This document shows, piece after piece, positions 1 to 64,000 of a stretch of DNA of 64,000 nucleotides; position 1 is the first letter of the stretch, and each line of letters begins with the position of its first letter. The position numbers and the translations under genes were made by a program. Origin of the DNA: Phoronis australis (Eukaryota > Animalia > Phoronida); the NCBI GenBank assembly GCA_002633005.1, contig NMRA01000292.1:1-64000 (forward strand), given 5' to 3'. The notes under the pieces are model-generated. The model was not told the origin of the DNA. It ran no database searches and saw only the letters and a program-made list of their open reading frames with translations.

Positions 1-1542
1 AGCGATACTCAACGTCCCACAATAAATACAAGTCTGTTCGCCAGCTTGGCTCGACTAGGCTGGATACTACCGGGTTCATGAACTCGGTTTATTTACGAGT
101 TCTCAGGGCCTCCACTGGGGGCGCCAGTATGCTTGTGACGTCAGTGGACAAAAGGGGAATTGGCCAACATTCACCATTCTGCGGTCGCCTGAGATATCGC
201 GGGAGAGCCTATACTTAGCCATAGTTCCGTTACAAATAAGCCGTGATCCGAATTTGACACTTGAAATTGGATCTGAGCCCCCCAAAGACTAAAACTGCAC
301 ACATTTACATGTTGTTTCACCCGTATAATATTAATTACCGGGGTTAATTAATAAACTCAACATTTCCCTACGCTCCTGCTGTTTTATTTTTATGCGGCAA
401 CCAATGGGGGGGCTCTAGCCCCTCTAAATCCGCCTATGTAAAACTGAAAGTAGTTTCCCAGACTTCAACCAATGAGAATGACTTAATGTCGCGACGTCCG
501 TTTCATTACTTTAACCAATGAGTAGTCACGTTAAACAACATTCAATACTGTTACCTTTCCTAGCACTGTGAAAGAGTGTATTACTACTAGGAATCGCCGG
601 AACTAGACAATTATCCTCGCTCGTGACTCGATGACTAGAGCAGCTTGGCAGCATCCCTTTGATCGTGAGCCGAGCGCGACTCAACCAAGGTGGATAAATA
701 CGGTCTAGTTCAATTTTCCATATCCCACCGTTCACCTTAACCACTGGGATTAGAACCAATTTTATTTAGTGGGAATGTTCATAGCATGATATTCATCACA
801 CCATATCTTATATGTCAATAGTCTTGATTTTACTTTATTTCTGTTTCTGTTGACAAAGGAAGTTATTACATCCGAAAATTTCAGTTGATTCATTCTTGTT
901 TTTTTATTTACTTATTTATATTCTACATTTCGTGAAACAATAGTATCCTTGGGAGGATCTGGATCGCCTTATTTAGTTTCAGATTTATTTTCTACGCCAA
1001 ATGAAAGTATTCGTGAGTGTTGCTGTGTTGCAAACTCTCTTATCCTGGACCGATTTGAAAAATTCAAAGTTGTACTCATATTTGTTTTCGCTCGTCTTTT
1101 CAAATACTACAGTAAAAACTGCGTAAAACTCTCCCCATAAAAAGTACAGTCTGCTACGCTAGATTGTAATCAGCTGATCATCATTTATCCGCATGAGCGA
1201 AGCCAATTATCCTCGCTCGTGACTCGATGAGAGCAGCTTGGCAGCATCCCTTTGATCGTGAGCAGAGCGCGACTCAGTCAGGGTGGATAAATACGGTGTA
1301 GTTCAATTTGCCAAACCCCACCTTTTACCCTGATAGGCGGGGTTTGGGCCAATCTTATTTAGTGGGAATGTTTATAGCATGCGACCCGAACTTTGAGGAT
1401 CAATAACTCCAAATTGGGTGCAGCTACGTTCTTAAAATTTAACACATAATTTTAGGCAGTATACATTCATATTCCATAGTGCACCGGAAGAGGTCATTTG
1501 GTGCAAAGGTCATGTAATTTTCAAAATGCTACTCCTTCTTTN

Positions 1543-1710
1543 GGCTGCGGCCCGCCTAAGTGCTATGCCGGAGCCTGCCTGCGCCGCCCTCGGCGGCTTG
1601 GCTGCGGCCTGCCTAAATGCTACGTCGGCCAGCCTGCCTTCGCTGCCTCAGTCCGGCAGCTTGGCTGAGGCCCGCCTAAGTGCTACGTCGGAGCCTGCCT
1701 GCGCTGCCTT
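1543..1710 (+). repeat. GC-rich ~60-bp minisatellite, three diverged copies
   Basis: GGCTGCGGCC(C/T)GCCTAA(G/A)TGCTA...AGCCTGCCT recurs at ~1543, ~1600 and ~1662. Confidence 0.8.
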
Positions 1711-2200
1711 ATAACTTGTAAAAAATGTTCTATTCAATACGTAGGACTAACTCAACATAATCTACAAACTCGGTTTCGTAATCATAGATTGAACATAATA
1801 CATAAAAACATTTCTGATACTATAGGTAATCATTTCAATTCCAGAAACCATAGTATTCAAGATCTTTCTGTACAAATAATAGAAAAACTCCAACACCCCA
1901 GTACCCCTTACAGACTCAAAAGAGAACCATATTGGATAGACAAGCTCAATACTATAGAACCTCATGGATTGAACTTAAAAACTTCTTAAAATAGGTCATT
2001 GAATTTTTTACGTAAAAATGTATCATATTCATCGCACCATATCTTATATGTCAATTGTCTTGATTTTACTTTATTTCTGTTTCTGTTGACAAAGGAAGTT
2101 ATTACATCCGAAAATTTCAGTTGGTTCATTCTTGTTTTTTTATTTACTTATTTATATTCTACATTTCGTGAAACAATAGTATCCTTGGGAGGATCTGGAT
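1711..2200 (+). mobile_element. Penelope-like retroelement 3' fragment (GIY-YIG endonuclease C-terminus plus 3' repeat)
   Basis: Frame reads ITCKKCSIQYVGLT...RFRNHR...IGNHFNSRNHSIQDLSVQIIE...RLKREPYWIDKLNTIEPHGLN, typical of a PLE GIY-YIG domain. The downstream non-coding segment recurs at ~789-1140. Confidence 0.8.
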
Positions 2201-2724
2201 CGTCTTATTTAGTTTCAGATTTATTTTCTACGCCAAATGAAAGTATTTAGTCGTGAGTGTTGCTGTGTTGCAAAATCTCTTATCCTGGACCGATTTGAAA
2301 AATTCAAAGTTGTACTCATATTTGGTTTCGCTCGTCTTTTCAAATACTACAGTAAAAACTACGTAAAACTCTCCCCATAAAAAGTACAGTCTGCTACGCT
2401 AGATTGTAATCAGCTGATCATATCCGCATGAGCGAAGCCAATCATCCTCGCTCGTGACTCGATGAGAACAGCTTGGCAGCATCCTTTGATCGTGAGCAGA
2501 GCGCGACTCAGTCAGGGTGGATAAATACGGTCTAGTTCAATTTGCCAAACCCCACCTTTTACCCTGATAGGCGGGGTTTGGGCCAATCTTATTTAGTGGG
2601 AATATTTATAGCATGCGACCCGAACTTTGAGGATCAATAACTCCAAATTGGGTGCAGCTACGTTCTTAAAATTTAACATATAATTTTAGGCAGTATATGA
2701 ATTTTGATTCATTACATATTCATA

Positions 2725-3670
2725 TTCCATAGTGCACCGGAAGAGGTCATTTGGTGCAAAGGTCATGTAATTTTCAAAATGCTACTCCTTCTTTATTTTA
2801 AAATCTATTGTTTTCAAATTCGGTACACAGGTATAAGTCAATAAGGCAATTTAAGAAATTACTTTTCTAAGTAATCGGGTCATCCAATCAGGTTAAACAG
2901 GTCAAATGTCATTAGGTGCAAACTAAGATTTTGAGCTAAACACTTCAAATTCACAGGTCTGATTAGCACAGGTAATTCACTTTGTAATCCAAAGCTTCAG
3001 GTCATTTATAGTGCAAACATGGGGTCATTAGCTGCATTTTTCTTTTGAAATTTTGACCTTTTCATTCACCAAGTATTCTGATGTGTCATCTGTCACTTAG
3101 ACAACTGTGATTCTCAGCATTAAACACATTTTTCATGGGCTTCGCAATAATTCCCCTCAAGACGCTTATAATGCACCGGATAGGGTCAATTAGTGCAAAG
3201 GTCATCTAACGCTCAAAATGTTATATCTCACGTTTTTCAATGAATTCTTTTCAAGTTCAGCACACTGACGCAAGTCACCATGCCAATCGAACGTGCTACT
3301 TTACTATGCAATAGGCTTAAGCAGTCAGAAAAATAGGTCGAAAAGTTTGAGCTAGAGACTTCAAAATTACATATCTGTTTATTAAATGTGATTGAGCTTG
3401 AATTCTAAATTATCAGGCGATTTGGTGCCCCCATGGGGTCATTAGGTGCATTTTTCTTCTGAAAGTTTGACCAATTCATTCATGTTGTATTCTAAAGTGC
3501 TTAAAGTAAAACATCTGTGATTCTTAGCATTAACCACACTTTTAATCGAGTTTACAATTATTCTCTCATCTGGGCTCATAATGCACCGAAAGAAGTCAAT
3601 TAGTGGAAAGGTCATCAAAATATTAACATGTTGTTTTTCCTACAATTTTAAAGAATTCCTTTTCATATTG
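2725..3670 (+). repeat. Diverged tandem array, unit ~410-440 bp
   Basis: ATA(G/A)TGCACCG(G/A)A...GTCA(T/A)TT(G/A)GTG(C/G)AAAGGTCAT recurs at ~2729, ~3168 and ~3578, with shared internal blocks (ATGGGGTCATTAG...TGCATTTTTCTT). Confidence 0.7.
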
Positions 3671-4525
3671 GTAAACGGGTTGCTGTCAGTAACTTCCCAT
3701 AACAATTGCAGTAATACGCACACGCAGAGTCTTTCTAGTTTGGTTTTGGTATAATAGTTATAACTCCTTGACACAGACTGTCAGGTAAATTACCACGATC
3801 GTAGCTATTGAAAGATCTCACTAAAAAGTCGGACAGCTAAATCCGTCCAAAAAATATGGAAATTTGTTGAGAACTCATCAGGGCCAGCGGGCGTTTTATT
3901 ATTCTTCATATTTTAAAAACATTTAGACCTTCGTTAATTGAGACAGGATTATCAATTTTTTACTTTCACAATTATCGATTTTTACAATTATAGTGAGCCA
4001 AATCCAAGTCAAAATTTTGTCGTCTTTACAGGTATACAACAATTTAAGGATATCGGTGAGCAATTCTGTTTGATTTGAAACGAAATTGCCATGTCCAGTA
4101 TCTTGCGGCGCGGATACAGCACGGCTTCTTATACGCAAAATTTGCACTACGGCTTAACAACGAATATAAAAAACAGCAAAAATATTCTAGGCTGGTGACT
4201 GATATTTGGAGTCCAGAATTCGCAATGATTGTCAGAGCCGCACACTAAGTATGTCTCCCAACTCGAACTTGTTTTTGACATATTCTATTCTTTTTTACTA
4301 CAAACTCAAAATAACTAGGATTGTCACCTAGCCGTTTTTGAACAATGCGTGGATAATATCTGGAAACGAATGACCGCATAACTAACTGCAATTTCAGGCT
4401 TGGAAAATAATTGAAAAATACCGTGCACAAGACAGCCTTGACTAATTGAATTTATCGAATTTTTCAGTAAAAGTCGGCACTTTTGTGTTCAACCTTATGA
4501 AAACAGAAATATCGTGAACAGGTAC

Positions 4526-4921
4526 TTAAAGCTGCATTTCGTCCTGCTTAGCTGGCAACTTAAACAACCGTGACGAATTCCGCATTGGGTTTTTAACTCT
4601 CATGATGAAATCCGTGGGCTCGTAACATTCTTAAGATACCGTTATGGAATTCCATTTCCGTTATCGACAATAACATGGCAACCATCAGCGACTCGAAAAC
4701 TTCCGAGCATTAAGGTTCGCCAACCCTAAAATGTCGAATTCGAAGATGTCGCACATACGCATTGCGTGCGACTTGAGTTCTGTTGTAATGGAAATAGAAT
4801 CAACCACTGTAAGGAATATTACGAGAACGATTTCATGAGTACTGCTGTAAAAGGCTTTTAAACCTTAAAATTCGATTTCCGTTTATCGCCTGCTAAACTA
4901 CATGGCGAAACGCAGCTTTAA
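4526..4921. mobile_element. Non-autonomous TTAA-flanked foldback element (Kolobok-like MITE)
   Basis: Left TTAAAGCTGCATTTCGTCC and right GGCGAAACGCAGCTTTAA are inverted; further imperfect inverted blocks lie inside. Confidence 0.65.
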
Positions 4922-6739
4922 CACAATCTCTCGTTTTAACCACGGCGATGTCCCAGAACACTTCGGCGATAGCTTTTAGTATCTACGGTTTTTTATAGAT
5001 TCAAGTAAAGGCAAATGTGGAGCCTTCAGTCCCTTTAACAATTTAATTTCCGTCAACTAGATTGTTCTCTTCTTATTTAATAAAGTCACACGGGTGTGAT
5101 TCTTTTTACAAATGTTATCAAGTGTAGACTCTTTATGTGCTAAAAATTGCAGTGGCAAGGTGGTGAAGTTTTTTGTTTTAATGTTGCAGCCTAGTTCACA
5201 CACGTTCGACACTTCAACCTGATTCTCTCCGCTCCAGTTTTGGTGAAAAAACAAATTTTTAATTCAAGCCAATTTCAATCTCAAAAGTTTTTCTGATCAA
5301 ACAGAACATTCAATTTTCTATTCTGCATTTGAATCCAATATACCACATGGCGGACCGAACTGAATGACCCCTAACCACTGACCACTTTTTATAAACCTGG
5401 ATGTAAAAATGCAGATTTACACACAAGGCTGTTATTTAAGAACTACATCAATTTCAGTGACTGGACAAACTCGCTGTGATTTAGAAATCCGCCCTCTTTA
5501 AACAAGTGGAAAACGCACCTTTGAATAGCAATGAATTCGAAGGAAATCCGCCATGACCTCAAGTGCTGTATGGTGACAGATGATTGGGGGCAGAAAAAAG
5601 CAGAGTCAACAACAGTGTGAACTCAAATATATATTTAGGAGACTCATAAAAATGGAGGGTACTCCTCAGGCAAGTCAAACAGCTTAAATCAAATAACACA
5701 CCAATCTTATCACAGGCGATACAACACACATTATTGTGACTTACAAGAGAGATTTTGTTAAGTATAAAAATGTGTTAATGACATACCAAAATATTGATTT
5801 AAAGCACAACTACTTCTTCTATTACAGGGCTTGAAGGACACACACACCTAACTTGAACTTGCATCACAACTATGCAGTAAATTGCCAATAGACATCACAG
5901 ACACCGAGGACATGTGACCACTGGTTTTCACTCCATATACATGCCACCCTTTGCAACCAAGGGGAGTAGGTGTCACATAGCAGGAATTTGTGCCACCAAT
6001 GGATGGGATATTTTGACCCAACAGTTGCAGTTTTGCGTGGGTATACTGGCCTCTCAGGCATCGCTTTAGGTGGGTAATTTGACATTGTGACTAAATGGTA
6101 ACAGTGGTGTTGTCTTACTAGGTATTTTTTATCAATTGTCATTGCCTCAGGTTCACATTTTCTTGGTTGCCCACATAGTGCGTTAGAATTTTAACATGTG
6201 GCTGGATCCTCCCTAACCCATTATGTGGAAGGGAGCCCCTGAAATGTGACCTCAACAACCTAGCGAACACTTCACAATGTATGTAGGCAATTAACTGCAA
6301 AGTTGCCCACCAGCCAGTTGAGCAGTATCCTTCTAACAGACAACAGTACAGTCATGCATTTAACTGACAGGTGACTCGACATGAGCTGGGTGATGCTAAT
6401 GACCTAAGAGTTCTTGTTATCATGTAGGAAAACTAATAACAGAAAGTCATTCACTAGCATGAAAACATCAGTGGAATAAGGATGCCACCTGACCTGGGTG
6501 CATTTCTACAAGTGGAACCATTGTTTCACTATGTGCCACTGAGCAAATTCTAAGTTCTTCATTTTGCATACAAGAAGTGCTGCTGCCTAATGGTATAATA
6601 CTGTAAATGGTATAATTATAAATTACCTTTGCCAGATTTTAATTGAAGACAGAATTGTGTTAGTGTACAATGATGAGACAGATTATTTTAATAAGAGACA
6701 AGCATGCAATAAGACATGGCCAAAATGTGTAAAGATGAG

Positions 6740-9700
6740 CTAAACAAATGAATAATGGTTCTCTACTGCGCGTCCATGCAGAGCCTGCGCGTGGTCTCGG
6801 GCCATGTTCTCCATTGACTCCGTTCGTGTCCTCACAGATCCACTGTTCGTCATAACCATGTCTGACGGGTCGGCCGACGCATGTAACGTCAACGTGCCAC
6901 CATGGACACCAATGTGTGTAGCCACAGCTGGCTGGGCACGTACGAGACTGGGTGAGACTCGTATTGGCTGTGAGGCCAGTTGAGGCAGGCCTTGGGCACG
7001 CTCCATATTCACCACATAATCAGATAAAGTGACATCTGATGACCCTCCTGACTCAAGAGGTATTGGATGCGTACGAAAGTGTTCCAACATGTCAAATATT
7101 GTCTGGAACCACAGGTGTTGTACTCGACACTGTCCTTCGCTGTTTATTGTCATACGTAAATGCTGGAAAATAGAGTTGACCATTAGGAAAATAAAGCGTC
7201 TTCCACTGAAGCAGCCGGTACACAGACATTGAAATAGGGACACTAATGTTGTACTGGAAGTGTCTACACAACTTTTGCTGGTTAGAAGCTGATTTAAATC
7301 ATCCTAAACATGCTGCTATTGATATAATCCAGGATGACATCACAACGAATAGTGAATTTCCACCAGTTCAAATATTAAATTCAACAGCTATAGTAGGATA
7401 TAACGCTCCCACATTTTGAGAACCAGACGTGTGTGATCCCCTTATTAAGTGGAGAAAACTGTTTTTCAAAATATGGGGACAATATATACAAGAGCAACGT
7501 GCAGCATTGAAATGTGCCCATGAATGCACCGAAAACAGTGTGCTTCTAGAGGTGTTTATCATAAAAATAGCAATTAAATGGCTCAAAATAAATTACCCAT
7601 CCAACAATGGGAATGTGTCGTCGTCTCTCAAAATTATTTGCCAAATTTTATGAAAATCCGTCAAAGAACTCCCAAAGATACAAATTAAGATAAACATAAA
7701 AAACTGCCATTAGGAACCACAGCAATAGTCGAATCCTTCCATCTGCTGTCAAGTTAATTTCAAAAACATCTTGCAAGGGATTTAGCAGATACAGCCTTTG
7801 ATGCGTAAAAATGTCACGTAGTTAGACCAGTTTGAAAATCCATGCCATTTCTTATCAGTAGGAGCACATCTGCCAATGATCCTCTGCGTGGTTTGGCAGA
7901 TACAGAAGCAGAAGACAAAAACAGATTAAAAAATAATTAAACTGGCCACAAGTTGGTGCAGAATACTTCGAATCTATCACAAAAAGGAATGATGCTGTCG
8001 TCTTTGTGATAGAAAATTGTTTGCCCAATTTCATGAAAAAGCATCAAGGATAATATTGCCAATAGGGAGCACAGTTGTAGTTGGATTGATCTGAAACTGA
8101 CTGTCATCAGTTGGCATCTCCATAGGAACACATCTGCTAAATTTCAGGAAGATCTTGCAAAGGGTAAAGAGATACAGCCGTGGACGCAAAAAATAGAACT
8201 GTCAACTACTCTGGCCAGAGTAGGAGGCGCCACATGGATAATCATAGTCAACCGCCCTCTTCACACTAAGCCAGTTTTCACAATGTCGGAATAAATATTG
8301 ATTAAGTAATTAGTACAGATAGTTCCATTTAAGTACTTTTAAACCATGGGGTCAAACTTGTTTACATAATTGTATTTTTGATGTCAAGAATTCGAAGATC
8401 TATTTTCAGATGACGCTTACTACTTTGGTTCTGGGGTCAGTGCACTCTAATTATTCATGAAATTTCTGAGATCAAATCGTAACAGCCAATGATATGATTG
8501 GATAAGATCATGTGGTTTTTTATTAGCAAATCGTTAAGAATTAAGTACATTACTATAATTTGGGCAGAAGTTTGCAAAATACTCAGATGGGATTTAACAG
8601 TTGAAGCTAGAAGATTTGCTACAGTGTACAGAAGAAATTGTACGACAGAGCCAACTCGAGGAAGATTCTGAAGGATCTTGGCAAGGGCAAAGGTTAACAA
8701 ACAGGAAGCTAACTAAGAGCTCGTCACTTGCATCGTGGGTAGTTGGATAAGTGTTGTGTCACAAGAGACTGTGACCAGCAAGAGTAAACATGGGTAGAAG
8801 ATACTGCCTGCAAGTCTTGCGTCGCAAAAGGACAGTGACCACCAAGTACACTGTCGCAGTAACAGTGTGTGTTAGTTCGAAGATTCACCAACAGGACTGT
8901 CATCCACAGGCCAAAACAGAAATTCCATTACAAAAAAACCTGTTTGGTTTCAACTCCAGACAACAACTTCCAAATCAAGGCCAACCCCAACTTTTTAAAA
9001 ACCGTCTTAAACCACAAATGCTCAGTATAATTCCCACGCTAATTTTGAGAAATATTTTCTACTCGTATGCCCAGAGCATTAACTTGGAGGAGTACAGTAT
9101 TAATTTCACCCTCAATCTTGTAAAAGAGACGGGTTTCTATCAGACACCTGGCTTCTGTCACCTGCACGTTCTGAAGAAATAAGCTTACCTTAGCCCTACT
9201 CTGGAAGTTAAAAGTGAGGACATATTCTCCCTTTCGTGTTTCACTCTGTCGTACAAGGAACACACCGTGGCCTACAGGCCCCTGTTGTAAGACAAGCTGC
9301 GCTGCCAGCATGCGAGACAGAGTACCGTGGAACCACGGGTATTCCTTCAGGTGCTGGTCAATGAGTACATCACTGCTGCCTATGCCTATCTGGAATGTAT
9401 CTGAAAAACAAAAGTACAAATTTGCATCTATTGTTTAAAAAAAAGAAATTGTCGTGATTTGGAGTCCTATGTTTCATGTTCTATGGGCCCAATAAAGCTT
9501 TCTTTGGCAAGACTGTTTTACTTTACCACTCACGGGCAGTGCCAATGAGGCTCAGTGGTGAGTATGGTGGACACCCAAAAAGGAGGTCATGCGTTCAATC
9601 CCTAGGTACTGCAGTGGGCAGTTGTGCCCTGGAAGAAAACAGTTTCTTGAGCTGTGAACGAGTGCCGGCCATGGCTGGGAAGTAACTTGTCCCGTTCAGG

Positions 9701-12700
9701 GGGAATTGAAAGACTGGTAAGCTCATGCTACAGAGACACCAATAAGCAATGGGCCCAATGAGCCCGACGGCTTGTGGAGGATTTAGTACTTGAGGCCACT
9801 CACAGGCAGGTAACATAAAGCTTGAAGGTAGCATGCAAATGTAAAGAAACTGACAACTGAGATAACTTACATTTTCAAGATGACACACCCGTAATTTTAA
9901 AGGGCTTGAATTCCCCGTAACAAGTCACACTTACCAAACCCGCTGTCAGATCTGGGTGACCCTGAAGTGTCATAAGAAGGCCGCGAAGGCGTCCTAGGAG
10001 GAAGTTCGGGAGGGTTTTCACTGTCCTCACTGGCTGATGACAATCGTCGGGAACTGACCACCAAGCCAGGTTCATCTGACAACAACCCAACCAACATTGT
10101 TAAGATAAAACATACATTGAAGGGACGTTATCAGTTTTACAGCAGAAAAGGGAAATTTTGGGATTATAGATGGATGGTACAGGCTTCTTGAAGTTATTAA
10201 TTTTGACCAGAGATACAAAACAACAAAATTCGTTGTTTTCATGAATTTAATGGCAATTCTCTAGATTGTCAGACAGTCATTTGCTGAAATCAAGGCCAGT
10301 GAGGAGTTTATAAGCTAAATACGCTTAAAATACTCCACGCAACCACACTAAAAATTTATAGTTGCGAATACGATGAGAGAAATTTTTGAGTGTAAGTACT
10401 AGACAATTTCTGTAATTAAAATTTAAGTTAAATTAAATTATTAGTTATGGCACATCATGTGAACAAGTACCAACGTTGCTATGGAAAATAATTACATATA
10501 GCAACTGAAGGTAAAGTCATATTTTTTGTTAACCGATGAGTACATTTTACACAATGACAAATTCAAATGAGCAGCAAAGGTCCTCAGACCATGTTAACTG
10601 GAAGGAGTGACCCCATCAAAACTTAGTTCTTGATGGAAGACTGGTTTATAGCAGTTTTAAAAAACACACGAGCAACGCCACTGTAATACAAATGAAATCA
10701 CCTTCTGTCATTAGGTTTCTCTACACTCACATTTCATCTTTGTAACACCTTATCCTTTTGTGGCAATGTCTCAATACTGCTAATTTGAATAAGACCAAGT
10801 TGCTAAACCAAGTGCACAAGAAGCACTATGGAATACATGAGTGAGGAAAGCAGGATATCTGAACCATGCAACATGAAACCACAAGGCGGAATGTCAGCTT
10901 AAATTCCTAATAACAAGTCTATGACTAAATCAGGGAGGATAAAATCATACGATGAAGTATTGTCCATCAGTCATCCATCCAAATTAGGAAAGACAAAGTA
11001 GTGAATTTGAAACCAGTCCCTGTGACCTTTTAAGTCGGAAACTGATGCTCGGAAGATGAGTTAAAAACCAACTCAATAATTAGCCAAGGCGTTTATCTGA
11101 CATCAATGAGTCTCTCAGAATCTCACAGATCCCCTAGAGAGTGATTGACCTCCATCTTTTCTTGGAATTCGGACATTCATCAACTGAACTGAACAATGAA
11201 ATCGGAGTTTTATTGCACAAACGAATGTCAATATGATATTCAAATAACAATACAGCTGGGATGAGAACCACTATCATGGTGAAGTTTAACGATAACTGTT
11301 TCACACAAGGAACAAAGGCAACTTGTAAGATAAAGTAAAACTCCAAGCCTCTGGTCATCATTGGTGCAGTAATTCTACACTTAATCAACACAAAATATGA
11401 TCGACAAGTGAAATTCTATTAAACAAACTTTTGGTAAATTTTCCATAGTTTACAGCAAGGTAATCAGACTCTGAAAATTGTAAAGATGACAAATTTAGCA
11501 ATTATTTTGTGCCACAAAAGTGGAGAATTACCATATGTAATCACAGAAAGTGAATGTTTTATTGGATACTCTAAACAACACTCACACAATGAAGTTAAAA
11601 GTAAACATTACATAAAATTTTTATGTTATACACTTGGTAAGGGATAAGATATTTTCGATAGTAGAATCGTTTTGAAAGACAATGAAAGCTTTCCAGACAG
11701 TATACTGAGATAAATATATGTCACAGTAGATTATTCAGATCTTCAACATGACAATAGACACTAAGAAACCACTCAAGTTGACTGCTAACTGAACTAAATG
11801 TTTGCCTAGAAAGGTTATCATGAGCACAGCCGTTTATTTGTAGAACACAAATACAAAATTTTATGAGTCCATGAAAGCTCTATAAAGTGAAAACACATTC
11901 TAACTGGGTTACAACAAAGCTGTTTTTAGACCTACCTTTACTTGGAGGCAAGTTGACAACTAATGAATGCTCTTTAGCTGTGGCACCTTGTGTTGCATTG
12001 GGACTTTTTCTGTAACGAACATGTGTTTCATTCAATAACATTAGCATTACAGGGGCCCTCGCTCACATGAAGGGAAAGGTGCCTGTGCCTTCTGAGAGGG
12101 GAATTTTTTAGTTGAGGTAAATGTCCATCCCCCATTGACATCCGTCAACGGTCAACGGCATGTCTCAAGTAACCAAAACTAACGTTTTACAGACTGAAAT
12201 GATTCTTATCATCAGATGGCAACTTTTAATCATCAGAGGGCAAATTTTGGGCCCGATGAGGAAAATTTCATGAGATTTTTAAAAATTGTTCACATGGAAA
12301 TAGGGCAATATTGGGCACAAATGAGGCATCGAGGACTCTGCATTATTAAGTAAACTTTAAAACCCCATGCAGCGCCATCTTTGAAATCATTGCTTTGGTT
12401 CGTGTTTTGGGCTAGAACCCTTTGTTAACATTCTCAAACCTGTCAACGATAAAACCATGGATTCATGAATGGTGAAAGGCTTCAACTTCGAAAATTCAGC
12501 AAAGCTAACTTAAGGTTATGCAGGACCTTATCAACAAGTCTGTACATTTAGTCAAATATCTACAAAACTATATGAATAAAACTCTGCAAAAAGTGTATAT
12601 TTTCAGAGACTACAAAGCCTGCAGACTTTGACTTTTAACTTTATAACATTCCTGTTTTAACTGGGTCACATGACTATGTCCTTTTAGTACAATTTAGAAA

Positions 12701-15700
12701 AAAAGCAAAAATAATGATATCAATAACATGGACAAATTTCATTGATCTAAATTTCTCAAAAATGCTGTTAAGGTTTTCTAAACAACATGTCATTTTCATT
12801 ACGTGCAACTTTAGTTAGTTTCAGAAAAATCATAAAATCCTCTTTTTGATAGCCTCTTGTGAAACAATGGAACATTTAAAATCAACTCCTAACAGTGTTT
12901 CAGAGAACAATGCATAAAGCATAGCGTGTGACAAAGATTAATGGGAATCTTATCACCCATATCTGAAACACAACATTCCAAAGTTAGCCAAATTTGGACA
13001 TTTTTCTAGGGTCCTACATAACTTTAAAGAATTCCAGTTTGAAGTGAGTGACTCCAGCTTGACCTAATAATTAGCCCTACGTAGGACTTCAGACCTTTCA
13101 CTCCCAAAATTTAACACCTAAAAATTATGACCTAGGAAGTTATAAACCAAAAAGACACGCCCTTTTAGACTGATGCAACAACTGACAAGTGATGGATTCT
13201 ATATTTAACAAAGGCTTCTGAACTGTCTTGCAACACCCTTTGCTGAACAACAACTCAAGCAGATACAGTAAGCTAATTACACGAGTGTTGGTCAAGGTGT
13301 TTCTGTAATCGACTACTAGGCAGTAGTGAACATCAATATCCACTACATTATTGGTATGCATCATATTTGTTTCATGAATCAAGTTATCTGCTGCTCTTAA
13401 TCCTTGTCTGGGAATGACGTTAGCGACTCATCTTTCATATTTCCACACAGAAGTGATAACTGTCATTAAATATGCAGAATACACTTTTTACCCTAATCTA
13501 AAGTTTAGAAAATGATATAAAGTTGAAGAAAGTCCAGCAGTATACCTTTACGGTCATAATTGTAAAAAAACAAAACAAGTCGACATGGGCGCAGTGTGTC
13601 AAGAGAAATTTCTTTTTAATATACTTTTCATAAAAGATGACTAGCACCAAATGAATATATTATCATTTTCAAGTTGTACACCACAGCAACCATAGTGTTT
13701 TGAGAAACCTTTGGTATTCACAACACAAAGTCAGTAAGTTGCAGCCTTTAAAATGAAAAAAGAAGAATTTTGGCATGCCAATTAGTTTTGTCCAAAATTG
13801 GTGATTTTATTGTATAATTATTGAGTTCTACATTTACTTGTTGATTGTTCTAATCAAGCATTTATAACGAAGCTGTGATGAAAAATACACAAAACTTCAT
13901 ATGCACAACATTTTCGTGTACGTCAAAAACACAGATAAGAAAAATTTGTGACCAATAATTTCCAGAAAAAAATACACGATTCTTTTACACTTTCCCTCTT
14001 TTTCATCAGACACTTGACACGGCCCATATCATTGCAATGTCAAGTGCTTTGTCATTTAGTAAGACTCACACATTGTTGGTCTGACAATCCGGTCTCATGC
14101 AGGTCTGTATGGCATGCAGCCAACTCTTCATGTCTTGCATGTCATGGGCCTCTAAGACGTACTCCAGGTTATTGTCCGCCTGTAACAGAATACCATGAAA
14201 GTGCTATAGGCGATCGATATTCAGTGAAATTGAAATAAAACACTAAGGTAGTTGAAATGACTAGTTAATTAATTCGAAGACCACCAAACTAAACGTTAAA
14301 ATATTAAATATGTTAGAGATTAGTCATCAAATTCTGGCAGGTCTACCTTTTCTCAAGATCAAACCACACAGTTCCTAAGACCCAATGTGTTCTTAACATT
14401 TAATGTAACCAAATTTTGTTGACACAGAACAAGCCAGCCACAGACAGCAATATCCCCATGTCAAATGTTCTGTAGGAGGATGTACACAGAGGAGCATTTC
14501 CCTACATAAAGCATGAATGGAGAGATGGGCCAAAATTCAGGGAAATATGGTCAAATCACAAAATGGTGATGGTATGTATTACACCACTTCATAGGCGATC
14601 TTTTGAAGGTCTGGTTGAATTGCCTTTCAAGAAAATTAGGAGCAGTATATTCCACAGGGATGAAATGATGACCACTATTACTAAAGCTCCTTCATCTTTG
14701 GCAGGGATAATAAATGTCATGCTCAGGGAGTCAGGGTTAATTAGACTGTAAATAGAGCATTTGACTTGCTATATTGGCCAGTCTTAACAAGACAGGATAT
14801 GAACATTTACTACAAAGGTGGCTTTGACAATATTGATAACAATAAACATAACTGAAACCCGAGACGAGACGGATGATAAAGCTGACAATGATGAGAATCA
14901 TTCCTAGAAATCTGATTAGTGCGAAAGTGAAGACAATATTTCATCCATCCAAAGGCCAACTCGAAGACGATATTCTTTCGATATAATACACGCATTCAGC
15001 TAACTGCCTAACCCTGAATTTTCGAAAGTTTTTAATGCTCATGTTCAATTATACGATCAGCAATAGTCGGAGGCCACTAATAATATAATTTTTGTACTGG
15101 CAACATTTATGCCAATAGAACAACTAACCAATGAGTTTGTCCCAGTCTCAAGACAGGTTACCAGCAAATGATTATGATTTTAATGTTCAAAGAGTAAGGC
15201 TGGATACTTAACAAAAATATTCACAGCAGACTACCACATGTGTAACACACAGGGTAAAAATGTCACCACATAAACATTCGGTCTATACATTTTATGATCA
15301 ATTTAATAAGTAAGTGCATAAGGTTTTGAATTAACGAACGCAAATTATACTTACTTTCAAGACAAATGTGTTCTCATGATCAGGCATTTCTAAAGCCGTC
15401 GTTTCACGAACTTCATTGATTAAAGAGCAAAACACTCCACATTTTGGCTTAACATTCTGCAAGACAATAAGAGCAATATGTACAGTACAAGCCGAAAGTA
15501 TTCAGACAAAATGACCTGTCATGACGACTGGGCGAAAGCGAAATTCATCGTCACAGTAACTTAAGTCTTCTCTCATGACCGAGAACGTAGCGAAATCAAC
15601 AGGAGAGTTATAGCAGTGGCTAAGCCATTACGTAATTAGAATTTTAGACCCAAGTAGTTATAATCAGAAATTTTTGATGTTAACAGAATTAGCTGTCATG

Positions 15701-18700
15701 ACAAGAATATGGTATTTTGTTCGATTACTTTTGTCTTATACTGTAATTTACTAGCAACAATAGTCACATTTTATTGAAGATTGCACTTGAAAGGTAACCA
15801 AAAACCCAGAGTGGAAGTTGAAAGTGTGTACTTGTTGAAGTGTAACATATGAGCGATGAAGTTGAGTCTAATGGTCTCAGAAAGTATGTCACTTTTGGAT
15901 ACACTGAAGGTAACATGAATACATAACTCAAGACCAATAAATCGATTGTGGGTAAGATCCCACTGGATTTTGTGCGATGTCTCAACATATACTGTCTGGC
16001 ACAATGTGTGCACATCTGTAAGTGCTCATATGTAAAAACCCCAGAACACAACTGAGAGACCTTACTTGAGATTGAACTGTAATTGACTAAGAAAGGAAGT
16101 GAACAAGACAGCTGCAGCCATTGAATTGCTTGTGACTAAATAAATGCTATCCTCCAGAAATGGTTAAAAATAACAGCAGGTTGCCACAGTGACCTTGTTC
16201 GGTGACCTGGTAAAAATCCCACGTTGCCATGAAGTTGCCACGCCCCCATCCAAACACGCACCCAAAATACTACAAGAATTAAACAGACAGAAGTCAGAAT
16301 TGTTCAGAAAAAAACATGCACCCAAAATACTACAGGAATTAAACAGACAGAAGTCAGAATTGTTCAGAAAAAAAAACAGAATGACCCTGACGTGTTGGTC
16401 AGCCTCAGTGTGCCGGATAATGGCTCGAAAGGGAGAAACTGGTCATTACCGAGCACGCAGACAACTCCTAATGCTCTACTCAAGCGAAAAAACAATGAAA
16501 AATGTCGTCAGCGCGATCTCTAGTAAGCTATAGATTTGCTGAGTTCGCCAGTTTTCCACTTCAAGTAACTCATTTTGGCTCTTGCCAACATGATTTGGAG
16601 GCCTCAGTTCCCATTTGGTGACCTTGGAATTTTGCTAGGGCTAGTTGTTATGCTAAGCAGCGAACCTTACACAATGAGATTTGTCTAGTTAGAACTGTAC
16701 ACAGTATACATCTATCACCTAAGACATACTTGTGTGGCTCAAACAATACACTACTTCCAAAGTTCATAGCATTGCCAATGACTGGTCACTTAGCCACTAA
16801 GTGGCTTATTAAAAAATAAAAAAACAAGAAATTCTAAGTAATAAGAGAAGAAACCCAGGAGTGTCGTGCCGGCTTTGGCTGCAGCAAACCTGTTGAGAAA
16901 GACTACGCCTTTTAAGAACAGAAACTTTATCTGATACCTTATGAAACTAAAAAAGCCAATCGCTATATTTACAACGGAAAAAGGAAATACTGTAGTTCAT
17001 ATACTTTCATAAAACAAATCAGATAAGAACTGGAGAGAAATCTTTACTGCATGGAAAGAACAACATATCTTTTGAACTATTATTCAGTGAAACGCACAGG
17101 CCAGAGCATACACAGAGACTAGATGCAACCAATCTGATTGAACAACTATAAAATATACATGTCACAGCAAAGCTATCAGTGTTTGTACGGCCTTGATATT
17201 AGTATTTCACGACAAAGGGTTAAGGCAAATCTCGGATGTAAATCAACGAGTTCAACAAAACTCAGATAAGTTTGATGGACACAAGTCGGATCTGCCATTT
17301 TAATTCATCCACGTTTGGATTTTGAACCATCTTTAGTCCAGAACGATACTTACGGTAGATACAATGTTCTCAACTGCAAAATTGCAAAATAAGATTTCAT
17401 TTTACTCAATCTGTATTTTCCAAATGAAACCAGGAAACAAGTCGAATTTATGGATTTCATTAATTTAGAACTCCATAATTTTGTAAACAACCAAAGTAGT
17501 CATTGCGCTGGTGATTTTAACTGCGCTCCCACAGACTTATATAAGAAAGAAAAAATAGTGTACCGGTATTCCACGAAAAGTCCTGTAATATACAACATCA
17601 ACTTTTTAAATTCTAATTTCAAGTTGTACGGCGTATGGCGTGAAAATAACCCAGGTGTGAGGAAGTACAGTTGGAGGGATAAGAATATGTCATGCCAAAG
17701 TACAATTGACATGTGGCTAATTTCCAGAGAAGTAGCAGTCAAAGACGTTGCCATTATTAACGACTTTGTGTTTTCAGACCACTCTTGCCATTACTTTACA
17801 TTTTGAAACATCCGAAAATGCGAAGAGAGGTCCTGATCTTTGGAAATTTCATACTAGTTATTTAAACGATACCAATTATATAAACAAAATATTAAGTAAA
17901 TGTGTCGAATTTTATAGTACTTAATACCGACATATTGAAGACAAAAAGTTAGTGTGGGAATTAATTAAAATGGAAATAAGGAAAACTTCAATCTCTTGCA
18001 AAAAAGGTTGCAAAGAAGACCCGCTCTGACGAAATTGTTTTAATAGAAAAAATTAACGCTTTGACAGCCAAGGTGGAAAACGACCCTTCAGAGNACCTGT
18101 TGAGAAAGACTACGCCTTTTAAGAACAGAAACTTTATCTGATACCTTATGAAACTAAAAAAGCCAATCGCTATATTTACAACGGAAAAAGGAAATACTGT
18201 AGTTCATATACTTTCATAAAACAAATCAGATAAGAACTGGAGAGAAATCTTTACTGCATGGAAAGAACAACATATCTTTTGAACTATTATTCAGTGAAAC
18301 GACGCACAGGCCAGAGCATACACAGAGACTAGATGCAACCAATCTGATTGAACAACTATAAAATATACATGTCACAGCAAAGCTATCAGTGTTTGTATGG
18401 CTTTGATATTAGTATTTCATGACAAAGGGTTAAGGCAAACCTCGGATGTAAATCAACGAGTTCAACAAAACTCAGATAAGTCGGACACAAGTTGGATCTG
18501 CCATTTTAATTCATCCACCTTTGGATTTTGAACCATCTTTAGTCCAGAACGATACTTACGGTAGATACAATGTTCTCAACTGCAAAATTGCAAAATAAGA
18601 TTTCATTTTACTCAATCTGTATTTTCCAAATGAAACCAGGAAACAAGTCGAATTTATGGATTTCATTAATTTAGAACTCCATAATTTTGTAAACAACCAA

Positions 18701-21700
18701 AGTAGTCTTTGCGCTGGTGATTTTAACTGCACTCCCACAGACTTAGATAAGAAAGAAAAAATAGTGTACCGGTATTCCACGAAAAGTCCTGTAATATAGA
18801 ACATCAACTTTTTAAATTCTAATTTCAAGTTGTACGACGTATGCCGTGAAAATGACCCATGTGTGAGGAAGTACACTTGGAGGGAAAAGAATATGTCATG
18901 CCAAAGTAGAATTGACATGTGGCTAATTTCCAGAGAAGTAGCAGTCAAAGACGTTGCCATTATTAACGACTTTGTGTTTTCAGACCACTCTTGCCATTAC
19001 TTTACATTTTGAAACATCCGAAAATGCGAAGAGAGGTCCTGATCTTTGGAAATTTAACACTAGTTATTTAAACGATACCAAGTATATATATAGTACTCAA
19101 TACCGACATATTGAAGACAAAAATTTAGTGTGGGAATTAATTAAAATGGAAATAAGGAAAACTTCTGAAATCAATCTCTTGCAAAAAAGGTTGCAAAGAA
19201 GGCCCGCTCTGACAAAATTGTTTTAATAGAAAAAATTAACACTTTGACAGCCAAGGTGGAAAACGACCCTTCAGAGAAATTAAAAAAAGATTTACAAAAA
19301 GCCAAAATTGATTTGCAAATTATCCAGACCCAAGAAATTAAGGGCTCGATTCTGCGTAGTAAAGCACAATGGGCAGAACAAGGTGAGAATGGAAAGTATT
19401 TCAAAAACCTAGAGTTGCGCCACAGCAAGCAAAAACATATTAACGCCCTTGAAGATGGTGCTTAAATTATACATGATGCAGCAAGCATACGGAATATGCA
19501 AGTGAACTATTACAAAAAACTTTACTCCGATATTGAAGAATGCAACGGAGAAAGAACATATCCAATCGACCTTTTTAATTTTCCAATACATAAAAAGCTA
19601 TCTCCTGCAGATTCTTACGATTTAGAAAAAATCAAACAAAAGAAGCATTGTATGAATCTCTGTTAGAGACAAAACCTAATGAGACGCCTGGTAATGATGG
19701 CATCAGCTATGAATTTTATAAAACCTTTTGGAAGGTAATTAAAGACGATTTTTTGGCGAGCGTCACATGCAGCTTTGGAAATGGTCACATGTCCAATACT
19801 CAAAAGCAAGGCGTAATCACGTTAATCCCAAAAAGTAAACAGTCTGAGGAATTACTATCTTTAGACAATTGGAGACCTATCTCTTTTTTGAACTGTGACT
19901 ATAAATTAATAACTAAAACAATCGCAAACAAAATATACAAATATATTGACAATTTAATTCATCCATATCAAACATCCTTGCCAAAACGTTATATAGGCCA
20001 GAAAGAAATTGTAATTGACGATATGATTGCATTTTATAACGAAAAGCAAACCCTCGGTCACATTGTATTCCTCGATTTCAAGAAAGCGTACGATACTGTA
20101 AAGTGGGAGTTTTTATTTCAGTCCTTAAAAGCTTTTAATTTTGGTGACGTCTTTATCAATAGAATCCGTACATTGTATTCTGGAATTGCGTCATGTGTGT
20201 TGAACAATGGATTTATATCACAGTATTTTAACATAGAGAAAGGCCTCCAACAAGGAGACCCACTATCAAGTCCGCTGTTTGCTCTGTGTGTGGAAATTAT
20301 GTCACATCATATCAAAAGCAATGAATTAATTAGAGGCTTCACAATATCCAACCAAGAAATCAAAATTGCACAGTATGCAGACGATACAGTTCTTTTCATT
20401 AAAGACGTAGAATCTGGCAATAACTGTTTTAGATTTTTAGATTATTTTGGAACATTATCTGGACTCCACTTGAATTATGAAAAATGCCAAGGGATGTTTG
20501 CCTCAACAATGCGCTAAAATTGTAAACCACTTTACGGAATCAGCTGGCCCCAAAAGCCCATTAAAAGTCTAGGAATATTCTTTGGCAGAAAAGGGGATGA
20601 CGCTGAAAAACTCAATTCTGATGATAAAATCCAAAAGCTTAAGACCTGTGTAATATTTGGAAAATATGAAATTTGTCCATAAAAGGCAGAATCTTCCTCA
20701 CGAAAACTTTCAGTTTATCGAAACTCATTCATGTGGTGTCAACTCTGGGTATCACCAAAAAAAGAATTTGTGAAGTTAATAAACTTATCAGAGAATTTAT
20801 TTGGTTAAGTAAACCACCAAAAATTAAAGAAACCGTGACTATTTCGCCATATCAAGAGGGTGGTTTGAAATACCCTAACATGGAACTGATCAAGTTAATA
20901 TTTAATTGGGTCAAGCATTTTAATACAGAGGATGAGACAAGTTGGAAGATATACCCGAGGCATCTTTTCAGTTGTATTTTTGCATCTAATTTTCAACTGA
21001 AAACCGTAAAATGTGAAATTAAGAACCTTTTTACCTTGGATATTCTTAATCCTGAATTTTTTAATGAAGTACCAATAGCCAAACAAGTGATATGGAACAA
21101 TTGTAACTTAACTGCTAACTGAAAATCATTATTTTACCAAGATCTGTACAATGTAGGCCTCATACTTTGTGAAGATTTTTTAGATAGCCAGAACAAACTT
21201 CTTAAATGGGAAAGCATTAAGAAAAATTATACGTCTATCATACCATTTTCTTCCACTACAACGACCTTGAAGAAAGTTCTGAGTGTGTCAGATAGAAGGA
21301 TTGTTAGTTGTAATAACATTAGATTTTTATTCTTCAATAATTCCAATTCATGGATCAAAAACACATTTATTCACAAATTTTCTGTAAAACCAGATAATTA
21401 TGCGTTTTTAGTCAACTATTACACAGACGCCGAAATTAAAAAAATATATGATCTCCCTTTCAATCTACCCATAAACCCTCATTTGACAATATTTAAATAC
21501 TTTTTCATTCACAAAAGAATTTATACAAACAAAATGTTAAAAATATTTGGTATTTCACAAACAGACCAATGTCCCTACTGTGGTCACAGTGTGGTGAAGT
21601 CCAGACTTTTCAGCATATGTTTTACAGCTGCTTCTGTGTTAAACGTTTCTGGAATTCTTTACATCATTTCATAAGTAAAGTTTTTAATTTACACACTGAG

Positions 21701-23017
21701 CCATCTATGAACCTTTTCTTAGTTTGCTTCTTCGGCAATCTAAGTGAAATCTTCAATACCATATACACTCATGCCCAACATTATATTTATACATCATCGA
21801 GAGATGGGTCTCAACCTTGTTTTAATAAGTTTAGATTTATACATTTTGACGCAGTGAACCTCATTGTATTTAATGCCTGGGATAAAACTTCAGAACAGTG
21901 GAGGGTTTTGCAGGCATCTCTTTAAAATGATTCAAACAATATATGGTGTTATATTTTAACCACTTCTGTTGTATTATAAGAAAATTGACCTTTTCATAAA
22001 TATGCACCTACGTAAATGTAAACATAAGTTAATTAAACTGTGTGAATGTGAGTGTGAATGAGTGTATGAAAGTCTTTCCCCTCCCCCCCTTTTATATTAT
22101 TCTCGGCTAATTATTCGCCCAACTATTAGGAGTATTTTCCAAATACTTATTTGTTCAATTAATATGATGTACAGTGTACTATACTCTAGTAAGTTGTAAA
22201 GATATGTAGTTGGGGCTACCCAACCCCAGCCGTATCTACTATTCATTAATGATATGCTTTCAGGGTAAATATACGTAGTAACTCTTACCTTAGGAGGAGA
22301 GTAAAACTCTAGCATAAATCCATTGTCTGTTTTCATAAGTACCAGGCGGCATTTTTCCCACTTCGACTTGCTGAAAGCATCATCGTCTCTGAACCAGTTC
22401 ACTGAACCCTCTTTCTGACAATAAGTGCCTTTTCCATGGACTGTTCTATGCTTATCTTGCTTTTCCAAATTCCACTTCTTTTTTACAACATCTGCACCTC
22501 CACTTGACGAGCCATTGAGGCCTGGATCAGCAGACCGCTGTCGCTGTATTTTACGCGACTTCGCGTGGGATAGTTTACGAAAAGATAGCCGTCGAAAGAA
22601 AGATTTTGATCGATGTGTTTTGCTATCATGTACATCGGAATAATCTATATCTTCGTGATAAACGCCCGATGGACCATTCAGAGAGTTTAAATCAGATGAA
22701 GCAGCCACATCGGATTGGCCTGCAGCACCCAATGAATCTGCAGAACATGTTGGCAGTTTGTCAGAAATGACATCATCTTCGCTGCAACTACTTACAAAAG
22801 ATTGCCGGTGAGTATGAGTTTCGAAATGTTCGAGAAAATGGTCAGTGAATCGTTTGGCAAACAATTTAGCTGAATCTGGCTGATCGAATTGACTATTATG
22901 AATGGTGAAATGCCTGAATTCTCGAGCAAAGTCTCGGGCTGCCTTGGCTGCATGCTTTTCACAAAACTCAGTCCAGCTTGCTTGGTCTTCCGTTTGTTCA
23001 ACCACACTTGAAGCCAT
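6740..23017 (-). CDS. SH2B1: SH2B/Lnk-family adaptor protein (Phe-zipper, PH, SH2), 7 coding exons, 596 aa
   Basis: Exons (minus): 23017-22289, 15456-15355, 14179-14070, 12009-11936, 10075-9935, 9400-9189, 7162-6740. All GT-AG with consistent phases, 1791 nt in total. Motifs: [20 protein letters not shown] (Phe zipper), KWEKCRLVL...LEFYSPPK...[19 protein letters not shown] (PH), [10 protein letters not shown]...[19 protein letters not shown]...[25 protein letters not shown] (SH2), C-terminal [10 protein letters not shown]. The symbol denotes the family; an invertebrate gene would be co-orthologous to SH2B1/2/3. Confidence 0.93.
9540..9790 (+). mobile_element. tRNA-derived SINE, diverged
   Basis: A-box-like GAGGCTCAGTGG, B-box-like CGTTCAATCCC, then GTTGTGCCCTGG. 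The GCAATGGGC tail motif is shared with the copy at 25505. Confidence 0.55.
12050..12340. mobile_element. Possible hAT-like MITE remnant
   Basis: Imperfect inverted ends CAGGGGCCCTCG ... CGAGGACTCTG; target duplication not convincing. Confidence 0.35.
12510..13027. mobile_element. Non-autonomous TTAA-flanked element (Kolobok-like MITE)
   Basis: Left TTAAGGTTATGCAGGACCTTA versus reverse complement of the right end TTAAAGTTATGTAGGACCCTA. Confidence 0.65.
16253..16375 (+). repeat. 60-bp tandem duplication
   Basis: AAACA(C/T)GCACCCAAAATACTACA(A/G)GAATTAAACAGACAGAAGTCAGAATTGTTCAGAAAA, two copies. Confidence 0.9.
16830..22090 (+). mobile_element. Decayed L1/Tx1-clade non-LTR retrotransposon (APE endonuclease, RT, C-terminal Zn knuckle), antisense within an SH2B intron
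   Basis: APE motifs [24 protein letters not shown] 19648-20517 with [50 protein letters not shown]...QHMFYSC near 21570-21630. Multiple frameshifts and stops. The 5' part occurs twice across the N at 18094. Ends are approximate. Confidence 0.92.
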
Positions 23018-23103
23018 TACCTGGGAATACAACACTGAAATATATAGCATTCGAATTCCATAGAAATGAGGTAAGTTAAAAATTATCCAGTTCAGGACAG
23101 TGC

Positions 23104-24561
23104 TTAAAAGGTTCCTGAAGTACAATAACATACATTTTTAATCTAACTTAATTTATGAATAAAGTCTATATCAAAAATCACATCTTTGTAATTCTTTCAC
23201 ATTTTTGTAAAAAGGCGTTTTTCCAAAGTCAATTCCTATTGGCCAACGCACGTCTGACGTCACTGAGGCTGTACCGTGGGTGAAGGCAATGAGATAAATT
23301 AAGCTTATTATGCTTATAGCTCATTGGGTTAAATGCCTCTCTGCTACAGAACTGTGCTTAATGTCTATAATTCGTCTGCGATCTCGGCTCTCAAAAGCTC
23401 GTAATACAAGTTTACTGCCGTGTAGCGTAGACTATTAGTGGAACGATGCCTTTCTTGGCACCCCAGCTGCCGGCCAGGAAAGCAAAGGGCCCCGACTGCG
23501 TAGCCTTGCCTTGGTGCAAGCTGTATACTAAATATACAGCGGCTGTTGCACCGACCTGGGTAAAAACTGATCAAATAAAATCTGACACAAAATTAGTGTC
23601 ATTAAAAATTACACTCTGCCTCGAGTAAACTAACTTATTCACTGTCGTTCTGCCGTTCTCTCTGCTGCTAAAATTTGGTTGCGCTCTTTAAGGTCGGCTT
23701 TCGGCGCCGTCACCTGTTGCCTTACTGGCCAGTTGCGTTCCCCGAGTTGTTCTTTCAAGTATAACAAGCGATCAAACTGTTCTTTGAAGTTGTGCACGTG
23801 TCGCAACAAATTATTAGAGTTGATTTTATTTCCTTCCAAGTTTTTAGTATTCTAATACCAGGAAACCGAATTTCATAAAAAATTTTACTCCTGCGAAGCT
23901 GTCATCATCTCCCGACAGATGTCGCAAAATTTTAGGAAATAACGCATGTTGAGCATACTGTGTTCTTTGTCACAAAAGGCTGAGAATTATGACATAAAAT
24001 AACATTTACTAGATTGTTTTTCACTTAAATGGCCCCTACGGGCAAGGTGAGAGTCGGTTGACACTCTGATATTTGCACGCTACCCTGCCGGTTTACTGCC
24101 CTACATGTTGATATAAGTTCGCGATGAGGTGACGAGCAGAACTACCCGGGCTATGTGAAATTTCGGAGTCTAACAGAGCTAAACACATAGTGCTACTGGT
24201 ACCTAGCTGTATTTTGAAGATAGTCTTCATACAGCACGCTGGCTGGCTAGGCCCCGGGATGAATCAACGTCACAGGAAAGAAAAAATAAAAAATTTGTGA
24301 GTATGCACATGCTGATCTGTCGACTGGACCATGTACTCCCACGGCTAATGACCTATATCTCTTTGTGCTGCACAGCCTCAGTGACGTCATGAAAAACAGT
24401 GCTTGCAGTGGGGCTTTACGGAACTAATAAATTTTTACTTTTCAAAGTAAACAAAGAAAAATACTGTGCAATACTTAGGGATATGTGGATGCCAGTAACC
24501 AACCTTTATACTTTCAAATTCATGTTAAAATGCAAAAACATGTAGTTCAGGCCTCTTTTAA
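23104..24561. mobile_element. Old TTAA-flanked DNA transposon derivative (Kolobok-like) just upstream of the SH2B start exon
   Basis: Ends TTAAAAGGTTCCTGAAGTACA and (reverse complement) TTAAAAGAGGCCTGAACTACA. Perfect 18-bp internal inverted repeat TGACGTCACTGAGGCTGT at 23255-23272 and 24372-24389. Confidence 0.6.
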
Positions 24562-25504
24562 ACTTGGAGCTAGTACCAACTTTTTATAAATAAGCAATAT
24601 TGGCCATCCTAAGTCCAAGTAATGCTACAAAGCCACAAAAATTACCCATTCCGTATTCTGTTAGGTCAGTGGCTATTTTCAATGATTTGATTTTCAAATT
24701 TGCTAACAAAAACTAAAGTGCCAAATACAAGAAAATACGACAAATGCAAAAATTACCTATGATGCAATTTTCAGAATCTTGAAATTTGAATTTGGGCTTG
24801 AATTTCAGTGTCCCAAATCTCAGAGACTGTACCAAACTGGAGAATAATTACCGTAGTATAGTTTGGAAGTGAAAGTTTACAAATTCACGTTAGTGTTGAG
24901 AACACAACAGTAATTATCCACTTAATTCGCCTGCTCGTCTTATTTGGTGCATGAAAATTGTTTGGAAAAGTAATAGTTTGTCCCTTACTCATTTTGCACA
25001 AGTTGGAATTTCTTTCCTCACCCAATTCGCACACAGTCATTTTTGCACTTCAGAAAATGTCAACACAAAGCCCCGTTATTAATCCTAGTAATAAACGTCT
25101 CTAAAACTAGTTTAATGAGGTCTGCATATTGTATATTCACCACTTAATTCATCCATTTATACCCAGATATATCATGCTGCAGTAAACATGAGGAGAATGG
25201 GGGGCCTACCTGAGTGTCGTTTAGCTTTGAATCGCATAAATTACTCAAGACTGTTTCACCAATGAGGAAAGGAACTGTTACATTAAAGCAGGATAAAGCA
25301 GTAACTTACACAATAGCAACCGGTAGGCTGCATTTCATTAAATTTGCACATAGGCACTTGGTGATGCTTACCCACACACCTGACAACCATAACGAAGTCT
25401 GTATAATCAGTTTCTTTGTCACACACCGACTATCAGGAAAACATATTATTTAGTTTATTTTCTACGAAATAAGTTTTCAGAAGCCCGTGTTTTATCAAAA
25501 AGAA

Positions 25505-25712
25505 GCAGTGTGGCCTAGTGTGATAAGTATTCGTTTCCGATAAGTATCCACTTCTGCTAACTCGAGGTCATGGGTTCAAGTCACACTGGGGCACACTGCT
25601 GGACCCTTGAGTCAGGTCTCTAGCTCTGCAGCTCAATTAATATATAGTTAATAAAGCATAAAATGGTTCCAGGTTATAAGTGCAATGGGCTCACATGAGG
25701 GGCCTGTGCAAG
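25505..25712 (+). mobile_element. tRNA-derived SINE, diverged
   Basis: A box TGGCCTAGTG, B box GGTTCAAGTC, followed by GGACCCTTGAGTCAGG. No acceptor stem, so not a tRNA. Confidence 0.6.
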
Positions 25713-27563
25713 TTGGTACAACGTGTACAATGTGTACCAGACTGCCTGCAATTATTTTTTTTTAGCAAATCAGAATACGATTGGTGGTTTTTGCCAGCAG
25801 TTATGTATGTGTCTCTTCACCACAAGTATTGCTAAGAAATTGATGTTAAAGCACATTCACATTCTGCAACTAATTGATAATGCAACAATTACAAACATGT
25901 TCTTTCCTCTGTACATGTTTGTCGTTTGAAGTTAGCAGTTTGGCGAAAATAGTGCTACCGAAAACTCCAGCAGTTTGGGGTAAGCTCAATCAAAAGCAAA
26001 AGTGATCTGAATCGACTATTCATTCCAACTAGAATTTTTCTTTATTAGTCTACATAAGTTCAAAAGATAAAAATGTTTGCAGTCCAAGTTTGGATGTGTG
26101 CAGAGGTGTGTCCCCCAACGCAAGACTCTGAGACATTTTGCCGTCACAAATCATCACTTACAGAATAAACTTCAAGTATGGGGGCAAAATACTTGTCGAG
26201 TGTGGTGCAAATCAAATCAAATCAAATTCCCTTAGGATATTTAGGAAACCGGCAGTTTCGTGGAGTAGATAAGAACTGATTGCCACAAATGGGATTAAGT
26301 AGTTCCCTGAAGTTGTTTTGAGTAAACCGAGTCCAGAAATTTGGCCTCTACTATTGTCTACTATGATAAAGAAGTGCCACCATTTTCAGAGCACATACTT
26401 GTTGACTCATGAATTTCTGGCGCGAATCCAGGTACCCTTCAGACAAGCGGAAATTGTCAAAAATCTGGTTGGTAATGATATATTTTAACCTGAATTTCTG
26501 GAATCTAGAGCAAAAGAGCATTTGGATGATGATCTCCTTTCTTGCACCAGAGCAGTAGTGAATTTGTGACTTTAGGTAAAATATGGCCAAAATCACACTT
26601 TTTCATCATATTTGACATATCGCATTTTTTTTTCACGGTGGATGTAGCATGATGCCCTTTTTCAGGTGTCCGAGATAGCTGTGCAAACAAGGACTTTGAC
26701 TAAACCACGACAGTGATAAGGTCCAAATCAGCCACTGGTACTGTAGTCTTAGTCCTTTGATAAGTACGACACTAAATTCTACACTTTCAATGTATGCACT
26801 TCCAACCCTCTTTAAATGTTGGTTTACTGACTACAGCTATGCTAGGGTTCTCGAACTTTCTTGGAAAAAGTCTTTGCACTCGAGTGATTTTGTGTGTTCT
26901 TGTGTGGATATATGGCACGATATAGGGTAAAATGTAAAAACAAAATATTATTACCCTTTAAAAGAGAAAAGCACCGTTCATCGGCTCTTCTTACTGGTTT
27001 CAAAAAGGGAACTTTGAAATTTTTATAAGTGTCAAGAGAAGCACTGTTTATCGGCCATTGTTGTTGACATCAATAAAAGAACAACTTCTGGAAAGGCCAG
27101 AGTTACTGAACGAATAATAAAGTGTAAGCATTGGCCGTGAACCTGATAAGCCAACCTGGGCAAGCGTATAATCTGAAGGCGAAATTAGTGCCCTGAAGCT
27201 GTCGTGAGTGCTTTTTACCCACCTCTCTCTGCTGACTGAGAAACGGACGTATCAGTGGGTGGCGACATGTGCATGGAATTGAACTTTTGCAGGTTTGTGT
27301 AGTGGAATAAATTGTTATGATTTAAATGGTCAAGTAGGAAATAGTGCAAACAGAAATTTGACAATAAATTAGAGAGAAAATGCGGTTGGGGACACATTCA
27401 TATATTTTTGGAATGAGCACAATAAAAGAAATCGAATGATACCAAAATCATGTGTGTAGGTCAATGTCATCATATTGTACACAATTACCGAAATCCCAAA
27501 TTTAAAACTTGGCGAAATGACATTTTATCTTTGAACTTTCAAGCGACGCAACTTACCTGAGCC

Positions 27564-28111
27564 TAGACAGTGACCACTGTCTCTATCTGGCCCAGTGGAA
27601 GGTTTTGGGCGAATTATGCCTCACACTGATTAAAACATCAAAGTTACGTTGTTATAAATACCTTTAATACATAGAGGGACACCTTTGGAGGCCATTGATG
27701 TACTTAATTCCTTCCAACTTGAAGAAATACTCCCAGTATCTCGCCATTTTTAACAATGCGCGCGGTGTGCACAGTGTAAAAGTGGCCAGTTACCAATTTT
27801 GGGAACTGAACGAGGGACTGCTCTAAGCAAAAGTTTGATAACGGGAGTATTTCTTCAAGTTGGAAGAAATTAAATACATAACTGTTTGAATTAATTATAC
27901 TTGTCACTAAATAAATATATACAAACAAAGGCCTCCTAAGGTGTCCCTCTATGTGCAAAAGGTATTAATAACAACGTGACTTTGATGTTTTAGTCAGTTT
28001 GAGACATAATTTGCCAAAAAAACTCCCGGCGTACAAAGCTCCTGTAGTCCTACTCCTATAGGAGCTCCACAGTCTCTCCTGGGCCAGCAAGAGACCGTGA
28101 TCACTTGCCTG
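27564..28111. mobile_element. Diverged long-TIR foldback element, same family as 61816-62715
   Basis: Arms share AATTATGCCTC...CATCAAAGT(T/C)ACGTTGTTA...CATAGAGG...TTCCAACT(T/C)GAA...ATACTCCC with the 61816 element, and are inverted relative to each other. Confidence 0.85.
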
Positions 28112-28464
28112 CTGAAAATTAGTATTATTGTGCACATACCTTCACAATACTTCCGTTTCTTCCCAGTGCAATACAGTAGTTTCACAAAATCAATGTCGGT
28201 GTAATTCATGCAGAGCAAGGGTGAATATTGCATGCCCTTGGTTGCAACTGGATAGGAAGGGCCAAGCCCAAGGCCAATGCCAAGGCAATGACCAATGTCA
28301 CAATGTCAATGTCAATGAGGAAATACCCGGCAGCGGCAGATATTCATTCATGATTGCCATTGTCAGGAGCACATCAATCCCCATGGGTAAAAACATACGA
28401 AGCATATTGGATTAAATAACACGAGACTGTTGTAAAACTATTCTAAGTTGCGTACAAAACTTAC

Positions 28465-28515
28465 AGTGGAGGTTGAAAGCGGAATTCGCTGACACTGACA
28501 TCCGCCATTTTTGTT
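28465..28515 (-). other. Probable first (5' UTR) exon of the SH2B gene, containing a short uORF
   Basis: Minus strand AAAAATGGCGG (YY1-like motif / strong ATG context) followed 44 nt after the ATG by a GTAAGT donor at 28464. The main SH2B ATG lies just downstream of an acceptor at 23021, so an upstream exon is required. Confidence 0.55.
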
Positions 28516-28571
28516 GGACGGAAAATATAGTTGCGCCTCATATCGGATGTAACTGTAATCAAAGTGTATGC

Positions 28572-28826
28572 TGTGCGTGAACTTAGAATCCTACTTATCT
28601 TAAAATCGTGAATTTGGAATACACCATGAAACTCGGCAAAATAATAAAAAGTGTAAATTTTAACCAACCTCTTTTCAAATATTGGCGATTTTATTCACTA
28701 AAATAACTTCTGGATATACGACACAAGGTCAATAATTATAGCAATTCTTTAAGCCTGATTTCCTTCAAGTTAATGGCTATTCAAGTCCGAGCTTGAGATA
28801 TAAGCAGGATTCCAAGTTCACGCACA
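28572..28826. mobile_element. ~255-bp element with ~28-bp terminal inverted repeats in the SH2B/CENPV promoter region
   Basis: TGTGCGTGAACTTAGAATCCTACTTATCT ... AGATATAAGCAGGATTCCAAGTTCACGCACA; homologous to 61174-61482. Confidence 0.75.
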
Positions 28827-30113
28827 TGTTTTACCTACAGGAGGCCTTCAGAACTCGGGACAGGCCCCCGGGGGAGTGACCGACCGTCGTTTCTCAACCC
28901 AAAGTTCATCGTTGGTGCCGATCCACACGTCTACGCTTTACATACGGTTTTGTTTGTTTCACCTAAACTCACCCATTCTTCTAATGCTACATGTATTAGA
29001 GTGCTGACAGCGCCCACTAGTTCACAACACCGAGAATAACACCGCTTTCCACGTAATTTGATGCCAAACGTGCCGTATTTTCGTCAGTATGGGCCATAGG
29101 TGAACATGAAAAAGTTATCACTGCGATTAGCTTGCATATATTCATGAATGTGCATACCATTGCACAGGAAGATAGTATATATGTATAATAAATTTCGTAG
29201 AAAGTGCAAAGACCTTGACTAGATGAGTAGCAGCCGACAAAATGGTGGACATGTCGGTGCTGACCTCTATTGTGCGTATCAGAGAACTTCAGCATGTAAG
29301 ATATTTTTTTAAACTGTCATATTTACACTAGACTTATTTCTGGTGAACAGTGAAAGTATACGCAGTACTTCAAAGGACAGCATAGGAGTTCCGGCCAGTC
29401 TTGGTCTTAGTTCGTGTGCACTAATGCCGATTAGGCCTATTTGTCAACATCAACTAGTTTCAGACATTACAAAGCTCTAATCTCTCGTTTAGTTTTAACG
29501 CCAGGGGAGGCAATCATGTTTTAGGGTGGGTTGGCAAACCTGAGGCAATTTATATGAAAAATTGCGATCCTACGTGCGACCACGTTAATACCAAAATTTA
29601 GAATTGTACCCCATTTATAGCTCATTTGCAAAAAAATGAACCTAATTCTCGCTGAATTCGCCGACCATTTGAAATCACTCAGTATTCATACCGTGCAAAG
29701 TATTATCCGAGTTCAAAAACCTATATCAATAAAAAATTTTGAGTCTCCCGCCTCATTTTGACAACCATTTCTGAACTGGCACATCAAATTTACGGTTAAA
29801 TAAAAATGGTGAAAAGGCGATTCAAATTTATAGGTCTGCGAGAAAACAAAATGCACCACAGCGGCAGCAGTANTTTGCTTTCAGGCTGCCACCATGTCAC
29901 CAGTTAAAATTTTATGCCTTCCCAAGGAGTGTCACTTTCACATTGCTTCTTTTTCTTGGGTGCTGCATATTTCCTGTAAGGTTTGTGTCCCCCTTCCCCT
30001 TTTGGGCACCCTGGTACCCTCAAAAGTTTGGACTGAGTCAAATTTGAAAGCTCCTTTCAAAGTCTGCTGAATATGCAAGCATGTCATCGCTTTTATTGAA
30101 TTGCCGGCATGGC

Positions 30114-33100
30114 AACTTTAGGGAAAGACCTCTAGTGATATTGACCTAAGCAATATTAAAATAACCTCCCACTAAGAACCAATATCCAATCTGGGACATA
30201 GGGAGAATGAATCTGTTTTTGGCTGATTCCTGATTTTATCTTTCAAGATTGATTCCAATGGTTGCATCGTGGTGACTGAGCGATGACATTACGGCGTTTT
30301 CCCGTAGCTCCCAACTTGTTCGATTCTATAGCCTCAACAACAAGCTGGAAAGTTTACCCCTGTAGCCAATATCTTATATGACTGATTAACTCTATTCTGG
30401 CATTTATGGTTGGAGGGCCAGCTCTCTTTTGTTCGATAATTGCTCTAATCTCCTTTAAGATTGTACCCTGACTGGGCTGTGCTGTTAAAAATAAAAGTTA
30501 AGTTATAACATATTTGAACATAAACCAATAGCATTTCTGAAATCTTCGTCAAATGGTGATCATGTTTAATTTTTAAATCGCCAAAATCCCTCAACTGCAA
30601 CCTGAGTTACCACAATCTATTCTTTCCGAATACACCAATTCACTCTGAGTTTGACTGTGTTCACAGGAGGTCTGTAATAAGCCTGGTAGTTAAGTGGCGT
30701 GCTTGTTGTGATAACTGACAAGAGAGTGTGCTTGGCAGTTAACAAAGAAGAGCTAGATGTTATCACATGCTCAGAACCCCCTACATCTGGTAAAGTCACT
30801 GAACGGGAAAACGCTGTCATGATTGGTCTAAATCATCAAGACAGGGTTTAGTATCCTTTTAATGCAACTCGTCTAATAATTCAATAATTTTTTCTTTCGA
30901 AGTTGCTAAATGCACTTTAGACGAATGCAAAAACAACTTTGTCATTTGTGAAAGTGCAATTTTAAATTTAATGCTGGACAGCCACAACAAAAGTAGATAT
31001 CTCAGAGGTATATTAAGTGAGGGATCGGACTTAAAATGTTATGTGCTGATGACAGCCAAGGCTGATTGTTACCGACCTTAGAGAGCAAAACTTGGTTCGT
31101 CTCGTCTCGGGAGAAAACTTGGCACTGCTTTAGGCTATCTGCTGGGTAAAAATGTTCCTAACCAAAGTTTTGCAAGGAATTCAGTTTCAGAAGAGCCAAA
31201 CAGATTGAAGAAGTCACCTGAGGTTTAGTCCACAATCTCAATTTATTGTTGTTAGTGTTTTATTGACGTGAAGCCATTGGTAATTCGGTAATTGACCCAC
31301 TCCACACAATTAGGACCTTAGATCAGATTCCCAGATAAAGAGCTTCTTAATCTTAACAAACGAATAAATCACGAAAGAATCCTATGTTGGCACCCACCCC
31401 GCCAAGCTGTTGTGTTTAATTAAATCGCCTCAGGCTGCTGATGTTATTGTTCTCTAGATGTTGAGACCCATCATAAACGCATTAGGGGCGATAATAGTAC
31501 TGTAAATTTTTGTTTTGAAAGTTTGTAAATAGCATATTTGAACAGTTTGTGAAAAGCACGTGATTAGGTTTTTAAATTTTGAAAGTTGGACAAGAAATGC
31601 GACTTTTACAATCTAAAAGGTTTGTTAATGTTGCAATCTTAGGTTCCTCATTAATTCTGCTGGGTGTGCAATATAATTGGGTAAATTACCAAACCACTGG
31701 GCAGCAGTTGGATTTTGAGGTAAGCTAAGTGTCACCGTGCTATTTTGACATGTTCTACAAATCTATTGATGAAGTACACAATANAACTTTAGGGAAAGAC
31801 CTCTAGTGATATTGACCTAAGCAATATTAAAACAACCTCCCACTAAGAACCAATATCCAATCTGGGGCATAGGGAGAATGAATCTGTTTTTGGCTGATTC
31901 CTGATTTTATCTTTCAAGATTGATTCCAATGCATCATGGTGACTGAGCGATGACATTACGGCGTTTTCCCGTAGCTCCCAACTTGTTCGATTCTATAGCC
32001 TCAACAACATGCTGGAAAGTTTACCCCTGTAGCCAATATCTTATATGACTGATTAACTCTATTCTGGCATTTATGGTTGGAGGGCCAGCTCTCTTTTGTT
32101 CGATAATTGCTATAATCTCCTCTAAGATTGTATCTACCCTGACTGGGCTGTGCTGTTAAAAATAAAAGTTAAGTTATAACATATTTGAACATAAACCAAT
32201 AGCATTTCTGAAATCTTCGTCAAATGGTGATCATGTTTAATTTTTAAATCGCCAAAATCCCTCAACTGCAACCTAAGTTACCACAATCTATTCCTTCCGA
32301 ATACACCAATTCACTCTGAGTTTGACTGTGTTCACACATGGTCTGTAATAAGCCTGGTAGTTAAGTGGCCTGCTTGTTGTGATAACTGACAAAAGAGTGT
32401 GCTTGGCAGTTAACAAAGAAGAGCTAGATGTTATCACATGCTCAGAACCCCCTACGTCTGGTAAAGTCACTGAACGGGAAAACGCTGTCATGATTGGTCT
32501 AAATCATCAAGACAGGGTTTAGTATCCTTTTAATGCAATTCGTCTAATAATTCAATAATTTTTTCTTTCAAAGTTGCTAAATGCACTTTAGACGAATGCA
32601 AAAACAACTTTGTCATTTGTGAAAGTGCAAATTTTAAATTTAATGCTGGACAGCCACAACAAAAGTAGATATCTCAGAGGTATATTAAGTGAGGGATCGG
32701 ACTTAAAATGTTATGTGCTGGTGACAGCCAAGGCTGATTGTTACCGACCTTAGAGAGCAAAACTTGGTTCGTCTCGTCTCGGGAGAAAACTTGGCACTGC
32801 TTTAGGCTATCTGCTGGGTAAAAATGTTCCTAACCAAAGTTTTGCAAGGAATTCAGTTTCAGAAGAGCCAAACAGATTGAAGAAGTCACCTGAGGTTTAG
32901 TCCACAATCTCAATTTATTGTTGTTAGTGTTTTATTGACGTGAAGCCATTGGTAATTCGGTAATTGACCCACTCCACACAATTAGGACCTTAGATCAGAT
33001 TCCCAGATAAAGAGCTTCTTAATCTTAACAAACGAATAAATCATGAAAGAATCCTATGTTGGCACCCACCCCGCCAAGCTGTTGTGTTTAATTAAATAGC

Positions 33101-33461
33101 CTCAGGCTGCTGATGTTATTGTTCTCTAGACGTTGAGACCCATCATAAACGCATTAGGGGCGATAATAGTACTGTAAATTTTTGTTTTGAAAGTTTGTAC
33201 CGGTAAATAGCATATTTGAACAGTTTGTGAAAAGCACGTGATTAGGTTTTTAAATTTTGAAAGTTGGACAAGAAATGTGACTTTTACAATCTAAAAGGTT
33301 TGTTAATGTTGCAATCTTAGGTTCCTCATTAATTCTGCTGGGTGTGCAATATAATTGGGTAAATTACCAAACCACTGGGCAGCAGTTGGATTTTGAGGTA
33401 AGCTAAGTGTCACCGTGCTATTTTGACATGTTCTACAAATCTATTGATGAAGTACACAATA
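30114..33461 (+). repeat. 1.67-kb near-identical tandem copy across a single N (probable uncollapsed haplotypes)
   Basis: 30114-31783 and 31785-33461 differ only by scattered SNPs and small indels; junction N at 31784. Confidence 0.85.
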
Positions 33462-34393
33462 TTGTAAAACGGGCTGAGTTTCTTATTTCAGGCTCCCAAA
33501 TTTGGTCCAAAAAATTGAATTGTCCCTGCATGGGTTTTCTTTAAAATGTAGATTGCCAACGTTTATGCTGTTCTTTGCAATCGCTGAATGCCACCCATTC
33601 CAAGTATCCTTGACCTCTTTTTTGCATCTTTTTTGCTATTAATTTTGTGACTCACATTTTAGCAAACTGTTTTTTTCTCAATATCTGAAATGTATACAAC
33701 CTGTTGGGAATTTGTACACGGCAACACAGCAACAACAAGGCATTGCGTAGATGTACTTTGATAACAATTCCATCTTTTTTTACATGCAGACAGTGACACA
33801 TGCAAAATTCAATCACTAGCAACGACAACGCGAGAAAAATCCATCAAATGGCCCCATTTTTTGATTTTTGAAATTGTTTTTAGTAGCAGAAAACAGAAGG
33901 TAGGGGCACATGCTCTTTGGCCTAAATATATGCATAGCATTAGGTGCGACATCAATTACCCATACAAAATTGAGTGCTTCTTACTGGTTGGGATTTTTCT
34001 ATAAAAAATTGAATCTGACACCAGTCTTTGAATGACAAAAGCCAGCAGTGTACCTGCTGCTCCTTTGCTGAATAGGTCTGGCCTTACCTCTGTAGGTTTA
34101 TGGGCCATAATAATAATCCGACTACAGGCTTGTGTACCCAACTCGGCAATGCTTATTTAGCTGTTCTTAATCCCCTCAAAGAGTCTGGTCAGTTTTGAAT
34201 AGTACGGTTTTTCAGTTAAGTAGTAATGCTACTCATGCAGTTAATACCAACAAAGTATTAATTTTGTTGTTTTTTTGTTTTAGGATTCTGGCACAGAGCA
34301 GGATTTTCCAATCGCAATCTTGGACTGTCAAAACACTCGGGCTGATGCTTCAACATATACGCTATACCTGCTCAGGGAAAATCTTCAGTAAAG

Positions 34394-37300
34394 ATGTCGG
34401 CGGAACAATGTGGTAACATGATGACATATTCTGGAGGGTGTCACTGCGGGGCTGTCAGATTTCAAGTAAAAGCTGCACCTGTATTAAAGGTCATAGACTG
34501 CAAGTAATGCCTTGATCCTTTTTAAATATATGTTGTCTCCGCTCATGTATAAGCACTCCCCTGAGTCCACATCCCACCTTTGGGTTATTCTCTTGTATAA
34601 CACCACCAAGTACTCGTTTATAAACTCACCCTGAAATTCTCTCGTGCAGAAGCCTTCTTGCTGAGGTACATTTTACAACAGATTGACTTGTGTCGTAAGC
34701 TTTGGTCTGAATTTTATGCCTGTTTTGTACCTTTGCATTAGAAATTCATCCTGTTTCATGATATCTTGTACATCATGAGTAGATTTGTACAAGAACCATG
34801 AGCGCCATCAGTTCTCGATATCTCAAACACTAATCTAAGTTTCTTTTGTTACAACAGAGCAATTACCACGTTAGCGATGACTTCACAGCAACATAAGGAC
34901 TAGGTTTGCATCTGGCTTTGGAAACTACTCTCGAAGTTGAGACTAAATAAGAGATATGATTCTATAAATAAATGTATTAAATGTTTTATCCATTGTTGAA
35001 TCATCAACCCTTGCCATTTCTGTTGTAGTTGCTCGATTTGCAAAAAGAAGCAAAACAAGCACTTCATAGTTCCTCTCTGTGATTTCCAACTTCTTCAGGT
35101 ATGTTCAGGATACCAGTACCTTTTTTACTTGTAAAATTGGCTGATGGAAAGGGATTAAATCACACCCCTTACAACTACTCTAAATTGTGTGGTCAATGTA
35201 GCGGTGACCTGTTTACACTTTGTCTAACACATTGTTCAAAGTTCAAAGAAATTAACTTTGAAGTCTGAACTTCATGCCACAGTATTTGTAAATCATACTG
35301 TAGATTAGTGTATTAAACTTGTGTTTTTCAAAACAGAGCTTAGGTGGTGAGTTTCCACTTATAACTAAGTGACAATAGTTATAGCTAACGTGACAGAATT
35401 GTACAACAGGTGGTGACACATTTCCATTCCTGTAGTTTCTTAAAAAACTCCGTCTGGTAAAATCTCACCAAGTCCAATTTTATTTTCTAATCTTTCATAA
35501 AGATATGTAGCATACATTTAACACTTTCAAGTTCTGTAAACTGTCCCTCAATCATGTGATACGGTGTTGCCCTGAAGAGGAGGATATTTTTTAAACTTTG
35601 CACTAAAATGAGTCATTCAATCTCCATCTTGGTAATCCAACCATATGAAGTGGTTTTATCCAAGAAGAAATGCGAAGTCTGACTTATCAGACGGGCTGAA
35701 TGCACAAATCATACTGCAGAGTTTCGTCGAGTTAAACCAAGATGACTCGTGTATGTCAGATTTGTGTGCACTTTGCTGTATTTAAATGCCATAATAAAAA
35801 TAATTTGTTTTTGTTTCAACAGGGTGAAGATCAACTTACTACGTATACTTTTAACAGTCATATTGCGAAACACCAATTCTGTCGTGTATGCGGTGTTCAG
35901 AGTTTTTATCGGCCACGTTCAAATCCGGACGGTTACGGTAAGTTCCAAAATAACAGAAAGGTCCCGTATTAAAATACGACACTTGAATTTCCCGTTATTT
36001 ACCCATAGTGATGCAACATCCATCAAGCAGTTCTCTGGTCCCGTTTTCATGCCATTGGAGTTTTTAATGTTATTTTTGATGCCTTGCTTTTTTCAAGTTT
36101 TTCTTGACTGCATTAATCGACCTTCCAATGGCAGCAAATTTTAACTGCTGTGCTTTGGGCTGTATCTCACATGGCAGAAAGTTGGAAAACTTTTTAAGAA
36201 GTATGTGTGATATTTCCAACACAATTCCTTGAATCAGCCCAGCATTTCTAAAATGAGGCCAATGTAACGATGCATTTTCCTATCTCCCGGACAAAGGAAA
36301 TTTCTCTCCAAGACCTTCCATTTGACACAGTCTATTTAGATTACTGGCACTCCGGCATTTGGACATTCCCTTGTTTGTCTTTGTTATAAATCTGAGTTTA
36401 AGTAGTATCAAACAGTACAGCATCGAGCAGTGGTTTGGACTGCAGACTCTTTCTCTTTAATATACATCGAAAGCAACCATTTTGATGTTACAGTTTGTCA
36501 AGATGCAGATCCCTGGTTATCTTGTAGACATTTTTGCCTGTTTGATTATGTAGGGTCGTAGAAAATTTTCCAAATTTGGCCTACTTCAGAGCATCAAATC
36601 TCAGAAATGGCAGATCAGATTCAAATGAAACATTCAGATGCAATGCCTTATGCGCTGTTCTCAAAAACTCTATTCAGAATTGTTTTTGGAATGTTCCACA
36701 TTTTGCGTGAAGGGTTATCAAAAATAGAACCTATATGATTTTCATGACAAAACACATAAGGTGGATGAAATGAAAATGAAATGAGAATTCAGAAAACTGC
36801 AACAGCATTTTTATGCGCCCACATATTTATATGTGGATGCATTATGCCGTCATCTCCGTCTGTTCGTCCGTCCGTCTGGGCGGGGTCCGGCGTCTGGCGT
36901 TTGGCGTCCGCTGCTCTATCTCCAAAACCCTTTGACATGCGTTCATGAAATTTGGCACATATGTTCCATTCATGAATGGGACGGTATGTGCGAACTTTCG
37001 GACAGATTCAACTACCGGTGTGCCCCTAGTGGCAATTTTAGTTTTTTACGCTTACCTTTGTATCTTCAAAAGTCCTAAACGGATTTTCATGAAATTTGAT
37101 TTGTAGGCACCTATTAGTGAAATGACGCTATCCTCTCGTTTTCAGATGGATTTGACATAGTTTGCGCCACCTAGTGGCCATTTTTAGTGTTTTGTGCGTC
37201 CACCCCTCTATCAACCAAACCGCTCAAAGGATGATTGTGAAAATTGGCATGTTTTTGCTTACTATGTAGAAGACGGTTGACGATGATTTTCCGACGATTT

Positions 37301-39093
37301 CGACTACTGTGGCGCCACCTAGTGGCAGTTTTGTTTTTTTTTGCGCCTATGGCTGTATCTCCTAAAGCGTTCGCAGGATCTTTACGAAATTGTGTAAGTA
37401 TATTTATATGATGTTAACAACGGAAGACGACGACTTTTGGCGGATCCGACTACCGGTGTGCCCCCAGTGGCAATTTTAATTTTTTACGCTTACCTTTGTA
37501 TCTTCAAAAGTCCTGAACGGATTTTCATGAAATTTGGTATGTAGACACCTATTAGTGAGATGACGCTATCCTCCTGTTTTCAGATGGATTCGACATAGTT
37601 TGCGCCACCTAGTGGCCATTTTTACTGTTTTCGAGTCTGTATTTTTGCGTCCACCCCTCTATCAACCAAACCGCTCAAAGGATGATTGTGAAAATTGGCA
37701 TGTATGTGCTTACTATAAAGAAGACAGCTGACAATGATTTTCAGACGATTTGGACTACTGTGGCGCCTCCTAGTGGCAGTTTTTTTTTTTTTGCGCCTAT
37801 GGCTGTATCTCCTAAACCGTTCGCAGGATCTTTACGAAATTTAATAAGTGTATTTATATGATGTTAACAACAGACGATGACGACTTTTGGACGGATCCGC
37901 CTACCAGTGTGCCCCCTAGTGGCAATTTTATTTTTTTACGTTTACCTCTGTATCTTCACAAGTCCTTAACGGATTTTCATGAAATTTGGTATGTAGGCAC
38001 CTATTAGTGCGATGACGCTATCCTCCCGTTTTCGGATGGATTCGACCTAGTTTGCGACACCCAGTGGCCATTTTTACTGTTTTTGAGTCTGTTTTTTGGC
38101 GTCCACCCCTCTATCAACCAAACCGCTCTAAGTATGATTGTGAAAATTGGCATGTATGTTCTTACTATGAAGAGGACGGTTGACGCTGAATTTCCCATGA
38201 CTTTGATTACTGTGGCGCCTCCTAGTGGCTGTTTTTTTTGCGCCCATGGCTGTATCTCCCAAACCGTTTGCAGGATCTTTACTAAATTTAGCAAGTGTAT
38301 TTATGTGATGTTGACAACGGACGATGACGACTTTAGGATGATTCTGACTACCGGTATGCCTCTAGTGGCAATTTTAGTATTTTACATTGACCTCTGTATT
38401 TTCATAGGTCTTCAGGTGTATACTTTGTGTTACTTCGTGACTATGAAGGAAAAGTTCCAAGTAGAAATTTGTTTCTGGCATTCTAATGCTGTGCTAATCT
38501 TGTATGTTGGTAAATTTGTTTTTAATTCTATGTTTCTGTTGTGCTTTAAGCAACTGATGTATAGGATGTGCTTGTATTATGAAGATCACTCACATTTTGC
38601 CCCTAGCCTATTGAGGAGACAATGACCATGCCTTTCCATTTTGCAAAGTACAAAATACTACATATATGCCCTCTACTGGCCACTTCATGGTACCAATAAA
38701 CAACCCTAGAAGGATACCGTATATGGTGCAATTGTGGGCGCATTTCAACGCTCTGCATTGCTCTTGTTTATCTTTCATTTTGAACATTCACATTGAATAA
38801 AATTTTGCCATTTTATTGATACTGTTGTTTAACTATAAATTTTCCTTTCGTTTTTGCTGAATTGCATTCAAATAGGTCAACACATTGCTTTACCTCAGCC
38901 CATTCAACCTAACATTGCCCTCTGCATCAGTCCATATTTGCATATTATCTTGCCATTGTATTTCAATTCAGGTGTCATGCCCCATTGCTTGGACGGCAAT
39001 GTGACAGTCGAGGAAGAAACCTTTGATGGAGAGCACTGGGAGACATCCGTAGCAAATCACAGAGATTTGAAAGAAAGATCCAAACCAAAGTAG
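34394..39093 (+). CDS. CENPV: Centromere protein V / GFA-family zinc protein, 4 coding exons, 138 aa
   Basis: Exons 34394-34503, 35029-35098, 35823-35937, 38972-39093; GT-AG, in frame, 417 nt. Motifs [75 protein letters not shown]. In-frame TGA upstream of the ATG; AATAAA at 39328. Confidence 0.93.
36808..38768 (+). mobile_element. Helentron-associated (HINE/DINE-1-like) element with an internal ~445-bp tandem array, in CENPV intron 3
   Basis: 5' TTTTTATGCGCCCAC, then a (GTCC/GTCT)n microsatellite. Units restart at ~37010, ~37448, ~37900 and ~38346 (CTACCGGTGTGCCCC...AGTGGCAATTTTA). 3' subterminal inverted copy GTGGGCGCAT followed by TTCAACGCTCTGCATTGCTCTTGTT. Confidence 0.8.
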
Positions 39094-39905
39094 TTTTTGT
39101 TGTGATTATCTGCTGTTTTCCCAGTTTTCATATATGCATTCCATGTATTCAGAGCTAATACAGTAGATGTCAGGGGAAAATGATAATGACTAAGATTTGA
39201 AGTCTTCAAAAAATTATCTCTAAATTTTTTGTGGTAAAGGTAAAAATGTCATTCGTTTACAGTAATGAAAGCTTAATGCAAGATATTCACATTCTTCTCC
39301 ACAGCAATCAGTGATAAATTTTTATGGAATAAAAACCACCAAGGCTTTTCAGTTGGCATTTTGAATAGATTGTGCATGACTATAAACTTCCTCAACCTCA
39401 TATTTTTAATGTAAGCACATCAAAAGGTTTGTGCAAATTGAAAAATTGGTCATTAATTTTCTGTTGGTGACACAGTGCAAGGGATGTTAAACTATTTTAC
39501 TGTGGGGATGACATAGTATCACTGGTGACAGATTTGTGACAAAATCCCTGTTATTGGATACAGATGATTGTTGATACTACAACCTCCACAATAAGATGTT
39601 TGGGATTTGGACGGAAAAATTGTATCATGTAAGATGTGATTTTGAAGTAAATATATTAACATAAAAATAATAATTGTTTGGTATGTTAGAATTCTTGCAG
39701 TGATCAGATTGCATAAAATCACATACATGAGGGCATCATGACTAATAATGAGATTATGGATGGAAAGCATGGTAAAATCTCACCAATTTTGGACAAAAAG
39801 AATTGCCAAAATTGCCCTTTCATTACAATAGTGCCCAGAAGTTTTCAAAATTTTGAGGGATGGTTGGTATTGTACTAACAAAACTTGAACATTGTAAAGC
39901 ATTCA

Positions 39906-41030
39906 TTTTTTTATGCGCCCTCATATTTATACGTGGTCGCATGTTGCCGTCATATCTGTCCAGACGTCCGGTGTCCGCAGCTGTATCTCCTAAACCCGTT
40001 ACAGGATCTTATTGAGATTTGGCAGGTGTGTTCTTATGAAGCTGACGACATATGACGATGAATTTCGGACCTCTCCGACTACCGGTGTGCCCCCTAGTGG
40101 CAATTTTGTTTTTTACGCTTACCTCTGTATCTTTGGAGGTCCTCAACGGATTTTTGTAAAATTTGGCAGTTTGGCATCTATTAGTGGGATGTCATCCCCT
40201 CATTTTCAGACAGATTTGAGGTACTTTGTGCCCGTGGCCATTTTTACTGTTTTTGAGTCTGTTTTTGGCGTCTGCCGTTCTATCAACCAAACCACTCTAG
40301 GGATGATTTTGAAAATTGACATATATGTTCTTACTGTGAAGAGGGCGGCTAATGATGATTTTTCGATGACTTCGACTACTATGGCGCCTCCTACTAGCAG
40401 TTTTGTTAATTTGTTTTTGTGCCCATGGCTGTATCTCCTAAACGCTATACAGGATGTTTATTGAATTTTGCTGGTGTATTCACATGAAGTTGACAACAGA
40501 GGACGACGACTTTCAGAGGGATCAGTCTATCGGTGTGCTCCCTAGTGGCAATTTTAGTTTTTTGTTTAGCTTTGTATCTTAAAAGGTCCTCTATGGATTT
40601 TCATAAAATTTGGCAGATAGGTATCTGTTTAGGAGTTAACGCTGATTCGTATTATTTTACTCCACTTAGTAGCCATTTTTACTGTTTTTGAGTCTTGTTA
40701 TTTGGCGTCTGCCCCTCTTTCAACCAAACCACTCTAAGGATGGTGGAAATTGGCATGTCTGTTCCTAATGTGAAGAGGAAGTCTGACTATGATTTTCCAT
40801 TGCCTCTTAGTGGCATATATTTTTGTGCCTAAAGCCTCTTAGTGGCAATTTTATTTTTTCATTTTCCTCTGTTTCTCAAAAGTTCTTCGACAGATTTTTA
40901 TGAAATTTGGTAAATAGCTTTGATGACACAAGTTTTCAGATGGCTTCGACGTATTTTGCACCGTCTAGTGACCATTTTTATGTTCCAAATTAACACCCCT
41001 GGAACCGTTAGCGGTGCATTTCAACGCTCT
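39906..41030 (+). mobile_element. Second, more diverged HINE/DINE-1-like copy between the convergent CENPV and METTL3 3' ends
   Basis: Starts TTTTTTATGCGCCCTCATATTTATACGTGG, carries about two array units, ends GCATTTCAACGCTCT. Confidence 0.75.
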
Positions 41031-41645
41031 AAAAAACAATTGCAAAAATGACATTTTTCGAAGGCTTGTTGTAAATGCCCAAAATTATACCAAATGCTGA
41101 ACGACACAAATCATGCTGGCTGAGACATAACATTTTCGGCAAAAGTTAATTTTGTTGAAAATTTGACAAAATGAAATTCCAGTTGTATGTCACATTGGGA
41201 AGTATTTTACTGTATTTGTTTAAACTAAGTACTAGTATTTTCTTCAATGTCAAGACCATATGTCAATACCTTTCTGCACAACACTGAATGAAACACCTAA
41301 TTGAATTCCAAATTTTTTAAGACATCTAAAGGCCAGCTTGACATAGATCAAGTGTCACATTCCAAGAAGTGAAGTGAAAAAGGTGTATTGTATAAAAATT
41401 TATTTTTGGCTTTCTGTCAATGAAAGCATCACATACAAAATTATAGCCACATCATCTACCGCAGAGTACCTTTTTAACTTGTCAACCGCAAAGTAAATGC
41501 TACAGCTGGATTTGGTTCCATCTTCAGATCTATCTGTGGTTTGAAGCGTGCGGGTTGAAAAAATTTGGCTTCAGCCCAATCACTTTTCCAAGGGTTAGTG
41601 ACGATTGGCAAAGTTCCTAATTAAAAGTCTCAGTTTAAGGCCTTG

Positions 41646-44600
41646 CTATGATTTAGGCTTGAGACAATTTCCGTCAGGGTAGCATTTTTTAAACTTGCGC
41701 ACAACATCTGGTTCTAGCAGCCGCACACCATCCACTTGGTTGCCAAGAGTTATCCTACAAAACAGAAAATGAATATCTTCGTGAGATATAGAAACCTTAA
41801 TGCATTGAGGGAATGTTGCTAGGCAAATTCGTAATTGATGGACCTTGTCTTTGACATGGACAATTCTGTCTTTTACCCCAGTCCTCACTAAGTTTTTCTT
41901 CTCTCTATTCAACCTTCAGAATCAAAAAGAAACAAAACTGTCGTGAGGGAGGCTGACCACAACTGCCTATGAGCTATCCATCAACAACCACTGAGGGCAG
42001 GTGCTTGTTACATTCCTTAGTTTGTGTTTGGTGACTCAAGATATTAAGGTATTGAGTGAAACGAGAGAACCATGATTCAAAATATCTTTTCTGGCTCCTT
42101 CACAGACTATTTGTTCACGACTGACATCCAAATTGGGGGCGTAAGCACTGAGGCCCACACATACACATCTGTTTTGAATCATCCTTGTACAGTGCATTCC
42201 TCTCGGATGGTGGCAACGTTAGGAGTGTGCACCGCATAATTGGCACATAAATATTTTCATTTAGAAACTGATAATGTGAACTTGGGCCTACAGGGGCACC
42301 AAAACTGTGTCACAATCGCGCTTTATTTTGTCTTGAAAAATAAGTATTGCATTCAAATTCTAAAACAACAATAATGTAGAGCAGCTGATCAAAACTAATG
42401 TCAGTGACCAAAACAACATTAGTGATATGGGCTGTGTGAACATACAGATCCCAACTATGGATTGATGGGTTTGGGTAATTTATTTAAGCCAATCACTAAT
42501 CGCCAGGCAATGCACTTGGGTAAAAGATGAAATCGCACACAATAAATGAGGTCCTCCAAAAAATGAATCTGAAAAGAACAGAAAATACTAACAAGACCCA
42601 CACATCCTCCAAACTGGCCCATGTGAGGCCCTACAGGCTAATCAAACAATAGTCAGGTCTTTCAAAAGTGATCATAAGCAACCTAACTTCGCTGTACATA
42701 CTCACACCTTAGGTGAAATATCAAAACTTTTGACTCACCAGTTTGGCTGTACGTTATGTGGTCGTCCAAATAACTCCAGTTTGCGAGTACCTGGACTGAG
42801 CCTCTCAATCATTCCGTATATTTCATCAGGCTTATGACTTGTGGCTCTAACCTCCGCTACTAATACATCACAGTCCAGACCCCGATTCATATGTTTAGGA
42901 TTCCCTTTAACACCAATCTATAAAACACAGACTTTCACAATATAAAATGGTGCTAAAACATAAAATCAATCGATTGGCTGGAAAGCATTAAGAACTCTTA
43001 TTTTTTCTATCAAAGGACACATAAAAGACTGGTATTGTTTCTGATATGTAGAAACATCAGGCCAGCACCTACAAGTCGGCAAACTAAAATCATTTTATTT
43101 TTGTCAAATTGGAACCATAATACTGCTTGCCATACCAACTCAATTTGCAGGATATTTGTACATGTGCCATTTTCAAATTCGCAAATTTAGGGTCAGCCAA
43201 CCCCAATGAAGCATTTCCTCTAGTCACTGATGGATTCGATGTTTTAGTTGGTAAATGAAATAGAACCCTATTACCGTAAGAAATATGAGATCGATTTTAG
43301 CCAGCTAAACAGGGCGAAATACAGCTTAAATGTATGTGTGAGAACTCAGCAAAAGTTTGCCAACTTTTACTGAAGGTAATGCAGGTGTCATCACCATGAT
43401 GACCGGATGATAAGCACAGCAATGCATGCACTCCCCCTCGAAACAGTATGATGTTATATTTCAGAACACAAACGTAGCACAAATGAAAAAGTCCTAACTG
43501 GATAATAGGTGGATAATACTTCTTTAGAAGTGTGCTGCTTCTTAACCTTTTTTTAATCAATGACATACAAAAAGTTGTTATACAACCTACGGTGTTTTGT
43601 CCGAACAGATGTGATCTAAAATATCACGTTCGAAAGCAATCAAAAACTGCAGTCTAGCGTTATGAAAACCACTTAATATCACCAAGAAGCAATTCAATTG
43701 GAAGCTTTAAGATGAATTACATCGATCTGATTGAACAGGATAACGTAAACAGCGATTTACCAGACAGTGTTCCTTCCCGTGATTAATCCAATGTCCAGTA
43801 CGGCCCGTGCGAATTATTCTCTGTAACTGGTTAGTTTTTACCCATATCAGCTCGTCACATCTCTCATAACCCCACAGCTTTAGACATTCTCGACCAAGCT
43901 CCATTGCTCTGCATAGTAAAAGTAATGTTCATAACCCCACAGCTTTAGACATTCTCGACCAAGCTCCATTGCTCTGCATAGTAAAAGTAATGTTCATAAC
44001 CCCACAGCTTTAGACATTCCCGTCCAAGCTCCATTGCTCTGCATAGTAAAAGTAATGTTCAAAAGCACAATGTATTGTTGAAAGTCTAAACACCTCAACT
44101 TTTCAAGACGCCCTTTTGAGAGCCATATTGTTATTAAGGGGTACACATCGTCAAGTCAGACAACTCAACTGAAATTATAAAGTTGAAATAACACAAAGTT
44201 ATCATTATTACTGTAAAATCTCAAAATTTTCAAACAAAAATGCCCTTTTCCATTGTACAAGAGCTTCTAAGAATATTGTGAATACCTACAATACTTCAAA
44301 ATATTGTCTGTTGTCAGCTACGATTTTGAACTTGAGAATGGTAATGGATGACTTTGGCATTATTTTCATCAAAAGTAATGTCACCATTTTCAATTCGAAA
44401 CGCAGTAGCATTTAAAACAACATTGAAAGCTCTTGGAAAATGAAGCAAGGCATCTTTGTCCAAAATGGAAGAGATTTTACAGTACACTTAGTATTGTTTA
44501 ATATAACACTTTATTGGGCAATTCAAGGTTTTCGCTAAAATATGGGGACAGAAAAAATGAGCATACATTATATTGTTAATAAAGTGCAGACAAATGCCTC

Positions 44601-47600
44601 ATGTAAAAAGCAATTGCTGTGATCATTTCATAGTTCTGACAAATTTTCCAACTGAAGAATGTCCAAGACTATAAGCATCTAGCGAAAGTCCAGCAGAGTA
44701 ATGTCAATTTTGCAAGAAATCAGTGTTAATCAAATTGAATGTCATGTAAAGCATGTAAGACGCAGTTCTCTATATATTATTGAACTATGAAATGTAGACT
44801 AAACCATGTTCTTTAGGTGTTTATAAGTTAAATGAAGATTTGCTCATGCGGGTACCCTAAGCAAGCAACAATTTTCTCTGTAAGAGGTTAACCAAATCCA
44901 TCTGTGTCCTAGTAACAATTCTGTTATAGTTTAACCAAGTCTGACTGGGCCATAGTAACATTACTCTGTGATAGTTTAACCCAGTCCGTCTAGGCCATAG
45001 TAACATTACTCTGTGAGAGGTTAACCAAGTCTGTATGTGTTGTAGTAAAATTTCCCTACCTGCCTGTCACCCACAGAAATAAGTATCCTTCGTCCTGCAG
45101 AGTTGGTATGTTTAAAGTCCTCATCTCATCATCTGACATAGTGCCGTAAGGTAACTCCATATGAATATCCCAAGGGGGGTCAGCCATGATGATGGAGAAC
45201 TTGCCAAGAATGGTCATATCAAGGAGACGGACATCACAGCAGATCCACTGTCAGAAGAAAGTCGCATACATTAAAGAGATTACAAACTCTCTTTAAGTAA
45301 AAAAGTAACTAGAGGTAACTGGTCTCAAGTTGTTCCTTATGCACAACAGAGCAGATTTTTGGGCTTGAGGAGCATGGAAAATTAGTTATTGCTCAAGACC
45401 AGATTGCATTATTTTATACACTGCGCAAGGTCTCAAAAAGTGATGAACTTCAATTTTTTAGCACAAAAATCACTCGAAAATTTGAGTAAGGAACAAGTTG
45501 AGACTAGTTTTGAAGGAGAAAATTTTCTAAATCTTGATGGATGGCAGGTTTATAATTGATTTATGGGTGGATGTGGATCTGTAAGTTCAATGATGAAACA
45601 ACAGAAACAAAAATATGTAAAAGCTGTTGTTGCTGTTAAAAAACTGTGCCGTACTGATTTCGTCTTTTTTGCTTTGTTGGAAGTTTTGGCAAAAAATTCC
45701 AAGAAAACTACAATTAGGAAAACAACACTTATTATATGAAAATAAGTCTGAATTAATTTTGAAATTTTGTTGATTTTCCGCGAGAAGAAATTCCATAAAC
45801 TTCTTGAATTCCACTATACCATCCACTAACATGTAAAATACGATAACTGAAGTTGACTTTGGCTGTAAGATGTATAATGCAGGCAATAAAAATCACACAA
45901 TATAGTGATGTAAATAGTAGAAATTAAAGAGTTCCCACCATATGATGACCCTGTGTCTCAAAAAGGAATTTTATTATTACATCTTAACAGCTTTAATAAC
46001 CTTTAGTACACCTGTTGCTACGAAACAATCTAAAAATTTTAAAAATATATTTTTCTGTTACCGAGTTTGTACGCAATGGGTGGAAGACCGCCTCAGCCAT
46101 TGTTGTTTTACCAGTGCAATACTGAGGAGTTGTGAAGAAAGTCCGTGTGGAGCCGTCTTTTTCAGACATGAAAAGGTGCGTTTGTGGAAACTGTGGTAAC
46201 AACAACTTGACTGTGAACGTCTTAGTGTTCAAATTTCCTAAATACGTGAAAGTTGCACAAAAATGGCATCGGTTTGTCATGGGCGGCGCACCATAGGGGC
46301 CTGGGGTAGGGCTATAGCCCCCACTTTTTCAGGGCTAAGCNTTCCGCTTTTCGAGGTGAACGTCGTCTGCAACGCCGCGGTAAGAAAGGAATTTGCCGCA
46401 GAAATTTTATATCAAATCCGATTTTTTTACGCGGAAATATAAAAAAGCGGAAAGCACATTTGAAAAAAGCGGAAATCCGTGTTTCCGCGGAAAATTCCAA
46501 GCCCTGCAGAACACAAACGTAGAACAAATGAAAAAGTACAAACTGATAATAGGTGGATAATACTTCTTTAGAAGTGTGCTGCTTCTTAACCTGTTTTTAA
46601 TCAATGACATACAAAAAGTTATTATACAACCTACGGTGTTTTGTCCGAACAGATGTGATCTAAAATATCAGGTTCAAAAGCAATCAAAAACTACAGTCTA
46701 GCATTATGAAAACCACTTAATATCACTAAGAAGCAATTCAACTGGAAGCTTTAAGATGATTTACATCGATCTGATTGAACAGGATAATGTAAACAGCGAT
46801 TTACCAGACAGTGTTCCTTTCCGTGATTAATCCAGTGTCCAGTACGGCCCGTGCGAATTATTCTCTGTAACTGGTTAGTTTTTACCCATATCAGTTCGTC
46901 ACATCTCTCATAACCCCACAGCTTTAGACATTCTCGTCCAAGCTCCATTGCTCTGCATAGTAAAAGTAATGTTCAAAAGCACAATGTATTGTTGAAAGCC
47001 TAGTAAACACCTCAACTTTTCAAGACGCCCTTTTTTAGAGCCATGTTGTTAAAGGAGTACACATCGTCAAGTCAGGCAACTCAACTGAAATTATAAAGTT
47101 GAAATAGCACAAACTTATCATTATTACTGTAAAATCTCAAAATTTTCAAACAAAAATGCCCTTTTACATTGTTCAAGAGCTTCTAAGAATATTGTGAATA
47201 CATACAATACTTCAAAATATTGTCTGTTGTCAGCTACGATATAGAACTTGAGAATGATAATGGATGGCTTTGGCATTATTTTCATCAAAAGTAATGTCAC
47301 TATTTTCAATTTGAAACACAGTAGCATTTAAAACAACATTGAAAGCTCTTGTAAAATAAAACAGGGCATTTTTATCCAAAATGGAAGAGATTTTACAGTA
47401 CACTTAGTATTGTTTAATATAACACTTTACTGGGCAATTTAAGGTTTTTGGTAAAACATGTGGACGGAAAAATGAGCATAATATATTATGTTGTTAATAA
47501 AGTGAAGACAAATGCCTCATGTAAAAAGCAATTGCTGTGATCATTTCCTAGTTCTGACAAGTTTTCCAATTGAAGAATATCCCAGACTATAAGCATCTAG

Positions 47601-50600
47601 CAAAAGTCTAGCAGAGTAATGTCAATTTTGCAAGAAATCAGATGTTAATCAAATTGAATGTCATGTAAAGCATATAAGACACAGTTCTCTATATATTATT
47701 GAACTATGAAATGTAGACTAAACCATGTTCTTTAGGTGTTTATAAGTTAAATGAAGATTTGCTCATGCGGGTACCCTAAGCAAACAACAATTTTCTCTGT
47801 GAGAAGTTAACCGAATCCATCTGTGTCCTAGTAACAATTCTGTGATAGTTTAACCAAGTCTGACTGGGCCATAGTAACATTACTCTGTCATAGTTTAACC
47901 CAGTCCGTCTAGGCCGTAGTAACATTACTCTGTGAGAGGTTAACCAAGTCTGTATGTGTTACAGTAAAGTTTCCCACCTGCCTGTCACCCACAGAAATAA
48001 GTATCCTTCGTCCTGCAGAGTTGGTATGTTTAAAGTCCTCATCTCATCATCTGACATAGTGCCATAAGGTAACTCCATATGAATATCCCAAGGGGGGTCA
48101 GCCATGATGATGGAGAACTTGCCAAGAATGGTCATATCAAGGAGACGGACATCGCAGCAGATCCACTGTCAGAAGAAAGTCGCGTACATTAAAGAGATTA
48201 CAAACTCTCTTTAAGTAAAAAAATAACTAGAGGTAACTGGTCTCAACTTGTTCCTTATGCACAACAGAGCCGATTTTTGGGCTTGAGGAGCATGGAAAAT
48301 TAGTTATTGCTCAAGACCAGATTGCATTATTTTATACACTGCGCATGGTCTCAAAAAGTGATGAACTTCAATTTTTTAGCACAAAAACCACTCGAAAATT
48401 TAATTTGAGTAAAGAACAAGTTGAAACTAGTTTTGTAGGAGAAAATTTTCTAAATCTTGATGGATGGCAGGTTTATTATTGATTTATGGGTGGATGTGGA
48501 TCTGTAAGCTTCAATGATGAAACAACAGATTGTAAAAGCTGTTGTTGCTGTTAAAAAACTGTGCCATACTGATTTCATCTTTTTTGCTTTGTTGGAAGTT
48601 TTGGCAAAAAATTCCAAGAAAACTACAACAACACTTATTATATGAAAATAAGTCTGAATTAATTTTGAAATTTTGTTGATTTTCCACGAGAAGAAATTCC
48701 ATAAACTTCTTGAAAAGCCACTGTACCATCCACTAACATGTAAAATACGATAACTGAAGTTGACTTTGGCTGTAAGATGTATAATGCGAGAAATAAAAAT
48801 CACACAACATAGTGATGTAAATAGTAGAAATTACGTGGTTGATTGGGAACACCTCGGACCCATTATGTAATGTAGTGTGGCAAAATCTCACCAGGACACA
48901 ATGGCAGAGTAGTGAAGTTTTAATTTCTCGTTTTTTCCATAAAAGACATACAGCACCAAATCAATGCTTTTCAGTGTTCCAGCTCTGTACCACAGCCACC
49001 ACCAGGTTGTGTATTTCCAAAAAAATTGGCACTCACAACAATGCTATAAACCTTTGTGAAATGAATAAAATGGCAATTTTGATCTGACATCACTTTTGTC
49101 CGAAATAGGTGAGATTTTACACACTAATCCACTCATGAGCGAGAAGCAGCGAGATTACNNNNNNNNNNNNNNNNNNNNNNNNNNNNNNNNNNNNNNNNNN
49201 NNNNNNNNNNNNNNNNNNNNNNNNNNNNNNNNNNNNNNNNNNNNNNNNNNNNNNNNNNNNNNNNNNNNNNNNNNNNNNNNNNNNNNNNNNNNNNNNNNNN
49301 NNNNNNNNNNNNNNNNNNNNNNNNNNNNNNNNNNNNNNNNNNNNNNNNNNNNNNNNNNNNNNNNNNNNNNNNNNNNNNNNNNNNNNNNNNNNNNNNNNNN
49401 NNNNNNNNNNNNNNNNNNNNNNNNNNNNNNNNNNNNNNNNNNNNNNNNNNNNNNNNNNNNNNNNNNNNNNNNNNNNNNNNNNNNNNNNNNNNNNNNNNNN
49501 NNNNNNNNNNNNNNNNNNNNNNNNNNNNNNNNNNNNNNNNNNNNNNNNNNNNNNNNNNNNNNNNNNNNNNNNNNNNNNNNNNNNNNNNNNNNNNNNNNNN
49601 NNNNNNNNNNNNNNNNNNNNNNNNNNNNNNNNNNNNNNNNNNNNNNNNNNNNNNNNNNNNNNNNNNNNNNNNNNNNNNNNNNNNNNNNNNNNNNNNNNNN
49701 NNNNNNNNNNNNNNNNNNNNNNNNNNNNNNNNNNNNNNNNNNNNNNNNNNNNNNNNNNNNNNNNNNNNNNNNNNNNNNNNNNNNNNNNNNNNNNNNNNNN
49801 NNNNNNNNNNNNNNNNNNNNNNNNNNNNNNNNNNNNNNNNNNNNNNNNNNNNNNNNNNNNNATTAACAAATCTTACCTTACAAGTGTCCATGTGAAAACA
49901 TGTGTTGAGAAATGAACAGTCACCCAGAGTTTCTGGAAAACAATCACACACAATTTAGATACTACATAAAATACACAGGTCTGTAATGTCTTAAGATTCC
50001 TGATGATGACATTATGACATTTGAAAGCTCTGTTATAATTTTTCATTGTTTTGTATTGACAAAACACGCGTTTTGAAGTGATATGAACTAAAGAGAATAA
50101 TTAGAATGTAAGAATTATCAACAGAATTTTCATAAAACAAAATGTTAAATTTGTTTTGCAAGTAGATATTTAGTTAATACACAGGGCCAGTCATTATGAA
50201 ACCGAAGCAGCATAGCACCTACAAGGATGTAGATGTTGCAAATAACAGGGGGCGTGGCATTGTATTGACCCCTGTCCAGGCCAGAACATCTCACTTACCA
50301 TCAGTATGTTTGTGTATAATCTTTTTAAAGTGAAGCTTCTTGCATGCACCAGCCGAGTCATTAAGCTTGCCGCATTCTTCTCTCGTACCAAAGGGACAGA
50401 ACTCTCTCACTTGAGCGCCTGCAAAAGTTGGAAAGCAACAGCTGATACACACACACTGATCCTGTTTTGGACTGACAATGTCACCTCAGTCATTTTCGTT
50501 TGAATTCTTCTCGATTATCGATGGCGCCAATGAAAACAGATTAAGACTATGATGTTTTTTCAAGTGTGTATGATGGTAAAATTTAAAATTATACAAAAAT

Positions 50601-53600
50601 ATTATGAAACACTTCACTCTTAGCATAGTTTGTATTTGTCAGTAGCTATAAAACATCACAAAACTTGAGCAAACAGAAATATGGCAGTTATGGCGGACAT
50701 TGAAGAAGGTCTTCCAAACAGCATTTGTATTACAGACAGTGACTTAGTTAGCATGCATAGCAAATATAAACAATTATCTGTTTCTTATACACCTGCACTA
50801 AACAATTTTCAATGTCAAACAAACTCATTTCTTAATTTGACCATTCATGTCACCATTGAAAATTGGTCCTAACTTATATAACTTATTCAAGTGATCTCTA
50901 CGCTTAGAAACAAAACGACAGTGCGTCGCTGACGACTGAACTCAATATTAAGATGGAATTGACATGTTCGGCATTTTATGCGTTGATAGGAAATCAATAC
51001 AACTGAAAATAAGCAGATTTTTGAGACCAAACATTAGATGTAGTAACCAGTTGATGCACTTTCAGTTCTACTTCAACGTACCTCCTTGAGACTTGAATTT
51101 CTCCACAAGAGACTGTTCTTTTGCCGTTGGCTTTGTGAGTAACTCTAAGATTTCTTCATTCACTTTCTTACTTTCCTTTTCCTTAGCAGTCTGCATGGAT
51201 AATAAACTCTGGAAACAAATAAATGCAAATAACATTTCAATTAACGCATAAATGTAACCACCCGCTCCTCCTAAATGTTACATCAAGATGGCACACAGAG
51301 AAAGGGTGGTTTAGGCTGACACATTTCTTAAATAAAGCTTTTATACAACTGAAGAGATTGCATTAAACTGGAAAACCCCAAGACGTACGTTGGAAAATGT
51401 CACTTAAAAGACCAAAAGTAAACTCAAATAAACATGCAGGCATATATTTGGAAGTAACGAATATAAGTTCGGGTGAATCAATACTGTGGCTGGTGCTCAA
51501 ATTGAAACCAACAGAGTCAATACACAACATTGTCGCTGTTTGACTGTCCCCACATGTAGGAGTTAATTGTTGAAACTTGTGCTTTCTGAGTCTATTTTGT
51601 ATGAAACTGGGAAAAATTTTAGGATTCAACCATGCATTTTCCCCAAACATGTATCTTTAGAAAATGTTCCTTACTGATGCCCTGTGAGCATAACTAAAAG
51701 TTAGCCTGTCAGCAGAATATTCTGGTTTAACAATTACCACACATCAAATACTATTTTTCATTGATGCATTAAATTTTCTCCACACCAAAGGAAGTTGGGA
51801 TACGTGATAAAACATATGAGTAACCCAAGCAGACCACTCGTAAGCAATGCTAAATTTCGTGGCAATTATCAGCTTGTCAAATGTTGGAAATGTTGACAGA
51901 GAGATAAACTATAATTTTGTAAAACCAATTTTGTGTAATCACTATGTCATCTGCCTTTCAGAGCCATGACATAATAAGTTAATACACACACTCTGATAAA
52001 TGTTCACGGCTGAATTTTCAACAATATAATTTTTTAATGCATAGTTTCTGATGTAACTGGCTCAATACCCAACCTTCGAATATCTCAACTACTCAAACAA
52101 ATACTACATTTATTTAATATTTTGTTCATTGTTCATAAATAATGCAGTGGGACAGTGACCAACTATAAACAGATTATAGTACTAAGTACCTCTATCAAAC
52201 TGTCATCACCATGCTTTGCAGATTTTGTGACTGGTTCATCAGAGGTCCTGCAATATATTAATTTCAATGTGATAAAAATGACAAAGCAATTTACACACAA
52301 ACACATAATATTATATGTACGGGCTTAGCACTTGATGTAAATCAAAATTTGCAAGTGAAGTGATATAGACAACTGAACGAAAAAATGATATCCTTGTTTC
52401 TAGTACAGGCCAAAAGTTAAATCTGCCTGAAAATGTATAGATATCTATATATATCTATATTTATATATATTTATATTTATATAGATCTATATATTTGAAA
52501 ACACGATTAGCTAATAACTAAATGATGAGCAGGGCAAGATGAAAAGTTGCCCGTATGGGTTCATTAATAGACGCATACAAATCATGAACACCTATGGGCC
52601 ATTGAATGTCAGATGTAGCCTCCAACAACGCATTTTGCACAGAATCAAAAGGGAACAAATCAATTCCAGATCTCTTACTGTGAATCGAAACCTGACCTCA
52701 CCCAACAAAATGATAAACAATACACTGAAAAACGAGTGGGCTTAATTTAATGAATTTTATAAAAGTAGGCCACAAGCCACTCAGGAGCCAGAACTTGTGG
52801 GTAAATGTGCTTATCAAGCAGCCAAAATACATGATCAATATTGTGGAATAAAAGTGAAATTGCAGTGTGTGAGAAAAAAGACAGTTTTAATTCTAAAAAG
52901 TTGTCTAGTTCCATCAACTACAGGGCTTGCCAAAATTTGTGAAGAAAATTTATTTAAGAAAATCCAATAATTACACAAAAAGCTGAAACATTTAGCTACC
53001 AAATGTCATCAATAATTGAATGAGACATTCCTTAACTTTTTTTGAAAAACTAAAACATTCTAAATTTTACCGACAACATTCTTACTTTTCTGCAACCTTG
53101 ACACCATCCTGATTATCGCTGTCACTGACTGCAGCAAGTTTTGCATGATCTACAGATGTCACTAGTGTAGAGGATTTTTTGCCTGATGGATGATCTTTCT
53201 TCTCAATGCTAAGTAGACAAAATTGCACAATATTAAGGTTGTAAAAACCCCTCTTCCATCACAAAAATCAACCCTTTGATTTAGACCACCTACCATTATG
53301 AAATTGATCTCAGATTGGATGGATTTTCTGGGCCTGGAAAGAGTCAACATTTCGTTATTGCTTGAGACCTGACACCTCACGGTGTGTTATTTTACTCACC
53401 AAACATGGTCTCTAGCAAAAACCAACTGTCAGTTCTTTGCAAGATCAGAAATCACTTCTCAGTTGAGTAAGGAACAAGTTGAGATCAATTTTATAGCGGT
53501 AAGTGAATTGAATCACAAGCTAGTTTCTTCGACAGAACCAGGATTTATAGCCGCATCAAATACTGCCTGCATAGCATGCTATATGCAAATCCGTTTAACA

Positions 53601-56600
53601 AACACGAAGTAGGACAGCGGGATATGTTAAATGTCTGGCATTTTAAAATTGTTACTGCAAGTCATTTTTAGCCATGCCAAACATTGACTGACTGACAAAC
53701 TTAAAATTACAGAAATAAATGACAAAATTTGCAATATGAATGTGATACGCGATATTAAGACACATGCCACTTCCAACAAACAGATTAAAAAACATGTAGA
53801 AGTCATCTAAAACAAGGCACATAGTCACAATTACCGTAATCGTTCGGGTTAACGCCCTGGGCGGTTAAATTGGCGAACCCAAAAAATCGGGGGTGGGCGG
53901 TTAACCGGACATGGGCGCTTAAACGTGAAATTTCAAGAAATCCAGGGTGGGCGGTTAACCGAACATGGGCGCTTATTACGACAGGCAACCGCCCTGGGCG
54001 GTTAATCTTACCTNTGGTTTAACAATTAGCACACATCAAATACTATTTTTCATTGATGCATTAAATTTTCTCCACACCAAAGGAAGTTGGGATACGTGAT
54101 AAAACATATGAGTAACCCAAGCAGACCAGTCGTAAGCAATGCTAAGTTCCGTGGCAATTATCAGCTTGTCAAATGTTGGAAACGTTGACAGAGAGATAAA
54201 CCATAATTTCGTAAAACCAATTCTGTGTAATCACTATGTCATCTGCCTTTGAGAGCCATGACATAACAAGTTAATACACACACTCTGATAAATGTTCACG
54301 GCTGAATTTTCAACAATATATTTTTTTAATGCATAGTTTCTGATGTAACTAGCTCAATACCCAACCTTCGAATATCTCAACTACTCAAACAAATACTACA
54401 TTTTAATATTTTGTTCATTGTTCATAAATAATGCAGTGGGACAGTAACCAACTATAAACAGATTACAGTACTAAGTACCTCTATCAAACTGTCATCACCA
54501 TGCTTTGCAGATTTTGTGACTGGTTCATCAGAGGTCCTGCAATATATTAAATTCAACGTGATAAAGATGACAAAGCAATTTACACACAAACACATAATAT
54601 TATATGTACGTGCTTAGCACTTGATGTAAATCAAAATTTGCAACGGAAGTGATATAGACAACTCAACGAAAAAAATGTCCTTATTTCTAGAACAGGCCAA
54701 AAGTTAAATCTGCCTGAAAATCTATAGATGTCTTTAACATATTTGAAAACACGATTAGCTAATAACTAAATGCAGGGCAAGATGAAAAGTTGCCCGTATA
54801 GATTCATTAATAGACGCATACAAATCATGAACACCTATGGGCCATTGAATGTCAGATGTAGCTTCCAACAACGCATTTTCCACAGAATCAAAAGGGAAAA
54901 AATCAATTCCAGATCTCTTACTTTGAATCGAAACCTGACCTCACCCAACAAAATGATAAACAATACACTGAAAAACGAGTGGGCTTAATTTAATGAGTTT
55001 TATGAAAGTAGGCCACAAGCCACTCAGGAGCCAGAACTTGTGGGTAAATGTGCTTATCAAGCAGCCAAAATACATGATCAATATTGTGGAATAAAAGTGA
55101 AGTTCCAGTGTGTGAGAAAAAAAGACAGTTTTAATTTTAAAGAGTTGTCTAGTTCCATCAGCTATAGGGCTTGCCAAAATTTGTGAAGAAAATTTATTTA
55201 AGAAAATCCAATAATTACACAAAAAGCTGAAACATTTAGCTACCAAATGTCATCAATAATTGAATGAGCCATTCCTTAACTTTTTTGAAAAACTAAAATA
55301 TTCTAAATTTTACCGACAACATTCTTACTTTTCTGCAACCTTGACACCATCCTGATTATCGCTGTCACTGACTGCAGCAAGTTTTGCATGATCCACAGAT
55401 GTCACTAGTGTAGAGGATTTTTTGCCTGATGGATGATCTTTCTTCTCAATGCTAAGTAGACAAAACTGCACAATATTAAGGTTGCAAAAACCCCTCTTCC
55501 ATCACAAAAATCAACCCTTTGATTTAGACCACTTACCATTATGAAATTGATCTCAGATTGGATGGATTTTCTGCACCTGGAAAGAGTCAATATTTCGTTA
55601 TTGCTCGAGACCTGACACCTCACGGTGTGTTATTTTACTCACCAAACATGGTCTCTAGCAAAAACGAACTGTCAGTTCTTTGCAAGATCAGAAATCACTT
55701 CTCAGTTGAGTAAGGAACAAGTTGAGATTAATTTTATAGCGGTAAGTGAACTGAATCACAAGCTAGTTTCTTCGACAGAACCAGGATTTATAGCCGCATC
55801 AAATACTGCATGCTATATGTAAATCCGTTTAACAAACACGAAGTAGGAAAGCGGGATATGTTAAATGTCTGGCATTTTAAAATTGTTACTGCAAGTCATT
55901 TTTAGCCATGCCAAACATTGACTGACTGACAAACTTAAAATTACAGAAATAAATGACCAAATTTGCAATATGAATGTGATACGCGATATTAAGACACATG
56001 CCACTTCCAACAAACTGATTACAAAACCTGTAGAAGTCATCTAAAACAAGGCACATAGTCACAATTACATTGTGATTTCCACTAAACTGAAATTTTTGCA
56101 ATCTTTTATTGGTGACAGTGACATAATAACAACATTGCTAGCAATCGGAGTATGTGAATTGAGTATGAGACCAGTATTGTTTACTTTGTTTATTTTCTTA
56201 CTACCCTGAGCTTGGAACAATTATTGTACAACCTCAAACCTGATGTGAGACAGCACTGCCATCTATTGCAGAGAATATCTATTAAGGTCAGAATGTTGCA
56301 CTCAGCACAACAGGTCTAAATTTAAGTTAGGAAGATAGTAATCACAGGCAGTCATAAGTCCTACTTTCAGTTGAGAAAAATGTGTGAGAGTAAAGTACCT
56401 TTATTCAGGATTAAACCTNNNNNNNNNNNNNNNNNNATTTTGAAGTTAATCGATGACCCGTTACAATAATTTGTTACTGGTATCATAATTCACATTGCTA
56501 AACCGCGGTCTCTGAGGCCGTCGTTGCACTCAATGTTATCATCGATCTTAATCTAAAAGGTCGGGAATTCGCGTTTCCTATTAGCACAGGGCGGTAATCA

Positions 56601-59045
56601 CCAATCGTCAAAAGTAGGGGATGGGCGCTTAACCGAGAGGTGGGCGCTTAATTGGAAATCTTCAAAAATAGCAGGGGGGCGGTTAACCGAGCAGTGGGCG
56701 GTTAAATCGAAAATCCACCTAAAGTAGGGGTGGGCGGTTAACTGAGCATGGGCGTTAACCCGAACGATTACGGTACATTGTGATTTCCACTAAACTGAAA
56801 TTTTTGCAATCCGTTATTGGTGACAGTGACATAATAACAACATTGCAAGCAATCGGAGTATGTAAATTGAGTATGAGACCAGTATTGTTTACTTTGTTTA
56901 TTTTCTTACTACCCTGAGCTTGGAACAATTATTGTACAACCTCAAACCTGATGTGAGACATCACTGCCATCTATTGCAGAGAATATCTATTAAGGTCAGA
57001 ATGTTGCACTCAGCACAACAGGTCTAAATTTAAGTTAGGAAGATAGTAATCACAGGCAGTCATAAGTCCTACTTTCAGTTGAGAAAAATGTGTGAGAGTA
57101 AAGTACCTTTATTCAGGATTAAACCTGTTCAACATAACAGTACTGTTCAACTAGGCCCGGATAAGAAAGAGAAAATATTGGAAATCTGACTAACAAAACG
57201 GTAACCAAAAAAATAAAATATAACAATAAAAGGTTAACACTAAAACACGAAGAAAGGAGTTAGAGACTATACAAATAAATATTACACATGTACCTAGATT
57301 TAAAAATACCTGTGGGACATCAGACTCGAGATAGTTCAACAGCATGGTACCAGAGTAGAAGAATACATGTTTGCCAAAATTAGTCCTTAAAAGCCCTACA
57401 GAACATATAGCAAGAAGTGACATACACAATCAATGTCTGAGCGGCAAACTTCTCCAGTAGTTCCTCCACATCCGCCAGCGGTACGTCCACATTCAACAGC
57501 TTACTGACACTCTTAACCAAAACACTGACGTCGAGAGGCAGATCAAGACCCAGGTCCATCAGACAAGATAAGAGTTTCTTTTCAAAATCTCGACCAAGGT
57601 GAACTGCCTTATTAACAATGACAACAGAGGACGCTTCAGTAGGAGGAGAGGTACCACTGGTAGGTTGGACAGCTGAAGAGGCATTTGTTTCTGGAACCAA
57701 ACATTTCACAAGCTGCAAGCTGAGTATGCATTTAGGGATACCGTTACTATTAATACCACTACAGAAATCAGGTGAAACAGCTATTAAATCTTGAAACATA
57801 TCAAGTCATTGCATAATAATTATTTCAGGCAGTGATAAGCTCTGCATGGTATGTTCCAGAGTGAAAACCATTTTTAAAGTACTTTTGAGAAATAAAGGTG
57901 AACCATTTACAGTGGTGTTTTGACAGTCAAAATCGATGTTTATCAAAGTTATGACTGCATAACTTTGTTCACAGCTCAGGACATTTCTCCTGGGCACTAG
58001 GGAAAGAAATCTAAATTAAGGTTAATTGCATAATGAGTAATTCAATTAGGCTAAACAAATCTGCGATAGAAGATTAATTGACTACCCCAATGAACAGAGC
58101 TCAGGTACTCGATAAAATGGTTCAGTACTTTGAGCCATTTTGTGTGCACCCATGAACATGATTTGTCAAAAGCAACCCAGCCGAACAATATGCTGTCCAA
58201 TGGCTTTTACAACTGAAAAGGTTCGCAGTGTCTTTTTCCATTTAGTTTTGGTTTTTGGCTCACAATTTCATTTTGTTTTTTCAACTTCAATCAAAATACA
58301 ATTAAAAAATTTCTAAAATGCAAGTGAAATTTGCTACATGATCTCCTACAATTTCACAAGAACCTATCAGTAAGTCAGTTCTTCTACAGCAAATCAATCG
58401 AAGTACAGTCCTTTGAATGCCTTCAATTTTGTCTATGTTCTTCATCTTGATCCAATCATTATCAGAATCTTCCAATAATAATGTTACTTCATACATTTAC
58501 CATGCATGTTCATCCAAAATGACCTCAATCACACTGTTCGACTCAAAACAGTGACTAGTTCCGAAGCAGTACTTCAATTAAAATAAAAGTCAGTCAGCTT
58601 CTGGTTTCTCGTTTTTGGGAGACTTAATTCCCAACTGTACTTTGCAAGGTTTAAGGATGGTAACAGTAATGGTAGGACTCACAATTGATTTAGGCCAGAG
58701 CAGAAGCATGAACTTTAAAATTAGCGCGTAAGTACATAACGACACATCTATCCAACATTTCGGTTTATTACTCTAAACCATTCTCGAGGAAACAGTTTAC
58801 AGACTCAAAACAGGCGACACAGGTAGAGAAGAGACTGTACAGGCACACATCAAAATGGTAGTGTTCAAAAGCATGTTTCCAAAAGGAGACACCAGCCTAT
58901 TCTTACCGGTACCAGGCCCAGCACAAGCTTCACCCGTGATGTCAGCCACCAAACCTGCTCTTTCTTTCCTGCGCTTCAGTAACTTCTCTCGCATAGAACC
59001 TCGCTTAGTTTTGAGTGACTGGATTTCATTCCAAGTATCTGACAT
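41646..59045 (-). CDS. METTL3: N6-adenosine mRNA methyltransferase catalytic subunit (MT-A70 family)
   Basis: Exons (minus): 59045-58907, 57690-57426, 53208-53086 (copy 55451-55329), 52247-52190, 51208-51082, 50418-50299, 49932-49877, [missing exon, probably in N gap 49159-49861], 45247-45060 (copy 48165-47978), 43908-43761 (copy 46952-46805), 42917-42739, 41754-41646. Motifs [13 protein letters not shown] fingers ([11 protein letters not shown]...CKKLHF; [16 protein letters not shown]), catalytic [71 protein letters not shown]. Minus-strand AATAAA at 41399-41404. Confidence 0.96.
43863..44061 (-). repeat. 65-bp tandem triplication spanning a METTL3 intron/exon boundary
   Basis: CATAACCCCACAGCTTTAGACATT...GCTCTGCATAGTAAAAGTAATGTT at 43865, 43930 and 43995; single copy in the duplicate region (~46909-46975). 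Confidence 0.95.
44875..45052 (+). repeat. ~45-bp minisatellite, about four copies, abutting a METTL3 donor site (second copy ~47795-47970)
   Basis: CTGT(G/A/T)A(G/T)AG(G/T)TTAACC(A/C)A(G/A)TC...TAGTAACA repeats. Confidence 0.75.
46322..46506 (-). mobile_element. One end of a hAT-like element present in only one of the two duplicated copies
   Basis: Ends ...GGAAAATTCCAAGCCCTG (CAGGGCTT terminus, GCGGAAA subterminal repeats) directly before CAGAACACAAACG. The other copy (43452-43473) has unrelated sequence at this point. Confidence 0.6.
51724..57126 (-). repeat. Duplicated METTL3 segments (probable haplotype artefact)
   Basis: 51724-53833 versus 54015-56067 across the N at 54014, and 56068-56418 versus 56776-57126 across the short N gap. 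Confidence 0.85.
53834..56773. mobile_element. TA-target Tc1/mariner (pogo/Tc2-like) element, both ends visible (53834-54013 and ~56438-56773), middle broken by the assembly
   Basis: TA|CCGTAATCGTTCGGGTTAACGCCC ... GGGCGTTAACCCGAACGATTACGG|TA, with GGGCGGTTAA/GGGCGCTTAA subterminal repeats. Empty site CACAATTACATTG at 56060-56072. Confidence 0.85.
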
Positions 59046-59267
59046 CGTTGGGACTTGTTTTGTGTAAGATCTTCCTTTACATCGGTCTTTCACTTTCCAA
59101 CTATTCCTGCAGAACAAAAACATGTTATGCTCAATAATAAGGATGTGTACTTACAAAGCCGTCTTGGAACACAACTGTATTACATCTTGACTGTATAATA
59201 AGACTAATGCAATCAAATTTTATGACGTTTTTCACCATTTCTAAATGATGACACATTCTTCCAATAC

Positions 59268-60959
59268 AAACCCGACCTGGTCTCGATTGTTCCATAGTCA
59301 AAACACTTAGGTGCGATTTTTGGGGCACTCAGAAAAGGTCATTATTGCTTATGACATTTAAAGTTCTACATGGCACGCCTGTCATCAGGTGTGTTATTCT
59401 ATTCACTGCGCATGGTCTCGAGCAATAATGAACTGTCAGTTCTTTGCACAATACACATCTGATTAATAGCAAGGAAAAAGTTGAGTGGTGTGTGGTTTAA
59501 ATGGAAAGTTAGTTCCTTTGACGGAATGTAGGTTTACTGGTGGTTTAAGGCTATCATTTTGGAACATTTGGAATTAAGCTGTGCATTTTTCTGAAATGTT
59601 GATAAATAATTTAAGGATCAAATTTTTGATAGTGCAGCTGATGAAAGGCGATGTCAAAATGGCATTAAAAATCAGAGCTATTGCCCTCTTTGTCAGTCAC
59701 GTGTTAACCATTGACAATTAGAGCAGCTTAGGTCGTCGAGATCAAAATTCTATATCTCACCACTCCTTTTCAAAGAGGGCACCACCTGCAATGAAATAAT
59801 TGTTGTGTTTTTGCAAAAAAAAACATGTTACAACATTAGTTTAGACGAAGTCGACAGCATGTCTACTACAATTGTGCACATGTACAACAGAAGCAAAGCT
59901 GAACAACTTGAAGGCAATACCTCCAACAATTCATGGGCCATGGGAGCTAGGCGCAGCACTGAAATAAATGGGTGGCTACAGCCACAGGCGTCCTCAGCTT
60001 CTGATCGTCCCCAATACACTATATATAGTAGTATTATGTATAGTGTATTGGGGACGATCAGAAGTTGAGGACGCCTGTGGCTACAGCCACTANAAACCCG
60101 ACCTGGTCTCGATTGTTCCATAGTCAAAACACTTAGGTGCGATTTTTGGGGCACTCAGAAAAGGTCATTATTGCTTATGACATTTAAAGTTCTACATGGC
60201 ACGCCTGTCATCAGGTGTGTTATTTCATTCACTGCGCATGGTCTCAAGCAATAATGAACTGTCAGTTCTTTGCACAATACACATCTGATTAAAAGCAAGG
60301 AAAAAGTTGAGTGGTGTGTAGTGTGTGGTTTAAATGGAAAGTTAGTTCCTTTGACGGAATGTAGGTTTAGTGGTGGTTTAAGGCTATCATTTTGGAACAT
60401 TTGGAAGCTGTGCATTTTTCTGGAATGTTGATAAATAATTTAAGGATCAGATTTTTGATAGTGCAGCTGATGAAAGGCGAAGTCAAAATGGCATTAAAAA
60501 TCAGAGCTATTGCCCTCTTTGTCAGTCACGTGTTAACCATAGACAATTAGAGCAGCTTAGGTTGTCGAGATCAAAATTCTATATCTCACCACTCCTTTTC
60601 AAAGAGGGCACCACCTGCAATGAAATAATTGTTGTTTTTTGCAAAAAAAACATCTTACAACATTAGTTTAGACAAAGTCGACAGCATATCTACTACAAAA
60701 TTACAAAACGCTGGCGTAGTACGAATCAGGAATGAGTGCACATATACAACAGAAGCAAAGCTGAACAACTTGAACTGAAGGCAATACCTCCAACAATTCA
60801 TGGGCCATGGGAGCTAGGCGCAGCACTGAAACAAATGGGTGGCTACAGCCACAGGCGTCCTCAGCTTCTGATCGTCCCCAATACACTATATATAGTAGTA
60901 TTATGTATAGTGTATTGGGGACGATCAGAAGTTGAGGACGCCTGTGGCTACGGCCACTA
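59268..60959 (+). repeat. ~0.83-kb duplicate across a single N (probable haplotype artefact)
   Basis: 59268-60092 versus 60094-60959; N at 60093. Confidence 0.85.
60850..60946. mobile_element. 97-bp near-perfect palindromic mini-MITE (second copy 59983-60079)
   Basis: CACAGGCGTCCTCAGCTTCTGATCGTCCCCAATACACTATA and its inverse, flanked by 8-bp TSD GCTAC(A/G)GC. Confidence 0.9.
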
Positions 60960-61173
60960 CACCACTAGTCCTACAATCAGATGGTTAAGACAGCAAGAGA
61001 AGTCACAAGTACCGGTTTTGACAACAAAGATGGTTGAAAAAGCAACTTTTTCGAGCCTTTCGAGTGGAGTATTGTTCACTTGATAAATCTATCACTTTTC
61101 CAAGAGGTAACGGATCATAATCTTTACAAACCCTTCTGTGAAACTTAAGGTAACCCTTCTAGTCTTGACCTAT

Positions 61174-61482
61174 TGTGCGTGAACTTGGAATCCTGCTTAA
61201 TCTCCTTTAGGCCTACCGCAACTTGTGTCGCTGAACCGGAGGAATATATGAATGGCTAAATCGATTAGTGTTTGGTGAAACTGATCGCCCGTAGTTGAAA
61301 AGGTTGGGTAAAATTGACATTATTGTATTCAAATGTAACGTGATTTAGTGCAAAGCAAATTTTTATGAACATGAACATGATTATTTGAGTGAACTTGTCA
61401 AGTTGCCTCGCGTATTCTGAGTTCACGCAACACTCACTTCCGCTTAATCTTGAGATTACGCAGGATTCCAAGTTCACGTATA
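61174..61482. mobile_element. ~310-bp element with ~28-bp TIRs in the METTL3/PDCD6 promoter region
   Basis: TGTGCGTGAACTTGGAATCCTGCTTAATCTC ... GAGATTACGCAGGATTCCAAGTTCACGTATA. Interior block TTTGGTGAAACTGATCGCCCGTAGTTGAAAAGGTTGGGTAAAATT aligns to the reverse complement of ~28654-28702. Confidence 0.75.
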
Positions 61483-61541
61483 GCATCCCGGCTTCTGCTT
61501 GATTCAGGGGAGGACTCCAGGGGGCGCTGCAGAGTTGCAAA

Positions 61542-63965
61542 ATGGCGTATCCACAACCACAAGTCGATCTGTGGGGTATTTTTTCAAGGTGAGGTATATA
61601 AGTTGTTCTTCATAGTTCCTCAATTCCTAAGATCCTAGTTAAACCTCATTCCTGGAAGACGTTATGGGCTTGGTGAAGTATCTTGAAAACCAGTCGCCCT
61701 CTAAATAACATGCTGAGATGGCTTGCGTGATCAGAAATTACTTTCCGTTCGCGACCGGTGTAGCATAGCACACTTCCGCTTTTGAATCGCCAAAAACGAC
61801 TGACTGTAGAGCCTCTAGGCAATGACCATCGCCTCTGTTGGCCCGAAGCAGAGGCGATGTAGAGGCTATAGGCGCTCTGTACGCCGGAAGCTTTTCGGCG
61901 AATTATGCCTCGCACCGACTAAACCATCAAAGTCACGTTGTTACAAATACCTTTTGCGCATAGAGGAACACCTTAGGAGGTTGTCGATGTGTTTAATTCC
62001 TTCCAACTCGAACAAATACTCCCGTTATGAAACTTTTTCTTCGAGCAGTCCCTATTTCAGTTCCCAAAATCGTGAACTCAACTTTTTTATACTGCGCACG
62101 CTCCAATTCATGACCTCAATCTTTAAATAGGCCAAAGGTGAGCCATTGCGGTTTTGGCAGTCAAATGTTCGTTTCCAAAATGCCACCACTTATACTTGTC
62201 TTTAATTGGCGTTACTTGAAACTGATTGTATTTCAATGAATCATTGTTTGTATTTGATAAAAACAAATGCTGTTGATATGACATTTAATAGTCTTTTTGC
62301 ACATATTTGACATTTTAATGTTTAACAACACGGCAAATGCACGGCTGGTTCCCGGCAGCACGTACGCGAAGGGCGGGAACTTCAGCTTTCAAAGTTCGCC
62401 GGTAGGTCCGCAACTTCTGACCTTCGGCCTGGTTAAAAAAATGAAAAAGTTGAGTTCACGATTTTGGGAACTGAAATAGGGACTGCTCGAAGAAAAAGTT
62501 TCATAACGGGAGTATTTGTTCGAGTTGGAAGGAATTAAACACATCGACAACCTCCTAAGGTGTTCCTCTATGCGCAAAAGGTATTTGTAACAACGTGACT
62601 TTGATGGTTTAGTCGGTGCGAGGTATAATTCGCCGAAAAGCTTCCGGCGTACAGAGCGCCTATAGCCTCTACATCGCCTCTGCTTCGGGCCAACAGAGGC
62701 GATGGTCATTGCCTATAGAGCCTCCTGTCCTTGGTAGAAAGCTCGTTATTAATTCGTTTTCAACTGATTTCAGTACCCAGTAAAATTTTGAAAACCAGCT
62801 ACAGTAGTACAGTAATTGTCTCACTTTCGAGCCGTTTCAGTTCGGATTTTTAGATAATTTATTACACTATTACAGCACTTAACTTTGAAATAATAAGTAA
62901 ATTGTTGCTTATCTTACACACAGGCGTCCTCAGCTTCTGATCGTCCCCAATACACTATATATAATACTACAAGGTATGACACTCCCGACTAGAAATTCCA
63001 CGGGTGCTTCACTTCAGCCGTCCATAGCAAACATAAAACTCAATAAATTTACACAAAACAGGGGCTCAACAAACCATGAAGAATTGTTCTTTCTCCCAAT
63101 ACCATTCACGGTGTCCTGTTACGGCGACTTCGTAAGAAATTCGCAGTCAAAGAACAAAAATGTTCACAAAAAGCCCCCACACATGTCCTCCCTGGGCCCG
63201 TCGAGGTCAAGGACAGTACGGAAATTGCCGGTGAGTTACGGAAGTAGCGACATCGTGACTTTACGCGACAAAGCGGCAATTTCCGTAGTGTATTGGGGAC
63301 GATCAGAAGCTGAGGACGCCTGTGATCGTACACAATGACAGTGTTGCTGGTTTATCTTTGCACCAGTTCTGAAAGTTGTGGAGCAGCTGGTTGATATGTG
63401 AATCACTGAAGGAATTTTGGTTGAGTTAATCTGCCTGGCCTGACCTAGTTATATGCCCTAGATAAACAGTAATTTACGAAATATATAAATTTTTAATCAA
63501 AGCAAAAACTTTATGTGGTGATATTAGAAGTGACCAAGAGCACATTTTGCTTATTCTGTTTGACTATAACGTCAAGAATTTAGATGTAAATGCAAACCAA
63601 TTTATATTAGTTGGGGATCACTCCAACTAGTGCGAACAAAAAATGTTTTATTATCAATATAGTACAAGTAATTTCATGGAAAACAATTAAGAATAATAAA
63701 AAAATGTAAGTATTTACTGCAGTCATAATTTTTGAGAGGTATGGTGCCTTTTTGCAACTCTCTTGATATTCATGTGTACGCCTTATTCCTCAGTGTCGAC
63801 AGGGACCGGAGCGGGGCTATTTCAGCCATGGAGCTAGGCCAAGCATTATCAAATGGTGAGTGTGGAATGGTTTTGTTTAATTCGTGTGATCACATTTCTT
63901 CAGGATAGACAAGGATAGAAGCGGCAGCATTTCGGGCCATGAACTTCAGCAAGCGCTGTCTAATG
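61542..63965 (+). CDS. PDCD6: Programmed cell death protein 6 / ALG-2 (penta-EF-hand), 5' part; continues beyond the window
   Basis: Exon 1 61542-61588 (MAYPQPQVDLWGIFS, donor GTGAGG, phase 2). Two alternative 62-nt second exons: 63794-63855 (VDRDRSGAISAMELGQALSNG) and 63904-63965 (IDKDRSGSISGHELQQALSNG). Both match the ALG-2 EF1 pattern LWxxFxxVDKDRSGxISxxELQQALSNG. Confidence 0.85.
61816..62715. mobile_element. 900-bp Mutator/MULE-like non-autonomous foldback element in PDCD6 intron 1
   Basis: Nearly identical ~270-bp TIRs (TAGGCAATGACCATC ... GATGGTCATTGCCTA) and a perfect 9-bp TSD TAGAGCCTC at 61807-61815 and 62716-62724. Confidence 0.92.
62919..63324. mobile_element. 406-bp MITE with CA...TG ends and 8-bp TSD (hAT- or P-like), same TIR as the 97-bp palindromes
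   Basis: TIR CACAGGCGTCCTCAGCTTCTGATCGTCCCCAATACACTA at both ends; flanks ATCTTACA / ATCGTACA. Confidence 0.88.
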
Positions 63966-64000
63966 GTAAGAAGAGGTTGGAAGAGGTTGTGGCTATTAAA

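What the first reader, a model, noticed from the sequence alone, without database searches (positions are those of the whole stretch)
63794..63965. Tandem duplicated, probably mutually exclusive EF-hand-1 exons in PDCD6/ALG-2
Seen: two 62-nt exons, each with a pyrimidine tract, CAG acceptor and strong donor (GTGAGT, GTAAGA), identical phases (2 to 1), separated by only 48 nt. They encode (S)VDRDRSGAISAMELGQALSNG and (R)IDKDRSGSISGHELQQALSNG. Synonymous sites are heavily diverged while the D-x-D-x-S-G-x-I-x-x-x-E calcium loop is intact in both, so the duplication is old, selected, and not an assembly copy. Including both exons shifts the frame (62 is not a multiple of 3), and the 48-nt spacer may be too short to splice. 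Established: EF1 is one of the functional Ca2+-binding hands of ALG-2; the mammalian isoform switch I know of is the GF122 micro-deletion, not an EF1 exon swap. Inference: the gene switches between two Ca2+-sensor variants by mutually exclusive splicing. I am not aware of this being described but cannot search the literature.
Basis: partly seen in the sequence, partly recalled or inferred. Interest (0 to 1): 0.85.

Follow-up and report, generated by a model that had tools for sequence, protein, structure and literature searches.

The report
Either-or calcium-loop exons in ALG-2
The gene for the calcium sensor ALG-2 in this animal carries two tandem copies of the exon for its first calcium-binding loop and puts one or the other into each mRNA at roughly equal rates, a swap also seen in gene models of molluscs, ribbon worms and a brachiopod, so it is likely an old way of making two differently tuned sensors.

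Summary
Confirmed. Two 62-nt EF-hand-1 exons (63794-63855, 63904-63965), 48 nt apart, 14 of 20 codons giving the same residue, pS 1.0, pN 0.22. In three raw RNA-seq runs and one contig set both exons join the same exon 1 and exon 3; about 106 of 189 laid reads sit on A and 83 on B, with no A-B joint listed and no spacer coverage. Database isoforms differing only in this exon occur in 7 of 8 multi-isoform lophotrochozoan sets and 0 of 11 others; one metagenome contig has three copies. Exclusion is likely steric (intron under 50 nt), backed by an immediate stop codon. All calcium ligands are identical, so the isoforms likely differ in tuning, not on/off binding. No regulated switch was seen (p=0.83). 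Nine paper searches found no description and the scan's notes hold no PDCD6 finding, but gene models already carry the isoforms and EF-hand exon swaps are a known class.

The parts
61542..61588 (+). Coding part of exon 1 of PDCD6/ALG-2 (47 nt, ends in phase 2 with AG; donor GTGAGG)
   Evidence: reads end here and continue into A or B
61589..63793 (+). Intron 1 up to the acceptor of exon A (2205 nt)
63794..63855 (+). Exon 2A, EF-hand 1 loop and F helix; gives Ser34, Val35, Gly49 (human numbering)
   Evidence: Peak depth 33/35/38 in X2/X3/X4; PDB hit ALG-2 35-54; synonymous A>G variant at 63845 in X1-X3
63856..63903 (+). 48-nt GT-AG spacer intron between A and B; never seen spliced on its own
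   Evidence: No joint listed, depth 0 in 63861-63900
63877..63881 (+). Only YTRAY branch-point-like motif of the spacer; predicted branch A at 63880, 25 nt from the donor of A and 23 nt from the acceptor of B
   Evidence: consensus match, not mapped; same 23-nt spacing in the 56-nt spacer of L011
63904..63965 (+). Exon 2B, EF-hand 1 loop and F helix; gives Arg34, Ile35, Gly45, His46; its TAG at 63906-63908 would stop translation if A and B were joined
   Evidence: Peak depth 27/24/32; PDB hit ALG-2 35-54; stop at codon 38 on double inclusion
63966..64000 (+). Start of intron 2 (donor GTAAGA); exon 3 lies beyond the window and is known only from read overhangs

Best explanation
The ALG-2/PDCD6 gene has two tandem copies of its EF-hand-1 exon, and its mRNAs carry one or the other between the same exon 1 and exon 3 at about 56:44, likely because the 48-nt intron between them is too short to splice, giving two equal-length proteins predicted to bind calcium at EF1 but to differ in tuning. 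Shown: exon pair, both splice paths, no joint inclusion at this depth, purifying selection on both. Inferred: (1) any branch point in a 48-nt intron lies under the ~50-nt donor-to-branch limit, so the donor of A and the acceptor of B cannot be used together; a rare A+B or no-exon product would shift frame and be removed by nonsense-mediated decay; (2) the duplication is shared with molluscs and nemerteans, exon B belonging to an Ile35/Gly-or-Cys45 class; (3) since D36, D38, S40, G41, S44 and E47 are the same in both, the isoforms differ at non-ligand sites (residue 34 of the membrane-binding basic patch, residue 35 of target Pocket 3, loop positions 7, 10, 11 and helix residue 49) and so in Ca2+ set-point, target preference or membrane recruitment, with A/A, A/B and B/B dimers possible where both are made in one cell.
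For: Reads: loose ends before A 26/28/30 and before B 23/15/25 all give the exon-1 tail; behind A 31/33/36 and behind B 27/24/32 all give the same exon-3 head (agreement 0.91-1.0); peak depths on A plus B equal the reads laid in each run (60, 59, 70); no joints; X1 has both bubbles at depth 59 and 57. From exon 1, X2 sends 17 reads to A and 16 to B, each group at agreement 1.0. Isoforms differing only within this exon: Lineus (3 variants), Tubulanus, Lingula, Octopus bimaculoides, O. vulgaris/sinensis, Liolophura, Sinanodonta. Contig behind L011/L010: exon 1, two 62-nt copies 56 nt apart, a third about 5.7 kb on, no exon 1 or 3 between. Ile35 occurs in 9 and Gly/Cys45 in 8 of 171 distinct EF1 spans, both together in 6, and exon B has both. 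AU tests reject within-species pairs as sisters (p 0.013, 0.036, 0.028). The <50-nt steric class and frameshift class: PMC5740500, PMC7969005 (passages). Pocket 3 includes V35, L48, A51, L52, S53 (PMC4346919); R34/K37/R39 bind membranes (PMC10907313).
Against: Joints under 3 reads a run are not listed, and steady-state RNA cannot separate steric block from decay. The branch point is a consensus guess and this animal's shortest spliceable intron is unknown. The tree has 20 columns and no starred branch among the 18 variants (B class 85/80); Lingula, Sinanodonta and the L011/L010 animal show no Ile35 variant, and Mercenaria's three listed isoforms share one EF1. The basic-patch difference is not consistent: 3 versus 2 basic residues in 5 of 8 animals, and the Ile35 class has the full set here but lacks residue 37 elsewhere. 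No sample difference in usage (p=0.83). No biochemical test.
Confidence: 0.75

Rival explanations
1. Exclusivity is only apparent: the 48-nt intron can be spliced, A+B mRNAs are made, and nonsense-mediated decay removes them.
For: 62 is not a multiple of 3 and A+B meets a stop at codon 38; PMC5740500 reports 60% of human clusters as frame-shifting against 9% steric; some invertebrates splice introns near 50 nt (recalled).
Against: No A-B joint listed in three runs, though decay targets usually leave traces (general knowledge); a second animal keeps an equally short spacer, 56 nt, with the same branch-motif spacing. In that animal the third copy lies 5.7 kb away, where the steric rule cannot apply, so decay or another control must act there.
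Confidence: 0.2
2. The two isoforms are functionally equivalent; the duplicate persists because the short intron made it harmless and both halves of the output must stay functional.
For: Identical calcium ligands, near 50:50 use, no sample difference; which class carries the full basic patch differs between species; many animals do with one exon (0 of 11 non-lophotrochozoan isoform sets vary here).
Against: Synonymous sites are saturated yet both copies are intact and used; class-specific residues recur across phyla, which a neutral duplicate would be unlikely to keep.
Confidence: 0.2
3. The exon was duplicated several times independently in different lineages, with convergent residues, rather than once in a common ancestor.
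For: Copy number varies (2 or 3); three animals lack an Ile35 variant; other ALG-2 exons (EF4 region, last exon) also show swapped variants in scattered lineages; tree support is weak.
Against: For 16 of 18 variants the best match is strictly in another species and for the other 2 it is a tie; three within-species pairs are rejected as sisters (groups chosen after seeing the tree, 20 columns only).
Confidence: 0.25
4. A and B are alleles or paralog fragments set side by side by mis-assembly.
For: The window holds several tandem near-identical blocks of 92-98% identity; the ratio is near 50:50; no DNA reads were laid across the spacer.
Against: A and B are only 60% identical with unrelated flanks; all four runs carry both with identical exon 1 and exon 3 ends; an allelic variant (63845) segregates within A; an independent contig has the same tandem layout.
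Confidence: 0.02

Closest known systems
Mammalian ALG-2 isoform delta-GF122 (PMC5037681; passages read)
   Same: Same gene; alternative splicing alters Ca2+ affinity and target binding.
   Different: Two-residue deletion by an alternative donor near EF3, not a swap of duplicated EF1 exons; the passages shown name no EF1 variant.
Mutually exclusive Ca2+-site exons of alpha-actinin, CaV2 channels and OGDH 4a/4b (PMC9177970, PMC7969005; passages read)
   Same: Duplicated exons for a Ca2+-binding site, short intervening intron, donor-to-branch distance under about 50 nt.
   Different: In OGDH one exon carries the Ca2+ site and the other is Ca2+-insensitive; here both loops keep every ligand. Here the whole intron is under 50 nt rather than having a distant branch point. 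The host is a penta-EF-hand adaptor.
Database isoform sets of PDCD6 in Lineus longissimus (XP_064640855-861), Tubulanus polymorphus (XP_074646116/7), Lingula anatina, Octopus spp. (XP_014773297/8), Liolophura sinensis (XP_064610972/3), Sinanodonta woodiana (KAL3860583/4)
   Same: Equal-length isoforms differing only in the span of this exon; exon B is 18 of 20 identical to Liolophura X2.
   Different: These are automated gene models with no paper found on them; I saw their proteins, not their DNA.

Membership tests
Mutually exclusive exons from tandem duplication | Homologous, equal-length, same-phase exons in tandem with own splice sites | tested here: met
Mutually exclusive exons from tandem duplication | Each joined to the same upstream and downstream exon in mRNA | tested here: met
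   Loose-end consensus in 4 of 4 runs; exon-1 side
Mutually exclusive exons from tandem duplication | Not included together | tested here: met
   No joint listed among 189 laid reads; listing needs 3 reads a run
Mutually exclusive exons from tandem duplication | Not both skipped, no third alternative | tested here: inconclusive
   In X2, 17 + 16 reads of depth about 35 go to A or B at agreement 1.0; the B row of X3 and both rows of X4 were among 44 rows not shown; DNA past 64000 not available
Steric-exclusion class of MXE | Donor-to-branch-point distance under about 50 nt | tested here: met
   Whole intron is 48 nt; motif at nt 25; threshold from PMC5740500, PMC7969005 (vertebrate work); branch point not mapped
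Steric-exclusion class of MXE | No joint inclusion when NMD is blocked | not testable with these tools
   Needs an experiment
Docking/selector RNA-structure class of MXE | Competing base pairing between intron elements | tested here: inconclusive
   No duplex with intron 1 or local fold better than shuffles (4-27 of 30 and 28 of 50 shuffles as good); intron 2 is outside the window
U2/U12 incompatibility class of MXE | One exon flanked by U12-type sites | tested here: not met
   All donors are ordinary GT(A/G)AG, by eye
ALG-2/PDCD6 (group I penta-EF-hand) | EF1 and EF1-EF2 loop closest to ALG-2 | tested here: met
   Best PDB hits; exon-3 overhang read by hand gives the G-T-W-x-P-F-N-P-E-T-V loop seen in the homologues
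ALG-2/PDCD6 (group I penta-EF-hand) | Five EF-hands and EF5 dimerisation | not testable with these tools
   The rest of the gene is outside the window and no genome is held
Canonical EF-hand loop | D1, D3, S5, G6, hydrophobic 8, S/T9, E12 | tested here: met
   Both exons; Pfam EF-hand hits below the curated cut-off for these 20-residue pieces
Canonical EF-hand loop | Measured Ca2+ binding | not testable with these tools
   No data

The most novel reading that the evidence does not exclude
Invertebrate ALG-2 is a modular sensor: an EF1 exon swap at least as old as the mollusc-nemertean split, combined with separate swaps of the EF4-region exon and the last (EF5, dimerising) exon, yields a combinatorial set of ALG-2 homo- and heterodimers with different Ca2+ thresholds and different ER-exit-site versus ESCRT/membrane-repair preference, chosen by cell type.
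Probability: 0.3. Interest if true: 0.72.

Novelty: new member of a known kind. Interest (0 to 1): 0.5.

Why it matters
ALG-2 links Ca2+ to COPII export and ESCRT membrane repair and is treated as a nearly single-form protein known from mammals. This exon carries the EF1 Ca2+ loop, part of the Sec31A pocket and the membrane-binding basic patch, so a conserved natural swap gives matched protein pairs that differ at a handful of non-ligand residues: a ready test of how an EF-hand with fixed ligands is tuned, and of whether Ca2+, target and membrane binding can be adjusted apart. It also adds a clean, very short-intron case of exon exclusion. It is not a new mechanism, and gene models already hold the isoforms.

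Tried and rejected
No genome is held, so exon 3, the intron-size distribution and the lineage of this animal were not determined; no protein among the 287 fetched has its exon-3 Met variant. The run search with the SH2B-like exon listed no holder on record as RNA; the three raw runs came by species label and the lay itself is the evidence. The homologue search from the ant protein returned mostly insects, whose X1/X2 differ at the start of EF2, not EF1. Of 22 metagenome loci (about 14 distinct genes after merging near-identical ones and the shared contig) only the L011/L010 contig shows more than one copy; many others have short flanks, and only L008 was seen to hold exon 1, one exon 2 and exon 3. 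Alignment A2 misplaced exon 1 and was not used. RNA-structure control was looked for and not found. An on/off Ca2+ switch as in OGDH was rejected because ligands are identical. A single conserved membrane-patch difference was rejected as the general function because its direction varies. Separate first exons or genes were rejected by the reads. PMC10696053 concerns ALIX, not PDCD6. No structure or complex prediction was run: it would not resolve differences this small. Earlier scan notes gave no PDCD6 case.

Full report
Observation. The window holds exon 1 of a PDCD6/ALG-2 gene (coding 61542-61588) and two 62-nt exons, A (63794-63855) and B (63904-63965), each with CAG acceptor and GT donor, 48 nt apart. 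They share 37 of 62 nt. Of 20 whole codons 5 are identical, 9 differ silently and 6 change the residue; pS is 1.0 and pN 0.22, so the duplication is old and both copies are constrained. Both match ALG-2 residues 35-54 best in the PDB. No other copy of this form lies in the window. The window ends 35 nt after B and no genome is held.

Splicing. A run search with a neighbouring exon returned one contig set (X1, RNA by guess) and three raw stranded RNA-seq runs of the same species label from one study; about 18-19% of each raw run was read. On 63701-64000, 60, 59 and 70 reads were laid. Peak depth was 33/35/38 on A and 27/24/32 on B, summing to the laid count in each run, with zero depth in the spacer and flanks and no joint listed (threshold 3 reads a run). 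Overhangs before A (26/28/30 reads) and before B (23/15/25) are the exon-1 tail; overhangs behind A (31/33/36) and behind B (27/24/32) are one and the same exon-3 head; agreement is 1.0 except 0.91 (X2, before A) and 0.99 (X4, behind B). X1 holds both paths at depth 59 and 57. From exon 1, X2 sends 17 reads to A and 16 to B and X3 sends 22 to A, each at agreement 1.0; the remaining rows were among 44 not shown. Pooled A share is about 106 of 189 (56%; mates can overlap, so reads are not independent), with no difference between runs (p=0.83). Mutually exclusive use is therefore shown; a regulated switch is not.

Other animals. I read 23 protein clusters. Among lophotrochozoan sets with two or more isoforms of one gene, 7 of 8 have isoforms that differ within the span of this exon: Lineus (three variants), Tubulanus, Lingula, Octopus bimaculoides, O. 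vulgaris/sinensis, Liolophura and Sinanodonta; Mercenaria's three do not. None of 11 other sets does (Wasmannia, Rhodnius, three Branchiostoma species, Amphiura, Acanthaster, Rhopilema, Hydractinia, Hydra, Oscarella; one B. lanceolatum pair from different assemblies differs by a single residue). Listings are capped at 15 members, clusters were chosen for carrying isoform labels, no vertebrate cluster was read, and I saw proteins, not genomic DNA. A pattern scan of metagenome contigs gave 22 loci, about 14 distinct genes. One contig (L011, L010) has exon 1, two 62-nt copies 56 nt apart and a third about 5.7 kb further on, with no exon 1 or 3 between. Exon B carries Ile35 and Gly45; these occur in 9 and 8 (Gly/Cys) of 171 distinct EF1 spans, together in 6, all from nemerteans and molluscs. 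In an 18-variant tree B groups with one variant each of Liolophura, Octopus, Lineus and Tubulanus at 85/80 (not starred), and AU tests reject the window, Octopus and Liolophura pairs as within-species sisters (p 0.013, 0.036, 0.028). With 20 columns, and groups named after an earlier tree, this favours but does not prove one old duplication. That these phyla split over 500 million years ago is recalled. The lineage of the window's animal was not determined; a lophotrochozoan is my inference from exon B.

Mechanism of exclusion. The whole spacer is 48 nt, so any branch point is under the roughly 50-nt donor-to-branch limit (PMC5740500, PMC7969005; passages; vertebrate data). Its only YTRAY motif puts the branch A 25 nt from the donor and 23 nt from the acceptor; the 56-nt spacer of L011 has one at 33 and 23 nt. 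Joining A to B would meet a stop at codon 38, so decay is a backup and cannot be separated from steric block with these data. No competing RNA structure stood out (intron 2 not available).

Function. D36, D38, S40, G41, S44 and E47 are the same in A and B, so both should bind Ca2+ (inference); E47A abolishes Sec31A binding in human ALG-2 (PMC4346919). The isoforms differ at 34 (Ser/Arg, through the split codon), 35, 37, 42, 45, 46 and 49. V35 lines Pocket 3 and R34/K37/R39 form the membrane-binding patch needed for ER-exit-site recruitment (PMC10907313). A has two and B three of these basic residues. A 3-versus-2 difference recurs in 5 of 8 animals, but not always in the same class, and is absent in Sinanodonta and the L011/L010 animal, so I hold 'tuning' as likely and its exact nature as open.

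Comparison and novelty. It is a member of the tandem-duplicated mutually exclusive exon class and works like the Ca2+-site exon pairs of alpha-actinin, CaV2 and OGDH (PMC9177970, PMC7969005; passages), but with both loops intact. The ALG-2 review passages name only delta-GF122 (PMC5037681). Nine searches found no paper on an EF1 exon swap in ALG-2; apart from the seven papers whose passages I read I saw listings only, the library lacks most subscription papers, and I opened no supplements, where genome-wide exon catalogues could list this gene. The scan's earlier notes have no PDCD6 finding but several other EF-hand exon pairs (unchecked).

Verdict. Real, expressed, conserved, apparently undescribed in papers but present in automated gene models: new member of a known kind, interest 0.5.

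Noticed in passing
Proteins P0154/P0227/P0228, P0213/P0232, P0131/P0004, P0132/P0253, P0187/P0255, P0244/P0137, P0216/P0214, P0220/P0182: ALG-2 isoforms of other animals swap further homologous segments: the EF4-region exon (Mercenaria three variants, Branchiostoma two) and the last, EF5 exon (Rhopilema, Hydractinia, Hydra, Amphiura, Lineus, Lingula).
   Followed up: partly
L011:3006-3065 (-), L011:2888-2947 (-), L010:609-668 (-): Another animal has three EF1 exons in one gene, two 56 nt apart and one about 5.7 kb downstream.
   Followed up: yes
Proteins P0002/P0009, P0013, P0043, P0058: Hymenopteran PDCD6 long isoforms carry a duplicated start of EF2 (a repeated GMFD motif with a 10-20 residue insert).
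   Followed up: no
window 63794 acceptor, run X2: Overhang agreement is 0.91, so a few reads may come from another first exon; alternative first exons appear in Lineus X6, Branchiostoma X3, Acanthaster X1 and Rhodnius X2 models.
   Followed up: no
window 61813-62090 and 62441-62718: 278-bp inverted repeat, 99% identical, inside intron 1, with related copies near 27597-28047; likely a non-autonomous DNA transposon.
   Followed up: no
window 16888-19276, 30114-33461, 43994-48833, 51723-56068, 59261-60959: Several head-to-tail blocks 92-98% identical, possibly both haplotypes assembled in tandem; 728 N bases, with the N run near 49160-49860.
   Followed up: no
window 22100-23137 (-), 9042-9434 (-), 19594-20514 (+), 49954-59150 (-): SH2B-like gene (Phe_ZIP and SH2 hits), a reverse-transcriptase remnant (RVT_1), and a gene head-to-head with PDCD6 that I recall as METTL3-like (its first ORF gave no Pfam hit).
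   Followed up: partly
window 61370-61485: Repeat just upstream of the start codon that draws many divergent reads from elsewhere.
   Followed up: no
Protein P0135: Labelled as a gastropod protein but clusters with sponge ALG-2; possibly contamination in that assembly.
   Followed up: no
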